Assembly: GCA_025823825.1 (NCBI GenBank)
Contig: GCA_025823825.1_4720.1
Reading direction: 5' to 3' (one strand)
Source of the DNA: a phage
Length of the DNA: 64,000 bases
The position numbers and the translations under genes were made by a program. Every line of letters starts with the position of its first letter. The first letter of the stretch is position 1. The notes under the pieces were generated by a model. That model did not search any database. It saw only the letters and a program-made list of their open reading frames with translations, and had not been told where the DNA came from. Below, one piece after another: positions 1-64,000 of this stretch.

Positions 1-1025
1 TAGTTCAATACATTTCCTAACCCAACCTGAGCCTTGGTTACCCCATGTGGGTTATTGGTGTTGCCGGTATGGGTTGTCAACGTAGCGTTAACGTTATCGA
101 TACGCGTGCTTAAGCCATCGGTGATTGCTTTGATTGCGGCTCGTACGCCCGCTGGTGTTGTGTACAGATTTGTGGCCGTACCGGTAATGGTTGTATTACT
201 ATCAGCTACACCGTAGTTCTCAACGTTTCCGAGTCCCACCTGGGCTTTCGTTACCTTGTGTGGGTTGTTGTAGTTGCTGATGTGCGCAGCAGCACTATCA
301 CCACTCAGGTTAGCGATCATCTTACGCGTCATCGCCAACGTCATGTACAGATTTTCACCGATGGTTTCCAGATCGCTCTCGGTCGCCGTTGTGAAGTTCT
401 GAACATTCCCCAATCCAACTTGAGCCTTGGTTACCCCGTGGGGGTTATCGCGACGATTCTCGTGCTGCAGCAATGCGGTCATTGCTTTATTGAACCCTTC
501 TTCAAGCGGTTCTTTCAATGATTCGATTGCCGCCACCACATCGTCCCACGTCATTGTGTCGGTTTCGACATTATGTTGGTGGTTGATTGGTGGGAATACG
601 GAAGGAACGTCGGCAACCTTTTCCCAGAACGTAACGCGGGGATCGTAAAGGTTGTTGGCTAAAACGTTAAGAATTTGTTGTTGATCAAGTGTAAACTCAC
701 CCCCCAGTGAATAGTAGTTCAGTTGCAACTGTCCACTGAATGCGGTGTCCAACAGCATGATGGAACCGTATAATTCCAGGCCGGTCAGCGCAGCCATGGC
801 ACGGAAGGGGTGAGTGCATAAAAAGTCAACGCCTTCTTCCAGATACGCGTTTGTTTCATGGTTGTAGATCTTTAACCCATTACGGAAATATGGCGCGTAT
901 TTAGGAACGAGAAAGTTAAATCCGGTCCCCGTGGAAGGACGGACAGTGACGAGTTCTTCTGGAACCCATGCGCCATCCAAATTCCCCTGCGGGTTATACG
1001 GAAGGCGTTTAATTTCATCTGTCAT
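1..1025 (-). CDS. tail fibre protein, N-terminal ~340 aa (gene continues past window start)
   Basis: Manual translation from ATG at 1025-1023: MTDEIKRLPYNPQGNLDGAWVPEEL...; three copies of NPH[GK]VTKAQVGLGNV; absent from ORF track because the frame runs off the window edge. Confidence 0.6.
   Translation of the reverse strand, partial: MTDEIKRLPYNPQGNLDGAWVPEELVTVRPSTGTGFNFLVPKYAPYFRNGLKIYNHETNAYLEEGVDFLCTHPFRAMAALTGLELYGSIMLLDTAFSGQLQLNYYSLGGEFTLDQQQILNVLANNLYDPRVTFWEKVADVPSVFPPINHQHNVETDTMTWDDVVAAIESLKEPLEEGFNKAMTALLQHENRRDNPHGVTKAQVGLGNVQNFTTATESDLETIGENLYMTLAMTRKMIANLSGDSAAAHISNYNNPHKVTKAQVGLGNVENYGVADSNTTITGTATNLYTTPAGVRAAIKAITDGLSTRIDNVNATLTTHTGNTNNPHGVTKAQVGLGNVLN
21..450 (-). repeat. 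three ~45-nt in-frame coding repeats (approx 21-65, 211-275, 399-450) encoding the NPH-VTKAQVGLGNV fibre repeat
   Basis: Near-identical DNA segments ...gagccttggttacc(c/t)(c/t)(a/g)tgtgggtt... seen three times within the partial tail-fibre CDS. Confidence 0.7.
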
Positions 1026-1092
1026 GATGCGCCCTTTACAAGTTGTTAGTAAGTATGGGATACCCTGGGGTATCCTGTGTTAACAGCGGTAA

Positions 1093-1100
1093 AATATTAC
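1093..1100 (+). promoter_or_regulatory. AATATTAC motif about 30 nt upstream of the 1130 start (candidate phage promoter)
   Basis: aaaatattactgtaactataaaataagggggcctctccc then ATG. Confidence 0.3.
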
Positions 1101-1129
1101 TGTAACTATAAAATAAGGGGGCCTCTCCC

Positions 1130-2410
1130 ATGTATACATTGGTAAAAACTTACGGGTTACCCGTAGGTTCTGGCACGGCCTGGACAGCGCTTGAGGCGGG
1201 TGAAAGTGTCCTGAGTACGTTGTTCTCAACGTATCAAAAACTCAAGATCCAGGTCCACGAAAGCTATGCTGACCAGCAACAAGTTATTGATCTGTACACA
1301 TTTCAATCCGAGCTTCAAAACAGCAGCGATACGCTCAATGCGTGGTTGAAAGCGAAATCGGATGCGCATACCAACCTTCGTGGACAGCCCGGCGAGCTGT
1401 CGATTAAAACCCACAAGCTTTATTGTCACGACGCTATTACTGTAGGCTTTCTCCCTAAAGTCGGTAATAGTGGCTATCATCCGAGCAACGCGATCCCTGA
1501 GTCGGAACGCACTGATATCCTGTTGACGAAAGCGAATACGAATTACGAAAATATCGGCAAACACTGCTTGTTCACCGTAGGCGGTTATGTTCATCCTCAT
1601 GTTTACGGTAAAGACGTTGGTGTCTATATCCAGGGCGGGTTCAAGACGGCACAGCGCGGCCAAGAAAACGATATCGGCATGATTGATTTTAGCCGTATCG
1701 GGAGTTTGGAAATTCATGCTATCACAGAAGAGATGATTGCTGATTCCACGAAGCTCTTGCCGTATAAGGACGAGATGTATTTACGGCTACCGCGCAAGGT
1801 CGCCGAAGATGAAACCGTCGCGCTGGTGTTCGGGGGATATTTACATCTTCTTGACGATTGTTACACGATCGTTAGCGACACGACGGCGAAAATAAACTGC
1901 ATTAACATGTTTCTCTATGAACGATACTTCCGTTCCCGTAAATACCTTGATCTAACATCTCTTGGTATTCTGTTGAACGAAGAAGACCCACAGTCCGACA
2001 TTGTTGCCAATCGTTTATTGTCCGATAAAGCATTAAAAGCGTGGGTGACGCATCCTTGCAGTTTCTGGGTGTATATCAAAGCAACATCAATTCAGGTTAC
2101 GCAAGAACCTTTACCACGAAGTGGTGTACCAGGACAATATTTCTTAGGTAAGAAACCGGAAGGATTGATTCGAGCCGATCTTGGTGAGTTACCGGCTTAC
2201 GTGCAGACCTATGAAAAACCGTTATGGGTACTTCACTCGCGCTGGGGACTTCGTAAGAATATGTTGTTTGAAAATACGTTGTACAAACATACCCGCGTTA
2301 AGCGACTTAACGATACGCCTTATCTTCACCAGGTTTGGTTGGAAACGCATGCAACGTTGCAGACAGTACACAAGCTCGAATTGATCGATTCCAGTCAGAA
2401 AAACAAATAA
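1130..2410 (+). CDS. hypothetical protein (426 aa)
   Basis: Long ORF, ATG start, SD-like aaggggg upstream, AATATTAC motif about 30 nt upstream; ends at hairpin element. Confidence 0.7.
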   Translation: MYTLVKTYGLPVGSGTAWTALEAGESVLSTLFSTYQKLKIQVHESYADQQQVIDLYTFQSELQNSSDTLNAWLKAKSDAHTNLRGQPGELSIKTHKLYCHDAITVGFLPKVGNSGYHPSNAIPESERTDILLTKANTNYENIGKHCLFTVGGYVHPHVYGKDVGVYIQGGFKTAQRGQENDIGMIDFSRIGSLEIHAITEEMIADSTKLLPYKDEMYLRLPRKVAEDETVALVFGGYLHLLDDCYTIVSDTTAKINCINMFLYERYFRSRKYLDLTSLGILLNEEDPQSDIVANRLLSDKALKAWVTHPCSFWVYIKATSIQVTQEPLPRSGVPGQYFLGKKPEGLIRADLGELPAYVQTYEKPLWVLHSRWGLRKNMLFENTLYKHTRVKRLNDTPYLHQVWLETHATLQTVHKLELIDSSQKNK

Positions 2411-2415
2411 CCAAA

Positions 2416-2458
2416 CATAACCCTCCTCCAACCCATCAGGGAAGGAGGAGGGAATATG
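2416..2458. terminator. conserved palindromic hairpin element, copy 1 (between convergent genes)
   Basis: cata-aCCCTCCTCC-aaccc-atca-gggaa-GGAGGAGGG-aatatg. Confidence 0.6.
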
Positions 2459-2461
2459 CTG

Positions 2462-3367
2462 TTATGCTACATATAACGTTAGATAACCGTCGATGAGCGT
2501 ATTCATCACACTGAGTTGAAGTACGACAGCTTTACTAACATCCGTACGTACACCAAACGGGAGTGTTTTGAATTGCTCTGGATCGGCTATTACTTTCGCG
2601 TTCTGCAAGTTGAGTGGTCCAGGCATTGACGACAATACCCAGCGATCGTTGACCATAAGGCCGTCGATCTCTTCAGAGAGACCCAATTGCAGTGCGTTCA
2701 TTTCTGCGATTAGTGCCTCCGATTGCGTATCACCTGAGGTTAACGTATACCCATCGGTAAGTGACGCCAGAACACCAGCAGATACGAACCAGTTGTACGA
2801 AACAATAGCGCCTGGGAGTTTACTGCTATCTCGATCGATGATATAATTCAACCCAGCCAACATATTGTTGCGAACGAGGTTGTTGAGGTCGTTATGTCCT
2901 GAAGTTAACTCAACAAGTAATTGACCAACCCATACTTGGTTACCGGGTTTAGGTGTTATCGCAACCTGTATCGGTGACCTGGACTTATCCAGATCCGCGT
3001 CGACAATCTCGGTTTTGTTGAGAAGGATACCGTACGTCGATGCTAAGACAGGTAGGATCTCAGAGACCTTGGTTAATGCATCTAAGGTTTCGATCTCGAT
3101 GGGCCAGTGGTGCTGTCCGCCAGACCAAGTACCCAGTTTACCAAGATCGATGCGGTTATAATAGATGTCGACAGAGTTCACCAGCCCTGAACCAGGTTGG
3201 GGATGCACGGTTAACTTGCTGTTACGCTTGTACCCTGTGCTTTCAGAAGCTTCACCGATAACCAGTTTATCCAGCGTTACGCCTCGAGCATCGAAATCGC
3301 TATGCTTTCGAATCAGCCGAAAGAGGATTTCTTTCGATTCTAACCCCAGGATTTCACTGTACTCCAT
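2462..3367 (-). CDS. virion/fibre-associated protein, paralog family F member 1
   Basis: 301-aa ORF; shares YKRN..., YY(N/D)RI..., TDRWVL...NL(Q/Y)NAKV motifs with 4284-5135 and 5146-6081. Confidence 0.65.
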   Translation of the reverse strand: MEYSEILGLESKEILFRLIRKHSDFDARGVTLDKLVIGEASESTGYKRNSKLTVHPQPGSGLVNSVDIYYNRIDLGKLGTWSGGQHHWPIEIETLDALTKVSEILPVLASTYGILLNKTEIVDADLDKSRSPIQVAITPKPGNQVWVGQLLVELTSGHNDLNNLVRNNMLAGLNYIIDRDSSKLPGAIVSYNWFVSAGVLASLTDGYTLTSGDTQSEALIAEMNALQLGLSEEIDGLMVNDRWVLSSMPGPLNLQNAKVIADPEQFKTLPFGVRTDVSKAVVLQLSVMNTLIDGYLTLYVA

Positions 3368-3382
3368 TTAACACCTCTTAGG

Positions 3383-4267
3383 TTACGGTAGGATTTCTGC
3401 GCCCGTCGGGCCTGCCTTACGAGCTTCCAACGCACCAAGGTCGTATTTCAGTGTCAGCGTATCGTTGGTGGTATAAAGGTTGTGGTAAGTCGAAATCAGA
3501 TCGGTAACCTGCGCGCCGACGATTTCGTTCATGTCGAAGGTAGAACCTTGACCATCATCAGCACGAACGATTTTATCGCCAGCAGAGACCATCCCAATTT
3601 CAGAAATAACCGCGTACTCTTCACCACCTTCTGTGAGTTTAGCCACATTGAGATATTCGTTAATATCCCATGGCGTCCAAACCAAAGAGACTTTACAGCT
3701 GTAGTCGTAGTACTCCCCGGTCGCTACCAGAATTCCGGTTGTTGGAATATCCGGTCGGGCGGGGTTGAGGTTCGCGTCGGTTGGATGCCATTCGATGGTC
3801 TGAGCGACGCCGTCGACGTATTTGGTATAACGCATGGAGCGGACAACGTTATCGAAATCGATGCGACGACCGTAATAACAGATATACTTTTTACCGCTTT
3901 CCAGTGTCTCAATACGACGTAACCCAAATTTAGCGCGTTCGTCTGTGGTTAAGTCGTTACCAACCTCACGCATTACGAAAGGTTTGATTTTCCACGGTGA
4001 AAGATCGCTTGCTTCGTGAGCGATCGGCATCGAGGAAGGGATACCGTTAGCGTTGCGGATGAATTCGTGACCCTGGTTGCCGATACAGAAGTAACGTACA
4101 GCAGGATTACCCTCGGGGTAAACCTTTGATTGAATCTGAAGCTTTTCATTCAAGGTGCTGTGTTCTTCCCACGCATGAGGAAGACCGAGCGTAAGGTTAG
4201 TTTGTACTTGACCGCCGATAATCGTACGGACGATACGATCGGTAGCACGGATTTGTGTAGAAGCCAT
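3383..4267 (-). CDS. hypothetical protein (294 aa)
   Basis: Long ORF in tight tandem with neighbours. Confidence 0.65.
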   Translation of the reverse strand: MASTQIRATDRIVRTIIGGQVQTNLTLGLPHAWEEHSTLNEKLQIQSKVYPEGNPAVRYFCIGNQGHEFIRNANGIPSSMPIAHEASDLSPWKIKPFVMREVGNDLTTDERAKFGLRRIETLESGKKYICYYGRRIDFDNVVRSMRYTKYVDGVAQTIEWHPTDANLNPARPDIPTTGILVATGEYYDYSCKVSLVWTPWDINEYLNVAKLTEGGEEYAVISEIGMVSAGDKIVRADDGQGSTFDMNEIVGAQVTDLISTYHNLYTTNDTLTLKYDLGALEARKAGPTGAEILP

Positions 4268-4283
4268 GTCTTTTCCTATTTAA

Positions 4284-5135
4284 TCAGTTATATTGCATCA
4301 ACAGGATACCGCCGTAGTTCGTGCAGTAATCTTGGCTAAGCGTAACGATAACAGCGTTAGCGAACGCGGGGTTAACAGGATAACCCTGTGCGATAAGTTC
4401 TGTTGTTTTACCGGTTGCAAGCACGGTGGCTCCGTAAAGGTTGTTTTCGTCTTCACGGCCGTTATAAACCCACGGGGTTGGTGCAACGTTGTTGAATAAG
4501 CTAACCAATGCGCTTAAGTTACCACCAACTTTTAACCCAGCAAGATCGGAACGGATCGCTGTACAGTCTATAGCGTAACTGTAGACCAGTGCCTGGATAC
4601 GATTTGCGGTGTAGTACGGGAAATTGAGACCGGTCATCACCGTGGTCTTCATCATCCCCGCAATATCGTGGGCACTATCGAGAAGATAGAACGTAACGCT
4701 CCCCGTCCAAGCCAATCCGGTTGTTTTCAATTCTACGGTGTGTGGGAACGGATATTCATCGCCTCGTACAATCGGAGAATCGACGCAGCTATCCTGATCG
4801 ATAACGATACCGTACGTTGATTGAATCAGAGGGATAAGATCGTGTGTCGTTTTAACCCCGGCATCGATAGCAAGCTTCGGTTCCATCCCCAAGAAGAAGT
4901 CTTGAATAGGGATACGATCGTACCACACGTAGCTGCTTTCACGGTATTGTGCTGGTGTTACTGTTGCCGAAGGCGATACTTTCGCGCGGGTGTTCCGTTT
5001 ATACGCATGGTTTCCGTTTTCAGCAACATCCGTGATATCAAGTGCATCGAAGTTAAAGTCGAAGTCAGGATTGGCTGCCTGAATAAGTTCAGCGACCAGT
5101 ACTTTAGGACTTTTGTTTAACAATTTCTGACTCAT
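4284..5135 (-). CDS. virion/fibre-associated protein, paralog family F member 2
   Basis: 283-aa ORF; shares AYKRNT, LAWTGSV and C-terminal motifs with 2462-3367 and 5146-6081. Confidence 0.65.
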   Translation of the reverse strand: MSQKLLNKSPKVLVAELIQAANPDFDFNFDALDITDVAENGNHAYKRNTRAKVSPSATVTPAQYRESSYVWYDRIPIQDFFLGMEPKLAIDAGVKTTHDLIPLIQSTYGIVIDQDSCVDSPIVRGDEYPFPHTVELKTTGLAWTGSVTFYLLDSAHDIAGMMKTTVMTGLNFPYYTANRIQALVYSYAIDCTAIRSDLAGLKVGGNLSALVSLFNNVAPTPWVYNGREDENNLYGATVLATGKTTELIAQGYPVNPAFANAVIVTLSQDYCTNYGGILLMQYN

Positions 5136-5145
5136 TGTTTATTCC

Positions 5146-6081
5146 TTAGCCTTGTTCTTCTGGAGAACGACCCTGGAGGCTTGCGGTATGTCCGTCGACG
5201 TTGTAATAGAAAATCAATGGACCGCCAACGGCAGTACAGTAGTTTTCATCCAGACTGATCTCGATACCGTATTGGTAACCTGCTCTTGCTGGAATACGTC
5301 CGCCTAACTCACCGTTGAAAGCCACTTTAGCATTATACAGGTTATACGGTGCGACATTGTCGTCTAATACCCAACGATCGGTAGTCATTTCAGCCAGAAG
5401 ATCGGCAACCACCACATCGCTAATAACTGTACCTGTTACCAGCGAAGCCAGCAGTTCACCGTAATCAGAGGTATCACGACTGTAACTGTAAATCTCACCG
5501 CTAGCGCGTACGCCTTGACCAAAGAACTTAAGACCATCCAGCTCCTTGATCGCGATAATATCATCAAGATTCGGTACACGCGACTTCATCAAGATACGAA
5601 CGCTCCCCGTCCAAGCCAGGCAGTTAGATGCGACACGAAGCAATTGTCCGTTAACAGTATCCCAGTTAAGTTCGTCGTTGACGATTTCTTCCGCGGTAAG
5701 ACCAAGACCGAAACGTTCTTTGATGATAGGCCAGATATCACGCATCTTGGCGGCGTCTGGCGCATCGATAAGAATAGGAGCTACGTTACGCAGATACGCA
5801 CCGATGTTAATACGGTCGTAATACAGTGTCGTCGAACCTTCGTAATCGTCTAACTCGGTAAGCTTAGCGGTTGCTGTCGCCGTAATCTGGGTGTCGCGCT
5901 CATAGGCGCTTTGGTTGGTGGTTGGTGTTCCTAAAACCAATAATTCAGGGGTTAGGATATGCTCTCCGTTCTGAGGTGGGTTATCGTGGTTGATAAGACC
6001 ATACACGAGATCGGATGAGGGTAAAGAGACGTCGACCGGGTAAAGTTCGGTGTCGTCAATAGTTGTTACCGTATCACTCAC
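5146..6081 (-). CDS. virion/fibre-associated protein, paralog family F member 3
   Basis: 311-aa ORF; LYYDRINIG, LAWTGSV, TDRWVLDDNVAPYNLYNAKV shared with family. Confidence 0.65.
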   Translation of the reverse strand: MSDTVTTIDDTELYPVDVSLPSSDLVYGLINHDNPPQNGEHILTPELLVLGTPTTNQSAYERDTQITATATAKLTELDDYEGSTTLYYDRINIGAYLRNVAPILIDAPDAAKMRDIWPIIKERFGLGLTAEEIVNDELNWDTVNGQLLRVASNCLAWTGSVRILMKSRVPNLDDIIAIKELDGLKFFGQGVRASGEIYSYSRDTSDYGELLASLVTGTVISDVVVADLLAEMTTDRWVLDDNVAPYNLYNAKVAFNGELGGRIPARAGYQYGIEISLDENYCTAVGGPLIFYYNVDGHTASLQGRSPEEQG

Positions 6082-6140
6082 GGTGACCTCCTCGCCAGGA
6101 ATTAGATAAAAAAGACTTTACGATTTGCTGCGCTATCACG

Positions 6141-8621
6141 TTAAACGTCCTCGATAGGCAAAGGTTTAACAATCAAACGATTGAGCGGATTCGATAGACG
6201 CATACTGATAGGCTTATACGCAACATGATTCGTCTCACTTAGAGCCACTGATCTGAAACGACCGTTCAACCGTTTGTAAATCGGTTCTATCCAGAGACCT
6301 CGAAGATCACGTTTACGGAAACGTTGTTCGAACGGTTTGATTGGGGTTACGGTTAACCCACGCAACGACTCTGATGGCAGACGCTCACGAAGGTCGCGTG
6401 GTGCCCGACCTGGGAACGGTGCAAGCCACAAACCATCGAGCGGATTTTTACGGAAACGCAACGAGACAGGATCGCTAATGACTTGTGCCCAATATTGCGT
6501 ACTGAATCGAACGGTTTGGGTGTTCTCGTAACCACTACAATCACACCAGGTTGGTTTCGGAGGCGCTTCCAAACTTTCAACCGCCGATTCACGCCAGTTC
6601 GTCATCGGGTTGTTATCATGTACGAATTTGATAACTTCCGTAGCCTGGTTATCCGTATCATGAACGTTTGCCTGTGCCCAGTCTTCCCACAGTTCTTCAC
6701 TACCACTTACTAAACTCGAACCGAGACGAACGGCGATTTTATTTAGTGGTTTGATTGGGTCACTGTTGATTGTCTGGATAAAATGGATGGTGTAACTGCT
6801 CAATGTCTTAAGCAGCTGCAGCATTCCGTATTGAATATCCTTAAGACTGGTGACATCTTCCAAATCCTGGCCGGTGGCCTTTGTGAAGATATCGAGAGCC
6901 AGAATACCCGCCTCTTCTTGACTGATTGCGTCAAGCTCCCAATCCATCGATAAGAACCATTCCTTGTAAAGCTGTCCAATACCGAAGTCGACACCAACAT
7001 CCATGTAGAAGTTTTCAACGATTGCTTCAGCCATGCCTCGAGCTTGATAATGTTCTTGGAGCTGATACATGAACTGATGGCGACGCCAGCCCTGGTAAAT
7101 CTCGGTAACGGCGCTCAGAAACTCTTCAGTACTGACGACAGCACGCAGCGTCACTTGCTTATCCAAACACCACCAGATCAGTTTATCGGGAATGATAGCA
7201 GGATCGGTAATGCTACGGAGATGGTCGAATGTCGGTAGCGTTAACACCCTGACGTGGTTAGCATGGATCTTAGGTACTTCAATCAGCGTCATGCCCATCG
7301 AATAGTTCAGCAAATACAAGAACAGCTTGTATGCATCTTTCATCGACATCGTCATGGTATCACCCGTCACCGGGTTGGTTGTCGTTAACCGTGACTGATA
7401 CATGCCTATCGCGCTAAGATGAATCCATTCGTTCAGCAGGAAATCATACTTAGGATACAGTTCACTGTCTGTAAGGTCTTCGGCTTCACTTTCCAACACC
7501 TTGGTCGTTAAGGTATTGTTGTCATGCATCGACATCTTCTCTATCGTGCGGTTAAGCTCGGTATAATACTCCGCTTCGTTATCCCGCGCTAGAGGGAACT
7601 GTTGCTGCATCACGGTGGTGACCTTACGTCTTACCGTGCCATTACCGACGATCTCTTGAAGGTTAAGCGGTTTACGCTCCATGTAAACTGCGGGTTTTAA
7701 CGTCTGGGGTATCTCGGAAGCGTCTTGTTTGATCGAGAACGCACCGATTGGAATTCCACGATCGGTTAATACCTTTTGAATGAGCTTATCGTAGTTTTCC
7801 GTTCTGCCCATGTTTCTTTCAACGTAAGCGATGTTACGATAGAACCAGAGCATTTGGGATTCGGTCATGTATCGCTTGAATCGATCGAGACCTTGATGGC
7901 TTGCCAGATAACTCCAGATATGGAAGCTATGGGCATAATGGGTATGACAGTTTTCCCAACGAATACCTTTTATCATCTCAGGTATTTGTGTGAATAGGAT
8001 GGCGTATAGCGCAGGCCAATGAAGCATATCGACGCTCTCATATGCCGGATGTTCCCAGCGTCTGAAGTAATCGTCGATTTCTTGCTGTAAACGTGGAATA
8101 AGATTGGCCTCGCGTGACTCAACCTCTTGTGTATCGTACCAGAGAATCTCATGATTGCGTGCCGCAATTGCTTTCTCGATATCGATGGGGTTAAGGATAC
8201 CCAAGATCAACATACGTTGTTCCGGGTACCGCGCAATTAAACGATTGAAATAATCTCCACCATACGCGTATTCCCTTGCCGTCATGCGATGCCGTAACAT
8301 GTTTTCCTTGGTGAACTCGATCTCTTCGAGCGTATCCAGGGAATTTACGGTCATCATTGTCTGACAAGGATGATACTCGCCAGCGAGATTCATGTAGTAT
8401 AACCACGTGCGTGGGTCGTCCCCGACGGCCATCTGGTAGACTTCGGAAACCTTGAGGTTTAACCGTTCTGCCGTGATGTCGCTTTTAATAATCAGGGTGT
8501 CCGTTAGACGCTGCACGCTTTCCGAATAAAGCTGATAGTCAGTGTTGGACACGATCGGTCCTCCAAGGAGCCAGTGTAAATGAACGATATAAATAAAGGG
8601 CGCGTCGCCCTCGAACGTCAA
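6141..8621 (-). CDS. large hypothetical protein (~800 aa) with C-terminal triple R(F)RK-PLDGLW repeat
   Basis: Long ORF; track start overlaps the start of the divergent gene at 8580, so true start is probably GTG near 8552 (GGAGG 7 nt upstream). Confidence 0.7.
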   Translation of the reverse strand: MTFEGDAPFIYIVHLHWLLGGPIVSNTDYQLYSESVQRLTDTLIIKSDITAERLNLKVSEVYQMAVGDDPRTWLYYMNLAGEYHPCQTMMTVNSLDTLEEIEFTKENMLRHRMTAREYAYGGDYFNRLIARYPEQRMLILGILNPIDIEKAIAARNHEILWYDTQEVESREANLIPRLQQEIDDYFRRWEHPAYESVDMLHWPALYAILFTQIPEMIKGIRWENCHTHYAHSFHIWSYLASHQGLDRFKRYMTESQMLWFYRNIAYVERNMGRTENYDKLIQKVLTDRGIPIGAFSIKQDASEIPQTLKPAVYMERKPLNLQEIVGNGTVRRKVTTVMQQQFPLARDNEAEYYTELNRTIEKMSMHDNNTLTTKVLESEAEDLTDSELYPKYDFLLNEWIHLSAIGMYQSRLTTTNPVTGDTMTMSMKDAYKLFLYLLNYSMGMTLIEVPKIHANHVRVLTLPTFDHLRSITDPAIIPDKLIWWCLDKQVTLRAVVSTEEFLSAVTEIYQGWRRHQFMYQLQEHYQARGMAEAIVENFYMDVGVDFGIGQLYKEWFLSMDWELDAISQEEAGILALDIFTKATGQDLEDVTSLKDIQYGMLQLLKTLSSYTIHFIQTINSDPIKPLNKIAVRLGSSLVSGSEELWEDWAQANVHDTDNQATEVIKFVHDNNPMTNWRESAVESLEAPPKPTWCDCSGYENTQTVRFSTQYWAQVISDPVSLRFRKNPLDGLWLAPFPGRAPRDLRERLPSESLRGLTVTPIKPFEQRFRKRDLRGLWIEPIYKRLNGRFRSVALSETNHVAYKPISMRLSNPLNRLIVKPLPIEDV

Positions 8622-11489
8622 ATGAGCAATAATGACGTTGCGAAGGCACTCATGAACAAATTTGTCGCTCCTGCTCCGCAGTCACGTCTTTATAATACAC
8701 GTGATGCGGAAGGAGCGAACGGTCGTTTCGGGTTAGTTGTTCCCGACCAAATGACGATGAACACGGTTACGCGTGCGACCGCGACAAACATCGAGGATAA
8801 TAAAAACATCCTCGAGTTGTTCCCTGAACTTAAACGCGTGATGCAGATCTATGTTGCCGCGTTGACGAACCCTAACGATCTTAAGACGGTCGAGATGTTT
8901 ATCGACAGCGAAGATTTCCCCGGCAGAGTCGCAGAAATCGTTCAGCCGATGATCGATACCATCGACACGCATTTTAAGAATATCTATAAAATAAAGACGC
9001 TTATCCCTCGTATCATCGAAGACGTCTTCTTTATCAAGGGCAGTTATAACTTCGTTGTTCTGCCGGAAAGCACGCTCGACCGCGCCATTAATGGTAACGG
9101 TCAACTGAAACTTGAAGAATACGGATTTAAAGACAACCATTTTGCAAGTTGGGGGCTTCTAGGTAACGACAGTCGCAAACGCCACGAAAATCAATTACCT
9201 GCGACGGTTTCGATGGAAGATTATTTCTCGGGTGTTAATGAAACCATACCGTACGATCCTGTTGTTCGCATAGACAGCATCAAGTTTACCAATACCCTGC
9301 TTCGCGATAAGGACGGTAAATTCATTGAAGCGAAGATCGATATTCCGGATATGGTTACGGTTGTCGATAACCCAGACATCCTCCGCATGCCTATTCTGCA
9401 TCAACGTCGAGCAGCGACAGCAGTGCAGCGTGCGTTACGCGCAAACACGTTAGGAGGTAGTGGTTTGGTAACGCTGTCAGGCGATCCGACCCTAACCGCT
9501 AACCGACGTGAGCTGTCGCAAGAACAGGTTAACGAGATCTGGAATAAGCTCAACATCCAGCGCCACACCAAGGTATCGCCCGTTTACGCGCTGGCAACCC
9601 CAGATACGCTTGATCGTCAAAGCGTTGGCCATCCTGGCGTGATGCATGTACCACCTGAGGCATTAGAACCCGTACATGCGCCCGGTGATCCTGAGAACCA
9701 TATCGGGTATTTGGTTCAGTTGGATGAGTTTGGTTATCCAGTACGTTTGGTTGAAGATGCGGCGTATTACAAGCAGTTGGAAGGTCGGTTGTCGAAGATC
9801 ACCGCAGATATCGCAGGTACGTCAAGCAACGGCATGGCGAGCGAGATGATTGGTGCAGCCAAGAACATGATCCAAGGTACGTCATGTAATCAGGTAGACA
9901 TGTCGGCCTTCGTATCATCGTACGAATCGCTGATGCAACGTTACATTGTCGAACGTATCGTTAACGGTTATCTTGGCAGTGCGGTGGAGATCGGTGCGAC
10001 ATCGTCGTTTTATCTGTCGATGCTTGCTCGTAGCCTCGCTCACAAGCAGACCCGTGTTTTGTTTATTCCTCGAGAGATGGTGACTTACATCGCCTATGAA
10101 TACAACAAATACGGTATCGGTCGTTCGCTGCTTGAAAGTACGAAGATGATCTCATCGCAACGAGCCATGCTCATGGTTCAAGAACTGATGGCAAAAATCA
10201 AAAGTTCGTTGAACTATACGACGCTAAGCGTAATGCTTGAAGACACCGACAGAAACCCGGTCGATACCGTCGAACAAGCGCTGCATAGTTTCGCTCGTGT
10301 CTACCAGTCTGGTTTCCCGTTGGGTGAAACTAACCCGATGGATATCATCAACGCGTACGAACGAAGCTCGATTCGATTGAAGGTTGAGGGGAATAACCCA
10401 CGCTTCCCGAAATTGAATACAGACGTCAGTGTTGAGCAGCGTAACTATCAGTCTCCTGATAATGAGCTGATGGATCGTTACCGTCGTGACCATTTCATGG
10501 GCTTGGGTGTGTCTCCGGAGATTATCGATACTTCCTACCAATCTGAATTCGCAGCTTCTGTGATTACAGCTAACGCGATGCAAGAGAAACAGTTCACGGT
10601 TTGTCGTGAGGTGATCACGAATGGGTTATCGGACCACATCAAGAAATATACGGCATACAGTCCCGTGTTGTTGACGTCGTTACGAAACACGGTTCGTGCG
10701 AACATGTCTAAGCTTTCCCAGGCACAATTGAAGCAGCTTTTTGGTAGCGATTTCGAAAACGGTGTTATCCGTAACGTTAACGCCTATCAGGAGATTGACG
10801 ACCAATCAGCAACAATGGATCTGGATTACACTAAACCAGAAGTCCAGGAAGTTATTGCCGATGCTTATGTGTCCATGTTCTTAAACAGCCTGCGTGTGCG
10901 TTTACCGGATAGCAATGCTCGTCGCCTTGAAGATCAGGTACGTGAATATAATCAGTACAAGGAAGCGATTACTGCGCAACTTGATGATTATTTAACGCCC
11001 GATTACGTCATGGGTCTGGGTGGGGTTGATGAAACAACGCTGCAGATGATCCGCGCATGCATTATTGGTACCGCGATGCGTACGTGGGCAAAAGAGAACA
11101 ACTTCAATCAGGAGCTGGCTGATCTCTTCAGTCTTGACGATAAGAAGAATGCCGTGCAAGATTGGAAACGTATGTCCATGGAACATATTGAAGTCATGGG
11201 TAAATGCATGGGTGATTTTGCATTGTATATTCAGAATCTGACGAAGAAGATTGAAGAGAAGATGGGAGCTCAAGCACAGGACGGTAGCGTTTCATCTGAT
11301 GGTTCGTGGTCATCCGATTCAAGTAGCGATACCGGTTCTTCTGATGACTTCGGTGGCGGTGACGATTTCGGAGATACCGATTTCGATACCGAAACGATGG
11401 AGGAAACCTCAACAGAAGAAACAACCACATCTGAGGATACGACGACCGACACAACGTCAGAAGACGATACTTCAGGTGACATTGTCTAA
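8580..11489 (+). CDS. large hypothetical virion-type protein (969 aa) with acidic Ser/Thr/Asp-rich C-terminal tail
   Basis: Long ORF, AAGGAG 9 nt upstream of ATG; C-terminus SSDGSWSSDSSSDTGSSDDFGGGDDFGDTDFDTE... Confidence 0.75.
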   Translation: MNDINKGRVALERQMSNNDVAKALMNKFVAPAPQSRLYNTRDAEGANGRFGLVVPDQMTMNTVTRATATNIEDNKNILELFPELKRVMQIYVAALTNPNDLKTVEMFIDSEDFPGRVAEIVQPMIDTIDTHFKNIYKIKTLIPRIIEDVFFIKGSYNFVVLPESTLDRAINGNGQLKLEEYGFKDNHFASWGLLGNDSRKRHENQLPATVSMEDYFSGVNETIPYDPVVRIDSIKFTNTLLRDKDGKFIEAKIDIPDMVTVVDNPDILRMPILHQRRAATAVQRALRANTLGGSGLVTLSGDPTLTANRRELSQEQVNEIWNKLNIQRHTKVSPVYALATPDTLDRQSVGHPGVMHVPPEALEPVHAPGDPENHIGYLVQLDEFGYPVRLVEDAAYYKQLEGRLSKITADIAGTSSNGMASEMIGAAKNMIQGTSCNQVDMSAFVSSYESLMQRYIVERIVNGYLGSAVEIGATSSFYLSMLARSLAHKQTRVLFIPREMVTYIAYEYNKYGIGRSLLESTKMISSQRAMLMVQELMAKIKSSLNYTTLSVMLEDTDRNPVDTVEQALHSFARVYQSGFPLGETNPMDIINAYERSSIRLKVEGNNPRFPKLNTDVSVEQRNYQSPDNELMDRYRRDHFMGLGVSPEIIDTSYQSEFAASVITANAMQEKQFTVCREVITNGLSDHIKKYTAYSPVLLTSLRNTVRANMSKLSQAQLKQLFGSDFENGVIRNVNAYQEIDDQSATMDLDYTKPEVQEVIADAYVSMFLNSLRVRLPDSNARRLEDQVREYNQYKEAITAQLDDYLTPDYVMGLGGVDETTLQMIRACIIGTAMRTWAKENNFNQELADLFSLDDKKNAVQDWKRMSMEHIEVMGKCMGDFALYIQNLTKKIEEKMGAQAQDGSVSSDGSWSSDSSSDTGSSDDFGGGDDFGDTDFDTETMEETSTEETTTSEDTTTDTTSEDDTSGDIV

Positions 11490-11513
11490 ACGGATGTAAA
11501 AAAAAAAATAACA

Positions 11514-11563
11514 CATAGTTAACCTTCTCCCCAACCCGATGAGGGAAGGGGAGAAGGGCTATG
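11514..11563. terminator. conserved palindromic hairpin element, copy 2 (convergent); A10/T10 run adjacent
   Basis: cata-gttaaCCTTCTCCCC-aaccc-gatga-gggaa-GGGGAGAAGG-gctatg. Confidence 0.6.
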
Positions 11564-11574
11564 CGCTATTTAAT

Positions 11575-11850
11575 TTATTTCGAGGTTAACCACGATTCAA
11601 TTATGGTGAGTTTGCTTCTCAGTACGCGCCAACTAGGGTGTGGTGGGATCACAGCGCCATTGTCGATTACGGTTAGCTGAACCTGGTACTTCTGTTGCAT
11701 ACGCGCTACCGTGTCGCTTATCGAGAGGAAAAGCTGGTAACGTTCATATGCCGTCAGTTCACTGTCCTGTTGAACTGCGTTGGCTGCTAACGTAATTTCG
11801 CGTAAGTCCTTTGCATCCACAGAGACGGTAATGAGTTTATATTGACTCAT
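11575..11850 (-). CDS. small hypothetical protein (91 aa)
   Basis: ORF between hairpin element and the next gene; no recognisable motifs. Confidence 0.5.
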   Translation of the reverse strand: MSQYKLITVSVDAKDLREITLAANAVQQDSELTAYERYQLFLSISDTVARMQQKYQVQLTVIDNGAVIPPHPSWRVLRSKLTIIESWLTSK

Positions 11851-11911
11851 ACGGTTTCCTTATCAACTAGGGTATTGCAAATACAATACCCACCGTCGGA
11901 CGATAAGTTAA

Positions 11912-14470
11912 TTACTGCTCTTCACGTTCCAGCAGATACTCGGAAGCGGTAATACCGTTTACCGTACGTACTGCTTTCAGACGAGTATCATCGCTCAGAA
12001 TTACAGTAACAGATTGCAGACCTTTTACTTTGGTTTCGAAGGTCTTGAACACCTGATCCAGCATACGAGCAATGCTTGGGTTGGTTGCAGCCGATGCGTG
12101 AGTGTAACCGCTCTGATTCAGCTTCAGAATCTTGGCGTTGGTCGGTACGCGAACAACAACATGTGGGCGCATCGCGAATACGCTGTGATTGAACCAGTAA
12201 GCGTCGTTACTATCTTCGTCGGTAACGATGTCTGGATTAACACGCATATCCTCGACAGCCGCATCCGCCAAACGACGTTCGATTTCATCGGCGTCCAGAG
12301 AGCCATCTTTCTCCAGTTCTGCACGATACTCACTCATGGCAACCAGATGACGTTCACGATTCGCTGCAGATTTTTCGTGAGCGGCTTTCAGGTAGTCATG
12401 CATGTTGTACAGTTCAGCCATGGAAAGACGAATGTTCCACTGACCTTCGCCATCACGATTGCAGTAGAGACACTTCAGCATGTTGACCCAGGTGTAGTAG
12501 CAATTGGCGAATTCATCTTCAATGAACTTCTGGTCCATTTTAAGATCGTGAATCAGCCAACCGGACAGTTCTCCGATATCATCAACGAAGCTAGAGATGG
12601 TGGTTTCAGAGAAGTTCTTCGGTACGATACGTTTGATCAGCTTATTGACGTCTTTGGTCATGCTATCGTTCAGGAAATGCCAGATACGCAGAGGAATGAC
12701 ATCTCGATACTGTTGCATGATCTGACGATAAGCTTTGATATCGTCGCTACGACCTTTATCAATAGACAACGCATCCAGGAATTCATGGATTGCATCCAGC
12801 TCTTTGTCGGTATAGGTTCCCAGATAGGAATTGACGGTGGCCAGGAATGCTAATGCGTCGTTTTGGTTGACGTCGGTGTTGGTCTGCTGAATGATCGCCA
12901 CTGCAGCTTTAGTTTCAGCATCCTCAACGCTTGACGCTGCGATCGCGTCGGTGACGGTAAACAGTTTCATTTCGCGCTGTTCACCGACAACGATTGGCTC
13001 ACGCTGAACCGGCTTGTTAAGACTAACGCGAACAACTTCTGCTTGCGCGATACGATCCAGTTTTGCCATTTCCTGCTCTGCCATACGACGAGCGGTTGGA
13101 TCTGATTCAAGTTCGATGTATTCCACTTCTTCCTCCGTGAGGGATGTAATGTCAACAATGGTTTCATGAAGAATTCCGTTTTCGTCGATACGTGCCCGAC
13201 GAGCGAAGTGCCTGAAGTCATACAACGTCGGCCAACGACAATTAGGCGCATAGTCTTTGGCTTTCAGACGCATCTGCATAAATTCATCATGTTGAACAAC
13301 ACGACCGTAACGCTTAGCATCTTCGGTCGCATCAATTGGATTAACGGTCTTTGTTGCCGTAGCGGAACGAGCCGTACGAACCGGTTCCGGTTTCACCTGT
13401 GCCGGTTCAGGTTGAACGGGTTTCTGCTGTCCAGCCTTAACATGCCATTCTGGCTCTTCGTACTGTTCAGCAAATTGCTCAGCCGCTGCAAAGATATCGT
13501 TGATACCACCAATATCTCCTTCAGGATTTGTCGAGTAAATCCGTGGTTGCGGTGCCTCGTAACGCGGCGCTGTAGCAGCAGGTGCCTCATCAACGTTATG
13601 ATCGTCATCACCAACATCATACAAACGGTTGAACGCACAATCCTTCGAATCAATGTACGATGGTGTTTGTGGTTGGACAACCGTAGGCCGAGGTTGTGCG
13701 CCGTATCCTGGTGTTGTTGGAGCCATACCACGCATAACTGCCGGGTTAGGTTGGTATTGTGGTTGCGGGTAGGTTCCACCATACGTGGCGTACGCAGGCT
13801 GTTGCGGTTGACCGTATCCACCACCAACCATCGCACTTGCTTGCGGCCCACGATAAGTCATCCCCATCTGCATCACCTGCTGCTTCAAACCGCGTGACTT
13901 CTGAGCGATTTGCGCTAGGCTTCCGCTTTTATTCAGCTGCGTGTACTTATTCGCGGCTTCCGGGTTAATGCGTGATAATTCGATCGCGCGATAATATTCC
14001 GGGTACTGATTAGGTTCAAAGAGCCACGTTACAAGATGATACAGCGCAACTGTGCTCACAGCAGCAGAGACGATCTGGTCGTCGGACGCGTTCTGTGGCA
14101 TCGGGTTGATGTAAGAGAACACGTTCCAACAACAGTCTTCAACAAGCGATTCCATCATCATATCGTTATTGGTATAACGTGCGACGAACTCGGTTTGTAT
14201 TTTGTCTTGCTGAGCGAAGTCTTTCAGGACATTAAAGATGGCTTGACGGATTTTGACGATCGTCGCTTCTTGGGTGATGAAGTTATAGTTCTGCTGATAT
14301 GAGGGTTGTTGGTATTGTGGTGGTTGATAGGCGTTATTCGGGTATGCGCCGTACGGCGATTGCTGATACTGTTGCTGACGAACCTGTTCAGCCGCATGAT
14401 TAATCGTGCTCGTATAAGGGTTTTCGCTATAGCCCATTTGCTGATACATGTTGTTACTGCCATTATACAT
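11912..14470 (-). CDS. hypothetical protein (852 aa) with Q/Y/P/G-rich low-complexity regions
   Basis: Long ORF; N-terminus ...QQQYQQSPYGAYPNNAYQPPQYQQPSYQQNY... and internal GGGYGQPQQPAYATYGGTYPQPQYQPNP... Confidence 0.75.
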   Translation of the reverse strand: MYNGSNNMYQQMGYSENPYTSTINHAAEQVRQQQYQQSPYGAYPNNAYQPPQYQQPSYQQNYNFITQEATIVKIRQAIFNVLKDFAQQDKIQTEFVARYTNNDMMMESLVEDCCWNVFSYINPMPQNASDDQIVSAAVSTVALYHLVTWLFEPNQYPEYYRAIELSRINPEAANKYTQLNKSGSLAQIAQKSRGLKQQVMQMGMTYRGPQASAMVGGGYGQPQQPAYATYGGTYPQPQYQPNPAVMRGMAPTTPGYGAQPRPTVVQPQTPSYIDSKDCAFNRLYDVGDDDHNVDEAPAATAPRYEAPQPRIYSTNPEGDIGGINDIFAAAEQFAEQYEEPEWHVKAGQQKPVQPEPAQVKPEPVRTARSATATKTVNPIDATEDAKRYGRVVQHDEFMQMRLKAKDYAPNCRWPTLYDFRHFARRARIDENGILHETIVDITSLTEEEVEYIELESDPTARRMAEQEMAKLDRIAQAEVVRVSLNKPVQREPIVVGEQREMKLFTVTDAIAASSVEDAETKAAVAIIQQTNTDVNQNDALAFLATVNSYLGTYTDKELDAIHEFLDALSIDKGRSDDIKAYRQIMQQYRDVIPLRIWHFLNDSMTKDVNKLIKRIVPKNFSETTISSFVDDIGELSGWLIHDLKMDQKFIEDEFANCYYTWVNMLKCLYCNRDGEGQWNIRLSMAELYNMHDYLKAAHEKSAANRERHLVAMSEYRAELEKDGSLDADEIERRLADAAVEDMRVNPDIVTDEDSNDAYWFNHSVFAMRPHVVVRVPTNAKILKLNQSGYTHASAATNPSIARMLDQVFKTFETKVKGLQSVTVILSDDTRLKAVRTVNGITASEYLLEREEQ

Positions 14471-14504
14471 TTCTTACGATCCTTTTTATTTATTCGGTTA
14501 TGTG

Positions 14505-16304
14505 TCAATCGATTATGTCACGATCGTTAATTTCTACAATTTCTTCATCGAATCGACCGACGTCTTTCTTCAATCCTGCATTGGTTGCTGCAACGTCATT
14601 TGCAATTTGTGGGGTAATGATTAACCGACCACGTTCGTCGATAGGTGCGTACATACTGAACTTCTGACGTCCGGTTGGTTCGGAGTGTGGAAGATTCAGA
14701 TAGCTTGCACAGAACGGGATGGAACCACTAACCAAACGACTCTCGTCAGCCAATGCAGCACCGCCTGCGTTTTGGCTCTGGAGAACAACATGCGTGCTCA
14801 CTTTGAACAGCATGCAATCACCAGGTGACTGAATCGATGTTGCCACTTTCTCACGTTTATCACGATTGCTCTGGATATTGAGAATCGCTTCCGTTGCAAC
14901 TTGATTTCGCAACGCCTTCTGTACATCGCGATTGGTCATCTCTTTACGGTTGTTCTGTCGTTTACCACGTTCTGTGGTTTTAAGATGGAACCCCAGTTTA
15001 AAGATGCTCTTACGCACATCCTCCATGACATATTCCAACACCATCAATTCCTTACCGAACATCGTCGTGGTATCAACACGACTCATTTCGATAGTGACAT
15101 TGTCAATCAGATACGCCATAAATTCGTAGAAGTCGTCGCAAGGAATATTTTCCTGTTTGAACTTCTTCTGCTGAATCTCGTCAACGTAAAGATCGAGACT
15201 GTCGATGTGGTGGTTTACATCACGCAACAAACGTGCATCCGCGTTGTTGTTATTAAAGATAATCAAACCGAGTAATGTACGCCAATGGTCTGGCGCATTC
15301 GCGAACTCCTCAACCGGATAGTCTTCCGGAAAACGATCGTAATAACGGTCGATGAGATACAAGAATGCACCGACAAGGCCAAGAACAATACGTTCCGTGC
15401 CTCCACGTCTTACAGCAATTTGAATATCAGGATGTTTGTAACGTACAGCGCTAGCGCTACGGCTTTTACCGCTTTTGCTGATACTAAAACCTTTAGGAAT
15501 AACCCCCATGGTGCGATAGATTACCCATTGGTCACGCGGAAAATCACGTTCAGCAAGGTTCCGTCCGGTTACGGCTTCGACACCTGCAAAACGTCGGAAA
15601 CACTCACCCACACCGTACTTCGCAAAGAGATAGTGACCCAGTGTGGTTACGCTGGTGTGGTTGATGTTGTCACCGTTCACTTTACTTTGTTTGGTAAGAT
15701 GATAGATTTGTGACCAGGGTAATGACAGGTAATGACGATAATCGATACCGGTCGGTGTATCATTGCTCAGGAACTGATACGGCGTACGTTTAACCGTGAT
15801 TTTATCACGCGGAAGCATGATGAACGCCATGTCTTTCGTGTAACTGATTACGGGGTCAGCGAGTACCGCACTGAGAATGAAGTTCGCACCACGTAGACGC
15901 ATTTTACCACCCTGACCTACCGCGGGTAATAGGAGAGGATGTCGGATAATGCAGTAGTCCTTTCCTGGTTCACGACGGTCACCTGATTCCATCGCGCCGT
16001 ACCAGCGGAATTCCAGCATCACCATAAACACATCGGAAGGCGCAAGGTCGAAGGTCAGCTTACCGCTATCCTTCCCTTTGGTTTTCTTTCCTCCGCTTAA
16101 GTAGTGGAACTGTTCGCGGGCCATACAACGACGCAGGCCATGATACACCAGATCCTTAGGTAAACTATCTTTGCTGTTCCGCCAAAGACGATCAACATAG
16201 GACTCAACATCTTGCATCTTATCGACGACGATGTTGCGTGCTATCTTCTCGTTCATCTTCGGTGCAAGCTCAGCGACAGCTTTGCAGAATCTAGGATCCA
16301 TCAC
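14505..16304 (-). CDS. hypothetical protein (599 aa)
   Basis: Long ORF; no diagnostic catalytic motif recognised. Confidence 0.7.
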   Translation of the reverse strand: MMDPRFCKAVAELAPKMNEKIARNIVVDKMQDVESYVDRLWRNSKDSLPKDLVYHGLRRCMAREQFHYLSGGKKTKGKDSGKLTFDLAPSDVFMVMLEFRWYGAMESGDRREPGKDYCIIRHPLLLPAVGQGGKMRLRGANFILSAVLADPVISYTKDMAFIMLPRDKITVKRTPYQFLSNDTPTGIDYRHYLSLPWSQIYHLTKQSKVNGDNINHTSVTTLGHYLFAKYGVGECFRRFAGVEAVTGRNLAERDFPRDQWVIYRTMGVIPKGFSISKSGKSRSASAVRYKHPDIQIAVRRGGTERIVLGLVGAFLYLIDRYYDRFPEDYPVEEFANAPDHWRTLLGLIIFNNNNADARLLRDVNHHIDSLDLYVDEIQQKKFKQENIPCDDFYEFMAYLIDNVTIEMSRVDTTTMFGKELMVLEYVMEDVRKSIFKLGFHLKTTERGKRQNNRKEMTNRDVQKALRNQVATEAILNIQSNRDKREKVATSIQSPGDCMLFKVSTHVVLQSQNAGGAALADESRLVSGSIPFCASYLNLPHSEPTGRQKFSMYAPIDERGRLIITPQIANDVAATNAGLKKDVGRFDEEIVEINDRDIID

Positions 16305-16340
16305 ACACTCCTTTCAGAAAGTTGCTTAAGCAGATTAAAG

Positions 16341-17783
16341 TTACTTTTTCGATGACGCCTTCTCAAGAATCTTGAAAAAGGTCATACCTATACCGACAAC
16401 AGCCGCGGTTATGCTTGCAGCGGCTTTCCAAACATCGACGTTACGTTGACGTCGCGCTTCTTCCGCTTCACGTTGTCTTTTTGCCTCTTCATCACGTCGA
16501 CGTATCTCAGCAGCAAACTCGTCGTGCTTACGTTTGGATTCTTCGTCTCGACGACGAAGTTCAGCGACGAATTCTTCATGTTTGCGTTTAGCCTCGTCAT
16601 CACGACGTTTTAAATCAGCTTGATAATCTTCATGTATTTGTCTACGTAGATCATCTTGACGTTTCATTTCGGCTTGGTGTTGTTCCATCCTACGTTTTTG
16701 TTCGTCTTTAAGCTGATCGAGTTCGGCTTTATGTTGTTCATCACGCAGCTTTGCATCAGCGCGATGCGCCTCATGCATCTGTGCGATAACTGCCTTGTGT
16801 TCATCCGCCATACGTCGCATTTCAGCCATCACCCCTTTAAGGGTTTCTTCTGATGCCTTACGTTCGTAGCTACGCTGGTCGAAATCATTTTTGTAGGCTT
16901 CTTTTTGGATGGGGTCGCGCCAATGCAATGCCGACTCACGTGTCGGAAAAACATTGTACTTCCACATCTCTTTTTCCAAATCTTCGACCGGTACGAAGAT
17001 GGAGTCATTATTCCCGAAGGTAACCAACATACCTGGCGCGCCTGCTCCATTCGTTGGTTTTATTTCGAACGCTTTCCCCAACACGTTAACCCATAAGCTA
17101 TACGGATTATGAAAGTCGGGCGGCGTCCAATGGATAGTGAGTTGTGTTCCGAGAATCCGGAAACCCTCTGTTTTTCCCGTCAAGCTCCGCGCGCACGTTG
17201 CGATGTAGGGGTGATCAATCCCTTTCGTAACGTGGTCTGCGCTTTTGTATTCTCCTTTAACTTTTACGATTGCCACGTTGATTTGCGCGACATAAGCAGG
17301 TTGATTAAAGTTCAACGTGTTGAGGTCAATTTGACATATTTCATCCAGCGTATCGTACCAGTCTTGCTGGTCTAATAGACGCGGCATTTTCTCTGTGTTA
17401 ACAATACGACGGATATGCGGTTTCCTTATCGCATAACCTGTGCCGTTTTTAACACGGAGTATATCCCGACGTCTACCCGCGTAGACGAAGTTTCTGAATG
17501 CACCATTCGCATTAGATACGTCATGGCTGTCAACTATTACAGGACTACGAAATTTTGAACGTCGTACGATCCTGAATGTATTGCCGTCCTCAACCCTACC
17601 AGGAATGTACTGGAACATATTGTCGGAGGTGATAACCAACACGGTATGGCCAGATTCGTTAATACATGCCCATCCTAATTCCAGGTCATATAACGGTTCA
17701 GCATAACCGTCAATGCGATAAGCGTGCGTACCATCCCACGGTTCGAACGCGGTATCACATATTGGCATGGAGGGCATCGTCAA
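16341..17783 (-). CDS. hypothetical protein with E/R/K-rich charged helical repeats and C-terminal hydrophobic anchor
   Basis: ORF; probable ATG start at 17777 with GGAGG upstream; repeats RRRDEE(A/S)KRKH(E/D)EF(V/A)AE(L/I); C-terminal AAASITAAVVGIGMTFF. Confidence 0.7.
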   Translation of the reverse strand: MTMPSMPICDTAFEPWDGTHAYRIDGYAEPLYDLELGWACINESGHTVLVITSDNMFQYIPGRVEDGNTFRIVRRSKFRSPVIVDSHDVSNANGAFRNFVYAGRRRDILRVKNGTGYAIRKPHIRRIVNTEKMPRLLDQQDWYDTLDEICQIDLNTLNFNQPAYVAQINVAIVKVKGEYKSADHVTKGIDHPYIATCARSLTGKTEGFRILGTQLTIHWTPPDFHNPYSLWVNVLGKAFEIKPTNGAGAPGMLVTFGNNDSIFVPVEDLEKEMWKYNVFPTRESALHWRDPIQKEAYKNDFDQRSYERKASEETLKGVMAEMRRMADEHKAVIAQMHEAHRADAKLRDEQHKAELDQLKDEQKRRMEQHQAEMKRQDDLRRQIHEDYQADLKRRDDEAKRKHEEFVAELRRRDEESKRKHDEFAAEIRRRDEEAKRQREAEEARRQRNVDVWKAAASITAAVVGIGMTFFKILEKASSKK

Positions 17784-17978
17784 CCTCCATCAGATTGAAA
17801 ACTATCACGCATAATACATTTCCCTTTTTCTTGTTCTTATCAAGCCGACAGCCGACGGTTTCAGCATCGTTCCTAGCGCGAGAACGACCTTACGTGTTGT
17901 CTATGCCTTATTCATCGCAGGCGTCTGTCACCTAGGTAATGTAAGCGTCAAATTTTTTCTATTCGCAACGATAAACGG

Positions 17979-18026
17979 CATAGAAACCTCCCCCAACCCT
18001 TACGGGCTGAGGGAGGCTGACTTATG
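17979..18026. terminator. hairpin element, copy 3 (3' of the capsid-candidate gene)
   Basis: cata-gaaaCCTCCCcc-aaccc-ttac-ggg-ctga-GGGAGG-ctgacttatg; irregular inner loop. Confidence 0.5.
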
Positions 18027-18115
18027 TATCACGGTGCCGGATGAATGTCCGGTGCAATGAAACCATCCGCAACGTTGTCGTCAAGAATATCATCCAACGA
18101 AGCAGCTACGGTAGT

Positions 18116-20338
18116 TCAGTTAGTCTGAACCGGCAGCTTGATGTTTTCGGTGTAGACCTTACGCAGGTTCACAACGTTAATCAGACCCAGCAGCGGGCAG
18201 TTGTTAACGAAGCGGCAGCGCGGCTGAACCATGGTTTCTTTAGAAACCTGACCGTTACGGGTAACCTGAGCAACAGATACCAGTTCCGGTACATACAGGA
18301 ACATACCGAAGGTCAGCGGATCCGGAGAACCCTGGATACCACGAGACAGGGTCACGAAGATCTTATCGCGCAGCATGACGTTCGGGTTATCTACAACCAC
18401 GAAGTTGAAGCTTACACCAACGGTACGGAAATCGCCATCGGTCTGCAGGAACTGCGGGATGTAGTTGTCAGTTGCTACTACGCAACGCGGTTTCTCATCA
18501 GCGTTGGAAGACAGCAGCTGCAGAGCTGGCTGATAACCAGACTCGGAGTACATGCGGTATGCCATCTCACGAATCACGTTCATGATCGCAGCAGACACTT
18601 CAGCACGACGTTCTGCAGTGGTGGTACCCTGAACAGATTTCTCCAGGTCCAGATTGATTTCTTCGAACCACGGACGGATCAGGTAACGACCGAAACCTTC
18701 GATCTGGATGTCACCGAACTGACGGAAGCGAGAGGTCGCAACCGCTTTCAGTGCGTCTTTGTAGCTGAACAGTTTCTCAACCATCAGGTTGTCGAAACGT
18801 GCGTTAGCAGCTTGGATCAGAACGTCCAGGTCAGCAGCGTTTTCTTCCCAATCCAGCGGACGAGGAATGGAGAACGGAGCCAGCAGGCCGATTGCGTAAC
18901 GTTCTTGCTTCATGTTGAAGTCAAGGTGCTTACCGCGCTCACGACGGTTGCTGTTGTTACGGCGGATACGCAGTTCGTAACCAACCAGTTTGAAGCTCAG
19001 GTCTTCAGCCAGTTGTTTGAACTCTTCGCTCTTACGCGGTTGTTCGATGTTGTCCTGATCAACCAGGCGATACAGTTCAGCGTTAGCGCCGTTAACACGC
19101 AGACCCGCTTTCTCTACGTTGGAAGAACCGTAAACTTCGATCGCCAGCTGAGCAGCGGATTTCGCATCGATGATGTCCTGCAGCGCTTCAGCTTTCGCAC
19201 CTTTAACGTCTTTGGTGTTCTCATCAACGAAGATGGAGTGGGTGTCGAACGCCAGGGTCATTTTGCGGAAGTCGCCTTCCAGGGATTTCTGGAAACCGTT
19301 GGTGATCAGACCAGATACGTCGAACGGTACGTAAGAGGTTTTGCTGTGCTTGGTAGATTTGATTTCTACCAGGATTTTGGTCAGCGTGATCTGGGCGTCC
19401 AGCGCGTCGGTGTTGTCGCTGTAACCGTTAGCCAGAATGCTGTCGTCTTCAGCGATACCGATCATGTCGATCAGTTTATCAACAGCCAGGTAAGACGTTT
19501 TATAAGTTACGCCTTTAATTTCGATGTCGCGCGGAGCAACGATCGTTTTATCAACGAAGTACTGCGCGTTGGCATCGTCAGCACGATAGATCGGATGCAG
19601 ATCGGTCACGTCGTTGGACAGAACGTCGTTGTACATGAACGCATCCAGCAGCGGACGACGTACCCAATCAGCCGGAGTACCGTCAGCGTTACGACGCAGG
19701 TGGTTGAACACCAGCGGGCGACGGAAAGATACGTCGTAACCGATCTGGTTCGGAGCCAGAACGATGGTGTTATACAGTTCGTTACCCATGCGGCTCAGAC
19801 GAGAAGCCTTCACGTTGAACACAACGGAGTACGGCATCATGTCACGCAGTTCTTTCTGGTCGTAGGACAGCTGAACCAGTTCTTCAGATTCGCAACCGCA
19901 GGAATCAGCAGCCATCATGACGAAGTTAGAGCTGTCAACTTCACGACCTGACGGAGTGGTGCTGATGTTCATGGAACGTGCTTGTTTAGCATATTCTACC
20001 GGGTTACCATGAGCCAGCATGATCAGTGCTGCTGCACGAGCCTGCTGTGCGTTCATGGTGAACAGCTGTTCTTCAATACGCTGCTTCTCTTCCGGAGTGG
20101 TGGTTTCGAAGCCCAGCATGGACAGAACCGGTTCTTCGGCTTTACGGATGTCGCTGCTGAAGCTCTTAACATCCATTTCGTTAACCAGTTTGTCCATGGA
20201 TTTGAAATCAACCTTAGAAGCAGATTCCATAGACAGGAAGGTGTTCTCCAGACCTTTGTCTGCTGGTTTGCTACCATTAGCGGTCAGGAACTGGCGAGTG
20301 GCCGCGACCTGTTGGCTAAGAAGGGTTTTATCATTCAT
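18116..20338 (-). CDS. highly expressed virion protein, best guess major capsid protein (740 aa); tail sheath is the alternative
   Basis: ATG start with aagga RBS; strongest host-optimal codon bias in the window (CTG/CGT/GGT/AAC); size fits jumbo-phage capsid proteins; identity not verifiable without search. Confidence 0.6.
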   Translation of the reverse strand: MNDKTLLSQQVAATRQFLTANGSKPADKGLENTFLSMESASKVDFKSMDKLVNEMDVKSFSSDIRKAEEPVLSMLGFETTTPEEKQRIEEQLFTMNAQQARAAALIMLAHGNPVEYAKQARSMNISTTPSGREVDSSNFVMMAADSCGCESEELVQLSYDQKELRDMMPYSVVFNVKASRLSRMGNELYNTIVLAPNQIGYDVSFRRPLVFNHLRRNADGTPADWVRRPLLDAFMYNDVLSNDVTDLHPIYRADDANAQYFVDKTIVAPRDIEIKGVTYKTSYLAVDKLIDMIGIAEDDSILANGYSDNTDALDAQITLTKILVEIKSTKHSKTSYVPFDVSGLITNGFQKSLEGDFRKMTLAFDTHSIFVDENTKDVKGAKAEALQDIIDAKSAAQLAIEVYGSSNVEKAGLRVNGANAELYRLVDQDNIEQPRKSEEFKQLAEDLSFKLVGYELRIRRNNSNRRERGKHLDFNMKQERYAIGLLAPFSIPRPLDWEENAADLDVLIQAANARFDNLMVEKLFSYKDALKAVATSRFRQFGDIQIEGFGRYLIRPWFEEINLDLEKSVQGTTTAERRAEVSAAIMNVIREMAYRMYSESGYQPALQLLSSNADEKPRCVVATDNYIPQFLQTDGDFRTVGVSFNFVVVDNPNVMLRDKIFVTLSRGIQGSPDPLTFGMFLYVPELVSVAQVTRNGQVSKETMVQPRCRFVNNCPLLGLINVVNLRKVYTENIKLPVQTN

Positions 20339-20487
20339 TGAAAGTATCCTTTACAGAATTAACTTATATAAGTCGGTCGATAGACCATAGCGTACACGCG
20401 TGCATGCGCCACTATAGTATCAGTAAACACTTACCGTTATTGAGGTCGTGATACAACACTAAAAATGCCGCATAACTTTTCCCTACG

Positions 20488-21108
20488 TCATAAACGACGC
20501 AGGCGATAATGGATGGAACGATTGGTGCAATATGAACGGAACAGCGGCAATTGCGCAACTTCCGCAAGACTCATATTAATTCGCAGGTGTTCAATAACGG
20601 CGCTGTAGTTATCAGCAATACGATCGCTCAATAACTCTTCTGCCAATAAAGGAAGACAATCGACAACAATCGCGATCACATCCTCATTAACATAACGCAC
20701 CCGAACACTCAACGGACGTTTGTCTGGGCTGTAAGTTGGATCCGCCAAACGTCGTTCAATATCACGCGGATAGCTCGTCAGTAAATGGTAATAACCATTG
20801 TCATAACGATTGATGTACTCGCACAGCACATCAACATTCTTCTCTGGCGGCAAACCTGTTTCGTCATAGTGATACGCAAACATACCACCAAGCAGGTTGT
20901 TAAGATGAACTGCAGGGTTCGCTTGTTCGTGTTCTTTCGTGATGAAGAAAGGCACGTTTTGAGCTGCGAAATAAAAACCTACATCATTGGGCGATAGTAT
21001 GCCGAAAAGACTTTTAGGATCTAATAACACCTGTAAGTCATCACGCGCATTTCGAATGATCGCGTGTTCTACCCAATTCGGAACGACGAGATATCGGAGT
21101 TCCTTCAT
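20488..21108 (-). CDS. hypothetical protein (206 aa)
   Basis: ORF with ATG start and agagg RBS; divergent from the gene at 21148. Confidence 0.65.
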   Translation of the reverse strand: MKELRYLVVPNWVEHAIIRNARDDLQVLLDPKSLFGILSPNDVGFYFAAQNVPFFITKEHEQANPAVHLNNLLGGMFAYHYDETGLPPEKNVDVLCEYINRYDNGYYHLLTSYPRDIERRLADPTYSPDKRPLSVRVRYVNEDVIAIVVDCLPLLAEELLSDRIADNYSAVIEHLRINMSLAEVAQLPLFRSYCTNRSIHYRLRRL

Positions 21109-22758
21109 TATGATTACCTCTTTGCAAGTATCGAAAGGATTGAGTCGATGGACCCAAAACAGATAGCCATTAAGATTATTACGTTACTGTTTCGTAATGC
21201 ACAATTGAACCATCCCGATCCCAGTACGATCGAACATGTTAAATCCGTCTTAGATAAAGTCGAACCCCCGAAAAACCATCTCGCTACAGACGTAGATAGA
21301 GAGGTTTTCAGCAACCTGATGAACACCATTCATTGGATGCTGGAACAACCGTTATCGGAACCTTTCGATAAACAACAGTTGTTACAAAGGATACGTTTAG
21401 ATTGCCTTGAACAAAGCAATCTTTACGAGATTCTTGCCGACGGACTGTACGATATCGAAGACGACGCTCATATCAGTAAGGTCTGTTCGCTCTATTACAA
21501 TGAATTACGTAATCTGATTACTCGTCGTCGTGTTTTCGAAACCTTTAGAAACACGTACATGGATATCAGTAACGGGCGACTTGGGGATAAAGAATTTTTC
21601 GATGCGATGGCGAATTTGAAATTATCGCTAGACAGTATCGAAATGGATACCGAAAATCCCGAAGAGATGTCGTGTATGATTGACGGCTTTATCGCTGACA
21701 GCGAAGACGATATCGAGAAAGTTGAACGTATGTTCGTCAAAGCGATGGAACGTAACAGTCCTGAAGGTGGATTTGTAACCGGCTGGCAAGGCTTTAATAA
21801 AATGTTGGGGTCGGTCGGTGTTTTACGTCGCGGTACCTTAGGACTGATTGGTGCAATGCAGCACCGGAACAAGTCAGGTGTGTTGTTAAAACTGTTCACG
21901 CATCTGGCATTGTACAATAAACCCCATTTCTTTTTTCCGGAGCGAGCAAAGAAAGCACTACTGATTCACTTGTCAACAGAAAACGAAGTAGAAGAAAACA
22001 CGCTTCAGATATACAAGAACATGCGAGAACAGGAAACAGGCGAATATGTCGATATTCGTAAGATTGACCCTCGCGAGGCATCACGTTATGTGTTGAAGGT
22101 GTTCAACGATGCGGGTTTCTCTGTTTGTATGCGTCGTGTTGATGGGATGAGTTATAAACAACTCGCTAATCTCATCGACCATTTCGAACGCATGGGTTAT
22201 GAAGTCATGGCGTTGTTCATTGACTATCTGAAAATGTTCTCATCGGAAGGGTTGGATAGAAATGGACCGACCGGCGCATGGCTCCAAGAACTCTTCAACA
22301 AAGTACGTAACCTCTGCAGCGTTAAACGTATTTTAGGTATGACCGTACACCAGCTGTCATCTGATGCGAAGATGCGTGCGCGTGATGGCAACGATGAAGA
22401 GTTCGTTGACCAAGTCGCGGGTTTAAGTTACTGGGATGGTTGTAAAGGGATTGACCGTGAGATTGACCTCGAAGTGATTGTTGATATCGTTAAGGAACCG
22501 GGCAAACGTCAAAGCTGGCAAGTCTTTGCGTTAGGGAAAGACCGTCAACCGGATAACGGCTCAACGAAACCTGAAGACAAACACTTCGCGATGCCATTCC
22601 AAACCATCGGGATGCTTCCTGATGATTACGGTAAGAAAGCAGTGTATTGCCGCAAGGTTGGCGGACAACCTGTCTCCGAGGGAGGTAAAGGTCCGTGGAA
22701 CAAGTTCGATGAAAACGCAGCACCGAGTAATGAATTACAATTTGACTTAGAATTTTAA
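21064..22758 (+). CDS. hypothetical protein (~536-564 aa)
   Basis: Long ORF; track start is GTG and overlaps the divergent gene, likely true start is ATG at 21148 with aagga upstream. Confidence 0.7.
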   Translation: MFYPIRNDEISEFLHYDYLFASIERIESMDPKQIAIKIITLLFRNAQLNHPDPSTIEHVKSVLDKVEPPKNHLATDVDREVFSNLMNTIHWMLEQPLSEPFDKQQLLQRIRLDCLEQSNLYEILADGLYDIEDDAHISKVCSLYYNELRNLITRRRVFETFRNTYMDISNGRLGDKEFFDAMANLKLSLDSIEMDTENPEEMSCMIDGFIADSEDDIEKVERMFVKAMERNSPEGGFVTGWQGFNKMLGSVGVLRRGTLGLIGAMQHRNKSGVLLKLFTHLALYNKPHFFFPERAKKALLIHLSTENEVEENTLQIYKNMREQETGEYVDIRKIDPREASRYVLKVFNDAGFSVCMRRVDGMSYKQLANLIDHFERMGYEVMALFIDYLKMFSSEGLDRNGPTGAWLQELFNKVRNLCSVKRILGMTVHQLSSDAKMRARDGNDEEFVDQVAGLSYWDGCKGIDREIDLEVIVDIVKEPGKRQSWQVFALGKDRQPDNGSTKPEDKHFAMPFQTIGMLPDDYGKKAVYCRKVGGQPVSEGGKGPWNKFDENAAPSNELQFDLEF

Positions 22759-22781
22759 ACACAAAAAAAGATTGTACGGTT

Positions 22782-22819
22782 CCCTCCTCCAACCCGTAAG
22801 GGAAGGAGGAGGGGTTATG
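22782..22819. terminator. hairpin element, copy 4 (convergent)
   Basis: CCCTCCTCC-aaccc-gtaa-gggaa-GGAGGAGGGG-ttatg; A7/T7 run on left flank. Confidence 0.6.
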
Positions 22820-22829
22820 ACCGCTTTGA

Positions 22830-23156
22830 TTAACTTATTGTCGTGAATTCATTAGGTGAAAATTTCCAGCCGTTCTCAGTGAGAAGCGTGTTGAGTTTCG
22901 CTGCAACGATAAGCCATGCATGCATGGCCGTTACATCGTATTGGCGATTCACTCGACGTTGGTTTTCGATATTGATTTGCTCCTGTTCGGTGATGTTTGG
23001 ATAAAGTGCGATAGCGCTAGGTTTACCCAGCGCGCTAGTCATCACCGCCGTACATTCACTGATAATGTTGTTTAAGTGGTAGTTATACACCGTTCCACGC
23101 ATGACGCGATGACGGCATTCGATAATAGCGTCGTAAATGATTTCTCGAGTAATCAT
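22830..23156 (-). CDS. small hypothetical protein (108 aa)
   Basis: ORF immediately downstream of hairpin element; tight spacing with 23163-23564. Confidence 0.5.
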   Translation of the reverse strand: MITREIIYDAIIECRHRVMRGTVYNYHLNNIISECTAVMTSALGKPSAIALYPNITEQEQINIENQRRVNRQYDVTAMHAWLIVAAKLNTLLTENGWKFSPNEFTTIS

Positions 23157-23162
23157 GATAAT

Positions 23163-23564
23163 TTAAAACATACGGTCGTTTTTAGCACGGGCGTCCATTA
23201 CCAGATCGTAGATGCCTGCGGTTCGTAAGCACTCTTCGTAGTAACGATGTGTGCCTTCCTCAGCCATCCACGATAACCCTCGGCTATCCGCAACGATAAC
23301 CAGTTTGTTATTGTTGAACGCACACACCACACGGTAGGTCGCGTTGTTATTCGGATCGCGAGTGATAAGTTCGTAAACGCCGTTAACAGGTTTACTGAAT
23401 TCACCGTTTAACGGGATGAGTTCGGTAGTACCTTCAGCAAACGTTACGTTGATCGGTGATGGATCTTTGGCGATAACAGTATATTCCACATTGTGTTCTT
23501 TACTGGTCATGATACCGAAGTAAGAACTGACAGGGGAACGCGGTACACTAAGAATATTAAACAT
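23163..23564 (-). CDS. small hypothetical protein (133 aa)
   Basis: ORF with ATG start and aagagga RBS. Confidence 0.55.
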   Translation of the reverse strand: MFNILSVPRSPVSSYFGIMTSKEHNVEYTVIAKDPSPINVTFAEGTTELIPLNGEFSKPVNGVYELITRDPNNNATYRVVCAFNNNKLVIVADSRGLSWMAEEGTHRYYEECLRTAGIYDLVMDARAKNDRMF

Positions 23565-23633
23565 AAATGTTGTCCTCTTAATTGGATTTAGATTGTTGGG
23601 TATGTGATTGGAAATGAAAACGTTGTTTCGGTT

Positions 23634-24203
23634 TTAGACGATGAGCGACCAGGTGGTAAGCACCCCGCTTGCGAATTCGAGCTTAAGACGTTTACCGATA
23701 AGTTGTTGTTGGATCATCTTCTCGGTGATGCGTCGATCTTGCTGAACCGCTTTATCAAACGCTTCTTTTGCTTCAGCTTGGTAGAAGTTCGTTTCTTCGT
23801 TTTCGTCGATCTCTTCGAGCGTATCCTCGTCGATGTCGGCAAGTTTCACTCGACCGTTTTCATCAGGTTGTTCTGCAGGTTCATTGTCATACGGCGTGTC
23901 TTTTGTTGGTGCGACACGATGTTGCAACTCGACCTGTGTTAACATGATCTCCATCTCACCATCGATAGGAATGATTTCATCGGCGCTGCCGTTTTCGGTT
24001 AGCTCTCGACTTTCCAGTAATGTCGTGGTAACAGAGAACACCTCTTCAACAGGAACCTCGTCATCGTCGATGGTGTTAACCGTGTTGCTGGTAACTTCGG
24101 CAACGACCATCAAATCAAATGCGTGAGGGTCACCTGGCATTTTGATGCCTGGAAGTTTGTTGAGGTACCAAGGATCAAGAATCATGATTTCTGGATTAAA
24201 CAT
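23634..24203 (-). CDS. acidic hypothetical protein (189 aa)
   Basis: ORF; Asp/Glu-rich middle region. Confidence 0.55.
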   Translation of the reverse strand: MFNPEIMILDPWYLNKLPGIKMPGDPHAFDLMVVAEVTSNTVNTIDDDEVPVEEVFSVTTTLLESRELTENGSADEIIPIDGEMEIMLTQVELQHRVAPTKDTPYDNEPAEQPDENGRVKLADIDEDTLEEIDENEETNFYQAEAKEAFDKAVQQDRRITEKMIQQQLIGKRLKLEFASGVLTTWSLIV

Positions 24204-24272
24204 CGTATTTTACCTTTCTATGTTAGGTGGATTGCGGATAGAAGAATCAATGCATAGGTTGATCGTTCTTTG

Positions 24273-24719
24273 TTAGAAATTATTGCCGAACTGGTTATGG
24301 TTATATGGTTGGTAGTGTCCGTAATTACCTGGGAAGCCACCATACGGCACAGGCTCCGGTTTAGGGATTTCCATGGTCGGATTTTTGGAATTGATTGCCA
24401 TCACGTAAATTGTTACGGGTGATACCGCGCGATTCATTTCGACGGCCACACGACGGATGTAGCCAACGTATGCTGTTATTGCAGGCATTAGCTTGTCCCC
24501 TTCGGTAGTTATAACGGTACCATCAGAAAGAATCTCGCGAACCGCGCACCATTTACCAAGATGAACGCCTTGCTGCGGCTTTATTCCAGTAGCGATAGAG
24601 AGATAGGTATCGTACGTCGTTTGATGATTCGGATGGCTATAGATAGATTCTGCTTTGGTTTCGTCTTTTCCTAAGTATTCGCCTTGCATGGGGGTAGGAG
24701 TTGATGAAGAATGTGGCAT
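24273..24719 (-). CDS. paralog family C member (148 aa)
   Basis: AAGGAG RBS; shares (Y)xHPxxxTTYDxYL(S/T)I...G(K/E/A)W(C/R)(A/M/I)(V/I)REI...DG(T/R)(V/I)(I/V)T with 24831-25691 and 25745-26545. Confidence 0.65.
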   Translation of the reverse strand: MPHSSSTPTPMQGEYLGKDETKAESIYSHPNHQTTYDTYLSIATGIKPQQGVHLGKWCAVREILSDGTVITTEGDKLMPAITAYVGYIRRVAVEMNRAVSPVTIYVMAINSKNPTMEIPKPEPVPYGGFPGNYGHYQPYNHNQFGNNF

Positions 24720-24830
24720 GTTCGATTCTCCTTCGAGTTGTTTGATCGATTGTTCAACTGGTACTGATTACGATTGGTTGATAACAGTAGAGCTACCGCT
24801 TAAAAACTCTACCGTTGTTTAGATACCGTA

Positions 24831-25691
24831 TTAGGATATACGGTGCATCGTCGGTGCGATTGGTCGTTGACCAAGGTAGAATGTATATCTCGGACGATTC
24901 TTCGGTGCCTGGTTTGGTTGAGGATTCTTCGAATCGATAGCTAACACATAGTACTGAAGTGTGGGGTTGAGTGTCGTCAGATAGTTTCTGATGAACTCCT
25001 TGTTTAAACTTTCAGTCGGGGTTAATACATGTCCGTTGATTGTAACGACGGTGCCGTCGGAACGTATTTCACGAACAATGCACCAGGCCCCCGCACCAAC
25101 ATCGGTAGGGATAGTCGTGCTGGGTGTGATGGTTAGATATTTATCGAAGAATTCGCAGCAAAGAGGATGCTTATAGACCGTTACGGTATCATCTCCTGGC
25201 GAGGTTCTCTCTTTTGTTACAAGATCCATTGCTGGTACGAAAGTGTTGATTTTGGCAACCTTATCGGCATCTTCGTTCGCTTCGATATAAATCTCTGCTT
25301 TACCGTACACGCTCTGAACTAAACGACGTAACTGTTCGTATGTTTTCGGTGAGGTTAGCTGCACCCGACTGAGCAGTTCATCGTACCAAGCTTCGAAGGT
25401 GCTTGTTGGTATCTTAACGTATGCCTTATTCCCGGTTTCATTTTCATCCCGGAAGATAATCGCAACGGTATCAGGCTCGTCAAGAGAGTCCAGGTAAACG
25501 ATGTGCTCGACCAACGCAGAAAATGTCTTACGTCCAATTCCCCCATAGTACGGGATTGCTGAATGAACCAGCCGCCAGTTACATGAAGTTTGGATATGAT
25601 CGAAGGCGTTGATCATGTTTTTACTATAACGAAAAATTTCAGTAAAATATTCTTTACGTTCTTTACTAAGACGTTTGTATATCTTGGTCAT
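24831..25691 (-). CDS. paralog family C member (286 aa)
   Basis: gaggag RBS; conserved C-terminal domain GAWCIVREIRSDGTVVTINGHVLTP...YYVLAIDSKNP. Confidence 0.7.
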   Translation of the reverse strand: MTKIYKRLSKERKEYFTEIFRYSKNMINAFDHIQTSCNWRLVHSAIPYYGGIGRKTFSALVEHIVYLDSLDEPDTVAIIFRDENETGNKAYVKIPTSTFEAWYDELLSRVQLTSPKTYEQLRRLVQSVYGKAEIYIEANEDADKVAKINTFVPAMDLVTKERTSPGDDTVTVYKHPLCCEFFDKYLTITPSTTIPTDVGAGAWCIVREIRSDGTVVTINGHVLTPTESLNKEFIRNYLTTLNPTLQYYVLAIDSKNPQPNQAPKNRPRYTFYLGQRPIAPTMHRIS

Positions 25692-25744
25692 TTTTGTAGC
25701 TCCTCGATTAAAGTAAAGATGAACGCGATCATTTATTATCGCTT

Positions 25745-26545
25745 TTAGTTTTTACCATTCCCCCAGCTAGGTTCTTCGTAGAAATGATGCGGATAACCAG
25801 AGTAGGAACCCATGACACAAGAGGCCGTTTCTTTTCGTGAATCGATGACCAGCGCATAAAACTGTCTGAGGTTCGACAACATAGAGAAATAAGACGACAG
25901 CACTTTTTCGTTTAACGCATCGCACGGTAAGCAGGTGCGACCGCAAAACGTCACAATACGGCCATCAGGATAGATCTCACGAATCATTCGCCATTCACCG
26001 ATGTCGACCGGCGACGGTGTAGATGTACCGCCCGTTATTGTTAAATATCGGTCGTACGTAGTACGGCATTCAGGATGAACGTAAATCGGTTGGGCATCAA
26101 TACTATCGTTTTCTGTTTGATCTTTACTCACGTATACCTCAAGGTAGATTGTTGGTAACCCGGTTAGAACGCCAGTATCACGACGTTTTTTGGTAATCCG
26201 GGGACGGATATTATCGAGCACGCCTTCCAGTTTTTCTGCGACTTCGTCAGCCGGTAATATATACCCGTATGTTGGTTCTGGGTCATCATCGTGGCTAAAT
26301 AAGATACGACAGTCGTTTTTATTAAATTCTATATCTTCAGGTGGGAAGATGATGACGCGAACCGTATGGCGTTCTGCGATATAAAATCCTTCAGGCCCCT
26401 CAGTTTTGGTAAGTGTAAAGGACCAGGATGAATGATCTTCAAGTGACGTGCCTGCCAGGAAAAAGTCCGCCCGAATTGGTGCGTTCCATTTCGCGATCAT
26501 ATTGGCGTGACCAATAACGCCTAATTTTTGATAAATATCTGTCAT
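25745..26545 (-). CDS. paralog family C member (266 aa)
   Basis: gagga RBS; conserved C-terminal domain GEWRMIREIYPDGRIVTFCGRTCLP...FYALVIDSRKE; TATATTAC-containing element upstream. Confidence 0.7.
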   Translation of the reverse strand: MTDIYQKLGVIGHANMIAKWNAPIRADFFLAGTSLEDHSSWSFTLTKTEGPEGFYIAERHTVRVIIFPPEDIEFNKNDCRILFSHDDDPEPTYGYILPADEVAEKLEGVLDNIRPRITKKRRDTGVLTGLPTIYLEVYVSKDQTENDSIDAQPIYVHPECRTTYDRYLTITGGTSTPSPVDIGEWRMIREIYPDGRIVTFCGRTCLPCDALNEKVLSSYFSMLSNLRQFYALVIDSRKETASCVMGSYSGYPHHFYEEPSWGNGKN

Positions 26546-26608
26546 GATTGTATCCTCGGTTATTAAGAGAAATTTACAGTGATAACAGTAACCGTTGTCA
26601 TCACCTTA

Positions 26609-26632
26609 GTAATATAGCCATGAAATAAACTG
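26609..26632 (-). promoter_or_regulatory. conserved upstream element with TATATTAC (candidate phage early/middle promoter) for 25745-26545
   Basis: Minus strand reads CAGTTTATTTCATGGCTATATTAC; near-identical 24-nt element at 63139-63162. Confidence 0.45.
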
Positions 26633-26652
26633 GAGTAACGCGCTTAAGACAG

Positions 26653-26697
26653 CATAGAACCCTCTCCCAACCCATAAGGGAAGGGAGAGGGAATATT
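26653..26697. terminator. hairpin element, copy 5 (tandem minus-strand genes)
   Basis: cata-gaaCCCTCTCCC-aaccc-ataa-gggaa-GGGAGAGGG-aatatt; stop codon of 26696 gene in right flank. Confidence 0.6.
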
Positions 26698-28063
26698 AAA
26701 CGGTTGGACGAACGGTGTTGTCTTTTTCTGGTGCAAGCCATAACGTGACCGTACCATGACATGTCCACTGTGGTTCACGTACAGAAGAACCTGCCATTGT
26801 AACAGCGCAATCGGTACGCATGATAACCCCGTATGCTTCGCAGAGATTGTTATCCTGCATCCACACAACTTTAGCAGGCATGCCGGGATACAACATATCC
26901 ATGTTTGCGTACTCCCACACCAACTGCATTGTCCTGCCGCGTAATCCAGCAGTATTACTTAATTCACGCCATCGGTTATCGGTTACGCGTCCCATCCCTT
27001 TCGCCACCTTCACGTTATCGCTACGTTCTTCAGTTACGTACTCGCTAACGTTTACGGTACGACTGATTATTGTATCGCCCCCTTTTGATAATGTCATTCC
27101 CTGACTCATCTGACTTGCCGAAACAAAACGCCCACCCGCATTACCTAACAACGAAGCCGCGTTATTGATGTCGCTTACCGACGCCCCTCTCGTACAGGCG
27201 ATTTCCACGTATTTGTCACGATTGATCCAGGTCTTGTCCATACCCGGAAACATATCGGCAGGATAGTTGTAAAAGATAGCCGTACGGCGACCATCAGAGA
27301 AACGGGTTTCGTCGTAGAGAGGATAAATATACAGATACGGGGATTGATAATAACAACCGACGTCCGCTGAATAAATACCGACCTGGTTCTGGATTTTGTC
27401 TACGAGATCCATTGCGTTGGTGCCATGCGGAAGAATAAGCAACTTGAACAGGTTGTCGTTATTCGGTGCAACAATGTCTACACCCTGCATTTTGAATCCG
27501 GTGTCAGCTTCGACCGCAGAAAGTATCTTGCTGAATTCGAGTCGTAACACATCCAGAACTTTCGACCCAGTATAGTTTTCACCGGTTTCTGATTGCATGA
27601 AGCTTTCAAGAACAGGATCGAACAGTTGAAATTGAAGATCGACCATTTGTTCGTAGTCTTTCTTCGAAGAATCGGTTGCGGTACGTTCGTCGTTAGCAGA
27701 CATACGACTGTCTACGGTTGTTAAACAAACCGCTCGGTAGACGTAAGCTTGTGCAGCATCGTCTACGGTTTGGCGTTGTCCGCGCATCAGGCTGTACGCT
27801 TGCACGATGATGCGCATTTTAAGTTGTTGTTGGTACGGTAAGATGTATTTTCCGTAACTGCCTGGCGGGAACTTTACAGAGATATAAAGTTCATCTCCTG
27901 CGTTACGTTCATAGTCTCGATACGTGTGGACTTGAGTCACTAAAGGAACAGACACCGTCATTGACGGCGTGATTAATTCCGCGGTGACTTTATACGCAAC
28001 AGCAACTGCTTCCTGCGCAAATGTACCGATATACCGTCCTAACGGCGTCTGTTTGTAATCCAT
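26696..28063 (-). CDS. hypothetical virion-type protein (455 aa)
   Basis: Long ORF, first gene of a five-gene run with overlapping/abutting stops and starts (26696-31912). Confidence 0.75.
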   Translation of the reverse strand: MDYKQTPLGRYIGTFAQEAVAVAYKVTAELITPSMTVSVPLVTQVHTYRDYERNAGDELYISVKFPPGSYGKYILPYQQQLKMRIIVQAYSLMRGQRQTVDDAAQAYVYRAVCLTTVDSRMSANDERTATDSSKKDYEQMVDLQFQLFDPVLESFMQSETGENYTGSKVLDVLRLEFSKILSAVEADTGFKMQGVDIVAPNNDNLFKLLILPHGTNAMDLVDKIQNQVGIYSADVGCYYQSPYLYIYPLYDETRFSDGRRTAIFYNYPADMFPGMDKTWINRDKYVEIACTRGASVSDINNAASLLGNAGGRFVSASQMSQGMTLSKGGDTIISRTVNVSEYVTEERSDNVKVAKGMGRVTDNRWRELSNTAGLRGRTMQLVWEYANMDMLYPGMPAKVVWMQDNNLCEAYGVIMRTDCAVTMAGSSVREPQWTCHGTVTLWLAPEKDNTVRPTV

Positions 28064-28065
28064 GT

Positions 28066-28671
28066 TTAACGACCCCGTTGCTGTTGTTGAATAATGAATT
28101 CTTCGATCTTCGTACCACGGAATTCGCTGTGACGAACCGCCTGAAGTTGCTCTTCAACGGTTGGGCCTGCATTGAGACCGCCGCGACGTGCGCGGTTGAT
28201 ACCGATTTTACGGCGCTGGCCGATTTCACGTAAACGTGAAGATAATCCGCTCATTTCGGTTGGGTCTTTAATGCGACCGCGTGCAACGTTCCACAGACCA
28301 CCCATGAACTCTTCGAGAATACGGCTGGCTTCGAGAGACGGTACGCGCGCGTTGGGATCGTTTTCAAGATTGTATTTAACGTATTCCGTGTGTTCCAGAA
28401 GAAGCATGAACATCTTCATGGCGTTCACGTCGGGATTTGCAATACGCATAGGAACACCACGAGAATGTTTTTCAGCAGCCTGCGGTACGGTAAGCTGTGC
28501 GGGCACCTCTTCGTTCATGGCCATATCGTCGATTTCTGCAACCCCTGAAGAGTAGACGCCGCTGACCTCATTGGTGTAATTGTCCACCATGAATTTACGG
28601 GGGATCCAGAATTCGAATTTACGTTCAAATAGACGTTTGGTTGGGGTATCTTTAACGTGTTGTAGACTCAT
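28066..28671 (-). CDS. hypothetical protein (201 aa)
   Basis: ORF with start overlapping stop of upstream gene. Confidence 0.65.
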   Translation of the reverse strand: MSLQHVKDTPTKRLFERKFEFWIPRKFMVDNYTNEVSGVYSSGVAEIDDMAMNEEVPAQLTVPQAAEKHSRGVPMRIANPDVNAMKMFMLLLEHTEYVKYNLENDPNARVPSLEASRILEEFMGGLWNVARGRIKDPTEMSGLSSRLREIGQRRKIGINRARRGGLNAGPTVEEQLQAVRHSEFRGTKIEEFIIQQQQRGR

Positions 28672-29984
28672 GGTTCAATAGCTCCTGCTCGTAACAGCAT
28701 AATAACGAACGGTGTGAAATAATAACGATCTAGCGGAGAAAGCAATGGTAATGCGTCAACCATCTGTTTCAGTGCTGGATGGCTGATCGCTTTCTCATCG
28801 ACCATATCACGTACCATACTCTCAATGATTGTCATTGGGGCTTGATTGCGATAGAAAGCCTCTGTGAAAACATAGTACGGATCGTCCGCTACTGATGGAA
28901 ATAACGGAACGCCGTCATACTCCATCGATGTAAGGTTGGTCACCAACGGATTTGTCGGTGGTGTGTTTTCAGGTACAGCCAACTCTTTACCTACGTCTTC
29001 ACCGAGCGACGTGGTCGCAGGCCACATACAGAATCGCGCCCCGCTAAAACGAATCCCACCTGCAGCCGGGTACTGATAGAAACGCTTTGTTGACAACAGT
29101 GTGAATTTCACCGTCAACCGCGCCTCGTCTTCCCGACGTCCGTCCATGACCCATTCAAAGACAGAAATTGCGTTCGCTTCCTGGTTGTCGTCTACGTTAA
29201 GGCGTCCGAAGTTCCATGATGGTTTTCCTTCAAGCGACGACCATAATTTCGTAAACGCATTAACACACCAGGGATCGTAGGTTGCCGCATCCTGACCAGG
29301 AACAAGTAGTGTGTTTAGTTCACGACTGTAGAATTCATGGTAATACGCATGACAAAGTCCCAGTGCACGACGGAGATAATCATACTTACGATTGTATTTC
29401 TCCGTTGCCATTACAGGATGTTTTCCGTGCTTTAACTGGTCTTGGTCGTATAGCGTATCCTCAACGATTTTCGCTTCCAGTTCGATAAGCTGTTTTTCGT
29501 CAAGAATACGTTGGAAGGAAATGTCGCATTCGTAAGCAGGTGCTAAGCTGATGTTCTTCGGCGTGATTCGGGTGATCGTGTACACCGCGATACGATGATC
29601 GAGACCGGAGATTAACAGCATGTTACCTAAAAGAGGAACCGATACCGCCGGAAGTATACACGTACCCTCGGATTGAAAACGTGCGGTCCCGTTGTCGTAC
29701 GACGGCGTCAATGACGACATTAACTTGATAGGGTAATGTCTGATACGGCGGTACTGCTGTTCAGCGATATCGCGGTTAGCTTGAAAACTGCTTTGTTCAT
29801 CGTCGCGACCGAGAATCTGTTCGTAATAATCGCATTCTACGGAATAACCGGATGCGTAATTCACCAGTCCGATTTGACTATTGTATTGCTCATCCACCAC
29901 CGCAGAACGATAAACATCGTCGCGAGCCTTCGCGGGTTGTTGGGGGTTGATGATGGGTTTCGCGGGCTTCTTAGCGAGCGCCAT
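28668..29984 (-). CDS. hypothetical protein (438 aa)
   Basis: Long ORF; 4-nt overlap with downstream gene. Confidence 0.75.
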   Translation of the reverse strand: MALAKKPAKPIINPQQPAKARDDVYRSAVVDEQYNSQIGLVNYASGYSVECDYYEQILGRDDEQSSFQANRDIAEQQYRRIRHYPIKLMSSLTPSYDNGTARFQSEGTCILPAVSVPLLGNMLLISGLDHRIAVYTITRITPKNISLAPAYECDISFQRILDEKQLIELEAKIVEDTLYDQDQLKHGKHPVMATEKYNRKYDYLRRALGLCHAYYHEFYSRELNTLLVPGQDAATYDPWCVNAFTKLWSSLEGKPSWNFGRLNVDDNQEANAISVFEWVMDGRREDEARLTVKFTLLSTKRFYQYPAAGGIRFSGARFCMWPATTSLGEDVGKELAVPENTPPTNPLVTNLTSMEYDGVPLFPSVADDPYYVFTEAFYRNQAPMTIIESMVRDMVDEKAISHPALKQMVDALPLLSPLDRYYFTPFVIMLLRAGAIEP

Positions 29985-31563
29985 AGCGTTTCACTCCTAC
30001 GATGGTACCGACAAGAATTCTCGGTACGAATAAACTACGATGTTTGAACCATGAAGCGGTTGTTGGGATACGTTTGATGGCTTCGATAAGCCCGATTAGC
30101 GTATAGCATCCCCGACTGTTCTTCTTAGGCCAGTACTTTTTATCTAAACCTAATACCGCAAACAGTTCATCCACCAGATTGGGATAACAACACAATGCTT
30201 CAAGTGTTTCAACCTGTAACTGACTTAAATCTAACAGTATCGCCAGACGAACGTGGTAATCACTCCGTAGGTCTAATGGATCTTTCGCTTCAAGATCACC
30301 AACGTCGGTTAATGTCCACGCGTCTCTTGCGTAGCGGTATTTGCCCTTCCAAACCTCAAGGAAAAAAGGAGACTGGTAATGACATTTTGACCATTCCGGG
30401 TACTCACGGAACCACCGAACAAGATCGGGATGGAATTCACCTTCTTCGGCTAACGAGTCCAACGTCACCAACAGGTTAGGTTGTTCAGGATCGATGGCAA
30501 GCAGCGCGGTGAAAAGCGTGCTTGATGGAAGTTCGGTTTCCACACTTGATGGCGGTAGCCATTCATCCAAATCAGGATACCGATACGCTTGAATTGATGC
30601 ACCCTGTTCAGGCAAGAACGAATCACGAAGAATGTCCTGATACTGCACCACCATACCACCACGACGCGCACGGGATTTATCACGCACCGAAAGGCTCGGT
30701 TTGTAAAGGTACTCTTCGGGGAGTATCTGTTGGTGTACTTGAACAGGATACCGTGCTACGATATGTGTTGGTGTGTCGTATGTGTATCGGTAAGAGAAGG
30801 TTGCGTTGTACGAAGAACTGTTCTCATTCTTCTCGGGTTTCGGAGCGTCGGTGAAATCAAATTGACCAGAGATCTCTTCTTGCATTTCCCTGATAACCAA
30901 TTTAACGCTCTTACCGTCACCGGCAACTGTCGTCATGGTGGTTGCACGGTTGTCGAACCCGTCTCTAAGGTATTCGCTGAACTTATCCCCGTAACCCGCT
31001 ATTGCTTCTCGGTGTGTATGAATAACTTTTAACAACATGAGAAACTGTGTAGGGATCGCATAGCTGTATTCAGCACTAAGAAAGGCGGCGACATGCTGAC
31101 TTGTCAGCAAACGTTTCATGTCGTACCACCAACGTTCGGCAGTGACCTGATCTTCGAACCGTTTGGTGATCTGCATGGTTGCAACCATCGTACTGTAAAC
31201 AGGTACTAACGATACGCCAAGGTTACGGTCTTCAAATACGGGAAGACTGTTTCGTTTGTAAACGGTATCGTACATAGAGGCTTGTTCTTCGGGGACAATA
31301 TTAAGCTCAATTTGGATAAACCCATCAGCAGGCCCTTTTACATCCTGATCAACAACTTGCGGTGGTTGCTCGTTCGCAGCGCTCATTTTAGCGTGAAGCG
31401 CTTCCCCTCGAAAAAGAATGTTCTCCCGATTATAATCCCACCCGCAAAGCTCGCTGATCTGCCGTAACACCGCGATTGCAACCGGACGTGTTACCGTCGC
31501 GTATACGTCATTGATTTTTCGATCAAGTTTAGGCATCGGTGTCGTCCTCGCTAATTTCCTCAC
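29971..31563 (-). CDS. hypothetical protein (530 aa)
   Basis: Long ORF; overlaps neighbours at both ends. Confidence 0.75.
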   Translation of the reverse strand: MRKLARTTPMPKLDRKINDVYATVTRPVAIAVLRQISELCGWDYNRENILFRGEALHAKMSAANEQPPQVVDQDVKGPADGFIQIELNIVPEEQASMYDTVYKRNSLPVFEDRNLGVSLVPVYSTMVATMQITKRFEDQVTAERWWYDMKRLLTSQHVAAFLSAEYSYAIPTQFLMLLKVIHTHREAIAGYGDKFSEYLRDGFDNRATTMTTVAGDGKSVKLVIREMQEEISGQFDFTDAPKPEKNENSSSYNATFSYRYTYDTPTHIVARYPVQVHQQILPEEYLYKPSLSVRDKSRARRGGMVVQYQDILRDSFLPEQGASIQAYRYPDLDEWLPPSSVETELPSSTLFTALLAIDPEQPNLLVTLDSLAEEGEFHPDLVRWFREYPEWSKCHYQSPFFLEVWKGKYRYARDAWTLTDVGDLEAKDPLDLRSDYHVRLAILLDLSQLQVETLEALCCYPNLVDELFAVLGLDKKYWPKKNSRGCYTLIGLIEAIKRIPTTASWFKHRSLFVPRILVGTIVGVKRYGAR

Positions 31564-31912
31564 CTCCTTGTTGTCGATATCCGGTATAATGAATCAGACT
31601 GCTCTGTAGAAGCTCTTTAACGAGCCCTAGACGCGTTTTATCTGTTTCATTGGACGTTTCCATTAATGTTTCTATTTCGTTGTTTAAAACAGCGTATAGC
31701 GCTTCTAACGGCAATCCTTGGATGATTGGTTTGATGGTACCTTCCGGTAGTGCCGCAACAGGAATCTGCACGACGGTTTCGTGTGCGGTATGTGGGTTAA
31801 TACGGCAAATATACATACCGGGTACTGAATGTCGCGGGCACGCCGCTACCAAGCATGTCTGTTGCTGCGCACCGTTAAGTGCGAGTGAAAGAAATTTTGC
31901 TTCACGTGTCAT
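31529..31912 (-). CDS. small hypothetical protein (127 aa)
   Basis: ORF starting about 47 nt downstream of a hairpin element. Confidence 0.55.
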   Translation of the reverse strand: MTREAKFLSLALNGAQQQTCLVAACPRHSVPGMYICRINPHTAHETVVQIPVAALPEGTIKPIIQGLPLEALYAVLNNEIETLMETSNETDKTRLGLVKELLQSSLIHYTGYRQQGGEEISEDDTDA

Positions 31913-31958
31913 CGCAGATTCCTGTTTGAAAGATAAGATATCACATGATGGTCGACAG

Positions 31959-31992
31959 CATAAAGCCCACCCCGAAGGGCGGGCTGTTTATG
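31959..31992. terminator. hairpin element, copy 6 (shorter variant)
   Basis: cata-aAGCCCaCCCC-gaag-GGGCGGGCT-gtttatg. Confidence 0.5.
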
Positions 31993-32000
31993 CGTACGGA

Positions 32001-35000
32001 TTACTTGTAGGCACCGCAATGGGCTTTGATGAGGAAAAGCACCGCTTGCATCGGTTTATTGAACTGTTGCCATAACGTCAATGCCGGATGGAACAGCCAA
32101 TCTTCCAGGCCGAGAACAATACCGTAGTTAACGACATTATTAACATCGTTCTCAACGTTGAGTTCGCTGTCCAGGAATTTATCGATTGAACGCAGGGTCT
32201 GCATGGCGTTGTCAGCAATAAGCCAAGCTTCATGCGCTTCACGAGCCGCACGCAGCACTGCCTCCAGTTCGCTGATAGTAGCTACCGGTAATTCCTCGCT
32301 GGTGAGGTCGTCAGAAACCGTAAACTGGCGATTGATACCGGTGTAGATCCACTGCATCAGTTTCGCTGCTTCCTCGTTCGGGTTGTTACGCGTTGTCGCA
32401 TAAGTCGCGCTCACCTTCACGATGTGTGTTTCACCAAGATACGCTTTGGAACCAATGCCTTTACGATCGCTGTCTTTCCACGGTTGTACGGTAGCGACCA
32501 TGAGCTTATCCCATTTCTGAATAGGAATACGCTTCAGACCAACAACCGATCCGGCGGATGTTTCGGACTGGTTGCTCTTCCGCACGTCGCTGAGTTCACG
32601 ATCGATAGCAACGATTAATTCACGCGTCATGTTACCAAGCATTTTGATTTCACCCAACGCAGCGATGAGCTTCTTCACATCGGTAACAGGTTCACCATCG
32701 ATGGTAAGATGACGGATGAAACGTTTCAGAATAATCCGTTCTGCTGCTGGGTTACCGCGACGCGCTTTAGCCAATGCTTGCTGCGTTTCGGCGAACAGCT
32801 TATCCCATGGAGCCGTAGCGGCGGTATAGTAACGGTGGTTGGTTTCAATCCAGTTACCGATACGGTTGACCGCGCTCTTAACGGTATCCATGAATCCTTC
32901 CATCGCAATTTCGGTAGCTTCGACGTTACCCTGGAAGTTATCAGGACCGATCTCACGTGCCGCTACCAGAATACCTTCCACCGCGCTCACCGCATGACGA
33001 CCGATAGCCAGATTTCGCTGTGCTTCTTCAGCACGCTCAACGAATTCCACTACCGCAGGATCGTCGACGATTTCCGCCTCGGCAACAACACGAGTACCTG
33101 CATCGCCTTCCAGTGTTTCGATGGTGACAACCGGATCGTTTTCACCAGCAACATCCTGATACTCTTCCTGTTTGAGATCGCCATCATCGGCCGCTGCAAC
33201 AGCGGTGAGTATACGAACGGTAACATCGCCGAGTTCTTTTGCAGCGAATCCGTAAACAGTGCATGCGGTCGTTGCAAAGTTCATCAGAGTACGTGTGCGC
33301 TGCGTGACGTAGCGTGCGCCTGATTCGTTTTCCACTTTGTCTAGATCGCGGAGTAACTGCTCGGCCGTCTCCTGAAGTTGAGTAGCTGCTTTCAGGAGGT
33401 CTTCGTCAAACAGTTTCGTTGACGCATCGATCAGCATTTCAACGCTAACGTTGGACGGTACAGCATCATCCTGCTGTTTCATGGCGCTAAGTTCGTCACG
33501 GAACTCACGAATGCCGTTTAACGCATCGTCGATGGAATATCCGAACGCTTTCACGCCTGCCATTCCAAGAGCGGCTTTCATTTCACCTGGATGCTGAACT
33601 TGCTCGCCTTCCTTGCTGTTCTTTAACTCATCGAAATATTTCTTCGACGCGTCCGCAATACGTTTACTGTCTTTAACCGCATTTACGATCTTATCGACAG
33701 ATTTCGAGTCGTTTGCGAGCAGGGTATCCAGTTTATTCCACTCAACGTCAACCTTCTTGGTGTCGCTCGGCGGAGGAAGCAGTTTCATCACTGGTGCTGT
33801 GCGTTGTTCTTTGGTCAGCTTGTTGGCCTTCTCTTCGATTTTTTTCTTATTAACACCAAAGAGATTTTTCAAACGCGCCACGAGGGCTTTTAAGAACTTC
33901 GCGACCGCTTCGTAAACCGACTTCAGAATCTGTTTAAAGCGACCCGGCTGCTTTTCCCCGTCTTCCAGATTGAGATCGCTGTTCAGTGCGACATCAAGCT
34001 GTTTGTACGATTCCATGATGTATTCGTCTTTGATTTCAGGACGAATCTCGAAGCTTTCCATCGGACCTTCAGCCGGACGGAATTCCATTTTCAGTTCGCC
34101 TTGCAGGGTAGGGTCGACAATGGCGATCGCTTCACCCTGACCATCAGCGTTAAAGCGTTCAGCGTAACGAGTACGGCGAACAATAACACTCTTATCCCCA
34201 TCAAGACGACGTACTACCATGGTGCCAGGAATGTACGGTTGTTCTGTTTCAATGACGGTTACATCTGTTTCACCCTCACCGAGAATAACAGATGCACGCT
34301 GTTCAACAACAGGAACATCTAATACACCACGGGCTTCCAGCTCTTGATGAATTTCGAACGACTCTTGTTTCAGATCTTCATCTTCTTCGTTTTCGTCGCC
34401 TTCATCATCGTCACCTTTGGTGTTTTCATCACCCTTGGTGGTTGTGTCGTCGGTGGCACCAGCGTCAGCGTCGGTGTTAGCAGGTTCTTCGGACGCAGGT
34501 TCGGTGGTGTTGTCCTCCGTGGACGACCCGTCAATGTTATCGACATCAACATCACCTTGCAGTTCTGTTTCCTGAGCAACTGCTTCGGCTTTCTGCTCGC
34601 CGGTATTACCATCATTAGCGTCGACAACAGGTTGTTCGTCAGCGACGGTATCTTCAACCTTTTCTACTTTCTCTACGACATGTTTAATCACGGTGACTTT
34701 GATGGGTTCTTCCGTTGTTTTGGTTTCTGGCGTCACCTCGGCTGCCGCAGCAGCTGTTTCAGCAACAGGTTCTGCTTTTTCCGGTTCGACGACATTACCT
34801 TTAACGCCTTCGGTGGTTTCTGCAGGTTGCGCCGTCTGTTCGATTTGTGCCGGATTGGTCGGATCGATGGCGTTAGCCGCATCCTGAATCTTGTTCTTCA
34901 GGTTGTCACGGTCAGCGTTAACGGTCGGGTCATTGGTTACTTTCGGTGCCGGGGTTTCGGTCGGCGCGTTTGCTGGATATGGGTTCTTCGGCTCTTCGCC

Positions 35001-35378
35001 AGGTGCGGTTGGTACCGCGATCAGAACGAACGGTTGAACGTCGTTACCGTCTTCCATGGTTACGCCGCCGTTACTTGGCGTGAAACGAATTCGCAAACTA
35101 CCATCAATAGGACGGGTCACAATAACAGCGCGTACGACATCTTCACCGTTCTCATCCGTGCTACGAATCACACGAACGGCGTCATCAACAGTAGCCCCTT
35201 CCTCGAGCGTATCTGATTCGATCGTCGCTTCGATGCTGTCTGGCCGTGCCGCTGTAGGTAATGCGATCACCTGCTCTTCTTTATCAGTAGAAAGCGTCGC
35301 TTTGACTTCGATCGGTGTATCGCCGCTTTCCAGGTTAAGATGCGACTTACGCATCAGATCAGCTAACGATTTTTTCAT
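32001..35378 (-). CDS. large virion/head-type protein (1125 aa), paralog family D, acidic low-complexity N-terminal half
   Basis: Long ORF; central region (...SYKQLDVALN...KQILKSVYEAVAKFLKALVARLKNLF...) resembles other family D members. Confidence 0.8.
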   Translation of the reverse strand: MKKSLADLMRKSHLNLESGDTPIEVKATLSTDKEEQVIALPTAARPDSIEATIESDTLEEGATVDDAVRVIRSTDENGEDVVRAVIVTRPIDGSLRIRFTPSNGGVTMEDGNDVQPFVLIAVPTAPGEEPKNPYPANAPTETPAPKVTNDPTVNADRDNLKNKIQDAANAIDPTNPAQIEQTAQPAETTEGVKGNVVEPEKAEPVAETAAAAAEVTPETKTTEEPIKVTVIKHVVEKVEKVEDTVADEQPVVDANDGNTGEQKAEAVAQETELQGDVDVDNIDGSSTEDNTTEPASEEPANTDADAGATDDTTTKGDENTKGDDDEGDENEEDEDLKQESFEIHQELEARGVLDVPVVEQRASVILGEGETDVTVIETEQPYIPGTMVVRRLDGDKSVIVRRTRYAERFNADGQGEAIAIVDPTLQGELKMEFRPAEGPMESFEIRPEIKDEYIMESYKQLDVALNSDLNLEDGEKQPGRFKQILKSVYEAVAKFLKALVARLKNLFGVNKKKIEEKANKLTKEQRTAPVMKLLPPPSDTKKVDVEWNKLDTLLANDSKSVDKIVNAVKDSKRIADASKKYFDELKNSKEGEQVQHPGEMKAALGMAGVKAFGYSIDDALNGIREFRDELSAMKQQDDAVPSNVSVEMLIDASTKLFDEDLLKAATQLQETAEQLLRDLDKVENESGARYVTQRTRTLMNFATTACTVYGFAAKELGDVTVRILTAVAAADDGDLKQEEYQDVAGENDPVVTIETLEGDAGTRVVAEAEIVDDPAVVEFVERAEEAQRNLAIGRHAVSAVEGILVAAREIGPDNFQGNVEATEIAMEGFMDTVKSAVNRIGNWIETNHRYYTAATAPWDKLFAETQQALAKARRGNPAAERIILKRFIRHLTIDGEPVTDVKKLIAALGEIKMLGNMTRELIVAIDRELSDVRKSNQSETSAGSVVGLKRIPIQKWDKLMVATVQPWKDSDRKGIGSKAYLGETHIVKVSATYATTRNNPNEEAAKLMQWIYTGINRQFTVSDDLTSEELPVATISELEAVLRAAREAHEAWLIADNAMQTLRSIDKFLDSELNVENDVNNVVNYGIVLGLEDWLFHPALTLWQQFNKPMQAVLFLIKAHCGAYK

Positions 35379-35393
35379 AAAGCGTTATTCCTC

Positions 35394-36542
35394 TTAAAAG
35401 TAATATTTCAGCGCCTCGCGAGAGACATCAAGCATAGCCGCTGTTGAATTCGTAAAGAACTCGGCATAGCCCACAAGCGGCACCTTGATCCACGCGGTAT
35501 ACGCTGTAAGGTATCGAGAAAGGGCTACCATAGCATCATCAGAAGCAGTAGTAACTGACAACTGACCTTGTTGACGATAAACGTCGTTAAGTTTTGCTTG
35601 TAGATTCCCTGCGATTTCGAGTAACTCGTTGGCGTACTTTTTACGATGGTAACTAACCAGCAAATCAACACCCGTATTTACAGACTCGAGTAGCACACCA
35701 ACTTGTTCTAATGTTGGCGTTGTAACCACCATATCCAGTTCAACGGACGGTACATCCTGGACTTCAAACCGTGCAGATTGAATAGCGAGGGACTGTTGAA
35801 TTGAACCAGAACCTGAGGCGGTAACCTGATCGAGTCGTAGCGTACGGTTGCCCAGTAACGTTACGTTGACGAGTTTCGATTCGTTCAGCGTACTGTAGAC
35901 TTTATGCAATAACGTATACGCATCACGGTTAATCACATCGATTAATGCGGTATCCGTCTGTTTTAAGATAATGTCGAGCGCTCTATCTAACGTATTAGCG
36001 AACTGCTTGAAGTCATCACGGAACGACGAAGACAAGAGATATTCAGCGATTGCTAAATTCTGCTTGTATAACGTATTCCCGGTTGTGAAATCGAACCCAA
36101 AACTGTTCCCATACCGTAGGTGCGGAGCCAACGTCGACGAAGCTTCGAAGCTTTGCGCGATGGGTTTCCGACCAACGGCTTTTGTGTAATGACGGCGGAT
36201 GTTGCTGAGTTCGAGTTGTAGTGCGCGACTACGATCGATAAACCGTGCGATAAACGCGGTAATGTTCCGCAACGTTGTCCAGATCGCATCGATGATGGCT
36301 TTGATGATTTTCATCGCAAGCTGATTGTACGATTCCATCGTGAGGAGATCAGCACTTTCTGTGGTATAACCGGTTGCCGGAATACCGCCTGCTTGCTGAT
36401 AAATAAGCTGGTGAATTTGTCGTTGCGTTGCTGTCTCTGGCACAGGTAATGTTTTTAACAAGCTTAACGCTTGAATCTGTCCGTCATAGGTCTGCAGCAT
36501 TGCTGGTTTCCTCAAGTTCGAGATGCGCGTCAAGATAATCAT
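35394..36542 (-). CDS. virion/head-type protein, paralog family D (~370 aa)
   Basis: ORF; likely start at the second Met (about 36500); central helical region similar to family D. Confidence 0.7.
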   Translation of the reverse strand: MIILTRISNLRKPAMLQTYDGQIQALSLLKTLPVPETATQRQIHQLIYQQAGGIPATGYTTESADLLTMESYNQLAMKIIKAIIDAIWTTLRNITAFIARFIDRSRALQLELSNIRRHYTKAVGRKPIAQSFEASSTLAPHLRYGNSFGFDFTTGNTLYKQNLAIAEYLLSSSFRDDFKQFANTLDRALDIILKQTDTALIDVINRDAYTLLHKVYSTLNESKLVNVTLLGNRTLRLDQVTASGSGSIQQSLAIQSARFEVQDVPSVELDMVVTTPTLEQVGVLLESVNTGVDLLVSYHRKKYANELLEIAGNLQAKLNDVYRQQGQLSVTTASDDAMVALSRYLTAYTAWIKVPLVGYAEFFTNSTAAMLDVSREALKYYF

Positions 36543-37785
36543 TAAGACCGTCGATGACGTCGCAGACAGTTAACAGGAATCGGGCAAAAGCAACCGCCTG
36601 GAAGCCGACGACGTTACGCGCGATACCCACACGTTGAACGATAGCGGATGCGGTGGTATCGTCGTTGTCCATCTGTTGTAGCAAACGCTCGTAAGGTTGA
36701 ATCCATTCGTCCTGGTCGGCAAGGCTTGCTTCAAGACAACGTTTAAATTCCAACTGTCGTAGCGTAGACCATAACGTACTTAATGCGTTGATGATCGCGT
36801 TGGTTCCGTCGATAACATCGTTTAACGGTAAGAAACGGAATCCGTCTTTTGCTGATTGGAAAGATACGGCTTCCCACACAACACTGAACTGCGTTCCTGA
36901 TGCGTCTTCGATGTTGTGTAATTTAAGGTAGGAAGCACCAACAGGAACGTCAACGGCCAGATCGTCTGTTCCGGTAGGTGTTAACGGCTTCTCGCATAAC
37001 GCCTCGTTGATGGCCTCGAGAATATTCTCCCAATAGGCTTCGTTTTCCGCAGCGATACCTTCTTTGTTATCCGCTGATGGTGCTTTTAGTAGCTGCATTA
37101 ATAACGGATCAAGTTGACGGTGCCATGCTGCGAGGATTCCTGTGTTCGTTACGATGTTTTCTGCGGTTTGTCGTAAATCAGCAATACTGCTTACCGCACC
37201 GCCTTTCGGATGGAGATATCGCCAGTTGTAGGGAAAGTTCTCCCAGAATGCGTTATCTTCATCGACGTCGTATTCGGAAATATTTTTCAACGCAGCCGCT
37301 TTCTTTAATAACGGCTTCACCTGACGAACGAATCGACGATAACAACGATTACAGGTATCGATCGCGTAGCGGTATAACTCGTTCATGTAAAGCCATAACG
37401 CTCGGGTTGCTTCTTTTGCGGTCTTGTCAAAACTTTCCATGTTCAGACTCATCCCGCTGGAAGTTTCCTCTTCCAGACCCTCGATGATGTGGTTTGGATC
37501 CATCCCCATCCCGGCTGCTGCGGTCGATGCGATATGTTTGATGGTGTTGATATCGCGTTCCTCGACTTCAGCCATGTTTGGGATAATGTCCAGTCTGAGT
37601 TTATTTAATGTTTGAAGGTGTTGTTCACCTTCTTTCATCACCGTGTTTGTTTCGTCGATTGAGTGAAACTGATTCTCAATATTACCGGCATCGAGAATGT
37701 TGCCAGCGATACCGAACGATTCTACAGGTTCATCATCAATCCCTTGAAACAACGATGTCATGGGTTGTTGTAACACGTTTTCCAT
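36484..37785 (-). CDS. virion/head-type protein, paralog family D (433 aa)
   Basis: ORF; INTIKHIASTAAAGMGMD... and downstream helical segment align with 37935-39224 and 39234-40574. Confidence 0.75.
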   Translation of the reverse strand: MENVLQQPMTSLFQGIDDEPVESFGIAGNILDAGNIENQFHSIDETNTVMKEGEQHLQTLNKLRLDIIPNMAEVEERDINTIKHIASTAAAGMGMDPNHIIEGLEEETSSGMSLNMESFDKTAKEATRALWLYMNELYRYAIDTCNRCYRRFVRQVKPLLKKAAALKNISEYDVDEDNAFWENFPYNWRYLHPKGGAVSSIADLRQTAENIVTNTGILAAWHRQLDPLLMQLLKAPSADNKEGIAAENEAYWENILEAINEALCEKPLTPTGTDDLAVDVPVGASYLKLHNIEDASGTQFSVVWEAVSFQSAKDGFRFLPLNDVIDGTNAIINALSTLWSTLRQLEFKRCLEASLADQDEWIQPYERLLQQMDNDDTTASAIVQRVGIARNVVGFQAVAFARFLLTVCDVIDGLNDYLDAHLELEETSNAADL

Positions 37786-37885
37786 TTGGGACTCCTACGT
37801 AGGAAAATCTTGGCGGGTGATCATGTCCGCCATTTACCTTCTGAACCGTTGATTCAGAAGTCAAAAGATAACCGGATACCAATGC

Positions 37886-37939
37886 CATAAAACCTTCCTC
37901 CAACCCAACAGGGAAGGAGGAAGGGATATAGTGGTTATG
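37886..37939. terminator. hairpin element, copy 7 (tandem minus-strand genes)
   Basis: cata-aaaCCTTCCTCC-aaccc-aaca-gggaa-GGAGGAAGG-gatatagtggttatg. Confidence 0.6.
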
Positions 37940-39224
37940 CTTTTTCGGTCGCTGCGTTGAAGTATTTCGCTGCAGCAAATACAGCATCCGCATATTGGCG
38001 TATCGAAGCGCGAAGAATCTTGGTTGACAATACCGTACTTAAACGTGCCATTTCAGAAACCGCGCCTACATAAGGACGGATGGTTTCACGATCGGCTTCA
38101 GGCAGCTTGTCAAGCATGTCGCCCCACTTCGTTTTGATTTTCATACCGTTGAGTTTAGCGGTACGCTCCACAGAACCAGCCAAAGCTTCAACCATGTGGA
38201 AATAAGAGGGGTCGATCGTACGGAACACGTTAAGATAGGAAGTCAACGCACCTTTCAGTTCGTTATCGTCTTTGAAAATGTTTGCGTTCTCTATCTCACC
38301 GGTCACCGTCGTCTCGGCTTCAACCCGAATATTTTTCACCAACGTATAGGCTTTAATCGCGTCACGTTCGTTTTCGACGGCGTCGAGACCTTGAATAACG
38401 AAACGTTTCCCACCACTTTCTGGAAAAACAACTTTATTCAGAGCGGATTTGATAGCCAGCAGGTATTTGTCTAAGATAGACGGAAGCAGAGTTAGGTCGG
38501 TGAGGTCTGCGACCTTTTTATTGATATCGGCTACTTGCTTAAACAATGAATCCATCCCGCTTGCGCTTGCAGCGAGTTGTTCGATATGCTTGCTTGCAAA
38601 CATGGCATTCGCTGATTTCGCATTAGGGAACATATTGACCATATTTTCAGTGGGCTTATCCAGTTGTTTGATATGGCGTTCACCTTTATTCACGGCGGTT
38701 GCGATGCCGACAATTTTGTTGTATGCGACGACCAGGTTCTTGAACAGCATCTGGAGCAGTTTGAACAGTTGTTCAGCGATATTTGCAATGATTACCCAGA
38801 CGGCATATAACGCTTGCGCTGCGCGCTCTTTAAAGCCTTCCAGTACAATAGCTTGCCCTTCCACCAAACGATCGTCAGCTTGGAACATGTCTTCATCAGA
38901 CATCCCCAGGTTTGCTGCTGATGTCGAAGCAATCTGACGGATAAAGGCGACGTCGCTTGCACGTGCTTCAGGGATCGTGGGTGCGATCATATACGCTGTA
39001 TCTTCCAGTGTCGCTGATGTACGCACTGCAATCTCAGCCAGTTCGCTGGATTCATCGATTGCCTCGTCGGTACGTTGAATTACCAACTCAACTTCACCCT
39101 CTTCAATTTCTGCGTTAGGATCGTTCTGCTCCGCCGGAATCGTTGCGAGGAGATCTTCAGCACTCAGTAGAGAGAGTTCGAATGCGTTTTTATTGACGTT
39201 GTCAAAAAGAGAAATGCGGGCCAT
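37935..39224 (-). CDS. virion/head-type protein, paralog family D (429 aa)
   Basis: ORF; SDVAFIRQIASTSAANLGMS...VEGQAIVLEGFKERAAQALYAVW aligns with 39234-40574. Confidence 0.75.
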   Translation of the reverse strand: MARISLFDNVNKNAFELSLLSAEDLLATIPAEQNDPNAEIEEGEVELVIQRTDEAIDESSELAEIAVRTSATLEDTAYMIAPTIPEARASDVAFIRQIASTSAANLGMSDEDMFQADDRLVEGQAIVLEGFKERAAQALYAVWVIIANIAEQLFKLLQMLFKNLVVAYNKIVGIATAVNKGERHIKQLDKPTENMVNMFPNAKSANAMFASKHIEQLAASASGMDSLFKQVADINKKVADLTDLTLLPSILDKYLLAIKSALNKVVFPESGGKRFVIQGLDAVENERDAIKAYTLVKNIRVEAETTVTGEIENANIFKDDNELKGALTSYLNVFRTIDPSYFHMVEALAGSVERTAKLNGMKIKTKWGDMLDKLPEADRETIRPYVGAVSEMARLSTVLSTKILRASIRQYADAVFAAAKYFNAATEKA

Positions 39225-39233
39225 GTTAGTTCC

Positions 39234-40574
39234 TTAACCTTTGGTATAAGCGTTAACGAGAGTATTGATAAATGAAGTCAGTGCGCGAAGATATTGGTAA
39301 GCGAATTGGTTTTCAATGCGGTTCTCTTTACCACAAAGCAGAATCGCGCGCTTAACGAGCTTAGGATAGATCTCGACATACGGTTGGTAGCTTGCGTCAA
39401 AATTCTGCTCGTTGAAGCGTTTCATGGTGATTTCCTGGATACGCTCCATGGTGCGAATTTTATTGCGAGAGAATATCTCAGAGAAAGCACGTCCGCGTTT
39501 TGTTACCATCAACAAATCTTTCGCGAACGTAAGTTGTCGAACGCTACGCAAATCGTCAGGTGTTGGTAGGACGTACGTTTCTGGATCGTTATCCCATTCA
39601 ACATCTTCAACGACAATATCCAAGTCGAGGTAACGTTTAACAGCATCGATGATATTGTCTTTTGACGCATCGAATTCTTTCAAGAAGACTGCACCGTTGA
39701 CGTAGCGGATGCGTTTCCCGGAAACCGTTGGGGTGATAACATCAGCACCTTCCACGGAACCGCGATTTTCCAGTGTCGATTTGACAGCGTGCAAGAAAGA
39801 CAGATAATCAACAGGAAGTTTTTCAACCTTATCTAAATGGAAGTCGATGATGTTTAACCCTAAACCATCAATAACTGAATAACCGTCCGATTTAAGGAAC
39901 ATCTGATTGAAGGTATCAATGTTGCTTTTCAGCGCGTCTACACCACCAACGTTGTTACGGTTAGGGAAAAGCGTCCGCCACTCCGCTTTAAACGCAACTT
40001 CTTTATTTTCCTCGTATTTGCCTTTGGGCATCTGTTCGAGGGCTGCAACGGCTTTCTGAAAATTACGTGTCTCGTCGTAAACAAGACGGGTAAGCTTCTC
40101 GAAAGCTGCTGCCAGTGTCAGGGCAATATCAACAATGATATCCCAGATCTTTTTCATGGCTTTTACAACGGTGTCCTTAAACCCTTCAACAACCAAAGCT
40201 TCTCCAACTTCAACACGATCGGTTGGAGCTAACAATGTTTCAGAGGGTAGACCCAAAGCAATCGATGCGGATTCTTGAACGTTACGAACCAATGCAACGT
40301 CGCTGTAATTAGCCGATTCGATAGTCGGGGCAACATCAAAACTGATTTCCCGTAATGCTTCAACAGCAGGGAAAGCACGATCAAGTGCATCTTCATGTTC
40401 GTCGATTGTTGCCAAACGTAATTCAACACCGTCCGCGTCGATGACCTCAGCTGTCGGTTCCGCAGCAAGCGCCTCAGCAACAATAGGATATTTTTCAAAC
40501 GCCTCAAGGCTGATATCGCCTTGCGACCCAAATAGCGGTATGTGTACCATGTGTTGTCTCCAGTAATGATTCAA
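39234..40574 (-). CDS. virion/head-type protein, paralog family D (~438 aa)
   Basis: ORF; track start is TTG, likely ATG near 40550 (MVHIPLFG...) with ggag RBS; SDVALVRNVQESASIALGL...VEVGEALVVEGFKDTVVKAMKKIW. Confidence 0.75.
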   Translation of the reverse strand: MNHYWRQHMVHIPLFGSQGDISLEAFEKYPIVAEALAAEPTAEVIDADGVELRLATIDEHEDALDRAFPAVEALREISFDVAPTIESANYSDVALVRNVQESASIALGLPSETLLAPTDRVEVGEALVVEGFKDTVVKAMKKIWDIIVDIALTLAAAFEKLTRLVYDETRNFQKAVAALEQMPKGKYEENKEVAFKAEWRTLFPNRNNVGGVDALKSNIDTFNQMFLKSDGYSVIDGLGLNIIDFHLDKVEKLPVDYLSFLHAVKSTLENRGSVEGADVITPTVSGKRIRYVNGAVFLKEFDASKDNIIDAVKRYLDLDIVVEDVEWDNDPETYVLPTPDDLRSVRQLTFAKDLLMVTKRGRAFSEIFSRNKIRTMERIQEITMKRFNEQNFDASYQPYVEIYPKLVKRAILLCGKENRIENQFAYQYLRALTSFINTLVNAYTKG

Positions 40575-40591
40575 AAGATAAACCTGAGCGG

Positions 40592-40636
40592 CATAGAACC
40601 CTCTCCCAACCCGTGAGGGAAGGGAGAGGGAATATG
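40592..40636. terminator. hairpin element, copy 8 (tandem minus-strand genes)
   Basis: cata-gaaCCCTCTCCC-aaccc-gtga-gggaa-GGGAGAGGG-aatatg. Confidence 0.6.
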
Positions 40637-40652
40637 TCAGTTTATTAACTGA

Positions 40653-41984
40653 TTATTTCTGTTCTGCGTCAGCCGGTTTCTCAGCCGTCTGGCCGCCGTA
40701 CTCTTTCAGCATTTTAGCAACGCCATCCAGAACAGCATTACCTGCCTGAACACCGTACTTCATCAGGCTAACCTGCGGGTTGATGTAGCAAGAACGTGCG
40801 TCTTTCAGTGCAGACAGCACGGTTTTAACACGCTGTTTTTCCTGAGCAGAAACTTCGCCTTTCTTAGACAGTTCAGCTTCCATATCGTCGCCGAATTTAA
40901 CGGCGTCTTTGAAGCCCTGGGATTTCTTACCGATGTTACCTTTCGCAGCCAGCAGTTTATCAGCCAGTGCTTCAACACTGTTGATCACCGCAGCCAACTG
41001 GTTCGGGGACAGTACATCAGCTTCCTGTTCCATCGCGGTGATTGCGTTATTACCGCGTTCCCAGGTAACTTTACCGTCGGTGGTTTTGAATCCCCAACCG
41101 TTCGGACCTTTCACATCAGCGATCGCAGGTGCGTTCAGTTTGTCGGTGTACTCAGTATGTGATTTAGACTTAACGAGTTCAACGAATTTATCCGCACGAT
41201 CGTCAGCCGCCTTCATTGCTTTCTCGAAGGTATCTGCGATTTTGCTTGATGCGCCAGCGATATCGGTATCGCCAATGTAACCGGTAACAGTGGTGCCCAG
41301 TTTAACTTTCGCGTTCTTCGGAGAGCCTTTACGTTTGGCGATCATTTCTTTCAGTTTAGCCGCACGCGCTTTCAGTTTGGTTGCACCGTCGAAGATACGA
41401 TCGATGAACTTCACGAAGTTGTCCCAGGTGGATTTCAGGAAGTTCTTAATTGCGGTCCACAGTTTCTGCCACCATTTTTGTTCTTCCAGGAAGATCATGT
41501 TGGTTGCATCGTAACGGGAAGCGGAACCGCCGAAGCTTTCGAAGGACGGCATGGTTTCCGGCAGTTTGAAACCGATAGTACCACACAGACGTTTCAGATT
41601 ACGCATGTGTTCCTGAGCGGTTTGTGCAGACATACCGCCGTCTTTCAGGTAGCTTTCGGTCGCAACAACGGTTTCCGTCAGTTCATCCATGGCTTCGTCC
41701 ATGGCTTCTGCGGTTTCGTCGTCTTTTGCAATTTCGATAACAACGGCATCAACCTGCTCGATATCACCACGAACTTCGATAGCCAGTTCGGTTTCAGCTG
41801 CGGTATCTTCAGCAATTTCAGCACGTTCGGTCAGTTCAGCGACAACGGTTTCATCCGCTGCTGCAGCATCAGCTGCCGGTTCTGCTTCAACGGTTGCCGC
41901 TGCATCCGGATCGATTTCAGCAGCAAGTTGAACCAGCTGTGCGTTAGATGGATTTGCGACAAGACGATCAAAAATAGAAGGCAT
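40653..41984 (-). CDS. abundant virion/head-type protein, paralog family D (443 aa), A/E-rich acidic N-terminal region
   Basis: ORF with host-optimal codon bias like the 18116-20338 gene; N-terminal propeptide-like region with many A-x-E motifs. Confidence 0.8.
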   Translation of the reverse strand: MPSIFDRLVANPSNAQLVQLAAEIDPDAAATVEAEPAADAAAADETVVAELTERAEIAEDTAAETELAIEVRGDIEQVDAVVIEIAKDDETAEAMDEAMDELTETVVATESYLKDGGMSAQTAQEHMRNLKRLCGTIGFKLPETMPSFESFGGSASRYDATNMIFLEEQKWWQKLWTAIKNFLKSTWDNFVKFIDRIFDGATKLKARAAKLKEMIAKRKGSPKNAKVKLGTTVTGYIGDTDIAGASSKIADTFEKAMKAADDRADKFVELVKSKSHTEYTDKLNAPAIADVKGPNGWGFKTTDGKVTWERGNNAITAMEQEADVLSPNQLAAVINSVEALADKLLAAKGNIGKKSQGFKDAVKFGDDMEAELSKKGEVSAQEKQRVKTVLSALKDARSCYINPQVSLMKYGVQAGNAVLDGVAKMLKEYGGQTAEKPADAEQK

Positions 41985-42049
41985 AATTTTGTTTCCTTTA
42001 CAATAAATTGCACATTAGCTAATGCGGCTTAAGTGAACCGTCAGTTCAC

Positions 42050-42712
42050 TTAAAAGCCCTTAAAACCCGGTGCCATAGGTTGCCCAAACACCGCATTCAA
42101 AGTACATATGATGTCCTGGATACCATTGTCCCAATGGAGCCAAGTACGCACCATCTCTTCGTCTGACAACGCGATATAACTCATAAGTTTACCGCTGCTT
42201 TCCAGACGTTGGTGTGAACTTAACGATTGACGATCTGACCAGTTATCAATCAGTTGTCCAGCAATCTGAACGTTTGTGTCTCGTCTACCCGTGTGAATGA
42301 ATCGTAGCGTATCACGGATAAACTCCAGACTGGTGAAGTTCAGATTTGGGTTATGGCTGTTCATTTCCACCCAATCGGTGATGGGGTACATCAAACGATA
42401 AAGGGTAGAAAGAACCTGACGCTCATATTTCCAATCATCGAGAGGAGTACCGTCGACCAAACGCTGATACAAACTAACAACGTCACGATCGTAGTTCTCC
42501 TGGCGTTTTACGCCGTTAACCGGAAATCCAAAGAACCCGGTACCGTATAACGTTAAAGGGACGTCACGAAGTGCACTCATACAGCCGCCTCTTCTTTTCG
42601 TTTGATGTCGTAACGAAGTTTCTTCAGCCTGTCTTCGTGATATTCGATCTGCTGCTGGATTTTTGGATCGTTGCCCGCATTCTGTTGCTTTTGCTTCAGT
42701 GACAAAATCCAA
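42050..42712 (-). CDS. hypothetical protein (~175-220 aa)
   Basis: ORF; track start overlaps upstream gene, probable start at internal Met near 42580. Confidence 0.6.
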   Translation of the reverse strand: MDFVTEAKATECGQRSKNPAADRISRRQAEETSLRHQTKRRGGCMSALRDVPLTLYGTGFFGFPVNGVKRQENYDRDVVSLYQRLVDGTPLDDWKYERQVLSTLYRLMYPITDWVEMNSHNPNLNFTSLEFIRDTLRFIHTGRRDTNVQIAGQLIDNWSDRQSLSSHQRLESSGKLMSYIALSDEEMVRTWLHWDNGIQDIICTLNAVFGQPMAPGFKGF

Positions 42713-43479
42713 TACTCCAGCGCTTGGGCTTCTTCTTTGGCTGCTTGTAATGATGCTTCTTCACGTTCGCTGCGCCAGATACGGAAACGGTAAACAAGCG
42801 TGTCGGTTACATCGCCGTTAGCCCACGAACCCATACGCATCGGGTCAGTATTACCCGCATTGTACAATCCGTTACCAACACCGTCTTCATCAGAAACCAC
42901 GACATCCGGGATTTTATCCAATCCAGCAAGGATCTGTTGTTTCTGTCCACATAGCACCTCGGTGGCAACGGCGAAACCGTACATATTGGCGGTCAGGTAA
43001 GCAATCTCGTTTTTGGTGAAGAACTCACCAAGTGCTTTATCACCACCCGGCATGCTTTCGCAGATGACCGTCGCACGAAGCAGCGTACGAGCGTAGCTAA
43101 CGTAGAAGCCCAGAGACTCAACAAGACGTACCAGAGCGGCTTCTTTGAAACTCAGACCGTCAGCAGCAACATCGATTTCCAGGTTTTTGTTAACGCGTTT
43201 AACAATTTCTGGAATCAGATCAACAGCATTACGTAGCGCTAAGTGAACGTTTTCTACCCAGCTTCCAGAGCGAACGCGGGTTAAACGCTGGTGCAGATCC
43301 TTATCAGCAAGTTTCCATAGGGCGCTTTCACCCTTTTGGAGAAGCGAAGCGGATGTCTCGTAGTAAGGAATCGCGGTGTTGTTGATTTCGTCACGGATTG
43401 ATTCGAGTGCGTCAGCAACACCTGTGCGTTTAAAAAGCGGCTTCAAACCGCGAATGAATTCTTTAAAATCAATTGCCAT
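42577..43479 (-). CDS. hypothetical protein (300 aa)
   Basis: ORF, ATG start. Confidence 0.7.
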   Translation of the reverse strand: MAIDFKEFIRGLKPLFKRTGVADALESIRDEINNTAIPYYETSASLLQKGESALWKLADKDLHQRLTRVRSGSWVENVHLALRNAVDLIPEIVKRVNKNLEIDVAADGLSFKEAALVRLVESLGFYVSYARTLLRATVICESMPGGDKALGEFFTKNEIAYLTANMYGFAVATEVLCGQKQQILAGLDKIPDVVVSDEDGVGNGLYNAGNTDPMRMGSWANGDVTDTLVYRFRIWRSEREEASLQAAKEEAQALEYWILSLKQKQQNAGNDPKIQQQIEYHEDRLKKLRYDIKRKEEAAV

Positions 43480-43518
43480 GAGTGAGCACCTATGCTATTT
43501 CGAAACAGGTTGCGAGTG

Positions 43519-44625
43519 TTAACGAATCTGTGGGACGTTTCCGGTACGGAGCGCCTGGAGGATCGTCAGGAGATCGGAACCCGAGGTTGACGAACTGTTG
43601 GATTTTTCCAGTTGCTTGAAGCTTACGGTGGTCCCTTGATCCAAGCTGTGGAAATAGAAGGTCACCATCTCTTCAGCTTCGTCGATGATGATCAACTGCA
43701 TTGCGAGGGCTTCAGCCATGACTTTCTGACGTGTGTTATAGTCAGATAAACGACGTCCGATCTTACGCTCGATGGCTTCCTGGTTAGCCTTAGAGATGAT
43801 ATAGGTGGAGGCGATTGCTCCAGAAGAAGGGATCTTTGTGCTCGCTGCAGCTTTTGCGGCATTGATGCGCGCAGCATTAACAGCCTTGCGGATACCCTCT
43901 TTATCCATACGTGAGATTCGTTTATGCTCACGAACCAGATCGCTAAGCAGGATCATATCGCTCCAGAAAGACAGCTCACCAGCCATCATGCGATGCCAAC
44001 GTGCTCGCCAGGTGTTCTGTGGGCCACCGATCGCTAAAATCGCTGCAAGCACTTCCGCCGGTGAACTCGCGATACGCATGCTGATGTTCAATGGCATTTT
44101 CATCGTTGCCTGACCATCGGTCAGCGTCACGGTTAAGAACTTGCCGGTGACCGCGTTCGCATCTTTGTTCAGCAATTCGATCGCTGCGTCGCTGGCTCCA
44201 ACATCGGTGCTATTTTTTTGTTTCCCCAGCAGGTTGAATCCTTTGTCATCAAGGAAAACAAGGCTTTTGCTATCCGCACTTTCCAGTGCTAATTTGACAG
44301 CCTTATCCATCAGATTAGCGTTACGATTTGGGTTCACACGACCCAGCGTTTTATCGACACTGATATTACCCACCTGCATGATGGTGTTCAACGCCAGTAA
44401 ATAGAACCCGGTATACATGTTTTCAGCGGTGCGCATGCAGTTGCCTAACGCATTGCGTGCGTCGCTATAATACAACTCACGTTCAAAGATCAGCGGTGCG
44501 ATAACGCGTGAAGGTTGTGAGAGTTCAACCAGCGAACCTGGCTGGATAAGTTTATTAACTTCGTAGACTTTAGCGATACCGGACGCAACAACGTTAACAG
44601 CGTCGGCAATTTCTGATGCTACCAT
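43519..44625 (-). CDS. hypothetical virion-type protein (368 aa)
   Basis: ORF, ATG start; divergent from the plus-strand gene pair at 44660. Confidence 0.7.
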   Translation of the reverse strand: MVASEIADAVNVVASGIAKVYEVNKLIQPGSLVELSQPSRVIAPLIFERELYYSDARNALGNCMRTAENMYTGFYLLALNTIMQVGNISVDKTLGRVNPNRNANLMDKAVKLALESADSKSLVFLDDKGFNLLGKQKNSTDVGASDAAIELLNKDANAVTGKFLTVTLTDGQATMKMPLNISMRIASSPAEVLAAILAIGGPQNTWRARWHRMMAGELSFWSDMILLSDLVREHKRISRMDKEGIRKAVNAARINAAKAAASTKIPSSGAIASTYIISKANQEAIERKIGRRLSDYNTRQKVMAEALAMQLIIIDEAEEMVTFYFHSLDQGTTVSFKQLEKSNSSSTSGSDLLTILQALRTGNVPQIR

Positions 44626-44626
44626 A

Positions 44627-45865
44627 TTGAAATCCTTATTTACAAATAAAGGAAAGAAAATGTCTAATTACTACGACCAAGCTATTCAAACCATTCAGGA
44701 GAATAATGCGTCGTTAACACCCGAAGCTGTGGAGGCAGCGGGCAATGCGGTGTTATTCACTGATTCGGATTGGGCAATAGCGCGGAAGAATATTCGTACC
44801 AGTGTCGGTCAAGGGACATACGAGGACAGTATCGCCAGACGGTATCGGAATGTGTCACCTATTCCAGGGAACAGCCCGATTCCGATTAACCGCGATCATG
44901 CCGGTATTACCTTCTTTACACGACCTAATTTACATCTTACCGACGCGAACTTAAAACGAGATCGACGTTTGTGGTCGTTACGCACGGATAACCCTAACAG
45001 TATTCAGGCTGTTGTCCGCGACTACTTGGACCCTGTGGGTGCCAGAAAGCGGAACCATCGAGGACGTGCCATCGTCGATGAGCGCAATCCATTCATAAGT
45101 ATACTGACGGACAACCTGACGGATATCAGCGGTTTCAATGACATGGAAATGCAGGTCTATCAGGGCAAACCGGGATTACGCCAAGAAACCGTTGTGATGG
45201 CTGACGGTTCAGTGGATATGTTTCAACCCTATAACCTGAACGCGACGTTCAAGAACATCATGGGTAACCCCATCATGTTCCTTCATTATATTTGGTTGAT
45301 TTACATCGCTGGTGTGCATAATGGCGAACTGACGCCAAGCCCTCAGGCCATCATTGATAATGAGATGGATTACTGGACAAGATGTTATCGTATCATCTTG
45401 GATCCGACTGGGATGTATGTTCGTTATATCTTCGCACCGACCGCGATGTTTCCTGTCGGACTACCGATTGGTAATATGGCCAACTACAGCATCGATAAAC
45501 CCTTCACGCAAGATAACGAACGTATCACTATTCCATACCAAGCGGTTGGTAACAACGCATTTGATGAGATTCTGAAGGATGAATTCAATCGACTTGTCCT
45601 GATGTTCTATTACGGTGAGAACGATACCCGTACGTTCCTTGAAGATGAGGAGTTGGTACCTATCTCACCCTACGAGCGTCGAATCATGTCGTATCGTGTC
45701 GATATGTATCCATTTATTCATCCGTTGACCTCAGAGCTTCTTTGGTTCGTACCCGCTGATGATTACAACGAATTCTATCTGGATCTTGAGCCGTCGGCGT
45801 TACCACCGGATACGTTCAGTCGCGATCTTGTCCGTACCACCATTCCGCAAAATTACGAGGGATAA
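44627..45865 (+). CDS. hypothetical protein (~400 aa)
   Basis: ORF; probable start ATG at 44660 (MSNYYDQ...) with aaaggaaag RBS. Confidence 0.7.
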   Translation: MKSLFTNKGKKMSNYYDQAIQTIQENNASLTPEAVEAAGNAVLFTDSDWAIARKNIRTSVGQGTYEDSIARRYRNVSPIPGNSPIPINRDHAGITFFTRPNLHLTDANLKRDRRLWSLRTDNPNSIQAVVRDYLDPVGARKRNHRGRAIVDERNPFISILTDNLTDISGFNDMEMQVYQGKPGLRQETVVMADGSVDMFQPYNLNATFKNIMGNPIMFLHYIWLIYIAGVHNGELTPSPQAIIDNEMDYWTRCYRIILDPTGMYVRYIFAPTAMFPVGLPIGNMANYSIDKPFTQDNERITIPYQAVGNNAFDEILKDEFNRLVLMFYYGENDTRTFLEDEELVPISPYERRIMSYRVDMYPFIHPLTSELLWFVPADDYNEFYLDLEPSALPPDTFSRDLVRTTIPQNYEG

Positions 45866-45868
45866 TAA

Positions 45869-48862
45869 ATGAGCGTAACCAACAAAGATCTTGCTGAACA
45901 GCTCAATCGCTATATGCTTTCACCTATTGAAATGCAGGCTGTTGCAAGCGATATGATCCGTTTGGCTTCTGATGGTGAATTAACCCTGGTTGATCCCAGC
46001 TGTCCGTTTGTTTATCTGCTGGAGGTTGCAACGGCGACGGCGGCGAACCAGAACGCGCGGGATGAGTCCCGTGTTCGCGAACTGTATCCAAAACTTGCGA
46101 CCAACTGGAGCCAGCTTTATCGTTGGATGTATGATGAGTCGTACGTTGGACGTTTCGCAATGCCGGGTAAAACGGAAATCATCTATTCGTTAGGGTATCA
46201 GGAAATCCTCGATCGTGCTGTAGAGATTCCCAACACCATCGCCTCCGATGATTTAAGCCGTTCTTACAGCCGTAAGTTAGTGATACCACGTACGACGGCG
46301 TTTACGGTGGCTGGGATGGATTTCGGGTTGCATTATCCCATCGAAATCCAAGTACAAGCGCACGACCAGATACGTGTCGTTTATAACACTGATAACATCA
46401 GCCCATTGCAAACCTTGGAGAGTAACCAAGTTGAGTATGGGGTTGTTCGTGTAAAAGCGGGTAAAGTGTTGGTGATGCGTATCCCGCTGTTCCAGTTTAA
46501 AACGCTGGTAAAAGATGTGCCGTTTAACAGCGTTCACGGGATGAACAGCAGCATTACCTTCGAAGATCAGTTTTACCATTGTCGTGCGTACATGTCGTCG
46601 GATAACGATACCTGGACGGAGATAGCGACAACACACAGTCAGCAGATCTACGATCCGTTAACACCAACTATCGCGTTACAAGTAGAAGGGAACAAACTTA
46701 ACTGGCGTGTTCCTGAAATTTATTTGTCTCAAGGTACGATGGATAAAAGCACCATTCGACTTGAGGTGTTGACGACGAAAGGGAAAATCAGCGTCGACCC
46801 GTCTGATTACGACGTGACCGATTGGAAAGATAACTACATCGATTTGTCACCAAAAGCTGAACAGAAATACAGTGCGCCGCTAAGTGCGTTCAACATTAAA
46901 GGGATTTATAGCGAAGGGGCATTGTCGGGTGGGCGATCTGCGTTAACGTTCGAGGAACAACGTGAACGTGTTATGGCGGGCGTGAACAAAACCAAGGTAC
47001 CGATCACGGGAACGCAGGTAGAGCTGGTGCTTCAAGATGCGGGCTATGGGATGGTGACCACCATCGACAACGTAACCAATCGTTCGTTCCTGGCAACCCG
47101 AGATTTACCGCAATTGAGCGACAGCGTGCCGCAAGCCGGTTCGTTGATGGGGTCTTTCTATACGTCAGCTGCAGCATTGGTGAAAAGTAAGTTTGTCGCT
47201 GATAACGGCGATCGTATTACGATTAAACCTGACTGCCTGTATCGTGACAGTAACGGAAGTATCACACTGTTGTCAGACGATGAAATTGACCGTATTAATG
47301 CAGGCAACTCCGATGCGAAGTTGAACGCGGTAAACAACGCCATGTTGTTTTACAGTCCGTTTCATTACGTATTAGACGCAACAAGCGATTTCGACATACA
47401 TGCTTATTACCTGGATGCCCCTAAGATCGGCACGCAAGCATTCCTCGACGCGAACGAGACAATCCCGTTAACCGCTATGGTGACCGGATACCGTCTGGAT
47501 CGTATCGCCGAAGGATATCGTCTAAGCCTCATTGTAGAAGGTAACGACGCATGGAAAGCGCTCGACGATAAAAACGTGCACATCCAGCTGGGGTTCAATC
47601 CGCGTGGTGAGGGTGATTACGCAACGATGTTAGCATCGCCTACAACCGATGAACAAGGTCGTCGTTTGTTCACTTTCGATATCACCACGAATTATGATTT
47701 TACACGAATCCTGGCCGATGATTCCACGGCGTATGAACCATATATCGCATTGACTTCGTTCTCGATGTATGAATCGACACCGCGGGATTATTGGGCATCA
47801 CTGCAGCAGTATTTGGAAATATTCCATGTGGTGACGGATTACGCGCCGGAAGATGTCGACGGTATCTTACACAGCGCTTCCGATAATTACCTGGTTAAGA
47901 AACTCACGCTTCAAAATGGGTATTGTTTCTACCGTGAACGTCTCACCGCAACCTTTGGTTATGATCTGGATGGTCTTTGGATGCGCTCACGTACGGTGGC
48001 CTCGGAGATTACGTATAAACGTTACACCGAGAACATTCCGTGGGTGTATGATGAAGATATCCCAGCGACGGATGAGACCGGTTCTGTTATCATCGAGCAG
48101 GGTGACGATGGTACGTTGTCGGTTAAATATCTGCATCGTAAAGGTGACCCGAAATTAAACAGTGATGGAAGCCAAGCCTATCGTTACTTGAAAGGCGACA
48201 TCATGAAAGATAATTACGGTAATCCGATCCCCGTCGATGAACGTGAGGTTCTGCGTAACCTGGACATGTTCTTTATTGATGCGTCGTATCTGTTAGCGAA
48301 CGATACAGACGTGATTGAGTATCGTAACGCGATTCCTACGCAGCTTATCGAATGGATCCAGAACGATATCGACACGTTCAGGAATTTCTGTTACGAAGAA
48401 ACAGAGATTTCATTGTATCCTAAGCAATCGCTGGGGTATGTGGATGTTATTGTGGAAAACGGATTGGAAACGACGCTTCCTGCCGCCCTCTCGTTCAACG
48501 TGACACTGTACTTACCAGCTAAGCAATACGCTGACCTGGATTTACGTCAAGTCCTTCAAGCGATGGTATCGAAAGTCATCAATGAATGCTTGACATCCCG
48601 TACAGTAGCTAAAGCAGAAATGATCGCGATGATTCGTGAGGAAGGAGGTGACGACATCCTGAACGTTGAAATCGATGATTTTGGACCAGGTAAGAACCTC
48701 AGTGTTTATACCGCGAAGAACGACGGTGTTCGTTGTGCGGTGAAGAAAGAGCTTTATGTGAAAGCGGATGGTATCTTGTCCGTACGTGAAGCGATCGATG
48801 TAAGTTTTGTGAAACATGCACAAAGCAACAGCACAGCGTTAGCGCAAGGCCTTCGTGTTTAA
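45869..48862 (+). CDS. large hypothetical virion-type protein (997 aa)
   Basis: Long ORF starting 4 nt after the previous stop; ends at a hairpin element. Confidence 0.8.
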   Translation: MSVTNKDLAEQLNRYMLSPIEMQAVASDMIRLASDGELTLVDPSCPFVYLLEVATATAANQNARDESRVRELYPKLATNWSQLYRWMYDESYVGRFAMPGKTEIIYSLGYQEILDRAVEIPNTIASDDLSRSYSRKLVIPRTTAFTVAGMDFGLHYPIEIQVQAHDQIRVVYNTDNISPLQTLESNQVEYGVVRVKAGKVLVMRIPLFQFKTLVKDVPFNSVHGMNSSITFEDQFYHCRAYMSSDNDTWTEIATTHSQQIYDPLTPTIALQVEGNKLNWRVPEIYLSQGTMDKSTIRLEVLTTKGKISVDPSDYDVTDWKDNYIDLSPKAEQKYSAPLSAFNIKGIYSEGALSGGRSALTFEEQRERVMAGVNKTKVPITGTQVELVLQDAGYGMVTTIDNVTNRSFLATRDLPQLSDSVPQAGSLMGSFYTSAAALVKSKFVADNGDRITIKPDCLYRDSNGSITLLSDDEIDRINAGNSDAKLNAVNNAMLFYSPFHYVLDATSDFDIHAYYLDAPKIGTQAFLDANETIPLTAMVTGYRLDRIAEGYRLSLIVEGNDAWKALDDKNVHIQLGFNPRGEGDYATMLASPTTDEQGRRLFTFDITTNYDFTRILADDSTAYEPYIALTSFSMYESTPRDYWASLQQYLEIFHVVTDYAPEDVDGILHSASDNYLVKKLTLQNGYCFYRERLTATFGYDLDGLWMRSRTVASEITYKRYTENIPWVYDEDIPATDETGSVIIEQGDDGTLSVKYLHRKGDPKLNSDGSQAYRYLKGDIMKDNYGNPIPVDEREVLRNLDMFFIDASYLLANDTDVIEYRNAIPTQLIEWIQNDIDTFRNFCYEETEISLYPKQSLGYVDVIVENGLETTLPAALSFNVTLYLPAKQYADLDLRQVLQAMVSKVINECLTSRTVAKAEMIAMIREEGGDDILNVEIDDFGPGKNLSVYTAKNDGVRCAVKKELYVKADGILSVREAIDVSFVKHAQSNSTALAQGLRV

Positions 48863-48878
48863 AACAAAATAGCGTGAG

Positions 48879-48921
48879 CATAACCCTCCTCCAACCCGTA
48901 AGGGAAGGAGGAGGGAATATG
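48879..48921. terminator. hairpin element, copy 9 (convergent)
   Basis: cata-aCCCTCCTCC-aaccc-gtaa-gggaa-GGAGGAGGG-aatatg; right flank aatatgctgttat identical to copy 1. Confidence 0.6.
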
Positions 48922-48924
48922 CTG

Positions 48925-51717
48925 TTATCTTACGTTATTGCTATTCTGTTGTTCACTGAACCAACCATACACCTTGAGATCGGTACCGTATTTCAATGCG
49001 ATATACGCATTCAGCGCAGCACAGAACAAAGACGCGAATGCCCATATCAGCGAAGGATCAACATCTTCCGTTACCACTGGGAGAGTATTATCCGGTTCCC
49101 ATGATGGTGAACTGTCCATGAACGTCGCGTACCATCCCCGCCGTTGTTCTTCGGTGGTAAAGTCGCTGTGGGGTTCCAATGCTTCTTTTGCCAGACGTCG
49201 ATATTCGAACATATGCGTTGCTAAAGCCGACGAGTTACCAGATTCGCCTTCATAGTTCGGATCCACCGCATAACAGAGTTCTGTTGAATCTAACAAAGCA
49301 ACCGCCTGTGTGATGCTGTCGGCAGTGCCTGCACCATAGAGCTCGATAGACCGCGAAAGCTTCTCACAGAACGCATTTAACGCGGAAGGATTGGACACCT
49401 GAAGGTCAAGGCCTAATGTCCACGGATAGTTACTGAATACACCCGTAAACCGTGGCATAACACCCAACAGATGCTGTCCGATTACAGCGCGGTTATAAAC
49501 AGCCCTGTTATAGACTTGAAACGCAGCCTCCAAGGCTTGGTTATAATGACGACGAAGTTCGTCACGCGAGTTGCGGAATCTGTTTGCCGCGAGACTCGTG
49601 GCTGCGACGCTACAAACATCGTAATTGGTGGACGAGAGCACAACCTCGTTAAGATCGAACGCTTCCTGTTTCAATGTTCCGCTAACAGCCACCGCTTCGC
49701 TGTTCGCTTTATCGACAACAGTACTCAAAGCGTTGATGTAACGCTTAGCCCGGACTTCCAGCCATTGTGCGATGCCGAGAATATCCACCGCAGCTTTAGC
49801 AAGATCGCGAGCATTCACGATTTCGTTCTTCAACGCCCCTAAATCTTTATTTTCAGGCGATGAGGCTTGTTGACGAATCATGCTGTTCAACATGGTAAGC
49901 AGATTATCCAACTCATGTCCACTGACCTTGTTACGTGCATCGGTAATCGGCCCTTGCAGGAATTTACGGCAACCATCGTTGTATCGAATCAGTTTATCCA
50001 CATCGATAGATTCGTTCGTGGATTCCTTGAACTGATTCTTCAATTCTTCACGGTAATCATGGATTTCACTTGCGAGATTATCGATAGTGATACCGTTATG
50101 TCCAAGAAGAACTTTATTGAAGTTACCTTTCTCGAATGCCAGAGCAAGACCTTCACGAATCTTAGCGAGTTTATCCTGATCGAGTTCACGACCGTTCGAT
50201 AGCTCTTTCACTTCCGAGCTGATTAATGCCGAAACGTTACCCAGATTGTCGGTAACCCCTTTGAACGCTCCCGACCAAATCGTTCCTGCTTCAGCGTATT
50301 TCGCAATGGTCTGAATACCGACGGTGTGCAGCGACGCTAAACGTTTCTTCGTGCCTTCGGTAAGCAGAGCGTCTTTAGCTCGCGTAAGCTGACTGTTATT
50401 AGCTTCTGCCTGCTGAATCGCTGCTTTCGCACTTCCATTACGCCAGCTCTTAACCAGCCAATCAACCAAACGTTTTAGGATATTGACGGTGTATTCCATT
50501 GTCCGCCGTAACGTTTCCCACGCGCTTTCTGCGGTATAGATGCCGTACCCTTCCATCTTCGTTGGGTCAAAGAAACCTTCCTGCATGAGATCAATACGGG
50601 TGTAGCCATCAGCAGCTTCTACTTCCGCCTGGGTTTTATCCCAGAAGTCGTCGCTCTTTGCAGCAACCGCTGTATCTTTAACGTCCAGGATGATCTGACC
50701 AACCGTTTGTGCAAACAGCAAGGCCGCACGTACCGATTGTGCGAACATCCGCTGATATTTGATTCGAACGCATTGCATCTGGGTTAGCAGATTCAGTTGT
50801 GCGATCCCATCCAAGGTGCTATCCTGAGCAAGCCCTTCGGCTTTAGCGATAACCTGTTTTACACGTTCAGCGACATCACCATACTGCTGGCAAACATCCC
50901 GCAGAATACGTGCCGCGAAGACCCCGGTACCGATATAGTTCAATAGGTCTTTTAACGACCATTCGGTCGGACAATCGGTCGGCGCAATAGGGAGTAAGCA
51001 ACCATCACCGTCCATGAATCTCTCTAATGCGCTAATATCCTGATTTTCTACGCTCATGGGGATATCGACATCAGCCGCTTGCAGATCCAGCATCTGTTGT
51101 AGGATGTTGGTATCGGCTTGTACAAGCGTCGCAAGCGCTTGGCTGTGTGCGATTATTGGTAACGCAGGTGACCATACTGCAGCAAGCTTGTCGGCGTGAC
51201 GTTGAATGGCATACCCCATATCCTCGATCACATCGGGATGCTCGATAACCCCCTGAAGCGTTTGATGTAGCTCACCGAGTTGCTGAGACAGATCGACCAT
51301 CATGGTGTTGAAGGTTTCGCCATCCTCTTTGTGGTTGTCCAGACGCTCGAGTTCATGTCGAAGCAATGTGACGAGCTGTCCGTTGCCTTCTTGCTTCAGC
51401 TTGCTTTCCATTAACGTAATGGCTTTATCGACGATCTGACACGCTTCACGAAAACCGGTTGTGGAAGGAAGCTCTGTCCATAACGCCAGCGGTTTACCGT
51501 CAAGGGCTTCCGGCATCGATAACGAAAGCATAGACAGTTGTTGACGTGATACTTGCTGTTCACGGTGTAGTGTTTCTTTTAACGCCAAGAGATCGTCAAG
51601 AAACGCGCCGTTAAGGGTGGTCGTACGCGGTGTTGAATTAATACCGTCAGTTAACGATTCAAGCACCAGGAGACCGTTATCAGCTGAAGAGAGTCCCGCG
51701 GCAAGATATTTGTTCAT
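48925..51717 (-). CDS. large virion/head-type protein (930 aa), probable paralog family D
   Basis: Long ORF; ATG lies in TTTATG right after hairpin with ggag RBS; helical central region resembles family D. Confidence 0.8.
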   Translation of the reverse strand: MNKYLAAGLSSADNGLLVLESLTDGINSTPRTTTLNGAFLDDLLALKETLHREQQVSRQQLSMLSLSMPEALDGKPLALWTELPSTTGFREACQIVDKAITLMESKLKQEGNGQLVTLLRHELERLDNHKEDGETFNTMMVDLSQQLGELHQTLQGVIEHPDVIEDMGYAIQRHADKLAAVWSPALPIIAHSQALATLVQADTNILQQMLDLQAADVDIPMSVENQDISALERFMDGDGCLLPIAPTDCPTEWSLKDLLNYIGTGVFAARILRDVCQQYGDVAERVKQVIAKAEGLAQDSTLDGIAQLNLLTQMQCVRIKYQRMFAQSVRAALLFAQTVGQIILDVKDTAVAAKSDDFWDKTQAEVEAADGYTRIDLMQEGFFDPTKMEGYGIYTAESAWETLRRTMEYTVNILKRLVDWLVKSWRNGSAKAAIQQAEANNSQLTRAKDALLTEGTKKRLASLHTVGIQTIAKYAEAGTIWSGAFKGVTDNLGNVSALISSEVKELSNGRELDQDKLAKIREGLALAFEKGNFNKVLLGHNGITIDNLASEIHDYREELKNQFKESTNESIDVDKLIRYNDGCRKFLQGPITDARNKVSGHELDNLLTMLNSMIRQQASSPENKDLGALKNEIVNARDLAKAAVDILGIAQWLEVRAKRYINALSTVVDKANSEAVAVSGTLKQEAFDLNEVVLSSTNYDVCSVAATSLAANRFRNSRDELRRHYNQALEAAFQVYNRAVYNRAVIGQHLLGVMPRFTGVFSNYPWTLGLDLQVSNPSALNAFCEKLSRSIELYGAGTADSITQAVALLDSTELCYAVDPNYEGESGNSSALATHMFEYRRLAKEALEPHSDFTTEEQRRGWYATFMDSSPSWEPDNTLPVVTEDVDPSLIWAFASLFCAALNAYIALKYGTDLKVYGWFSEQQNSNNVR

Positions 51718-51732
51718 AAAACACTCCGTTGG

Positions 51733-51764
51733 CCCAGGGGAAGGTTTTCAGCCTTCCCCTAGGG
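51733..51764. terminator. hairpin element, copy 10 (variant, directly upstream of RBS of 48925-51717)
   Basis: cccAGGGGAAGG-ttttcag-CCTTCCCCTaggg; about 13 nt from the ggag RBS of the next gene. Confidence 0.45.
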
Positions 51765-51776
51765 TTATAAACACAA

Positions 51777-54581
51777 TTAAGCTAATTTACCGAAACCGGC
51801 TTTCTGCAGTTTCTCGTTGATCAGTTTTGCTTCCGCGAAAACATAATCACGATACGCAGTCACTAACGCATCCACACGTGAACGCAAGGCTTCTTCGAAG
51901 CTATACCACGCAGCGATTTCACGAATCTGTGCGTTGATATAATCAACGGTTGAGCGAAGCTCGGTTGCGTTTTCTTGCGGGATGGCTTTCACCTGGCGAG
52001 CAACGTCATTTAAACGACGGAACTGCGTTTCGATTTCTTTAAACTTACTGTCGGCAAGTTTGCTGAATTCGTCACCGGAACGTGTAAATAACAGATAGCT
52101 GTTGCCGTCAAGTGCGGTCGCTAACTGCTGAAGTACGTTGGTGTCCGGATACACAGGAGTACCGCTTTGCAATACTTTCTCACCGAATTCCGCGAAGTCC
52201 TTCGGCGGTAAGTGCGCAGACGTTGTCAACTCGTTGAAACGGAAAGTCAGCGAATTGTCATACAGCATCCGGTACGCTTCCATGCCCTGTTTCATGGTAC
52301 CAGCCAGGTTGGCCAGACGCGGAGCAATCTCACCCTCTTTAGCGCGTTTCTGGTCTTCTAACGCCCCTTCCAGTTCTTTACACTGGTCATTCAGATACAC
52401 GATACGATCGGGACGCAGACGACGCATCTCACGAAGAATAGTATCCAGCTTACCTTCCTGGAAATAACCCAACGTTAAAGACGTACACGCTTGCTGAAGA
52501 CGATCGAAGACCGGTAAGGTCACCATCTCCTTACGGATACCATCAACAATCGCAGAAACAGCCGAAAGTTTCTGTTCTGTCGTTAATGGAACATCAGAGA
52601 CCGACTTGCTGGGCGCACCAACAACGTTACGCATTGCGTCGGTATCCTCGGTTTTATCAACCTCTTTACGAACATGCTCATCAGGAACATAAACGTTCGC
52701 ATTACGTTTCGCCTGCTTGATGGCATCGTTGGCCGCTTTTTCGGTGGCTGCTACGCTATCGGCACGTTTCTTCAAGAGTTCAATAATCCAGAGCACCAGA
52801 CGACGAATCGCAGTGTAGGCTGTCGTGATGATGACACCGATAACCGCCATCTTCATGATACCGAACGATTCCATGGTCGGCTCTAACGCCTGGTCGGGCA
52901 TATACCGTTCACGCAGCTCCAGATAGATCTGCTCATCCGGTTTGCTGATCTCGCCACGATGCGAAGTCCGATAGATGGCTTCGTCAATCTCAACAAGATC
53001 TTTGCGTGCCTGACGGTCTGTTTCGGTCAAATAAGCGCAGCCGGATACGTCGTCTTCAAAACTTTCGAACTTAAAGAAATCGACAACCATCTTGGCAAGC
53101 GCCTCTTTCTTAGCAGGATCGAGTGTCTTCGCATCTTCTTTTTGCTTATCCATTTTTTCCTTGAATTTCTCTTTGTAGTCATTCAAGGGTTTTACCGCTC
53201 TTGCTTTCAACGCGTTATAGATAGCTTTCCACTCATCGTTACGTTCGAGGACAATGAAATGGTTTTTGAGTTCGAAAGCGCGATAGCGTGCAACGAGCTG
53301 TTCTACCTGAATATGAGCGAGTTGGATATCCATTAACCAACGCGACATCGCCGAGATCAAACGGCTATAAGCGAACAACGTTTGGTAGGTTAACTTCATG
53401 TATGTTTCATACAGCTCAATATCGCCGCTCTGAATATTGGCTGTTGGATTCATTTCCTTTGTTGCCTTGAAGACCTGTTCTGCTTCTCTCAGCGTCTTTT
53501 CGAACTTAACGTCATTAAACGCAGTGAATGGTTCAGCCAACTCATGCATTTTATCGTGGAGTTCGCGGATCCAAGCTTCCTTGCTGTCGCGGATGGTGTT
53601 TTCATCATGGAGCACGGTTTGATGTTTTCGTACCCATTCTTCCACGATATCAGCAGCGGAAACAATCGGAACGCGATCTGAAATGAGCGGGACGATCGTG
53701 TGAAGCGCCCCGACACATTCTGGCGTGTCCCAGTGTTTCTGGAGTTCATCACGGAAACGGTTAATGTTTTCTAAGGTGGTACCTAAATCAAGGAAAGTGC
53801 CGCCATTATGACTCATCTGTGCAACCAGATCGGCAAATACCTTTTGTTTTTCGATGACAAAAGGAACCATCCGCATAAGCCATTCAGCAGTTGCTTTAGC
53901 CTTTTCTTTCAGGTTCTTATCAGCGATTTCCTTAAGGTTAATCGCGCTACCGTATCCAGCAAGTTCGTTGTAGACGTCGTTAAGCGTCATTTGTTTATCC
54001 AACATTTCTTTGAAACGTGGATAATCTGCACCTAACGCGTCGATGACTTCTTGGATGATGTCGTCTGTGGTAGCGATAAATTTATTTGTGCCGCCGTAAT
54101 GCTTCCAGATTTTCTGCAGCGTCTTCTTAAAGAATTCGAAGACGAATGTCCAGATACGTTTGATGAGTTCCCAGACTTTCTTCGCACCATCGACAAACAG
54201 TTTAGAGACCTTGGCAACGAATCCTTCCTGCACTAACTCAACGCCGTTACGTGATGGGATTTCCGTGAAGAAAGCATCTGGCAGTTGTTTCGGGAACGCA
54301 TCACCAAGACGCATACGCAATTCGGGTACATCGGCACGAGAAATACCACGCGTCGTTAGCTGCTCGTGAAGACGAACGTTTTCTTCACCAGAGGCTACGA
54401 ATTCGTTAACGTCAAATGAAACCAGTTCTTGATCTTCGGTGGTAACGACGCTTGAACCATCGCTGGTTTGGATGTCTTCGTCAGGGAACGCCATGAGCAT
54501 ACCGTGACGCATTTCAACCACTCCGTAATCGGTTGCTAAACCGAATTCGTTGTGATCGGGGGTAATAACTGGGATACTCAT
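51777..54581 (-). CDS. large virion/head-type protein (934 aa), paralog family D
   Basis: Long ORF; ...VELVQEGFVAKVSKLFVDGAKKVWELIKRIWTFVFEFF... aligns with the family D core. Confidence 0.8.
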   Translation of the reverse strand: MSIPVITPDHNEFGLATDYGVVEMRHGMLMAFPDEDIQTSDGSSVVTTEDQELVSFDVNEFVASGEENVRLHEQLTTRGISRADVPELRMRLGDAFPKQLPDAFFTEIPSRNGVELVQEGFVAKVSKLFVDGAKKVWELIKRIWTFVFEFFKKTLQKIWKHYGGTNKFIATTDDIIQEVIDALGADYPRFKEMLDKQMTLNDVYNELAGYGSAINLKEIADKNLKEKAKATAEWLMRMVPFVIEKQKVFADLVAQMSHNGGTFLDLGTTLENINRFRDELQKHWDTPECVGALHTIVPLISDRVPIVSAADIVEEWVRKHQTVLHDENTIRDSKEAWIRELHDKMHELAEPFTAFNDVKFEKTLREAEQVFKATKEMNPTANIQSGDIELYETYMKLTYQTLFAYSRLISAMSRWLMDIQLAHIQVEQLVARYRAFELKNHFIVLERNDEWKAIYNALKARAVKPLNDYKEKFKEKMDKQKEDAKTLDPAKKEALAKMVVDFFKFESFEDDVSGCAYLTETDRQARKDLVEIDEAIYRTSHRGEISKPDEQIYLELRERYMPDQALEPTMESFGIMKMAVIGVIITTAYTAIRRLVLWIIELLKKRADSVAATEKAANDAIKQAKRNANVYVPDEHVRKEVDKTEDTDAMRNVVGAPSKSVSDVPLTTEQKLSAVSAIVDGIRKEMVTLPVFDRLQQACTSLTLGYFQEGKLDTILREMRRLRPDRIVYLNDQCKELEGALEDQKRAKEGEIAPRLANLAGTMKQGMEAYRMLYDNSLTFRFNELTTSAHLPPKDFAEFGEKVLQSGTPVYPDTNVLQQLATALDGNSYLLFTRSGDEFSKLADSKFKEIETQFRRLNDVARQVKAIPQENATELRSTVDYINAQIREIAAWYSFEEALRSRVDALVTAYRDYVFAEAKLINEKLQKAGFGKLA

Positions 54582-55069
54582 GCATTCTCTCCTTGCAGTG
54601 CGTTAGCGAAAGCCGTTGCAAGTTGCGCAACCAGTTTCGGATCAACGCCTTCGATAACGTCAGGCAGCCCTGCGGTTTCTTGGTCACGAACAGCGGAGGC
54701 TAATAACAGCATGGTTTCAGGTGCGGTCGGCTCATGCACCATGCGGTAACGCAGGCACCAGAAGTAGCGAGCAACGTCTAACGCATCAGCCAGCCCGATA
54801 ACCAGTACCTTGTTCAGCTTATCCAGCCCTTCACGGATTTTAGGGAGATGTTCGCGAACGAAAATGCTATCTGCGGTCAGATCTTCTTTTTCAGCGAATA
54901 CCGGCATGCTGTAACCGGCGATGTAACCAGCGGCAATACTTAACGCGCGGGTCTGTTGTTCGGCTGGGAAGTCACGTACCAGGTCTTTCAGCTGAACGGC
55001 GAAATCAGAAATATTCATGTTAAATTCCTTTATAGTAAAATAGAAGAGATTAAGCGATAATGGAATCAA
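54578..55069 (-). CDS. small hypothetical protein (~145-163 aa)
   Basis: ORF; track start overlaps upstream gene, probable ATG near 55019 (MNISDFAVQ...). Confidence 0.55.
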   Translation of the reverse strand: MIPLSLNLFYFTIKEFNMNISDFAVQLKDLVRDFPAEQQTRALSIAAGYIAGYSMPVFAEKEDLTADSIFVREHLPKIREGLDKLNKVLVIGLADALDVARYFWCLRYRMVHEPTAPETMLLLASAVRDQETAGLPDVIEGVDPKLVAQLATAFANALQGENA

Positions 55070-56360
55070 GAGTCGCTGCGGTTTTGAACAGATCGCTGTT
55101 CATTGTAGAAGAAAGGACTTGCTGAATTTCTTCCTGTTTAACGGCTTTACGAACTCCAGGACGAAGGATAAGCGTAACAATCTGCATAAATGTACGGTTG
55201 TTGTTCATCGCGCTTAACGTTTCATCAATTGTTTTGATGGTATCTAACGTAGTGGAGCGTATGTCGCTAGGGAGGTCACGATCTTTCAGACGTATAATCA
55301 AATCTTGTTTGATTTTTCTGAATCGTTCCATATCGTTGTCATAGATGCTGTATGTCGGATCTAACCAAACTGCAAGCGCCATAGCAGCAACAAATATTGC
55401 CATACCAAGAATATTAACCGAGGTGAAGCTGATCGCTATCAAAATTGTCACGGCTGCATCTTTAATGAAGGAGAGCCAGAACATCGTTTTTGACTTCATG
55501 GAGTTGGTGCCATAAAGTCGAAACATTTTAGCAAGCCCGCTAACGAGATACTCCCCACTGCCGTGACGCGTAGCGAACTGATCGGCCATGAATTCGGAAG
55601 CAACGTCGGTATATCGTCCAGCGTTGTTTACATTTCTTAACTGCATCGCTTTGTTAGACACGTAAACCGTGTACCAGACACTACCGTCGTCTGAATCACT
55701 GATTTTGTCTACGTCGACGTTGGTATCCAACGTTTTGTTTAACGCTTTCGCCAGTTCGATACGTTTTACCTTATCGGTTGTTCCCAACAGTTCGCGCTGC
55801 ACGGTCATGATTGAGGCTTCGACACGAACCGTTTCCGACAATGTTTCAAGGAAGGTAAATGCGTGCCCGATTTCATGCAGCATTATGGCTGCTTTTTCTT
55901 CCGGAAGAAAGGGTTCTGTTGCTGTTAGCAATTCATACGTGATGGCAGAACGAATCTTCAATTCTTCAAAGATACCGTAAACACGACCTTTTTCTAAATC
56001 GACGTAACCGACAGGTGTATCTTTAATCTTCTTAAGGAGCGTAACACCATCAGCACCACGCATCCATAACCGGTGATAGTCTGCCAGGATTGTGTTGTTT
56101 GTCGAAATATCCGGCGGGTATACGTAGGCATTCATCTGACCCATTTTCACGTCGACCGAGAATTCGATGTTCAACCCCGTATAGCGTTTGACCATCTTGG
56201 TTAAATGACCGTCCTTGAAAACGTTTAAAACATCTTTTTTATCCAGTCCCTGTTTGCTTCTGAAGAACTCGGTCATTTCCTTGAACAAGGAACCATCCTG
56301 AAACTTGATGGCCTCCATCGTTAATTCGTCATGACCATACACGCGTTGTAGTAATGACAT
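55050..56360 (-). CDS. putative membrane zinc metalloprotease (HExxH, M48/M56-like)
   Basis: 436-aa ORF; IMLHEIGHAF motif; downstream acidic ...EFMADQFATRHG; two hydrophobic segments (...VTILIAISFTSVNILGMAIFVAAMALAVWL). Confidence 0.65.
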   Translation of the reverse strand: MSLLQRVYGHDELTMEAIKFQDGSLFKEMTEFFRSKQGLDKKDVLNVFKDGHLTKMVKRYTGLNIEFSVDVKMGQMNAYVYPPDISTNNTILADYHRLWMRGADGVTLLKKIKDTPVGYVDLEKGRVYGIFEELKIRSAITYELLTATEPFLPEEKAAIMLHEIGHAFTFLETLSETVRVEASIMTVQRELLGTTDKVKRIELAKALNKTLDTNVDVDKISDSDDGSVWYTVYVSNKAMQLRNVNNAGRYTDVASEFMADQFATRHGSGEYLVSGLAKMFRLYGTNSMKSKTMFWLSFIKDAAVTILIAISFTSVNILGMAIFVAAMALAVWLDPTYSIYDNDMERFRKIKQDLIIRLKDRDLPSDIRSTTLDTIKTIDETLSAMNNNRTFMQIVTLILRPGVRKAVKQEEIQQVLSSTMNSDLFKTAATLDSIIA

Positions 56361-56581
56361 TGTACACTCTCTAAATTTACGTAAATTTAAGGGCTAATGG
56401 ATCGGCTGGCCGCACCAATCACAATGTGTTCGTTGCTATGCAACGGCATTCATAGAAATACCTTTTGACGGTAACATCACCCATCACACCCCAAGCAATA
56501 AGAGTGGTCGGTTAAAAACAACAGAACGTGAGGATGATATAGAAATTCACCTTTTAACACCTATTACGAGTTTAGCAAGCC

Positions 56582-58333
56582 ATGAGCGAACAAGAACGAA
56601 AACCTAAGAAGAAACTGCTCGGTATTCAATGTCGACACATCAGTTATAACGAAGCGAACGATGGCAGCAAGAACGACCTCATGATCGCAAAAGAGATCAT
56701 GTTCTTTGATGACAATACGCAAGCGACGAACCTTCGCTTCTTTGAGAATTACAAACGTCCGTTTTGGGTGACGGTAGAGAGTAAACGTAAGAACAAATAT
56801 AAAAAGGAAAGCGAGAAGCTCTCGCATGTGCGTCGCTACGATGTCCGCCAAAGCGAACTGGTTGAAAAGATCAGCTCGGTACTTTATAAAAGACGTGCTG
56901 ACGATAACACCCGTTTACAGCAGCTTGCACGGAGTCCATACCTCTATGGAACGGACGTTAGCGCCAGCTGTTATTTAAAAACCCAGTACAACACAAAATG
57001 GCCGGAATACGTCGATAAATTACCCGCTTCCATTGCCTGTTTCGATATCGAAACCGACGTTGTCCACGGACACGGTAAGATCGTTTGTATGTCTATTACA
57101 ATGGGATACAATGCGATACTTTGCTATACCAAGGACTTCGTTGGTCATATTCCGAATGCCATTGAGAAAACCCATGAGAAGATTCGATATTACCTGGCCG
57201 AACGTCTGAATACCAAAGAAGATCCCCACGCATTCGAAAAATATCAGTACGATGTTCGAATCGTAGAAAGCCCGGCACAAGCGGTCATCCAATGCATGCA
57301 GAAGGTTCACGAATGGCAGCCGGATTATCTCCTTGGCTGGAATATCGCGTTCGATATTCCGCGTATGCTCCAGGCACTGAACGAGGAAGGGTATCGTCCC
57401 GAGGATGTTTTCTCCGATCCTCGCGTACCACCTAAGTATCGTATTGCTCGCTGGGTGCCACCGAAGACCGACAAGGTATCTGCTTCAGGTCGTAAAACCA
57501 ACCTTACCCTCGAGCAAACCTGGCCGATGTTTTATACGATGGCTACGTATCAGGTTATGGATGCGATGTGTGGTTATAAGTTCGTTCGTTTAGGAAGACC
57601 GGATGAAGGACGCTATTCACTCGATGCGGTATTAGAGCGAAATAAATGCCATACGAAATTAAAAGCAATTCCTGGTACAGAAGGGTTCACGGAGCTCGCC
57701 TGGCACGAAGAGATGCAAACGAACCATCAAATCGACTACGGCGTATATAACCTTTGGGATAACCAGGGTATTGAGGCGTTGGACCAGAAAACAAAAGACT
57801 ATTCGATGACCATCCCTATCCGTTTAGCGGCGTCGGATTTGAAAGATTTCAGTTCTAACCCTAAACGTATCTGCGATAAACTTTTCTTCGTTTATCTTAA
57901 CCGTGGGGAAGTCATGGGATGTACCGCTGACGACATGACCCAGGAAGAAGATAAGTGGGTTATCTCACGAGCTGGACATATCGTCACATTACCATGCGAT
58001 CTCATGGCTGACAACGGCATTCATCTCTTCTGGGATATGCCGAACCTGAGAAGTTATATCCGTCTATTCGTTGCAGACCTTGACATTAGCAGTTCATACC
58101 CAAATGGGCAGATCCTGTTGAATCTATCCAGAGCATGTGTTTTTCGTGAGCTCTCGCGCATTGAGGGCGTCTCTGACTATCAATTCAGGAAGTTAGGTAT
58201 CAACTTTATTACCGGAGGTAAAACGAACGCTGTAGACTTCTGTAGAATCGTTTATAAAGCACCGTCGATGTTTGAACTTTTAGAACATTTCGATGCGACG
58301 CGTCCAAAAGAGGAAGCGCGGACCATCGAATGA
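56582..58333 (+). CDS. family B DNA polymerase, N-terminal part (3'-5' exonuclease domain plus polymerase motif A)
   Basis: 583-aa ORF; Exo I CFDIETD, Exo II GWNIAFDIP, Exo III YNLWD, motif A-like DISSSYPNG; no motif B/C before stop. Confidence 0.7.
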   Translation: MSEQERKPKKKLLGIQCRHISYNEANDGSKNDLMIAKEIMFFDDNTQATNLRFFENYKRPFWVTVESKRKNKYKKESEKLSHVRRYDVRQSELVEKISSVLYKRRADDNTRLQQLARSPYLYGTDVSASCYLKTQYNTKWPEYVDKLPASIACFDIETDVVHGHGKIVCMSITMGYNAILCYTKDFVGHIPNAIEKTHEKIRYYLAERLNTKEDPHAFEKYQYDVRIVESPAQAVIQCMQKVHEWQPDYLLGWNIAFDIPRMLQALNEEGYRPEDVFSDPRVPPKYRIARWVPPKTDKVSASGRKTNLTLEQTWPMFYTMATYQVMDAMCGYKFVRLGRPDEGRYSLDAVLERNKCHTKLKAIPGTEGFTELAWHEEMQTNHQIDYGVYNLWDNQGIEALDQKTKDYSMTIPIRLAASDLKDFSSNPKRICDKLFFVYLNRGEVMGCTADDMTQEEDKWVISRAGHIVTLPCDLMADNGIHLFWDMPNLRSYIRLFVADLDISSSYPNGQILLNLSRACVFRELSRIEGVSDYQFRKLGINFITGGKTNAVDFCRIVYKAPSMFELLEHFDATRPKEEARTIE

Positions 58334-58382
58334 ATCAAGTATGTTGATCCTCGTTTAACAAAAAAAGAAAACGCATGCGAAG

Positions 58383-58435
58383 CCCCTCCCCCTGGCGGAA
58401 GCCGGAGGGAGGGGTGGAGGTTTTATGCGTTTTTA
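58383..58435. terminator. hairpin element, copy 11, with T-run on plus strand (terminator of DNA polymerase fragment gene)
   Basis: CCCCTCCCCC-tggcggaagccgg-AGGGAGGGG-tggaggttttatgcgttttt. Confidence 0.6.
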
Positions 58436-58879
58436 ATTATTGCTGCTGGGGTTATCGCCCGGATTATATTCGATGCTGTAGGCGACGTCGCGGTCTGTCG
58501 TATGAACGACAAGCGTGACGGGGAAATCATAATGCGCGGTTTTGTCTCGAACGAACGGGGTAAAGAGATCCGTATAACGTATTAAGTCTTCCCTGGTGTA
58601 ATCGGAAGGGAAGAAGGCATCGATGGTTATTGAATCTTCATAGAGGCGTATGATCAGCTTATCCAGAAGGTTGCTATATTGGTTAGCTGGGGTGACGTTC
58701 AGGTGACAGAAGTCACCGTCTTCTGCTTCTCGCAATACCCATACCGTGGTATCCTGTAACGTATTTTCAAGGATCTCGAAAATGCAGTTTGCTGTAAGTC
58801 TTAGTTTATTTGTTACTTCATGGTTAGGGGAATAATGCTCACGAATGTTTTTCACTGCGTCTTTGATAGAGAAAGTCAT
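58433..58879 (-). CDS. small protein, paralog family A (C-terminal DFPVTLVVH...EYNPGD motif)
   Basis: Track ORF 58433-59110 trimmed to internal ATG at 58879 (MTFSIKD...) because a separate-frame ORF occupies 58893-59186. Confidence 0.55.
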   Translation of the reverse strand: MTFSIKDAVKNIREHYSPNHEVTNKLRLTANCIFEILENTLQDTTVWVLREAEDGDFCHLNVTPANQYSNLLDKLIIRLYEDSITIDAFFPSDYTREDLIRYTDLFTPFVRDKTAHYDFPVTLVVHTTDRDVAYSIEYNPGDNPSSNN

Positions 58880-58892
58880 TGCTGCTGCTCCT

Positions 58893-59186
58893 TTAAAAGA
58901 TATCAAGCCATGAGGATGGAGGAACCAGTTCGCTGGTAAAGTAATCGCCACTGATACCACTATCATCAAAGTGACGTTCGTTGTAACACTGGACGAGCTT
59001 ACCTCCACGTTCTTTCTGATACCATCCAAGGATACTATTAAGACCTCTGTCCACGCATTCGAATGCTTGAGTAATAACATCCTCAACGACGGAGGCTGCC
59101 GTGGGACCATTGAATAGACGATCTAAGCGCTTTTTCATCGATTTGGTTTTCTCGTTCATGATTTCTTTTCCTGTTATAATCGGCAT
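58893..59186 (-). CDS. small hypothetical protein (88-97 aa)
   Basis: ORF; first ATG coincides with hairpin-flank TATG; an alternative start 27 nt in has agga upstream. Confidence 0.45.
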   Translation of the reverse strand: MPIITGKEIMNEKTKSMKKRLDRLFNGPTAASVVEDVITQAFECVDRGLNSILGWYQKERGGKLVQCYNERHFDDSGISGDYFTSELVPPSSWLDIF

Positions 59187-59227
59187 ACAACCCTTCCCCG
59201 GCCTTGACGGCTAGGGAAGGGGCTATG
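59184..59227. terminator. hairpin element, copy 12
   Basis: cata-caaCCCTTCCCC-ggccttgacggcta-GGGAAGGGG-ctatg. Confidence 0.5.
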
Positions 59228-59235
59228 CTACGTTG

Positions 59236-59664
59236 TTATGCTTCGCAATCAGCTGAAGGCGTCGCGCCTTTCTTACCAGCGATACGCCAAATCCGACACG
59301 CTGGGTAATGGTTAACCTCTAGAGAGCAAGGAATGTTATATTTCTCTTCCAGCGCATAAAGACATTTCGTTAGCTGCTCCAGCGCGTTCTCGTCGTGTCG
59401 TAACGCGTGGTGACCTAATCGATGTTGGTCGTTCTTTATATACGCCTCGAAGAGAACATGTTGGCGATGTACGCTGACGTTTACAGCCTCGAGTATAGCT
59501 TGGTCGAGCATACGACTAAAGCACATCAACGAGTCAGATACGTTTTCTCGCTTAACCAGATCGATCATGGCGGGAATATACGAATGGTCGATGTTATCGA
59601 TGACCGCTTTAGCGACGGAATCAGCAACGTTCATCTTTTTAATCCCTAGTTTGTTATTGATCAC
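59236..59664 (-). CDS. small protein, paralog family B member 1 (142 aa)
   Basis: Shares V(A/V)KAV(I/N)DNIDH...MIDL(V/I)K...EEKYNIP(C/F)SLEVN with 59671-60066. Confidence 0.6.
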   Translation of the reverse strand: MINNKLGIKKMNVADSVAKAVIDNIDHSYIPAMIDLVKRENVSDSLMCFSRMLDQAILEAVNVSVHRQHVLFEAYIKNDQHRLGHHALRHDENALEQLTKCLYALEEKYNIPCSLEVNHYPACRIWRIAGKKGATPSADCEA

Positions 59665-59670
59665 GTATAT

Positions 59671-60066
59671 TTACTCTTTGACGTCAGTTGTCGTTTCGAC
59701 ATGCTTCTCACTACTGACGTACCAGAGCAGGTACGTTGGGAAAAGATTGACCTCTAAGCTAAATGGGATATTGTATTTCTCTTCCATTTTGCAGAGATGT
59801 TCTTTAAGTAAATTTCTCGCGTCTCTGTCACCACGAACAGAGTGCCAGTCTAGTTCTTTGTTCTCCTTTACCAGGATCTCTACGATGATACGTTGCTCGT
59901 GAACCTCGGTTTTCACAGCGGCAAGTAAATCGCTGCTATCAAAACGGGTAAAACGAATGTATGAACCAGGTGTTTTTTCTTGTTTAATAATATCGATCAT
60001 GGTAGAAATGCGCGGATGATCGATGTTGTCGTTAACAGCTTTAACGATGGATTCTACAATGCTCAT
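59671..60066 (-). CDS. small protein, paralog family B member 2 (131 aa)
   Basis: Tandem duplicate of 59236-59664 by protein similarity. Confidence 0.6.
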   Translation of the reverse strand: MSIVESIVKAVNDNIDHPRISTMIDIIKQEKTPGSYIRFTRFDSSDLLAAVKTEVHEQRIIVEILVKENKELDWHSVRGDRDARNLLKEHLCKMEEKYNIPFSLEVNLFPTYLLWYVSSEKHVETTTDVKE

Positions 60067-60098
60067 TTTTTATCCTTAATGTTATCGATTTGGAAATA

Positions 60099-60866
60099 TT
60101 ACTTATTTTTGCTTTCTTTATAGACAGTTGTTACCCACGATGGGAAAGCCGGATGGAAACAGAGCGTGAACGTAACTGTCGTATCGTATTTAAACGCACA
60201 GTTCACTAACCGGGTATCTAACGTTTTCCTTAATCCGTCATCATCGTTATCGATGATGGTCATATCTCTTAATATCCCAAGCACGTTAACGCCATCGGGT
60301 GTCTGGGTTACGACAAGTCGTCGTAATGGCCCGCATGTATAGTCACGTACAAATCCTTTCTTCGGGTCCGATACCCTGTTTAACGCATCGTGATTTTTGA
60401 TGAATTCATCGGCGATACAATAGGTTTGTTCCCTTGCTTTATCGGGATCGTATTCTGCTAATAGTTCCTTCGTGTCGAACGTTATCATGTTATTATCATT
60501 CGATTCAGAAGGGAAACATAAAACTAAACGAACAGGGTATTCGTATTGATCTGTTCTTGTTTCGAAAGCATTAGCTAGACACGGCTTGTATGCCTTTGCG
60601 TCGACATTGTCCAAACATGGATGCAATAATGCATGAATAACGGCACCATCGTCAGTTAAACCGAATTCCAGAAATTGTACCCTATCAGTATCCGCTACGG
60701 TTTTCTGAAGGTACGCTTTACCGTTAACAATATCGGTATCCCACATATCGTCGTTTAACGATTCTTCAAACTTATCGAATATATGGTTTACGAGATTGAC
60801 GAGTTCATCAATACGGCACTGTTGGTTGAATTCGATTAATCGTTGAACTTTATCTTTGATAGACAT
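60099..60866 (-). CDS. small protein (255 aa), probable paralog family A
   Basis: ORF; YEYPVRLVLCFPSESNDNNMITFD resembles the family A C-terminal motif. Confidence 0.65.
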   Translation of the reverse strand: MSIKDKVQRLIEFNQQCRIDELVNLVNHIFDKFEESLNDDMWDTDIVNGKAYLQKTVADTDRVQFLEFGLTDDGAVIHALLHPCLDNVDAKAYKPCLANAFETRTDQYEYPVRLVLCFPSESNDNNMITFDTKELLAEYDPDKAREQTYCIADEFIKNHDALNRVSDPKKGFVRDYTCGPLRRLVVTQTPDGVNVLGILRDMTIIDNDDDGLRKTLDTRLVNCAFKYDTTVTFTLCFHPAFPSWVTTVYKESKNK

Positions 60867-60868
60867 GA

Positions 60869-61327
60869 TTACCCATTAGCTCCTTCTTCGTCTGGAGAGT
60901 ATTCCATCGTGTAGAATTCATAACCATCGGAAAACTTGAGTGTTAATGTAATAGGGAAATCGCACGGCATAGCTGATTTCGTAAATGCGTTATTAGCAAC
61001 ATCGGCCAACCGACGTATAGCATCAGTCCCGCTGACGCTGAACGGTAGTTGTATGTTGATAAGGATGCGGTGCTTGTAAACATGGAAAACAACGGTACTG
61101 TCAAGATAAACGCTATGGAACGGTATTGTTGGGATGCGTTCCACGATGGTAAAATACGTCCCGTCATTATCGCTATGTCCCACCGACCAAATATCGGATT
61201 TGCGTAGATTTTGTTTGAGAGATTCGATGCTTCGAGTGACGGTCTCATCAACAGGCGTGACGTAAGTGTCTTTATGCGAGTCGAAAAGTTCGTTGACGTT
61301 AGATTCGAATGAATACATTGTTGCCAT
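60869..61327 (-). CDS. small protein, paralog family A (152 aa)
   Basis: C-terminal CDFPITLTLKFSDGYEFYTMEYSPDEE. Confidence 0.6.
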   Translation of the reverse strand: MATMYSFESNVNELFDSHKDTYVTPVDETVTRSIESLKQNLRKSDIWSVGHSDNDGTYFTIVERIPTIPFHSVYLDSTVVFHVYKHRILINIQLPFSVSGTDAIRRLADVANNAFTKSAMPCDFPITLTLKFSDGYEFYTMEYSPDEEGANG

Positions 61328-61393
61328 TATTCTACCTCAATGGTTTAACCGATACGTGCCCCACCTAACAAGGGACACGTTATCGTTGATTAA

Positions 61394-61894
61394 TTACTCT
61401 TCTGTGTTTTCATTATCGGGATCGTAGTGGAATTCGAACAGCCCTGAACCGTCGTGTCCGTTGATTGTTAGTATAACGGGCATATCGAATCCTCGGACGC
61501 GCGAATGAAAACATTGTGCTAATTTTAGTTTGGCGTATGCCGCTATTTCATTGACGGCAATACACGACTCACCTGTTATACTCAGTATAACGTCGATACT
61601 AACAACGTTGTCGTGCAACGCAAAACGCCAGCGATCGATACGATTATTATCTTTATCGGTTGTCTCGTTTACGAGATAGACTTTATCGTCAACCGACAAA
61701 GCGGGACTCCAGCAACGATCGTTTATTAAATTCGCCTGGAGTTTTAGTATCGTCTGATCGATAATATCCCAACACGTAACCAGCGTGGTGTCAGGCACTG
61801 AGTAGAGAAGGGCGTGCACTTTATCCTTTATTTTAAGTGCTTCCGCAGGACGTCCGCAAATACCATGCATTTCAACTTTCTTATTCATATTCAC
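61394..61894 (-). CDS. small protein, paralog family A (166 aa)
   Basis: C-terminal FDMPVILTINGHDGSGLFEFHYDPDNE. Confidence 0.6.
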   Translation of the reverse strand: MNMNKKVEMHGICGRPAEALKIKDKVHALLYSVPDTTLVTCWDIIDQTILKLQANLINDRCWSPALSVDDKVYLVNETTDKDNNRIDRWRFALHDNVVSIDVILSITGESCIAVNEIAAYAKLKLAQCFHSRVRGFDMPVILTINGHDGSGLFEFHYDPDNENTEE

Positions 61895-61931
61895 TTCTTT
61901 CTTAATCTAAATGTTAGTTGGGGTGGGATGC

Positions 61932-62564
61932 TTACATGCTTTCTAGCATATTGACGATCATGGAACCCATACCGAAACTCGGTCTTTCACCGATGTACTC
62001 AGCAAGCTGGCGATGGACGTCTTTTGGATTTCCTTCTTCACCATCGGCATCGATGTAAACCGAAAAAGAAACCGAATCGGAATCCACGCTGATAACCAGA
62101 CGACGTTCATTGCGTTCCTTGAGCGTGTCGACGATAGATGCTTTCAGTACCGGGATCGCATTCATCGCGTGCAAGATATCTCCATCGGGTTTCGGCAGAT
62201 CGATCTTTTCTTTCAGGTCGATATTGATGTTGGTTACAATTGGGTTGAGGTCGACCTTGACGTAATCGTTAGGGTACATGCGAATAATCGCACGATCGAT
62301 ATCTGAACCGTAAAAGTCAACACGTGGCTTTAACACTTCTTTGTTTGGATCCATGTTTTCATCCATACCCGCCCGCAAGAAACGTTCTACGTTATCCAGT
62401 TCACGATAAACTGACGCTTCGATTTCTTTCAGATAGTTGGCTGCGGTTTCATGTTCTTTACGCAGCTCGTCTTTAAGGAGCTGTACGGTGGTTTCACTGG
62501 AACGAATGCTGTTCGCGAATTGGGTAATTGACATATCGAATTCCTTAAATTCTCTTGAGTTCAA
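61932..62564 (-). CDS. small hypothetical protein (~200 aa)
   Basis: ORF; probable start at internal ATG near 62534 (MSITQFANS...) with aagga RBS. Confidence 0.6.
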   Translation of the reverse strand: MNSREFKEFDMSITQFANSIRSSETTVQLLKDELRKEHETAANYLKEIEASVYRELDNVERFLRAGMDENMDPNKEVLKPRVDFYGSDIDRAIIRMYPNDYVKVDLNPIVTNINIDLKEKIDLPKPDGDILHAMNAIPVLKASIVDTLKERNERRLVISVDSDSVSFSVYIDADGEEGNPKDVHRQLAEYIGERPSFGMGSMIVNMLESM

Positions 62565-62582
62565 TTAATGATGAAAAGCTGT

Positions 62583-62612
62583 AAAAAAAAAAAAGGTGGG
62601 GCGAACCCCACC
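62583..62612 (-). terminator. canonical intrinsic terminator for the minus-strand gene 62638-63063
   Basis: ggtgggg-cgaa-ccccacc hairpin preceded on plus strand by A12, so the minus-strand RNA ends hairpin + U12. Confidence 0.75.
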
Positions 62613-62637
62613 AAAACGTCAGACACACGCGGGAAAA

Positions 62638-63063
62638 TTAATTCAGTGATGCATATAAGGCATAACGACTGTAGATCTCAACCGCCGGTCCGTTATGCGT
62701 TAACAGACCGTCTCGGCTGTAATACTGGAAAAATGAATAACGTTTGTCGAAGTGATAAACAAAAGCAATGTCTTTGCCGTCAAAACCTGTGATGCGTGGT
62801 CTGTTTTTATCTAGCAATGCTTTGACTTTTAACAGTGTTGCCGCACGTGCTTTAACGTTAGGGATCAAGCCATCACAATCGATATAAACAGTGTAACCTG
62901 TTTCAGATGTTGCGACGGTCGTATTGCGATTGACGCGGAAGATTTTTGTTTCGTATGTACTATCTTCAAGAATTGGGTTTTGTTTTTCGTATTTTCGTTT
63001 ACGCAGAAATTCTACAACGGTGATATAGTTAGCGGTAATATGCCCGGTTATAGCTTGTATCAT
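62638..63063 (-). CDS. small hypothetical protein (141 aa)
   Basis: ORF followed on its 3' side by a canonical hairpin plus T-run terminator; conserved upstream element shared with 25745-26545. Confidence 0.6.
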   Translation of the reverse strand: MIQAITGHITANYITVVEFLRKRKYEKQNPILEDSTYETKIFRVNRNTTVATSETGYTVYIDCDGLIPNVKARAATLLKVKALLDKNRPRITGFDGKDIAFVYHFDKRYSFFQYYSRDGLLTHNGPAVEIYSRYALYASLN

Positions 63064-63138
63064 CTTGACATCCTCTTATATCGGATTGGTTGCAATTGTC
63101 TTAAATAGATGATAAGATATTTTGCTCTTATCACTAAG

Positions 63139-63162
63139 GTAATGTAGTCGTGAAATAAACTG
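63139..63162 (-). promoter_or_regulatory. second copy of conserved upstream element (CATTAC variant) for 62638-63063
   Basis: Plus strand gtaatgtagtcgtgaaataaactg versus gtaatatagccatgaaataaactg at 26609-26632. Confidence 0.45.
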
Positions 63163-63184
63163 CGTTAACAAGAAATAAAAAACA

Positions 63185-63240
63185 GCATAGAAACCTCCTC
63201 CCCCATCCTTCAAGAGGACGGTGGGAAGAGGGAGAGATTA
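63185..63240. terminator. hairpin element, copy 13 (degenerate)
   Basis: cata-gaaaCCTCCTCCCCC-atccttcaagaggacggt-GGGAAGAGGGAGAG-attaaatg; imperfect stem. Confidence 0.4.
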
Positions 63241-63639
63241 AATGTCGTGGACGGCAATGCCGTTTAACCAGCAATACAGCTTAACGCGACACGGATACCG
63301 CTTCGTTGCAGCAACCATTTCATCACGTAAACGCTGGTAGATTTCATCCTGGTGTTCACGTTCAATGGGGTAATCAGCCCAACATTCGATCATGACGTCA
63401 CCATTCGTCAGAATCGTCGTACGCATCCTGTCCTGGATACGGCGGTCTTTCCCGGCGTTAGGGAAATACATTCCTTCAGTACGAATAAGGTCGCCGCAGG
63501 GCATGACTAACCATTCGTTCGTTTTGCCGGTATTCTTATAATCCATTACAGCTTGCATTGCGGTGTCAACGCTAAAAGAAACATAATTCCAAACGGATGT
63601 CCAACGATAGATTGCGGGTTGTTCGAGTGTTTCGTTCAT
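63238..63639 (-). CDS. small hypothetical protein (133 aa)
   Basis: ORF flanked by hairpin elements on both sides. Confidence 0.6.
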   Translation of the reverse strand: MNETLEQPAIYRWTSVWNYVSFSVDTAMQAVMDYKNTGKTNEWLVMPCGDLIRTEGMYFPNAGKDRRIQDRMRTTILTNGDVMIECWADYPIEREHQDEIYQRLRDEMVAATKRYPCRVKLYCWLNGIAVHDI

Positions 63640-63686
63640 GGAGTGCTTTTCCTATTTTTATTTTCTGCACAGGATAAATTCAACGG

Positions 63687-63731
63687 CATAAAGCCCTTCC
63701 CTGCCCTTATATGGGGCGGGAAGAGTTTATG
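63687..63731. terminator. hairpin element, copy 14
   Basis: cata-aaGCCCTTCCCtGCCC-ttatat-GGGGCGGGAAGAG-tttatg. Confidence 0.5.
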
Positions 63732-63858
63732 ACCGCAGTGAGAATCTCTCACGACAAGCTCACGACGATTATCGCATCACCCCGCGAGTGAGGGAGATCA
63801 GGATCACCTCCTACGTCGTAATGACAGCAATCCTGTTACGTCGCCTTAGACGTTATGC

Positions 63859-64000
63859 AAAGCGACGCATGTAACCTGCCAGATAGTTACGCGTATCGAA
63901 GTAGGCAATTTCAGGAATTGCGATATTAAGGTCGATAGCACGGATTTCAACTTGGCGACGGCTTTCATCATAGATCGCATCCATCAGACGCAGTACTGTC
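63859..64000 (-). CDS. C-terminal end of a gene entering from the right window edge
   Basis: Manual translation gives open frame ending ...NYLAGYMRRFA then TAA (plus-strand tta near 63859-63861, inside a TTATGC context). Confidence 0.4.

Follow-up and report, generated by a model that had tools for sequence, protein, structure and literature searches.

What is the role of the protein encoded between the capsid gene and an RNA polymerase subunit gene of a nucleus-forming jumbo phage? We addressed this question for the open reading frame (ORF) at 16341..17783 (minus strand) of a 64,000-nucleotide stretch of phage DNA (the window). Window DNA was 99.1% identical to Escherichia phage Goslar, an E. 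coli jumbo phage. The product of the ORF was 99.6% identical to Goslar gp040 (YP_009820725.1), which is annotated 'hypothetical protein'. As set out below, gp040 is quite possibly, short of probably, a tail-anchored, stalked tether that acts early at the membrane-shell interface.

Gene identity and genomic neighbourhood

TTG at 17783 is merely the earliest possible start of the gp040 ORF. Direct reading of the sequence placed a Shine-Dalgarno element, GGAGG (17784..17788, minus strand), 6 nt 5' of an ATG at 17777. We rejected the TTG as the start because GGAGG stands too near to it. The GGAGG spacing and the RefSeq start both point to ATG 17777, and gp040 is therefore 478 amino acids (aa) long. 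The coding sequence, including the stop codon, spans 16341..17777 on the minus strand (ORF listing, RefSeq annotation of Goslar, core-gene table and hhalign).

The gene order in the window is gp041, the capsid gene (PF25620, E 5e-218), then gp040, then gp039. The last of these (14505..16301, minus strand) lies 39 nt downstream of gp040. It encodes the beta subunit of the non-virion RNA polymerase (nvRNAP), is the orthologue of PhiKZ gp123 (phrog_2943, E 7e-120) and is core gene cg36. A helicase gene completes the neighbourhood. We did not find an endolysin or spanin gene near gp040 in the ORF listing or the Goslar annotation.

gp040 belongs to the core gene family cg35

gp040 is the Goslar member of the Chimalliviridae core gene family cg35, where we place it because of profile comparison, synteny and common architecture. 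The core-gene table of Prichard et al. equates Goslar gp040 with PhiKZ gp122 and RAY gp001, and PhiPA3 gene 138 (YP_009217217.1) and 201phi2-1 gp202 are further members. Alignment of the Goslar group with ten other orthologues by hhalign covered 226 columns over residues 27-289 (98.9%, E 3.4e-17); alignment with the PhiKZ clade gave 88.6% (E 2.7e-6). The direct match of gp040 to phrog_7727 was weak (E 4e-5). Orthologues of cg35 matched PHROGs 7727, 7286 and 15024, which cross-match one another. Identity between Goslar-type and other cg35 proteins is just ~15-20%, yet they have the same three-part layout, a homologous head and the same genomic position. No function was assigned to cg35 in the databases and literature that we searched.

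Wherever the full neighbourhood was compared, the order helicase, gp42-like gene, capsid gene, cg35, nvRNAP subunit was kept. At the shorter loci of PhiPA3, PS119XW, Phabio and RAY, cg35 adjoins the nvRNAP subunit, and in the first three it is also downstream of the capsid gene. Overall, 15 of 16 further genomes or contigs examined had the order capsid gene-cg35-nvRNAP. The exception was RAY, in which cg35 is beside the nvRNAP subunit and the capsid gene is at the opposite end of the linear record.

Close relatives of the Goslar-type protein were few. A HMMER search against 1.84 billion representatives yielded just two more distant relatives. A word-indexed protein database contained solely Goslar-like proteins and three proteins related to one from an Erwinia phage, and a scan of IMG/VR found three Goslar-like contigs and no others. 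We also considered whether PhiKZ gp121 and gp122 are a split gp040. We rejected this because gp122 has the N-E-S-x-H motif close to its N-terminus, aligned with gp040 residues 40-44, and because hhalign aligned gp122 from residue ~44 on.

gp040 is expressed early, apart from the capsid gene

The original prediction had placed gp040 directly downstream of the capsid gene. This is correct as a position and misleading as a sign of co-regulation, because gp040 is early and the capsid gene is late. In published RNA-seq of Goslar under ChmA knock-down, which arrests infection at the EPI-vesicle stage, gp040 had a log2 fold change of +0.85 to +1.09, and gp039 and gp038 were about equal to it. The capsid gene had a log2 fold change of −3.9 to −4.4. 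Thus, gp040 is of the early class and co-regulated with gp039. Read counts in the same knock-down stepped ~20-fold between gp041 and gp040.

A GC-rich hairpin, CCTCCCTCAGCCC-GTAA-GGGTTGGGGGAGG followed by TTT, is located between the two genes (17987..18016, minus strand), ~100 nt past the capsid gene stop. It has a 15-pair stem, and RNAfold gave −43 kcal/mol for the 101-nt segment. The hairpin is probably the terminator that divides the late capsid unit from an early gp040-gp039-gp038 unit. A scan of the region for sigma-70 promoters and terminators missed the hairpin behind the capsid gene and returned no informative promoter. In the Goslar reference, the 9-mer AGACAACAC is located upstream of gp040 as well as gp047 and is a candidate early promoter. 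The window has 3 exact matches to it, where 0.6 would be expected; the copy upstream of gp047 is not one of these.

These data bear on the possibility that gp040 is a procapsid assembly platform, that is, a membrane-anchored factor that marks prohead start sites on the inner membrane and is later left behind. The membrane-bound initiation of T4 heads would be a functional parallel. Consistent with such a platform, in the 16 loci that extend to the capsid gene cg35 follows it directly or with a single small ORF in between, and assembly of chimallivirus capsids on the inner membrane has been reported (review). gp040 is missing from the accessible part of the mass-spectrometry table of Goslar virions, in which trace gp039 is listed; as far as this part of the table goes, gp040 appears not to be packaged in the virion, as expected of a factor left behind. 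However, gp040 is in the early, nucleus-independent class, unlike the late capsid, portal and tail genes, and a strong hairpin separates gp040 from the capsid gene. We consider a procapsid platform unlikely.

A conserved head on a long charged helix

The head is the family-defining part of gp040. This N-terminal globular domain comprises residues 1-288 (16914..17777, minus strand), as delimited by alignments and by hhalign over residues 27-289. Orthologue alignments revealed the conserved motifs N-E-S-x-H, HPY, h-N-h-x-G and G-h-F-x-T-x-E-A. Profile searches of Pfam, NCBIfam and PDB sequences found no relatives of the head, and the sole PDB matches to gp040 were at chance level (ISY1, E 0.16). 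AlphaFold2 was run on full-length gp040 with 8 close relatives (mean pLDDT 49.7) and on residues 1-320 with 10 sequences, some of them relatives at 20-30% identity (mean pLDDT 39.6). Confidence for the head was low in both runs (block-mean pLDDT 23-56, mostly below 50). Nucleic-acid binding by the head was considered and rejected; heads of the family are neutral to acidic (pI 4.9-7.8).

After the head, AlphaFold2 predicted a single unbroken helix from residue 289 to residue 475, with pLDDT of 80-93 across residues ~330-470. The layout is a ~288-aa head, a ~160-aa continuous helix, an uncharged segment and a basic tail. The arrangement of a domain, a charged helix and a C-terminal hydrophobic segment in the original prediction fits the charge statistics, the AlphaFold helix and the tails of most orthologues. 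Aspartate, glutamate, lysine and arginine make up 52% of residues 289-450. Opposite-charge i/i+4 pairs numbered 41 in this region compared to 21.8±3.7 in shuffled sequences (z 5.2), i/i+3 pairs were also in excess (z 6.3), and like-charge i/i+4 pairs were depleted (8 versus 21.5, z −3.7).

The helix is not uniform along its length. Residues ~296-345 (16743..16892, minus strand) form a less charged, heptad-like neck with an a/d occupancy of 0.62-0.88 (best register in 28-aa windows). The neck may engage in a short coiled coil or be packed onto the head. Residues 346-450 (16428..16742, minus strand) form a charged stalk, with a D/E/K/R fraction of 0.50-0.71 per 28-aa window, an a/d occupancy of 0.25-0.50 and an AlphaFold pLDDT of about 90. 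About 120 near-pure charged residues had been described here; the description holds for ~105 of them (~346-450) and fails for the neck. If helical throughout, the stalk would be about 16 nm long.

Charged single alpha-helix (SAH) domains occur, for example, in the lever arms of myosin VI/X and in caldesmon. Like these, the gp040 stalk is rich in E/K/R, has an excess of opposite-charge i/i+3 and i/i+4 pairs and a deficit of like-charge pairs, and is without a hydrophobic seam. Unlike these, the first ~50 residues of the gp040 helix are heptad-like. Composition and model together fit an SAH-like stalk for the charged region. Best-register a/d occupancy of the whole helix was 0.30, compared to 0.25±0.03 in shuffles, and was heptad-like at 296-345 only. 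The pattern of a canonical heptad coiled coil, or of a phage scaffolding protein, was not found in gp040.

Three tandem 18-aa units are located at residues 390-443 of the stalk (16449..16610, minus strand; regex and TRF). They read KRRDDEAKRKHEEFVAEL from residue 390, RRRDEESKRKHDEFAAEI from residue 408 and RRRDEEAKRQREAEEARR from residue 426. Two are good copies and the third is half-degenerate, instead of the three repeats noted originally. On the DNA, TRF reported a period of 54 nt with 2.4 copies and 69% matches (16479-16607). Alignment of close relatives showed indels of 11 and 18 residues at the repeats and just upstream, and length variants of 460, 478, 489 and 507 aa. F/V/L patches, sparse and spaced 18 residues (5 turns) apart, could mediate weak self-association of the stalk. 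The Goslar stalk, with its 18-aa repeats, was the longest among the cg35 proteins sampled (169 aa versus 33-126). Stalk length varies across cg35 (33-169 aa), and the stalk therefore does not measure a fixed distance, a point against the tether.

The C-terminal segment resembles a tail anchor

The hydrophobic stretch and KK tail of the original prediction are present as AAASITAAVVGIGMTFF (residues 452-468; 16374..16424, minus strand), a putative tail anchor on the Kyte-Doolittle (KD) and Hessa scales, and the basic tail KILEKASSKK (16344..16373, minus strand). The KD 19-mer maximum of gp040 was 1.76, at residues 453-471 of 478, and elsewhere in residues 1-430 it did not exceed 0.82. The segment has 17 uncharged residues, and its KD value is above the usual threshold of 1.6. 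On the Hessa scale the 17 residues sum to +1.35 kcal/mol, which is marginal on this translocon scale. The C-terminal flank is more basic than the N-terminal one; this and the marginal Hessa value count against a membrane anchor. gp040 has neither a signal peptide nor another transmembrane (TM) segment, its single hydrophobic segment lying within about 30 residues of the C-terminus. Among 50 non-overlapping ORFs in the window, each of at least 80 aa, gp040 alone had a C-terminal segment of this kind (≤16 aa from the end).

The tail is close to that of ElaB, a verified tail-anchored protein of E. coli (KD 1.85 versus 1.76 for gp040). On the Hessa scale gp040 is the less hydrophobic of the two (ElaB −0.25 kcal/mol). 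The two proteins share a helical part N-terminal to a Gly/Ala-rich C-terminal helix, with Trp before the helix and basic residues after it. ElaB differs in being 101 aa long, without a large head or long stalk, and the two have no sequence relationship. YqjD and YgaM are likewise bacterial tail-anchored inner-membrane proteins.

These features, together with early expression, allowed us to weigh the soluble scaffold-like coiled coil and the lysis or envelope protein that had been offered as alternatives. A long helical region beside the capsid gene would suit the former, and a single hydrophobic segment, as in many holins and spanins, the latter. Against both, gp040 is an early gene and a family-wide core gene that adjoins an RNA polymerase subunit. 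The charged part is without a heptad seam, and gp040 was not found in the accessible part of the virion table. The hydrophobic segment is C-terminal, after a 450-aa cytoplasmic part, unlike in spanins or holins, and lysis genes are missing from the neighbourhood. gp040 has neither the late lysis cassette nor the N-terminal or multiple TM segments of holins and spanins. Both proposals are very improbable.

A stronger alternative is that the stalk is anchored in the phage nuclear shell. Here, the C-terminal helix would be a protein-protein element, embedded in the ChmA/ChmB lattice or bundling stalks, and the head would project into the cytoplasm as a filament-like element on the outer face of the nucleus, where it might bind, for instance, ribosomes, mRNA, imported cargo or capsids. 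The tails of orthologues bear on this choice in both directions. In 12 of the 17 orthologues sampled, the most hydrophobic 19-mer is TM-like, at the extreme C-terminus and bracketed by basic residues (lysines). Of 14 orthologues scored, 11 have an uncharged run of near-constant length (16-17 residues), and the pairwise identity of the segments is ~13%. A near-constant length despite such low identity is the pattern expected of bilayer matching and not of a specific protein interface; a docking peptide should conserve positions too. The likeness to ElaB also argues against an anchor in the shell.

In favour of a shell anchor, the other five tails (PhiKZ, PhiPA3, PS119XW, Phabio and RAY) are not TM-like, contain D, E or K and could not cross a bilayer; PhiPA3, the source of the shell-proximity data below, is among them. 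Read from its sequence, the tail of the PhiKZ clade is degraded to an amphipathic helix, and the RAY tail is also amphipathic, although the family is core. Goslar-type and PhiPA3-type tails share the extreme C-terminal motif h-h-E-K-h-x-x-K-K, and similar basic ends are SILEKLFKKR (PhiPA3) and KFVEKIAGK (a metagenomic relative). Overall, we judge an anchor in the shell to be somewhat unlikely and continue to favour a membrane anchor.

We also considered whether the small additional ORFs in the PhiKZ clade supply the anchor in trans. This was rejected; no hydrophobic segment was found in them except in Noxifer gp123.

Published data on orthologues

PhiPA3 gene 138 was recovered in ChmA-GFP and ChmB-GFP pulldowns and was labelled by ChmA-miniTurboID. 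These data support the tether and an anchor in the shell alike; the report that the phage nucleus has no lipid (review) favours the latter. Because the nucleus is lipid-free, a membrane anchor must be squared with labelling by ChmA 45 min after infection. Capsid proteins were abundant in the ChmB pulldown, and the PhiPA3 association could therefore run via procapsids rather than the shell. This point favours the procapsid platform.

In PhiKZ, two tables list 0 and 10 transposon reads for PHIKZ122, compared to about 8,600 for the neighbouring PHIKZ125. gp122 is essential or upstream of an essential gene, because no transposon insertions were tolerated. Antisense knock-down of gp122 weakly reduced plaques and the ChmA level, and phage transcription was strongly affected at 30 min. 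A transcriptional disturbance at this time argues against a procapsid platform; the capsid-gene knock-down in the same RNA-seq set was not named among the strong transcription effects. The start of gp123, the essential nvRNAP gene, is 9 nt downstream of gp122, and both the knock-down and the transposon phenotypes may be polar on it. The supplement of the PhiKZ co-fractionation proteomics has no gp122 entry.

A candidate tether at the membrane-shell interface

The tail-anchored tether that we favour would work as follows. The 17-residue uncharged, lysine-bracketed C-terminal helix would insert post-translationally into a bilayer that faces the cytoplasm. The ~160-residue helix, with its heptad-like neck and ~105-residue charged single alpha-helix, would be a semi-rigid stalk that keeps the conserved head up to ~24 nm off the membrane. 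The head would engage the phage nuclear shell or the early shell-assembly machinery, making gp040 a membrane-to-shell tether. What our analysis or published work shows is the family membership, the architecture, the early expression, the closeness of the PhiPA3 orthologue to the shell and the intolerance of PhiKZ gp122 to transposons; the membrane insertion, the choice of membrane and the binding partner of the head are what we infer. The logic of an anchor, a rod and a binding head is the same as in eukaryotic tail-anchored tethers such as golgins (giantin) and the KASH/nesprin linkers of the nuclear envelope. This is an analogy only, with no homology: the rods of these proteins are coiled coils or spectrin repeats, unlike gp040, and the setting here is bacterial and viral.

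Nucleus-forming phages house their genome first in a vesicle of lipid and later in a shell of protein; what connects the two, and which phage proteins contact membranes at all, are open questions in the field (review). Full-text searches found no literature linking Chimalliviridae with transmembrane or tail-anchored proteins. A more specific and improbable version of the tether is that cg35 links the two chimallivirus compartments. Its tail would sit in the early infection vesicle, or in the inner membrane next to it, and its stalk would dock the nascent ChmA/ChmB shell onto the vesicle, so that the genome could pass from the lipid to the protein compartment and transcription could switch to the nvRNAP.

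Goslar cg35 is expressed at the vesicle stage, and PhiPA3 cg35 is near the shell. With a tail-anchor-like helix on a stalk in most of its members, an anonymous core gene gains a specific hypothesis, one that can be tested at low cost in Goslar-infected E. coli, a genetically tractable system. Should the tail not anchor in a membrane after all, these features would nevertheless mark cg35 as a new stalked part of the nuclear shell.

Goslar gp040 is a member of core gene family cg35

The predicted ORF at 16341-17783 (minus strand) was present as described. Bases 14000-21000 of the window share 99.1% identity with the nucleus-forming jumbo phage Escherichia phage vB_EcoM_Goslar, whose RefSeq record lists the ORF as gp040 (YP_009820725.1, 'hypothetical protein'). 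Of the possible start codons, the TTG at 17783 is merely the first. A GGAGG lies 6 nt 5' of the ATG at 17777, and RefSeq also annotates the start at this ATG, so we assign gp040 a length of 478 aa. In the RefSeq gene order its neighbours are the gene for the major head protein, gp041 (Pfam PhiKZ_MCP, E 5e-218), on one side and gp039, labelled 'polymerase' (phrog_2943, E 7e-120), on the other. The PhiKZ orthologue of gp039 is gp123, a beta subunit of the non-virion RNA polymerase (nvRNAP).

A word-indexed protein search returned 14 proteins with at least 83% identity, all from Goslar-like phages. Some near-identical proteins (P0004, P0006 and P0012-P0014 of those retrieved) are filed under Salmonella enterica or E. 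coli O157 assemblies. Some of these copies lie on ~244 kb contigs, as large as the whole phage genome, so Goslar-like phages seem to have been sequenced together with bacterial isolates. Two further proteins, of ~31% identity, came from an HMMER search of 1.84 billion cluster representatives. Both have a head, charged helix, hydrophobic C-terminus and basic end, as in gp040, and both are encoded between a PhiKZ-type capsid gene and a gene for a ~600-aa nvRNAP-like protein. No relatives were found in Pfam, NCBIfam or PDB sequences, and neither of two AlphaFold runs gave a usable fold for the head.

The supplement of Prichard et al. equates core gene cg35 with Goslar gp040, PhiKZ gp122 and RAY gp001 ('hypothetical'). 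Independent comparison of sequence profiles upholds this assignment: the Goslar-group profile matched that of ten other syntenic proteins over residues 27-289 (98.9% probability, E 3.4e-17) and the PhiKZ-clade profile (88.6% probability, E 2.7e-6). The cg35 orthologues are spread over three PHROGs that match one another, none with an assigned function.

Pseudomonas chimalliviruses carry an additional small ORF between the capsid gene and cg35 that Goslar does not have (retrieved loci L008, 15709-16161, PhiKZ gp121; L017, 699-1232, PhiPA3 gene 137; L014, 6855-7301; L019, 754-1161). It overlaps the cg35 start in another frame by 44 nt in PhiKZ and 32 nt in PhiPA3. The small ORFs of PhiKZ, PhiPA3 and Noxifer share a similar short hydrophobic motif at their end; that of Noxifer alone has an N-terminal hydrophobic segment.

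A predicted helix resembling a charged single alpha-helix links the head to the tail

AlphaFold2 modelled residues 289 to 475 as one uninterrupted helix (pLDDT 80-93 across ~330-470). Its composition is not uniform. Residues ~296-345 have moderate charge and a best-register heptad a/d occupancy of 0.62-0.88, compatible with a short coiled coil or with packing against the head. Residues 346-450 are 50-71% D/E/K/R, with an a/d occupancy of just 0.25-0.50. Across residues 289-450, opposite-charge pairs exceeded those in shuffles at i/i+4 (41 vs 21.8±3.7, z 5.2) and at i/i+3 (46 vs 22, z 6.3), and like-charge i/i+4 pairs were depleted (8 vs 21.5). Such a pattern marks a charged single alpha-helix and not a coiled coil. 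The original prediction of a single-alpha-helix spacer thus agrees with both the charge-pair statistics and the unbroken model.

Of the three repeats proposed within the helix, two are good 18-residue copies (at 390 and 408) and the third (at 426) is degenerate; TRF reported a 54-nt period with 2.4 copies. In an alignment of close gp040 relatives (A1), proteins of 460, 478, 489 and 507 aa arise by helix indels of 11 residues (~3 helical turns) and 18 residues (exactly 5), with head and tail almost invariant. Linker length ranges from 33 to 169 residues across cg35 orthologues and is greatest in Goslar, so in the charged repeat helix a conserved linker has been expanded in one lineage, and the helix is no conserved ruler.

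The C-terminal segment resembles a tail anchor

The hydrophobic stretch and KK tail that had been predicted were both found, as AAASITAAVVGIGMTFF at residues 452-468 followed by KILEKASSKK. The Kyte-Doolittle (KD) 19-mer maximum is 1.76 at the tail and at most 0.82 in the rest of the protein. Among 50 non-overlapping window ORFs of at least 80 aa, gp040 alone carries a segment of this kind no more than 16 residues from the C-terminus. The tail of E. coli ElaB, labelled in RefSeq as a tail-anchored inner-membrane protein (KD 1.85), is similarly Trp-led, Gly/Ala-rich and basic at its end. A simple Hessa-scale sum was marginal for gp040 (+1.35 kcal/mol) and -0.25 for ElaB.

We surveyed tails across a diverse set of chimalliviruses (17 orthologues). 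The 19-mer with the highest hydrophobicity lay 0-16 residues from the C-terminus, with KD at least 1.56, in 12 of the 17. The uncharged run was 16-17 residues long in 11 of 14 scored orthologues and 13 residues in one more; these runs are mostly bracketed by lysines, often with Trp or Pro just before. Pairwise identity of the tail segments was only ~13%, below the ~20% of the conserved head core. Constant length and hydrophobicity without positional conservation is the pattern that a lipid-facing anchor would show.

The tails of PhiKZ, PhiPA3, PS119XW, Phabio and RAY contain D, E or K and look amphipathic and basic-ended (e.g. ...SVLDFMGELAKADSILEKLFKKR), not membrane-spanning. Three points stand against a strict transmembrane reading: the Hessa sum of +1.35, these D/E/K-containing tails and the 33-169-residue spread of the linker. 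The main rival explanation retains the stalk and docks the anchor helix into the protein shell. Such docking accounts for the PhiKZ-clade tails and for the shell proximity of the PhiPA3 orthologue described below, but is hard to square with an uncharged run that in most lineages keeps its length and varies in sequence, and we consider it rather unlikely.

gp040 belongs to the early expression class

In the Goslar RNA-seq table for knock-down of the nuclear-shell protein ChmA, log2 fold changes for gp040 were +0.94, +1.09 and +0.85, and gp039 and gp038 behaved alike. Those for the capsid gene gp041 were -4.0, -3.9 and -4.4, with gp042 and gp043 lowered similarly. The authors of the RNA-seq study show that the knock-down profile matches the early infection programme, which the injected virion polymerase drives. 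The position of gp040 beside the capsid gene hinted at head assembly, but gp040 and gp041 fall into different temporal classes. Scaffold and lysis roles, the alternatives initially considered, appear very improbable.

A GC-rich hairpin at 17987-18016 (minus strand; 15-pair stem, then TTT), ~100 nt past the gp041 stop, is consistent with a terminator separating the gp041 unit from the gp040 unit. The early promoter of gp040 must be located between this hairpin and gp040. A similar hairpin (about 16455-16490 of retrieved locus L001) stands directly before gp047 and ends 3 nt ahead of the start codon, so there is no space for a promoter past it. Both hairpins contain GGGTTGGG(G/A)GAGG and sit at late/early gene boundaries. 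The 9-mer AGACAACAC occurs three times in the window on the minus strand (17894-17902, 26715-26723 and 40551-40559; 0.6 expected), and is found 5' of gp040 and, in the Goslar reference, 5' of gp047, an early gene. This makes it at most a weak candidate for an early promoter element.

Among the entries listed of the Goslar virion mass-spectrometry table, gp039 appears at about 0.1 copy per virion and gp040 is absent. This absence from the listed entries is supportive, and only supportive, of a non-virion status.

Published data on orthologues

In PhiPA3 the orthologue is gene 138 (YP_009217217.1), whose annotation notes similarity to PhiKZ gp122 and 201phi2-1 gp202. The run of accession numbers confirms this identity: the capsid gene, gene 136, has YP_009217215.1. 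Enustun et al. recovered the gene 138 product, and likewise gp358, in both the ChmA-GFP and ChmB (gp2)-GFP pulldowns and by ChmA-miniTurboID, and assigned no role to either protein. The ChmB pulldown was mostly capsid proteins, so the association could reflect docked capsids and not the shell.

In PhiKZ, transposon mutagenesis left PHIKZ120 to PHIKZ124 essentially without insertions: PHIKZ122 had 0 and 10 reads, PHIKZ125 about 8,600. Antisense knock-down of PHIKZ122 weakly reduced plaques with both oligomers and weakly reduced ChmA (Table 1 of that study), and was one of the few knock-downs singled out as strongly affecting phage transcription at 30 min. Because gp123 starts 9 nt past the end of gp122, these phenotypes are possibly polar on an essential polymerase subunit. 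A platform for prohead assembly on the inner membrane would agree with the gene order and with reported capsid assembly on the membrane; early gp040 expression and the transcription phenotype are at odds with such a role, and we regard it as improbable.

Downstream of gp039 follows another gene of the early class, gp038 (11912-14470, minus strand; 852 aa). The protein has a prion-like N-terminus, with Q 21%, Y 16%, N 13% and P 9% in residues 1-70, is enriched in P, A, Q and G over residues ~200-400, and matched no family in Pfam, PHROGs or NCBIfam. By synteny it corresponds to PhiKZ gp124 (E 5e-4, a weak BLAST match), whose knock-down also perturbs transcription and which has almost no transposon insertions.

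A proposed role for gp040

The evidence is best for the architecture: gp040 is an early core protein, apparently not part of the virion, in which a semi-rigid stalk of up to ~24 nm joins a conserved head to a putative anchor helix at the C-terminus. As the likeliest mechanism we tentatively propose, at somewhat short of even confidence, that it is a tail-anchored tether. In this model a cytoplasm-facing bilayer (the inner membrane and/or the EPI vesicle, the early lipid compartment around the phage genome) would hold the predicted anchor, and the nuclear shell, or the machinery of its early assembly, would be bound by the head.

That cg35 is a core gene and that its PhiPA3 member is shell-associated had already been catalogued and flagged, respectively. 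What is new is that most cg35 members pair a tail-anchor-like helix with a helical stalk, and that the Goslar stalk is an expanded, single-alpha-helix-like version. Full-text literature searches returned no paper mentioning Goslar gp40 and none linking Chimalliviridae with transmembrane or tail-anchored proteins. gp040 resembles known kinds, tail-anchored tethers and single-alpha-helix spacers, in a chimallivirus setting where, according to these searches, no membrane-interacting phage protein has so far been assigned. The cg35 architecture, in conjunction with the existing expression and proximity data, leads to a specific hypothesis.

Follow-up and report, generated by a model that had tools for sequence, protein, structure and literature searches.

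Two genes on the minus strand of the 64,000-nucleotide stretch of phage DNA analysed here (contig GCA_025823825.1_4720.1; the whole stretch is called the window) stand apart from their neighbours in codon usage. One encodes a protein of 740 amino acids and the other a protein of 443, and both open reading frames (ORFs) were recovered as an earlier, sequence-only reading of this DNA had described them (Table 1). The window is 92–98% identical at the nucleotide level to Escherichia phage vB_EcoM_Goslar, and its source is a Goslar-like jumbo phage of E. coli, phiKZ-like and nucleus-forming. The Goslar genome is 237 kb long and has about 230 genes. Divergence between the window and Goslar varies widely by region, with dS values between 0.01 and 1.2 as a result of mosaic recombination. 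No tRNA genes were found in the window, nor across the whole Goslar genome.

Table 1. Positions and codon statistics of the features discussed, numbered from the first nucleotide of the window.
Feature	Position	Strand	CAI	Nc	GC3	Remarks
740-aa gene (capsid gene)	18116-20338	-	0.798	30.1	0.598	
Codons 1-157 of the capsid gene	19868..20338	-				Probable N-terminal propeptide
443-aa gene (PF12699 internal head protein gene)	40653-41984	-	0.751	30.5	0.486	
The 46 remaining ORFs (100 aa or longer)			0.27-0.52	43-61		
Antisense ORF, 636 codons	18041..19951	+	0.39			Codon register 0 with the capsid gene
Putative Shine-Dalgarno context TGTAAAGGA	20347..20355	-				8 nt before the capsid ATG
Putative Shine-Dalgarno context TGTAAAGGA	41994..42002	-				9 nt ahead of the 443-aa gene's ATG
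Hairpin, then UUUCUAUG	17985..18018	-				About 100 nt downstream of the capsid stop
Hairpin, then UUCUAUG	40599..40630	-				About 20 nt downstream of the stop of the 443-aa gene
Candidate late-promoter core TATG in CGCTATGGTC	20386..20389	-				48 nt upstream of the capsid ATG; speculative
Candidate late-promoter core TATG in ACCTATGGCA	42074..42077	-				90 nt upstream of the 443-aa gene's ATG; speculative
Orphan 852-aa gene (Goslar gp38 homolog)	11912-14470		0.51			
Neighbour of the 443-aa gene	35394-36542					phiKZ_IP match below threshold
Neighbour of the 443-aa gene	39234-40574					phiKZ_IP match below threshold

The 740-aa protein matches the Pfam family PhiKZ_MCP (PF25620) with 725.7 bits (E = 5e-218; cutoff 27), residues 98–731 aligning to profile positions 2–635 of 635, and PHROG 3231, "major head protein", with E = 2e-164. 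Along its full length of 740 residues it shares 99.6% identity with Goslar gp41, and it occupies the same genomic position, the two genes being separated by three amino-acid and 14 synonymous differences. A search of the PDB returned two chains entitled "Major capsid protein", 11bt (740 aa, E = 0) and 36za (residues 158–740), together with phiKZ gp120 (8y6v), which belongs to the same Pfam family and for which the Goslar preprint reports about 26% identity (10.64898/2026.04.21.720040). According to that cryoEM study, gp41 has the HK97 fold and builds a T=27 capsid, each virion holding 1,615 copies, its chains being modelled as hexons and pentons (PDB 11bt, 36za). The protein of the window is thus an HK97-fold major capsid protein of the phiKZ gp120 family and the ortholog of gp41, its fold being taken from identity to the solved chains. 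This agrees with the first choice of the sequence-only reading, which had kept a contractile tail sheath as its alternative. The sheath of Goslar, gp218, is similar in size (690 aa) and also abundant (282 copies), but it is encoded at 197–199 kb, about 150 kb away and outside the window; no sheath family occurs among the Pfam and PHROG matches of the 740-aa protein, whose match to PhiKZ_MCP is full-length, and only three residues distinguish it from the protein modelled in hexons and pentons. Family match, gp41 identity and the location of gp218 together refute the sheath assignment, to which we attach a vanishingly small probability.

The first 157 residues of the capsid protein are probably a propeptide removed at maturation. 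Residues 1–157 of gp41 lack density, and proteolysis as in phiKZ has been suggested (10.64898/2026.04.21.720040); in the protein of the window an S-E-E motif ends at E153, and by analogy cleavage would also occur in this phage.

The 443-aa protein matches PF12699 (phiKZ_IP) with 73.7 bits (cutoff 27), residues 85–422 aligning to profile positions 6–385 of 387, and PHROGs 5750 and 2497, "internal head protein". It is 87% identical to Goslar gp58 and has the same genomic position, which makes it a PF12699 internal head or ejected protein orthologous to gp58; a PDB sequence search returned no solved relative. The gene is the last of a tandem paralog cluster adjoining head-vertex genes, and the upstream gene encodes a PhiKZ_gp91 vertex-binding protein. 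Two neighbours match phiKZ_IP below threshold (Table 1) and a nearby 1,125-aa gene matches an internal-head-protein PHROG; the corresponding gp58 paralog cluster of Goslar is syntenic with phiKZ gp92–97. Quantitative mass spectrometry on virions of Goslar gave about 2,150 copies of gp58 against 50–330 for its five paralogs, the label-free (LFQ) estimates carrying an error of about +/-50%, and the host is injected with gp58. Transferred to an ortholog at 87% identity, these data suggest that many copies of the 443-aa protein are packaged in the head and leave it together with the DNA on ejection; the sequence-only reading, too, had taken it for an abundant internal head protein. Like the gp93-type "inner body" or ejected proteins of phiKZ, it combines the PF12699 domain with an acidic N-terminal region (residues 1–115, net charge -27). 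In the Goslar virion gp58 is the single dominant member of the family. CryoEM of Goslar showed no inner body.

Relative to gp58 the 443-aa protein carries a three-residue insertion and differs at 53 residues, the differences lying, with one exception, after residue 176; dS is 0.086 over residues 1–176 and 0.48 over residues 177–443. The gene is a recombination mosaic relative to gp58. At the codons replaced between the two genes, the geometric-mean weight is 0.67 in the window and 0.71 in Goslar, as compared with about 0.4 for the background, and the codon bias described below has been upheld through this divergence.

We measured codon usage with the codon adaptation index (CAI), alongside the effective number of codons (Nc) and GC3. 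The weights for CAI were derived from E. coli K-12, using tufA, fusA and 28 genes for ribosomal proteins; these 30 genes come from a single chromosomal region, and the reference accordingly differs from a genome-wide, expression-based set. The comparison comprised the 46 other ORFs of at least 100 aa in the window. Across all 48, both islands included, CAI averages 0.41 (sd 0.10), and the two genes lie far outside the range of the remainder (Table 1), at a level comparable with tufA (0.84), fusA (0.79) and the reference-set average (0.68). When the codons of each protein were redrawn in 2,000 rounds from the usage pooled over the 46 remaining genes, CAI fell to 0.391 +/- 0.016 for the 740-aa protein and 0.439 +/- 0.022 for the 443-aa protein, placing the real genes at z = 25 and z = 14 respectively. 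The claim that both use host-optimal codons, unlike their neighbours, is thus borne out.

Among the codons that had been singled out, four are enriched in the two islands, with these shares in the capsid gene, the 443-aa gene and the other genes respectively: CTG is 96, 86 and 24% of leucine codons, CGT 72, 92 and 55% of arginine, GGT 82, 54 and 48% of glycine, and AAC 93, 75 and 64% of asparagine. The fifth, GAA (77, 87 and 71% of glutamate), has similar shares in all gene sets and so barely discriminates. Neither gene contains an AGA, AGG, CGA, CGG, ATA, CTA, TTA, GGG, CCC, ACA or TCG codon. Preferred codons end in G (CTG, CCG, CAG), C (AAC, ATC, TTC, ACC), T (CGT, GGT, GCT, GTT, TCT) or A (GAA, AAA), and because so many end in T or A, the further suggestion of a general preference for third-position G or C is only partly true: GC3 is moderately raised in the capsid gene and equals the background in the 443-aa gene.

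By their relative usage of synonymous codons (RSCU) the two genes correlate with E. coli ribosomal-protein and elongation-factor genes at r = 0.963 (capsid gene) and 0.927 (443-aa gene), with the rest of the window at r = 0.66–0.74, and with 21 ordinary E. coli genes at r = 0.57. The bias is hence towards the highly expressed genes of the host, not towards E. coli DNA in general, and the orders of second choices match as well (GCT > GCA ~ GCG > GCC; GTT > GTA > GTG > GTC; TCT > TCC ~ AGC). It runs evenly along each gene and ends at the gene borders, although the first 50 codons are lower (CAI 0.62 in the capsid gene, 0.60 in the 443-aa gene) and, by block, the putative propeptide scores 0.74 against 0.81 for the mature part. 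Less optimised 5' codons are commonly reported for highly expressed bacterial genes. Translational selection should also lower synonymous divergence, an effect that is weak here. Six natural variants, for which we drew on four extra contigs carrying an identical capsid protein, gave a pS of 0.036 for the capsid gene and of 0.038, 0.051 and 0.078 for three neighbours, a marginal gap; most polymorphisms exchange C and T and thereby one of the two best codons for the other.

These observations bear on whether the islands might instead be compositional or horizontally acquired segments, derived for instance from host DNA or another phage. GC content does rise to 0.51–0.52 across 18–20 kb from about 0.46 in the flanks, and the 443-aa gene is visibly mosaic. 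Yet the latter has the GC3 of its background and so is not a base-composition island, the fit to ribosomal-protein genes far exceeds that to ordinary E. coli genes, and the bias is uniform within the genes and stops at their borders. Homologs of both proteins are moreover all phage proteins of the phiKZ-like lineage, and the same bias recurs in three unlinked Goslar genes, all encoding highly abundant proteins. An origin of this kind is already largely refuted, and we consider it extremely unlikely.

The Goslar proteome allows codon bias to be set against abundance, its virion copy numbers being applied, through orthology, to the phage of the window. CAI and copy number are correlated over 105 Goslar virion proteins (Spearman 0.59–0.60, p about 1e-11), and likewise among the Goslar genes in the range covered by the window (Spearman 0.60, n = 34), consistent with the high expression that had been deduced from the codons. 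gp41 and gp58 are the top two of the whole Goslar genome both in CAI and in residues per virion. Five genes lead the CAI ranking, gp41 (0.80), gp58 (0.78), gp214 (0.72), gp23 (0.72) and gp246 (0.69), the next standing at 0.57; the first four are all among the five most abundant virion proteins, and gp246 is chimallin, the nuclear-shell protein of Goslar. CAI does not correlate with dS per gene between the window and Goslar (rho 0.11), dS being dominated by mosaic recombination.

There are exceptions in both directions. Weak bias goes with high abundance in Goslar gp158 (about 926 copies, CAI 0.42) and gp88 (about 737 copies, CAI 0.48), while the gp38 homolog, an orphan 852-aa gene in which CTG makes up 62% of leucine codons, has a CAI of 0.51 and about 25 copies per virion. 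Pfam and PHROG scans of the gp38 homolog and of the gp45 homolog, another orphan with raised CAI, returned nothing informative.

Both genes also share flanking features (Table 1). The putative Shine-Dalgarno 9-mer TGTAAAGGA occurs three times in the window, two of them ahead of the two islands, and the same is true in Goslar. Hairpins with a common type of C/T-rich stem follow both genes: that after the capsid gene folds at -31.3 kcal/mol (z = -5.9), with no shuffled sequence as stable, and that after the 443-aa gene at -28.1 kcal/mol (z = -4.8), a 39-nt element at the latter being 100% identical to the stretch of Goslar that directly follows the gp202 stop. Of the two, the capsid-gene hairpin is terminator-like and possibly provides an mRNA-stabilising 3' end. 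Late promoters of phiKZ have the consensus 5'-TATG-3', the G being the start site (PMC4666361), and a candidate core lies upstream of each gene, that of the 443-aa gene falling within the 3' end of the vertex-protein gene upstream. Chance alone makes TATG a common sequence. Around the capsid gene, a sigma-70 scan found no promoter-like site and an intrinsic-terminator scan found a single chance-level terminator, inside the gene. Such an outcome is expected, since phiKZ-like phages manage without host RNA polymerase, as PMC4666361 states for phiKZ and as we assume for Goslar-like phages.

Such features raise the question of whether the bias arises at the level of DNA or mRNA, by transcription-associated mutation, mRNA stability or export, or avoidance of nuclease or defence motifs, rather than from decoding. 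The strong hairpins and the common 5' UTR motif are RNA-level features that appear to be under selection at both genes, and heavy transcription of both is to be expected. A mutational bias associated with strand or transcription would, however, push third positions one way, whereas the preferred endings vary by amino acid, and an r = 0.96 fit to the tRNA-adapted codon set of the host would not follow from any mechanism known at the RNA level. We regard a cause of this type as very unlikely.

The pattern, together with precedent, makes it highly probable that translational selection on the two virion genes in greatest demand explains both codon islands. At 1,615 copies of 740 aa, the capsid protein would require about 1.2 million residues per virion, and about 2,150 copies of the internal head protein, each of about 440 aa, would take about 0.95 million. 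In these phages mRNAs leave the phage nucleus and are read by host ribosomes, according to 10.1101/2023.09.22.559000; with no tRNA genes of the phage's own, selection is therefore expected to favour the codons of abundant E. coli tRNAs. Selection for fast, accurate and ribosome-sparing translation would have driven the synonymous codons of both late genes to the host optimum, the target set being that of host ribosomal-protein and elongation-factor genes, and genes with a demand of tens to hundreds of copies would experience much weaker selection and remain near the mutational background of the phage. Output would likely be raised further by the strong Shine-Dalgarno context, the stable 3' hairpins and, probably, late promoters of the TATG type.

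An additional consequence concerns the long antisense ORF across the capsid gene, which the sequence-only reading had dismissed as artefactual. The capsid gene contains one TTA, CTA or TCA codon where 22.5 are expected, and avoidance of these codons clears stops from the codon-aligned antisense frame, which is why the ORF is so long; the sole exception, TCA at codon 130, supplies the antisense stop at 19949–19951. It could be thought a real overlapping gene on account of its staying open in six of six natural variants and far exceeding the antisense ORFs of other genes in length. Its openness nevertheless has a single cause in the sense codons, and the six variants give a pN/pS of 6.3 for the antisense frame against 0.01 for the sense frame. 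The ORF has no Pfam or PHROG match and no annotation in Goslar, its CAI is 0.39 (Table 1), and its amino acids mirror reverse-complemented optimal codons (V, R, Q, T, F). It is an artefact and not a gene, the opposite view having next to no probability.

Codon optimisation of genes for abundant proteins is a textbook effect and already known. Adaptation of phage structural genes to the host was documented for 74 phages by Lucks et al. in 2008 (PMC2266997), and a bias due to translational selection can be separated from GC3 (PMC2266997; Chithambaram et al. 2014, PMC4032129). Hence the phenomenon has been established since at least 2008, and both proteins are already characterised in the near-identical Goslar; our literature search found no paper discussing codon usage in Goslar. 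Compared with the phages of those two studies, the effect is unusually sharp here, with five of about 230 genes, and none of the rest, at the CAI of ribosomal-protein genes, and in Goslar it can be calibrated on measured copy numbers.

Codon bias, read from the raw sequence, was by itself enough to single out the two virion proteins that are most abundant in a 237-kb phage, and CAI can rank uncharacterised high-copy proteins in jumbo phages for attention. A caution follows for annotation: strong codon optimisation opens long antisense frames that are spurious, and gene callers may list them as ORFs. The capsid and 443-aa genes are obvious targets for attenuation by synonymous recoding, and could double as strong expression cassettes. 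Two bolder readings, which we put forward tentatively and think on balance unlikely, go further. On the first, CAI is in this phage lineage so sharp a read-out of protein demand per infection that it also flags abundant proteins missed by virion studies. The 852-aa orphan might then serve in assembly, perhaps in the manner of a scaffold, or within the cell, being made in quantity but not kept in the particle. On the second, the combination of extreme optimisation with unusually fast, mosaic divergence of the C-terminal 60% in the 443-aa protein would fit a post-ejection role at the host interface better than that of a passive inner-body scaffold.

The single near-identical match for the 740-aa protein in a tblastn search of phage genomes is gp41 of Escherichia phage vB_EcoM_Goslar (99.6% amino acid identity), all remaining matches, to phiKZ-like jumbo phages that infect Erwinia, Xanthomonas, Pseudomonas, Ralstonia and others, staying under 35% identity. 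Positions 25.3-87.6 kb of the Goslar genome align with the window at 92-98% DNA identity with a small number of indels and replaced segments, and because of this the window phage is a close yet separate member of Goslar's lineage, within the nucleus-forming Chimalliviridae. The identical 740-aa sequence turns up in 110 index blocks from public assemblies, with 229-241 kb contigs from three metagenome assemblies at ENA and one of 237 kb from NCBI GCA_015324645.1 among them, from which Goslar-like phages appear to be widespread.

The proposal, made from sequence, that this is the capsid gene was correct: besides its identity to gp41, the protein matches PF25620 (PhiKZ_MCP, Pfam) at 725.7 bits across the whole profile, PHROG 3231 ('major head protein') and the phiKZ gp120 structure 8y6v. 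Tail sheath, then offered as the alternative, is excluded, since the sheath of Goslar is gp218, encoded far outside the window. An S-E-E motif ends at E153 and agrees with S/A/G-X-E, the rule for cleavage in phiKZ that Thomas et al. are said to have described in 2012. The prediction of an HK97 fold, suggested as a check, has in effect been settled by experiment on Goslar, where gp41 displays the canonical fold in a T=27 capsid of 1,615 copies, its N-terminal 157 residues missing, presumably by proteolysis (10.64898/2026.04.21.720040).

In Pfam, the 443-aa protein scores above the cutoff for PF12699 (phiKZ_IP); its gene closes a cluster of paralogs, adjoins a PhiKZ_gp91-type vertex protein gene and has Goslar gp58 as its positional ortholog. 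Virion proteomics of Goslar had already estimated gp58 at about 2,150 copies, compared with 50-330 for its paralogs gp53-gp57, and the phage injects gp58 into its host, so that the description of an abundant internal head protein holds. All but one of the 53 residue differences from gp58 fall beyond residue 176. At these replacements the codons remain close to optimal (mean weight 0.67 in the window gene and 0.71 in Goslar), and the bias is accordingly being kept up and is no relic. The 443-aa gene and its gp56-homologous paralog are recombination mosaics relative to Goslar: dS switches from 0.086 (residues 1-176) to 0.48 (residues 177-443) in the former, and the latter is 77% identical to its counterpart with dS 1.2, most neighbouring genes having 97-100% protein identity.

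Both genes are present at the coordinates originally given, and lie on the minus strand. Codon adaptation index (CAI) weights were derived from 28 ribosomal-protein genes, tufA and fusA of E. coli K-12 MG1655, and CAI and Nc were scored on a non-overlapping set of window ORFs, with the 46 others of at least 100 aa as comparison. This comparison with host ribosomal genes, also proposed as a check, separates the two genes from all others (see table), on a scale where the reference set averages 0.68, tufA and fusA reach 0.84 and 0.79, and ordinary neighbouring E. coli genes average 0.34. In 2,000 recodings of each protein by the codon usage of the 46 genes, CAI was 0.391 +/- 0.016 (capsid) and 0.439 +/- 0.022 (443-aa), leaving the observed values 25 and 14 SD away.

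Features of the window, with coordinates and strand
Feature	Coordinates	Strand	Properties
Capsid gene	18116-20338	-	740 aa; CAI 0.798, Nc 30.1, GC3 0.598
443-aa gene (gp58 ortholog)	40653-41984	-	CAI 0.751, Nc 30.5, GC3 0.486
Remaining 46 ORFs (100 aa or longer)			CAI 0.27-0.52, Nc 43-61
gp56 homolog	37935-39224	-	internal-head-protein paralog
gp38 homolog	11912-14470	-	852 aa; CAI 0.51, fourth-highest in window
gp40 homolog	16341-17783		
AAAAAATTTGACGCTTACATTACCTAGGTGA motif	17925-17955	-	upstream of gp40 homolog
Antisense ORF	18041-19951	+	exact codon register with capsid gene
Hairpin, CCTCC...GGAGG	2422-2448	-	intergenic
Hairpin, CCTCC...GGAGG	17985-18018	-	intergenic
Hairpin, CCTCC...GGAGG	31964-31985	-	intergenic
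Hairpin, CCTCC...GGAGG	40599-40630	-	intergenic
Hairpin, CCTCC...GGAGG	48885-48911	-	intergenic
Segment missing from Goslar	24306-26540		2.2 kb
ORF of that segment	24273-24719	-	148 aa; ordinary codon usage
ORF of that segment	24831-25691	-	286 aa; ordinary codon usage
ORF of that segment	25745-26545	-	266 aa; ordinary codon usage
Family-B DNA polymerase gene	56582-58333	+	583 aa; intact
Candidate accessory cassette	58430-60882		ORFs of 225, 142, 131 and 255 aa

Leucine is encoded by CTG in 96% (capsid) and 86% (443-aa) of cases, against 24% elsewhere in the window; CGT and CGC are the sole arginine codons, AAC, GGT, ACC, CCG, ATC and TTC are strongly preferred, and eleven rare codons have no occurrence in the codon counts of either gene. 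Among the optimal codons named in the sequence-only reading, CTG, CGT, GGT and AAC stand, but GAA hardly discriminates (77% and 87% versus 71% elsewhere), and the label of third-position G/C is unfit, GC3 of the 443-aa gene being at background and many preferred codons ending in T or A. CAI is lower over the first 50 codons (0.62 and 0.60), a 5' dip of the kind often described in bacterial genes with high expression.

Relative synonymous codon usage (RSCU) correlates with that of the E. coli genes for ribosomal proteins and elongation factors at 0.963 (capsid) and 0.927 (443-aa), compared with 0.57 for 21 ordinary E. coli genes and 0.66-0.74 for the rest of the window, and the secondary preferences of the host set for Ala, Val and Ser are reproduced. 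The bias is thus directed at the translationally optimal codons of the host; this resemblance, together with the unchanged GC3 of the 443-aa gene, argues against the two genes being a compositional or horizontally acquired island. No tRNA genes are found in the window or the whole Goslar genome, so decoding relies wholly on the host tRNA pool.

The full Goslar genome was put together from annotated stretches for a genome-wide view of CAI, in which gp41 (0.80), gp58 (0.78), gp214 (0.72), gp23 (0.72) and gp246 (0.69) lead and the sixth value is 0.57. The first four all rank within the top five virion proteins by abundance; gp246 is chimallin, described in PMC10541120 as the main component of the shell around the phage nucleus, and because of this role it is probably made in large amounts. 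Among the 105 proteins detected in Goslar virions (copy numbers from Table S4 of 10.64898/2026.04.21.720040, which are Goslar's and carry an error of about +/-50%), CAI scales with copy number (Spearman 0.59-0.60, p about 1e-11; Pearson 0.68 with log copies; Spearman 0.60 within the gene range of the window), which is in line with the original reading of abundant virion components. Counted in residues per virion, the capsid gene (about 1.2 million) comes first and the 443-aa gene (about 0.95 million) second. There are exceptions: gp158 and gp88 are abundant yet weakly biased, and the gp38 homolog has biased codons yet is scarce in virions. In the latter CTG supplies 62% of Leu codons, Pfam and PHROG give no informative match, and Goslar virions contain only about 25 copies of gp38; this orphan could be an abundant protein outside the virion. 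The lower rate of synonymous change that would be expected is marginal at best.

The long ORF antisense to the capsid gene, already suspected to be an artefact of the bias, is confirmed as such. Stops in its register derive solely from sense TTA, CTA or TCA, of which the capsid gene has 1 against 22.5 expected, and the lone exception, TCA at codon 130, provides its stop at 19949-19951. Across six natural variants the antisense frame has a pN/pS of 6.3, compared with 0.01 for the sense frame, and neither Pfam nor PHROG gives a match to the antisense translation.

Putative expression signals accompany both genes. A common 9-mer, TGTAAAGGA (three occurrences in the window), lies 8-9 nt before each ATG, and CTATGG motifs 48 nt (capsid) and 90 nt (443-aa) upstream of the start codons are candidate late promoters. 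Very stable C/T-rich hairpins stand 3' of the capsid and 443-aa genes (-31 and -28 kcal/mol, z = -5.9 and -4.8), each followed by U(U)CUAUG, and every hairpin of this family in the window has TATG within a few bases after it. Hairpins 3' of Goslar gp214, gp22, gp217, gp53 and gp88 are likewise followed by TATG, that of gp246 by TTATAC instead, the arrangement holding in six of seven Goslar genes with a 3' hairpin; versions of about 50 nt are repeated at several sites of that genome, some annotated as terminators. Because TATG defines the late promoters of phiKZ, with G as the start site (PMC4666361), these elements may be terminator-promoter junctions. Separately, AAAAAATTTGACGCTTACATTACCTAGGTGA is closely akin to AAAAAAATTTCAGGGTTATATTACCTAGGTGA, found upstream of the Goslar nuclear-shell gene, and includes TTACC, the core of AAanTTACc, which is the middle promoter motif of phiKZ (PMC4666361); its 13-mer occurs three times in the window with up to 2 mismatches, which is not significant by itself.

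Some segments differ from Goslar. Only about 40 bp and the small gp47 stand there in place of the 2.2-kb segment between flanking homologous blocks. The DNA polymerase gene is the intron-less allele: in Goslar (stretch L002, 5887-7667) a 1.78-kb insertion interrupts it after codon 499, encoding the HNH/NUMOD1 endonuclease gp69 and containing an RNA that resembles a group I intron (Rfam RF00028; 44.7 bits, E = 1e-9, under the gathering score of 50) and lacks annotation in the Goslar record. Over 58430-60882, which corresponds to Goslar 83.3-84.4 kb, nucleotide similarity is slight or absent, save a 308-bp piece at 78%; this segment, whose small ORFs differ from Goslar's, resembles a variable cassette of accessory genes.

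In the searched literature, no paper discussing codon usage in Goslar was found. Both proteins were characterised before in that near-identical phage, and the finding is already known in kind: the pattern matches the one that Lucks et al. (2008) described in many phages for the genes of heads and tails. The evidence supports a conventional cause for the bias, namely translational selection acting on the two late genes with the highest demand in a phage that lacks tRNA genes.

Follow-up and report, generated by a model that had tools for sequence, protein, structure and literature searches.

A probable early promoter of the virion-polymerase type and the variable gene family behind it in a Goslar-like jumbo phage

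Large lytic phages carry variable blocks of tandem paralogous early genes beside early promoters, blocks that are dispensable in the laboratory and differ in copy number between close relatives. In the nucleus-forming jumbo phages (Chimalliviridae), published work places the injected genome and the virion polymerase in one vesicle, and a class of early promoters is already known, with published consensi of TATATTAC for phiKZ, TTTRARR-BTATATTACDWHDGTG for 201phi2-1 and AWWWWWTTTCARRYAKATATTATYWAAGTG for OBP and N1M2 (PMC7058600 Table 2; PMC7598289; PMC8244752). The DNA analyzed here, a stretch of 64,000 nucleotides referred to below as the window, belongs to a Goslar-like member of the Chimalliviridae and aligns at 92-98% identity to positions 25326-87560 of Goslar, an E. 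coli jumbo phage and the model for studies of the phage nucleus in that host. At window positions 24306-26540, where most of a three-gene array lies, the alignment has only 40 bp of Goslar standing in its place.

The promoter sites of Goslar-type phages described below add to the known class. With the phiKZ-like early promoters they share an A/T-rich upstream tract, a TTTCA(C/G)G box, a TAYATTAC core and a downstream YTAnGTG, as well as an abundance of about a dozen copies per genome, at operon heads. In both phiKZ and Goslar one copy precedes the chimallin gene (PHIKZ054 and chmA, respectively), and transcription of the genes behind the motif precedes the nucleus and does not depend on its formation. 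The Goslar-type sites differ in having either C or T at core position 3 and in being followed, in most cases, by a stem-loop that begins at the conserved TGA. The array itself is like the variable early-gene blocks of other phages in that it consists of tandem paralogs next to an early promoter, looks dispensable in the laboratory and varies in copy number among Goslar-like phages. It is unlike them in lacking detectable sequence or fold kinship to any described family and in the modular nature of its variation, with N-domain alleles swapped onto a conserved C-domain.

The early promoter motif and transcription timing

A preliminary description of the window had drawn attention to a 24-nt element containing TATATTAC and recurring almost unchanged at 63139-63162, and had proposed from its match to the phiKZ consensus that it is an early promoter. 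The recurrence is genuine: the 24-mer at 26609-26632(-), located 63 nt upstream of the ATG of gene 1, is identical to the copy at 63139-63162(-) at 21 of 24 positions, and no comparable match arose in 100 shuffles. With its three mismatches, however, the second copy reads TACATTAC rather than TATATTAC. Bare TATATTAC is found twice in the window against 1.8 occurrences expected, which is no more than chance, and its other copy (26254-26261) lies within gene 1 and has no flanking motif. The 24-mer is instead the core of a motif of ~36 nt, A-rich-TTTCACGRCTAYATTACYTAnGTGA, in which the conserved form of the octamer is TAYATTAC.

Scanning the window with a PWM of this motif gave exactly three sites, one of them (copy 3) missed by the preliminary description, and no other position scored 7 or higher (Table 1). 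The same scan of Goslar gave 14 sites, all on the minus strand, which by PWM and annotation head gp004, gp021, gp040, gp047, gp075, gp105, gp159, gp165, gp175, gp182, gp200, gp214, gp225 and chmA (gp246). Their scores range from 29 to 47 with the final 14-site matrix, and shuffled genomes reached 10.6 at most. Rather than turning up at random inside coding regions, all window and Goslar sites lie upstream of genes on the same strand, with two of those in Goslar reaching into the 3' end of the gene before (gp183 and gp213). The Goslar/window consensus is TACAAAAAATTTCACGGCTATATTACCTACGTGATA, and we found no written-down version of a Goslar-type early consensus in the literature. Within it, TA-AT-AC-T is invariant across the first 12 Goslar sites and TACATTAC is present at 6 of the 14; in the window the core reads CTATATTAC at copy 1 (26609-26617) and CTACATTAC at the other two sites. 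The window and Goslar sites thus have the AT-rich core of ~10 nt, of the TATATTAC type, and both extended flanks, namely an upstream A/T tract with TTTCARR and a downstream YWnnGTG. Copy 1 is kept in the corresponding loci of six relatives, and its Goslar ortholog is at 49715-49750.

Table 1. Positions of the features discussed, in window coordinates
Feature	Position	Strand	Description
Early promoter copy 1 (probable)	26599..26634	-	TCCAGTTTATTTCATGGCTATATTACTAAGGTGATG; PWM score 35.0
Early promoter copy 2 (probable)	63129..63164	-	PWM score 45.0; upstream of 62638-63063 (gp075 ortholog)
Early promoter copy 3 (probable)	17926..17961	-	PWM score 42.2; upstream of gp040 ortholog (ORF 16341-17783)
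GC-rich hairpin	26660..26691	-	CCCTCTCCC..GGGAGAGGG; putative end of upstream late operon (gp048 ortholog, 26696-28063)
5' leader stem-loop	26580..26603	-	UGAUGACA-8 nt-UGUUAUCA; starts at conserved TGA of promoter motif
Gene 1	25745..26545	-	266 aa, first in transcription order; N-domain ~1-142, disordered linker, C-domain ~153-237, disordered aromatic-rich tail
Gene 2	24831..25691	-	286 aa; two-domain layout as in gene 1
Stem-loop between genes 2 and 3	24783..24816	-	GGTAGAG..CTCTAC, from fold; similar hairpin in equivalent spacer of relative L013
Gene 3	24273..24719	-	148 aa; C-domain-only derivative of a 291-300-aa gene; own Shine-Dalgarno AAGGAG
Gene 4	23634-24203	-	189 aa; ortholog of Goslar gp046
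Gene 5	23163-23564	-	133 aa; ortholog of Goslar gp045
Gene 6	22830-23156	-	108 aa; ortholog of Goslar gp044
Hairpin followed by T-run	22783..22813	-	CCCTCCTCCTTCCCTTACGGGTTGGAGGAGG; directly after gene 6

Transcription timing was taken from published Goslar RNA-seq (Armbruster et al., Supplementary Table 2), expressed as the log2 ratio of ChmA knockdown to control with infection arrested at the early vesicle stage. The evidence comes from orthologous Goslar loci, the three paralogs themselves being deleted there, and the data report independence from nucleus formation, the identity of the polymerase being outside their scope. Genes still transcribed at the arrest fall into blocks, and 13 of the 14 Goslar motif sites, those of chmA and of the copy 1 ortholog included, mark the 5' edge of an early block or a step-up within one. 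Behind the copy 1 ortholog, gp047-gp044 stand at +0.7 to +1.3, with the orthologs of the last three operon genes (gp046-gp044) at +1.0 to +1.3, against -3.2 for gp048 upstream. The other two sites found in the window also have counterparts in Goslar: gp075-gp070 are at +1.0 to +1.3 and gp076-079 at -3.6 to -6.1 (gp075 +1.1, gp076 -5), while gp040-gp037 are at +0.7 to +1.2 and gp041-043 at -3.9 to -5.5. A step also separates gp214 (+1.0) from gp213 (-3.9). The least clean site is that of gp182, with similarly high values for gp183 upstream (+0.9 to +1.1) and values of -0.4 to -1.3 for gp181-176 downstream. Because several early step-ups in Goslar (gp236 and gp183) have no PWM site, the motif does not account for all early starts.

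The number of Goslar copies, their match to the published consensi and their position at early blocks all bear out the promoter reading of the preliminary description, and it is very likely that copy 1 is an early promoter with an early operon behind it. We propose that it serves the multisubunit RNA polymerase that the Chimalliviridae package in their virions. Transcription would most likely start near the conserved GTGA, a few bases past TAYATTAC, a position that we infer from published work, in which the motif lies ~10 nt ahead of the start site. The 14 sites and their consensus provide a usable early-promoter model for Goslar-type phages that agrees with the published RNA-seq and explains the start or step-up of 13 early transcription units.

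A variable three-gene family

The three tandem open reading frames reported previously are all present on the minus strand, and they have in common a C-terminal domain of ~90 aa (29-40% identity, 25 invariant columns). The signature first quoted for this domain is approximate, since gene 2 has EFFD for TTYD and gene 3 has YLSI and AINS. Divergent N-terminal extensions, also part of that description, characterize the family but not gene 3, whose short N-terminus is a deletion product: relative to a longer form (L007), 439 bp including the original start codon and the N-domain have been lost, and full-length forms are P0018 and P0026-29. When an HMM of the C-domain was run against all ORFs in the six frames of the window and of the whole Goslar genome, only genes 1-3 were recovered (E 1e-53 to 1e-59; next best 0.03). 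All subfamilies share eighteen invariant residues. The N-domains of the three subfamilies gave marginal, colinear alignments with hhalign (P 0.002-0.04).

Genes 1-3 had no match at cutoff in Pfam, PHROG or NCBIfam, the best E-value in a profile search of the PDB was 0.25, and no fold match was significant, an OB-like small beta-barrel being one of the folds considered for the C-domain; gene 1 likewise had no tblastn match among 50,697 phage records, and operon genes 4-6 had none in Pfam at the curated cutoff. Only four family clusters emerged when 1.84 billion representative proteins were searched exhaustively by profile, and as far as such sequence searches reach, no phages other than Goslar-like ones carry the family. 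Within the C-domain, a stretch of 17 residues, (I/V)REIxxDGx(V/I)(V/I)Txx G, does resemble the strand-turn-strand of blades in NHL-repeat beta-propellers (PF01436). However, it is present as a single copy in the family, and forms neither a repeat array (blades of ~40 aa) nor a propeller. The Pfam NHL profile is not matched by the family proteins, and the NHL-repeat hits of the exhaustive profile search consist of the 17-aa motif summed over repeats. We have rejected membership in this group and treat the stretch as a short convergent motif.

Variation among relatives is extensive, which bears out the diversified family of the preliminary description. Homologs fall into 31 clusters, for which the longest carrying contigs measure 0.6 to 250 kb; carriers of complete-genome size (236-250 kb) were found in assemblies of E. 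coli, Salmonella or Shigella and in Logan/ENA assemblies. Orthologs of gene 1 in Goslar-like contigs are 257-271 aa long, and their N-domain alleles are only 33-37% identical while the matching C-domains are 79-97% identical, the alleles being swapped onto conserved C-domains in a mosaic pattern. Copy number ranges from three full-length genes, through two copies in some relatives, to a 25-codon in-frame remnant in Goslar, where genes 1 and 2 are gone along with most of gene 3. This loss, which came without obvious cost, would also fit genes of little consequence. The arrangement in the window (266+286+148) occurs in at least five independent samples, in which the truncated gene 3 is unchanged and its strong ribosome-binding site kept. 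All family copies retain open frames, and dN/dS is 0.15-0.38 in both domains across the family, with values of 0.17-0.24 for gene 1, 0.25-0.27 for gene 2 and 0.24-0.25 for gene 3 (against L007 and L012; the comparison with L009 was left out because it is saturated, with dS undefined).

On this evidence we are fairly confident, if slightly less so than for the promoter, that genes 1-3 form a real, selected and dispensable accessory family. Dispensability is suggested by the remnant in Goslar, by the loss of the gene 3 N-domain here and by relatives with either two or three full-length copies. The ~90-aa C-domain is the conserved part of each protein and the N-domain a fast-evolving, recombining one.

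Competing readings of the locus

Taken as a whole, a virion-polymerase-type early promoter, a six-gene operon and an accessory host-interaction family is the explanation that we consider likely. A different polymerase might in principle be responsible: CTATATTAC holds TATATT, a 5/6 match to TATAAT that could serve host sigma-70 RNA polymerase as a -10 box, and the Goslar RNA-seq is silent on which polymerase is used. We regard this as very improbable. A scan of 24100-26800 gave no -35/-10 pair with a 16-18 nt spacer at 26599-26640, and the invariant positions reach beyond any -10 hexamer to include TTAC, YT, TGA and the upstream TTTCA, in an extended pattern already published as the early motif in other Chimalliviridae. 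Moreover, there are just 14 copies in Goslar, each heading a phage gene, and at 13 of these an early block begins or steps up, and the shared vesicle brings the injected genome and the virion polymerase together.

The proteins of the promoter-proximal genes would be made in the host cytoplasm during the first minutes of infection, and they are most likely accessory host-interaction factors, acting in host takeover or counter-defence, with the variable N-domain conferring target specificity and the C-domain a common activity or partner-binding surface. As a statement about function, a role in host interaction or counter-defence is a tentative suggestion. The losses in Goslar and in gene 3 of the window phage, the two-copy relatives and the lack of functional annotation in the databases searched (Pfam, PHROGs, NCBIfam) would also be expected of decaying or selfish passengers that contribute nothing to infection, their similarity a trace of old duplications that are now being deleted. 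This is improbable given the open frames in all copies, the dN/dS values of 0.15-0.38 in both domains, the residues invariant over all subfamilies, the recurring truncated gene 3 with its strong ribosome-binding site and the promoter-proximal place in an early operon. An equally improbable alternative is that the family works within the phage's early programme instead of on the host, for example by supplying accessory factors for the vesicle, nucleus assembly, mRNA export or the polymerase. Core machinery is shared throughout the Chimalliviridae, but this family occurs in Goslar-like phages alone and is absent from Goslar, which infects normally according to published work; its fold matches are not significant, and hypervariable, recombining N-domains would be unusual in a core factor. 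The highly variable array beside the promoter, lost from the laboratory strain Goslar, offers clear candidates for genes that govern host range or counter-defence in Goslar-like phages in the wild. A more speculative and rather unlikely extension is that genes 1-3 are the founders of a new class of modular early effectors in nucleus-forming phages, as yet structurally unassigned, in which the conserved C-module would either be the active part or bind an unchanging partner and exchangeable N-modules would retarget it to different host factors or defence systems. Were this true, the host range of a phage among E. coli, Salmonella and Shigella strains would follow from its array content (0-3 copies, N-alleles a/b, C-domain-only forms). 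Neither the promoter model nor the gene array changes the understanding of nucleus-forming phages.

Hairpins around the promoter and the extent of the operon

The conserved block that contains copy 1 also holds two further elements, a separate terminator hairpin upstream and a leader hairpin downstream. The GC-rich upstream hairpin (RNA fold -29.7 kcal/mol, z = -5.9) probably terminates the preceding late operon. It is directly followed by TTCTATGCTGT at 26649-26659, and a related hairpin with the same 11-mer lies upstream of the second promoter copy (63182-63192). Because the spacing between hairpin and promoter varies by indels among relatives, the hairpin is an element separate from the promoter, and the variable spacing likewise rules out hairpin plus TATGCTGT as a promoter part. 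At both conserved copies a TATG lies within TTCTATGCTGT, directly after the terminator hairpin. It could be read as the T-3 A T G+1 of a phiKZ-type late promoter, in which TATG overlaps the late start site, but the tetramer is common, and 193 combinations of hairpin and TATG pass a permissive scan of Goslar.

At the other end, the hairpin after gene 6 likely marks the end of the early operon, and the next gene past it is a helicase on the opposite strand. The predicted mRNA would thus be ~3.8 kb long, with the leader stem-loop at its front, six genes (26545 to 22830) and its end at this hairpin. We found no description in the literature of a leader stem-loop at the conserved TGA. The leader of the second promoter copy folds in the same register from a different stem sequence (UGAUAAGA/UCUUAUCA), and across the 14 Goslar sites the mean leader folding energy is -8.3 kcal/mol, compared with -5.5 kcal/mol in random 38-mers (bootstrap P = 0.00085, Mann-Whitney P = 0.003).

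The early-promoter motif ahead of the array

By BLAST, the window is colinear at 92-98% identity with positions 25326-87560 of Escherichia phage vB_EcoM_Goslar (complete genome, NC_048170), a nucleus-forming Chimalliviridae jumbo phage. Within the finding the sole large difference is that 40 bp in Goslar stand in place of 2,235 bp (24306-26540) carrying the three genes. The three minus-strand ORFs are present as described and have in common a C-terminal domain of ~90 aa (29-40% identity, 25 invariant columns). The 24-nt element does precede the first gene, in the sense of transcription order, lying 63 nt before the start of gene 1. Its second copy is also real; it carries three mismatches, reading TACATTAC, and chance would not be expected to produce either match. 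The octamer said to mark the element as an early promoter, TATATTAC, is indeed the phiKZ entry in the table of PMC7058600, but taken alone it occurs at chance-level frequency, and there is another occurrence within gene 1.

Scanning the Goslar genome yielded 12 sites by relaxed matching and then 14 with a position weight matrix (PWM). The consensus is TACAAAAAATTTCACGGCTATATTACCTACGTGATA, with TA-AT-AC-T...TGA invariant among the first 12 sites, and sites score 29-47 with the final matrix against a maximum of 10.6 in Markov-shuffled genomes. This genome-wide search, proposed earlier as a check, places all 14 sites on the minus strand and ahead of annotated, co-oriented genes, among them gp246, which encodes the nuclear-shell protein chimallin (chmA). 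Beyond exactly three sites in the window, no other PWM score reaches 7, and the promoter site is kept in six further relatives.

RNAP-encoding jumbo phages each have a conserved AT-rich motif of ~10 nt centred near -10 of early starts (review, PMC7598289), and phiKZ combines an extended -10 with a T-rich element upstream of -19 (PMC8244752). Besides the phiKZ octamer, the predicted early promoters are ..TTTRARR_BTATATTACDWHDGTG for 201phi2-1 and AWWWWWTTTCARRYAKATATTATYWAAGTGWA for N1M2 (PMC7058600). Judged by its sequence, the Goslar-type consensus plainly belongs to this published class, and the motif is a new member within an already known class. A sigma-70 scan did not call the element, and that reading was set aside.

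Coordinates of features in the window and in Goslar
Feature	Sequence	Position	Strand
Gene 1 (266 aa)	window	25745-26545	-
Gene 2 (286 aa)	window	24831-25691	-
Gene 3 (148 aa)	window	24273-24719	-
24-nt element, two copies	window	26609-26632; 63139-63162	-
Further octamer occurrence	window	26254-26261	
Early-promoter motif site	window	26599-26634	-
Early-promoter motif sites	window	17926-17961; 63129-63164	
Hairpin upstream of promoter	window	26660-26691	
Leader stem-loops	window	26580-26603; 63110-63133	
Hairpin and T-run, operon end	window	22783-22813	-
~31-nt hairpin copies	window	2422-2452; 22783-22813; 48885-48915; 17987-18020	-
~31-nt hairpin copies	Goslar	12-24; 27747; 48108; 71991; 134586; 237264	

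Early expression and unit boundaries in Goslar

Armbruster et al. (bioRxiv 10.1101/2023.09.20.558163) sequenced RNA from chimallin-knockdown Goslar infections, which stall at the early vesicle stage with a transcriptome resembling that at 5 min post infection. In their Supplementary Table 2 the genes form two sharply separated sets, one unaffected or slightly raised (log2 about 0 to +1.3), the other lowered by 3-8 log2 units. Of the 14 motif sites, 13 either open a block of unaffected genes at its 5' edge or coincide with a step-up within such a block; the poorest fit is the gp182 site, where upstream gp183 is similarly high. Given the contrast between gp048 and gp047-044, the operon orthologous to that of the window, the orthologous Goslar promoter therefore heads an early operon. 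This supports the proposed early expression, the knockdown data being a measure of independence from nucleus formation and not of which polymerase initiates. Transcription probably starts near the GTGA, with the virion polymerase as the predicted initiating enzyme. RNA step-ups at gp236 and gp183 in the same table have no PWM-detectable motif and suggest extra divergent early or middle promoters.

Knockdown log2 ratios at the 14 Goslar motif sites
Site	Block or gene from the site	Neighbours
gp004	gp004-001 early, +0.2 to +1.3	gp005-013 late, -2.8 to -7.6
gp021	gp021-014 early, +0.8 to +1.4	gp022-036 late, -3.5 to -6.8
gp040	gp040-037 early, +0.7 to +1.2	gp041-043 late, -3.9 to -5.5
gp047	gp047-044, +0.7 to +1.3	gp048, -3.2
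gp075	gp075-070, +1.0 to +1.3	gp076-079, -3.6 to -6.1
gp105	step from ~0 to +1	
gp159	heads long block gp159-106	
gp165	+0.5	gp166, ~0
gp175	+0.9	gp176, -0.4
gp182	gp182, +1.3; downstream gp181-176, -0.4 to -1.3	gp183, +0.9 to +1.1
gp200	gp200-201, +0.5	flanking genes, -3 to -6
gp214	+1.0	gp213, -3.9
gp225	+1.0	gp224, -5
gp246 (chmA)	+0.9	gp247, +0.15

Hairpins, leaders and operon layout

A strong hairpin (-29.7 kcal/mol, z = -5.9) followed by TTCTATGCTGT lies upstream of the promoter, and the same arrangement precedes the second promoter copy. Because indels alter its spacing to the promoter among relatives, we rejected it as a promoter part; on our reading it terminates the late operon that comes before. 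Directly after the promoter, starting from the conserved TGA, both conserved copies have a stem-loop (8-bp stem, 8-nt loop) with differing stem sequences. At the 14 Goslar sites, the 38 nt that follow the core average -8.3 kcal/mol in folding energy, against -5.5 kcal/mol for random genomic 38-mers (bootstrap P = 0.00085; Mann-Whitney P = 0.003). Such a stem-loop opens most early leaders, its pairing kept and its stem sequence varying by site, and it may have a stabilising or regulatory role.

The window operon runs on through the gp046, gp045 and gp044 orthologs to a hairpin and T-run. A GC-rich hairpin of ~31 nt, CCCTCCTCCTTCCCT(T/G)A(C/T)GGGTTGGAGGAGG, recurs between genes in nearly identical copies, most with (G)TTATG.. 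or TTCTATGC... directly after, and looks like a conserved terminator cassette. As the TATG beside it agrees with the late-promoter tetramer of phiKZ, the two together could form a terminator/re-initiation unit. The deposited linear Goslar record has the same hairpin-containing sequence at its two ends (1-45 and 237250-237307), which would fit an assembly with a terminal overlap. In one relative, E. coli assembly GCA_024682255.1, an extra 210-aa gene (locus L009, 4226-4858) lies a short way upstream of the array, with the gp048 ortholog on one side and the terminator hairpin on the other.

The overall interpretation of the preliminary description is supported, with details corrected. The analysis establishes the motif family and the operon layout, and shows that the motif matches known early promoters and coincides with Goslar early unit boundaries; nothing so far points to a new kind of mechanism.

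A lineage-restricted protein family

This protein family is confined to one lineage and uncharacterised. Searched against every six-frame ORF in the window and Goslar, an HMM of the C-domain finds the three ORFs only, and sequence searches against Pfam, PHROGs, NCBIfam and PDB gave no match. A large word-indexed database holds 31 homolog clusters, none functionally named, whose longest carrying contigs span 0.6 to 250 kb; the complete-genome-sized carriers (236-250 kb) are E. coli, Salmonella or Shigella assemblies and Logan/ENA assemblies. A profile search run exhaustively over 1.84 billion representative proteins returned four family clusters. Its NHL-propeller matches were judged spurious, one 17-aa strand-turn-strand being matched repeatedly. 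The C-domain segment (I/V)REIxxDGx(V/I)(V/I)TxxG (e.g. gene 1 residues ~188-204) resembles the strand-turn-strand of an NHL blade, which recurs across blades in NHL propellers, whereas the family C-domain has a single copy. AlphaFold2 with the family alignment gave a moderate model of gene 1 (pLDDT 66.5), with an alpha/beta N-domain (1-142, pLDDT 70-90 over most), a disordered linker, a lower-confidence C-domain and a disordered aromatic-rich tail.

Homologs comprise gene 1 orthologs (257-271 aa), gene 2 orthologs (286 aa), gene 3 orthologs (291-300 aa full length, 148-150 aa truncated) and a fourth type, P0032. Arrays read 271+286+291 aa in loci L007, L008 and L012, 257+300 aa in L009-L011, and 266+286+148 aa in the window and at least five other samples; Goslar retains a 25-codon remnant. 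Compared with L007, window gene 3 has lost 439 bp, including the start codon and N-domain. In the alignment to L007, the gene 1 promoter and leader of Goslar run into the first 15 codons of a gene 3 type (MTLLIRDPSEYENTR), which are followed by its last 10 codons, YNHNQFGNNF. The real Goslar remnant is probably this 25-codon ORF, MTLLIRDPSEYENTRYNHNQFGNNF, a doubly deleted family relic. As annotated, gp047 (62 aa; Goslar 49584-49772, locus L001 6275-6463) spans the early promoter and leader.

The gene 1 subfamily has two N-domain allele classes, 33-37% identical, with C-domains 79-97% identical; homolog P0014, for instance, shares 37% N-domain identity but 97% C-domain identity with window gene 1. 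This pattern indicates recombination. Between paralogs, N-domains can scarcely be aligned (hhalign P 0.002-0.04). For orthologs, both domains give dN/dS values of 0.15-0.38, and these are therefore selected coding genes. The family is restricted in distribution, dispensable, under purifying selection and modular in its variation, and its proteins may have a host-interaction role.

Elsewhere, window 58077-60883 versus Goslar 81185-84447 forms a second non-homologous region, where the NUMOD1/HNH homing-endonuclease gene gp069 of Goslar is missing from the window and the sequence around gp070-071 differs.
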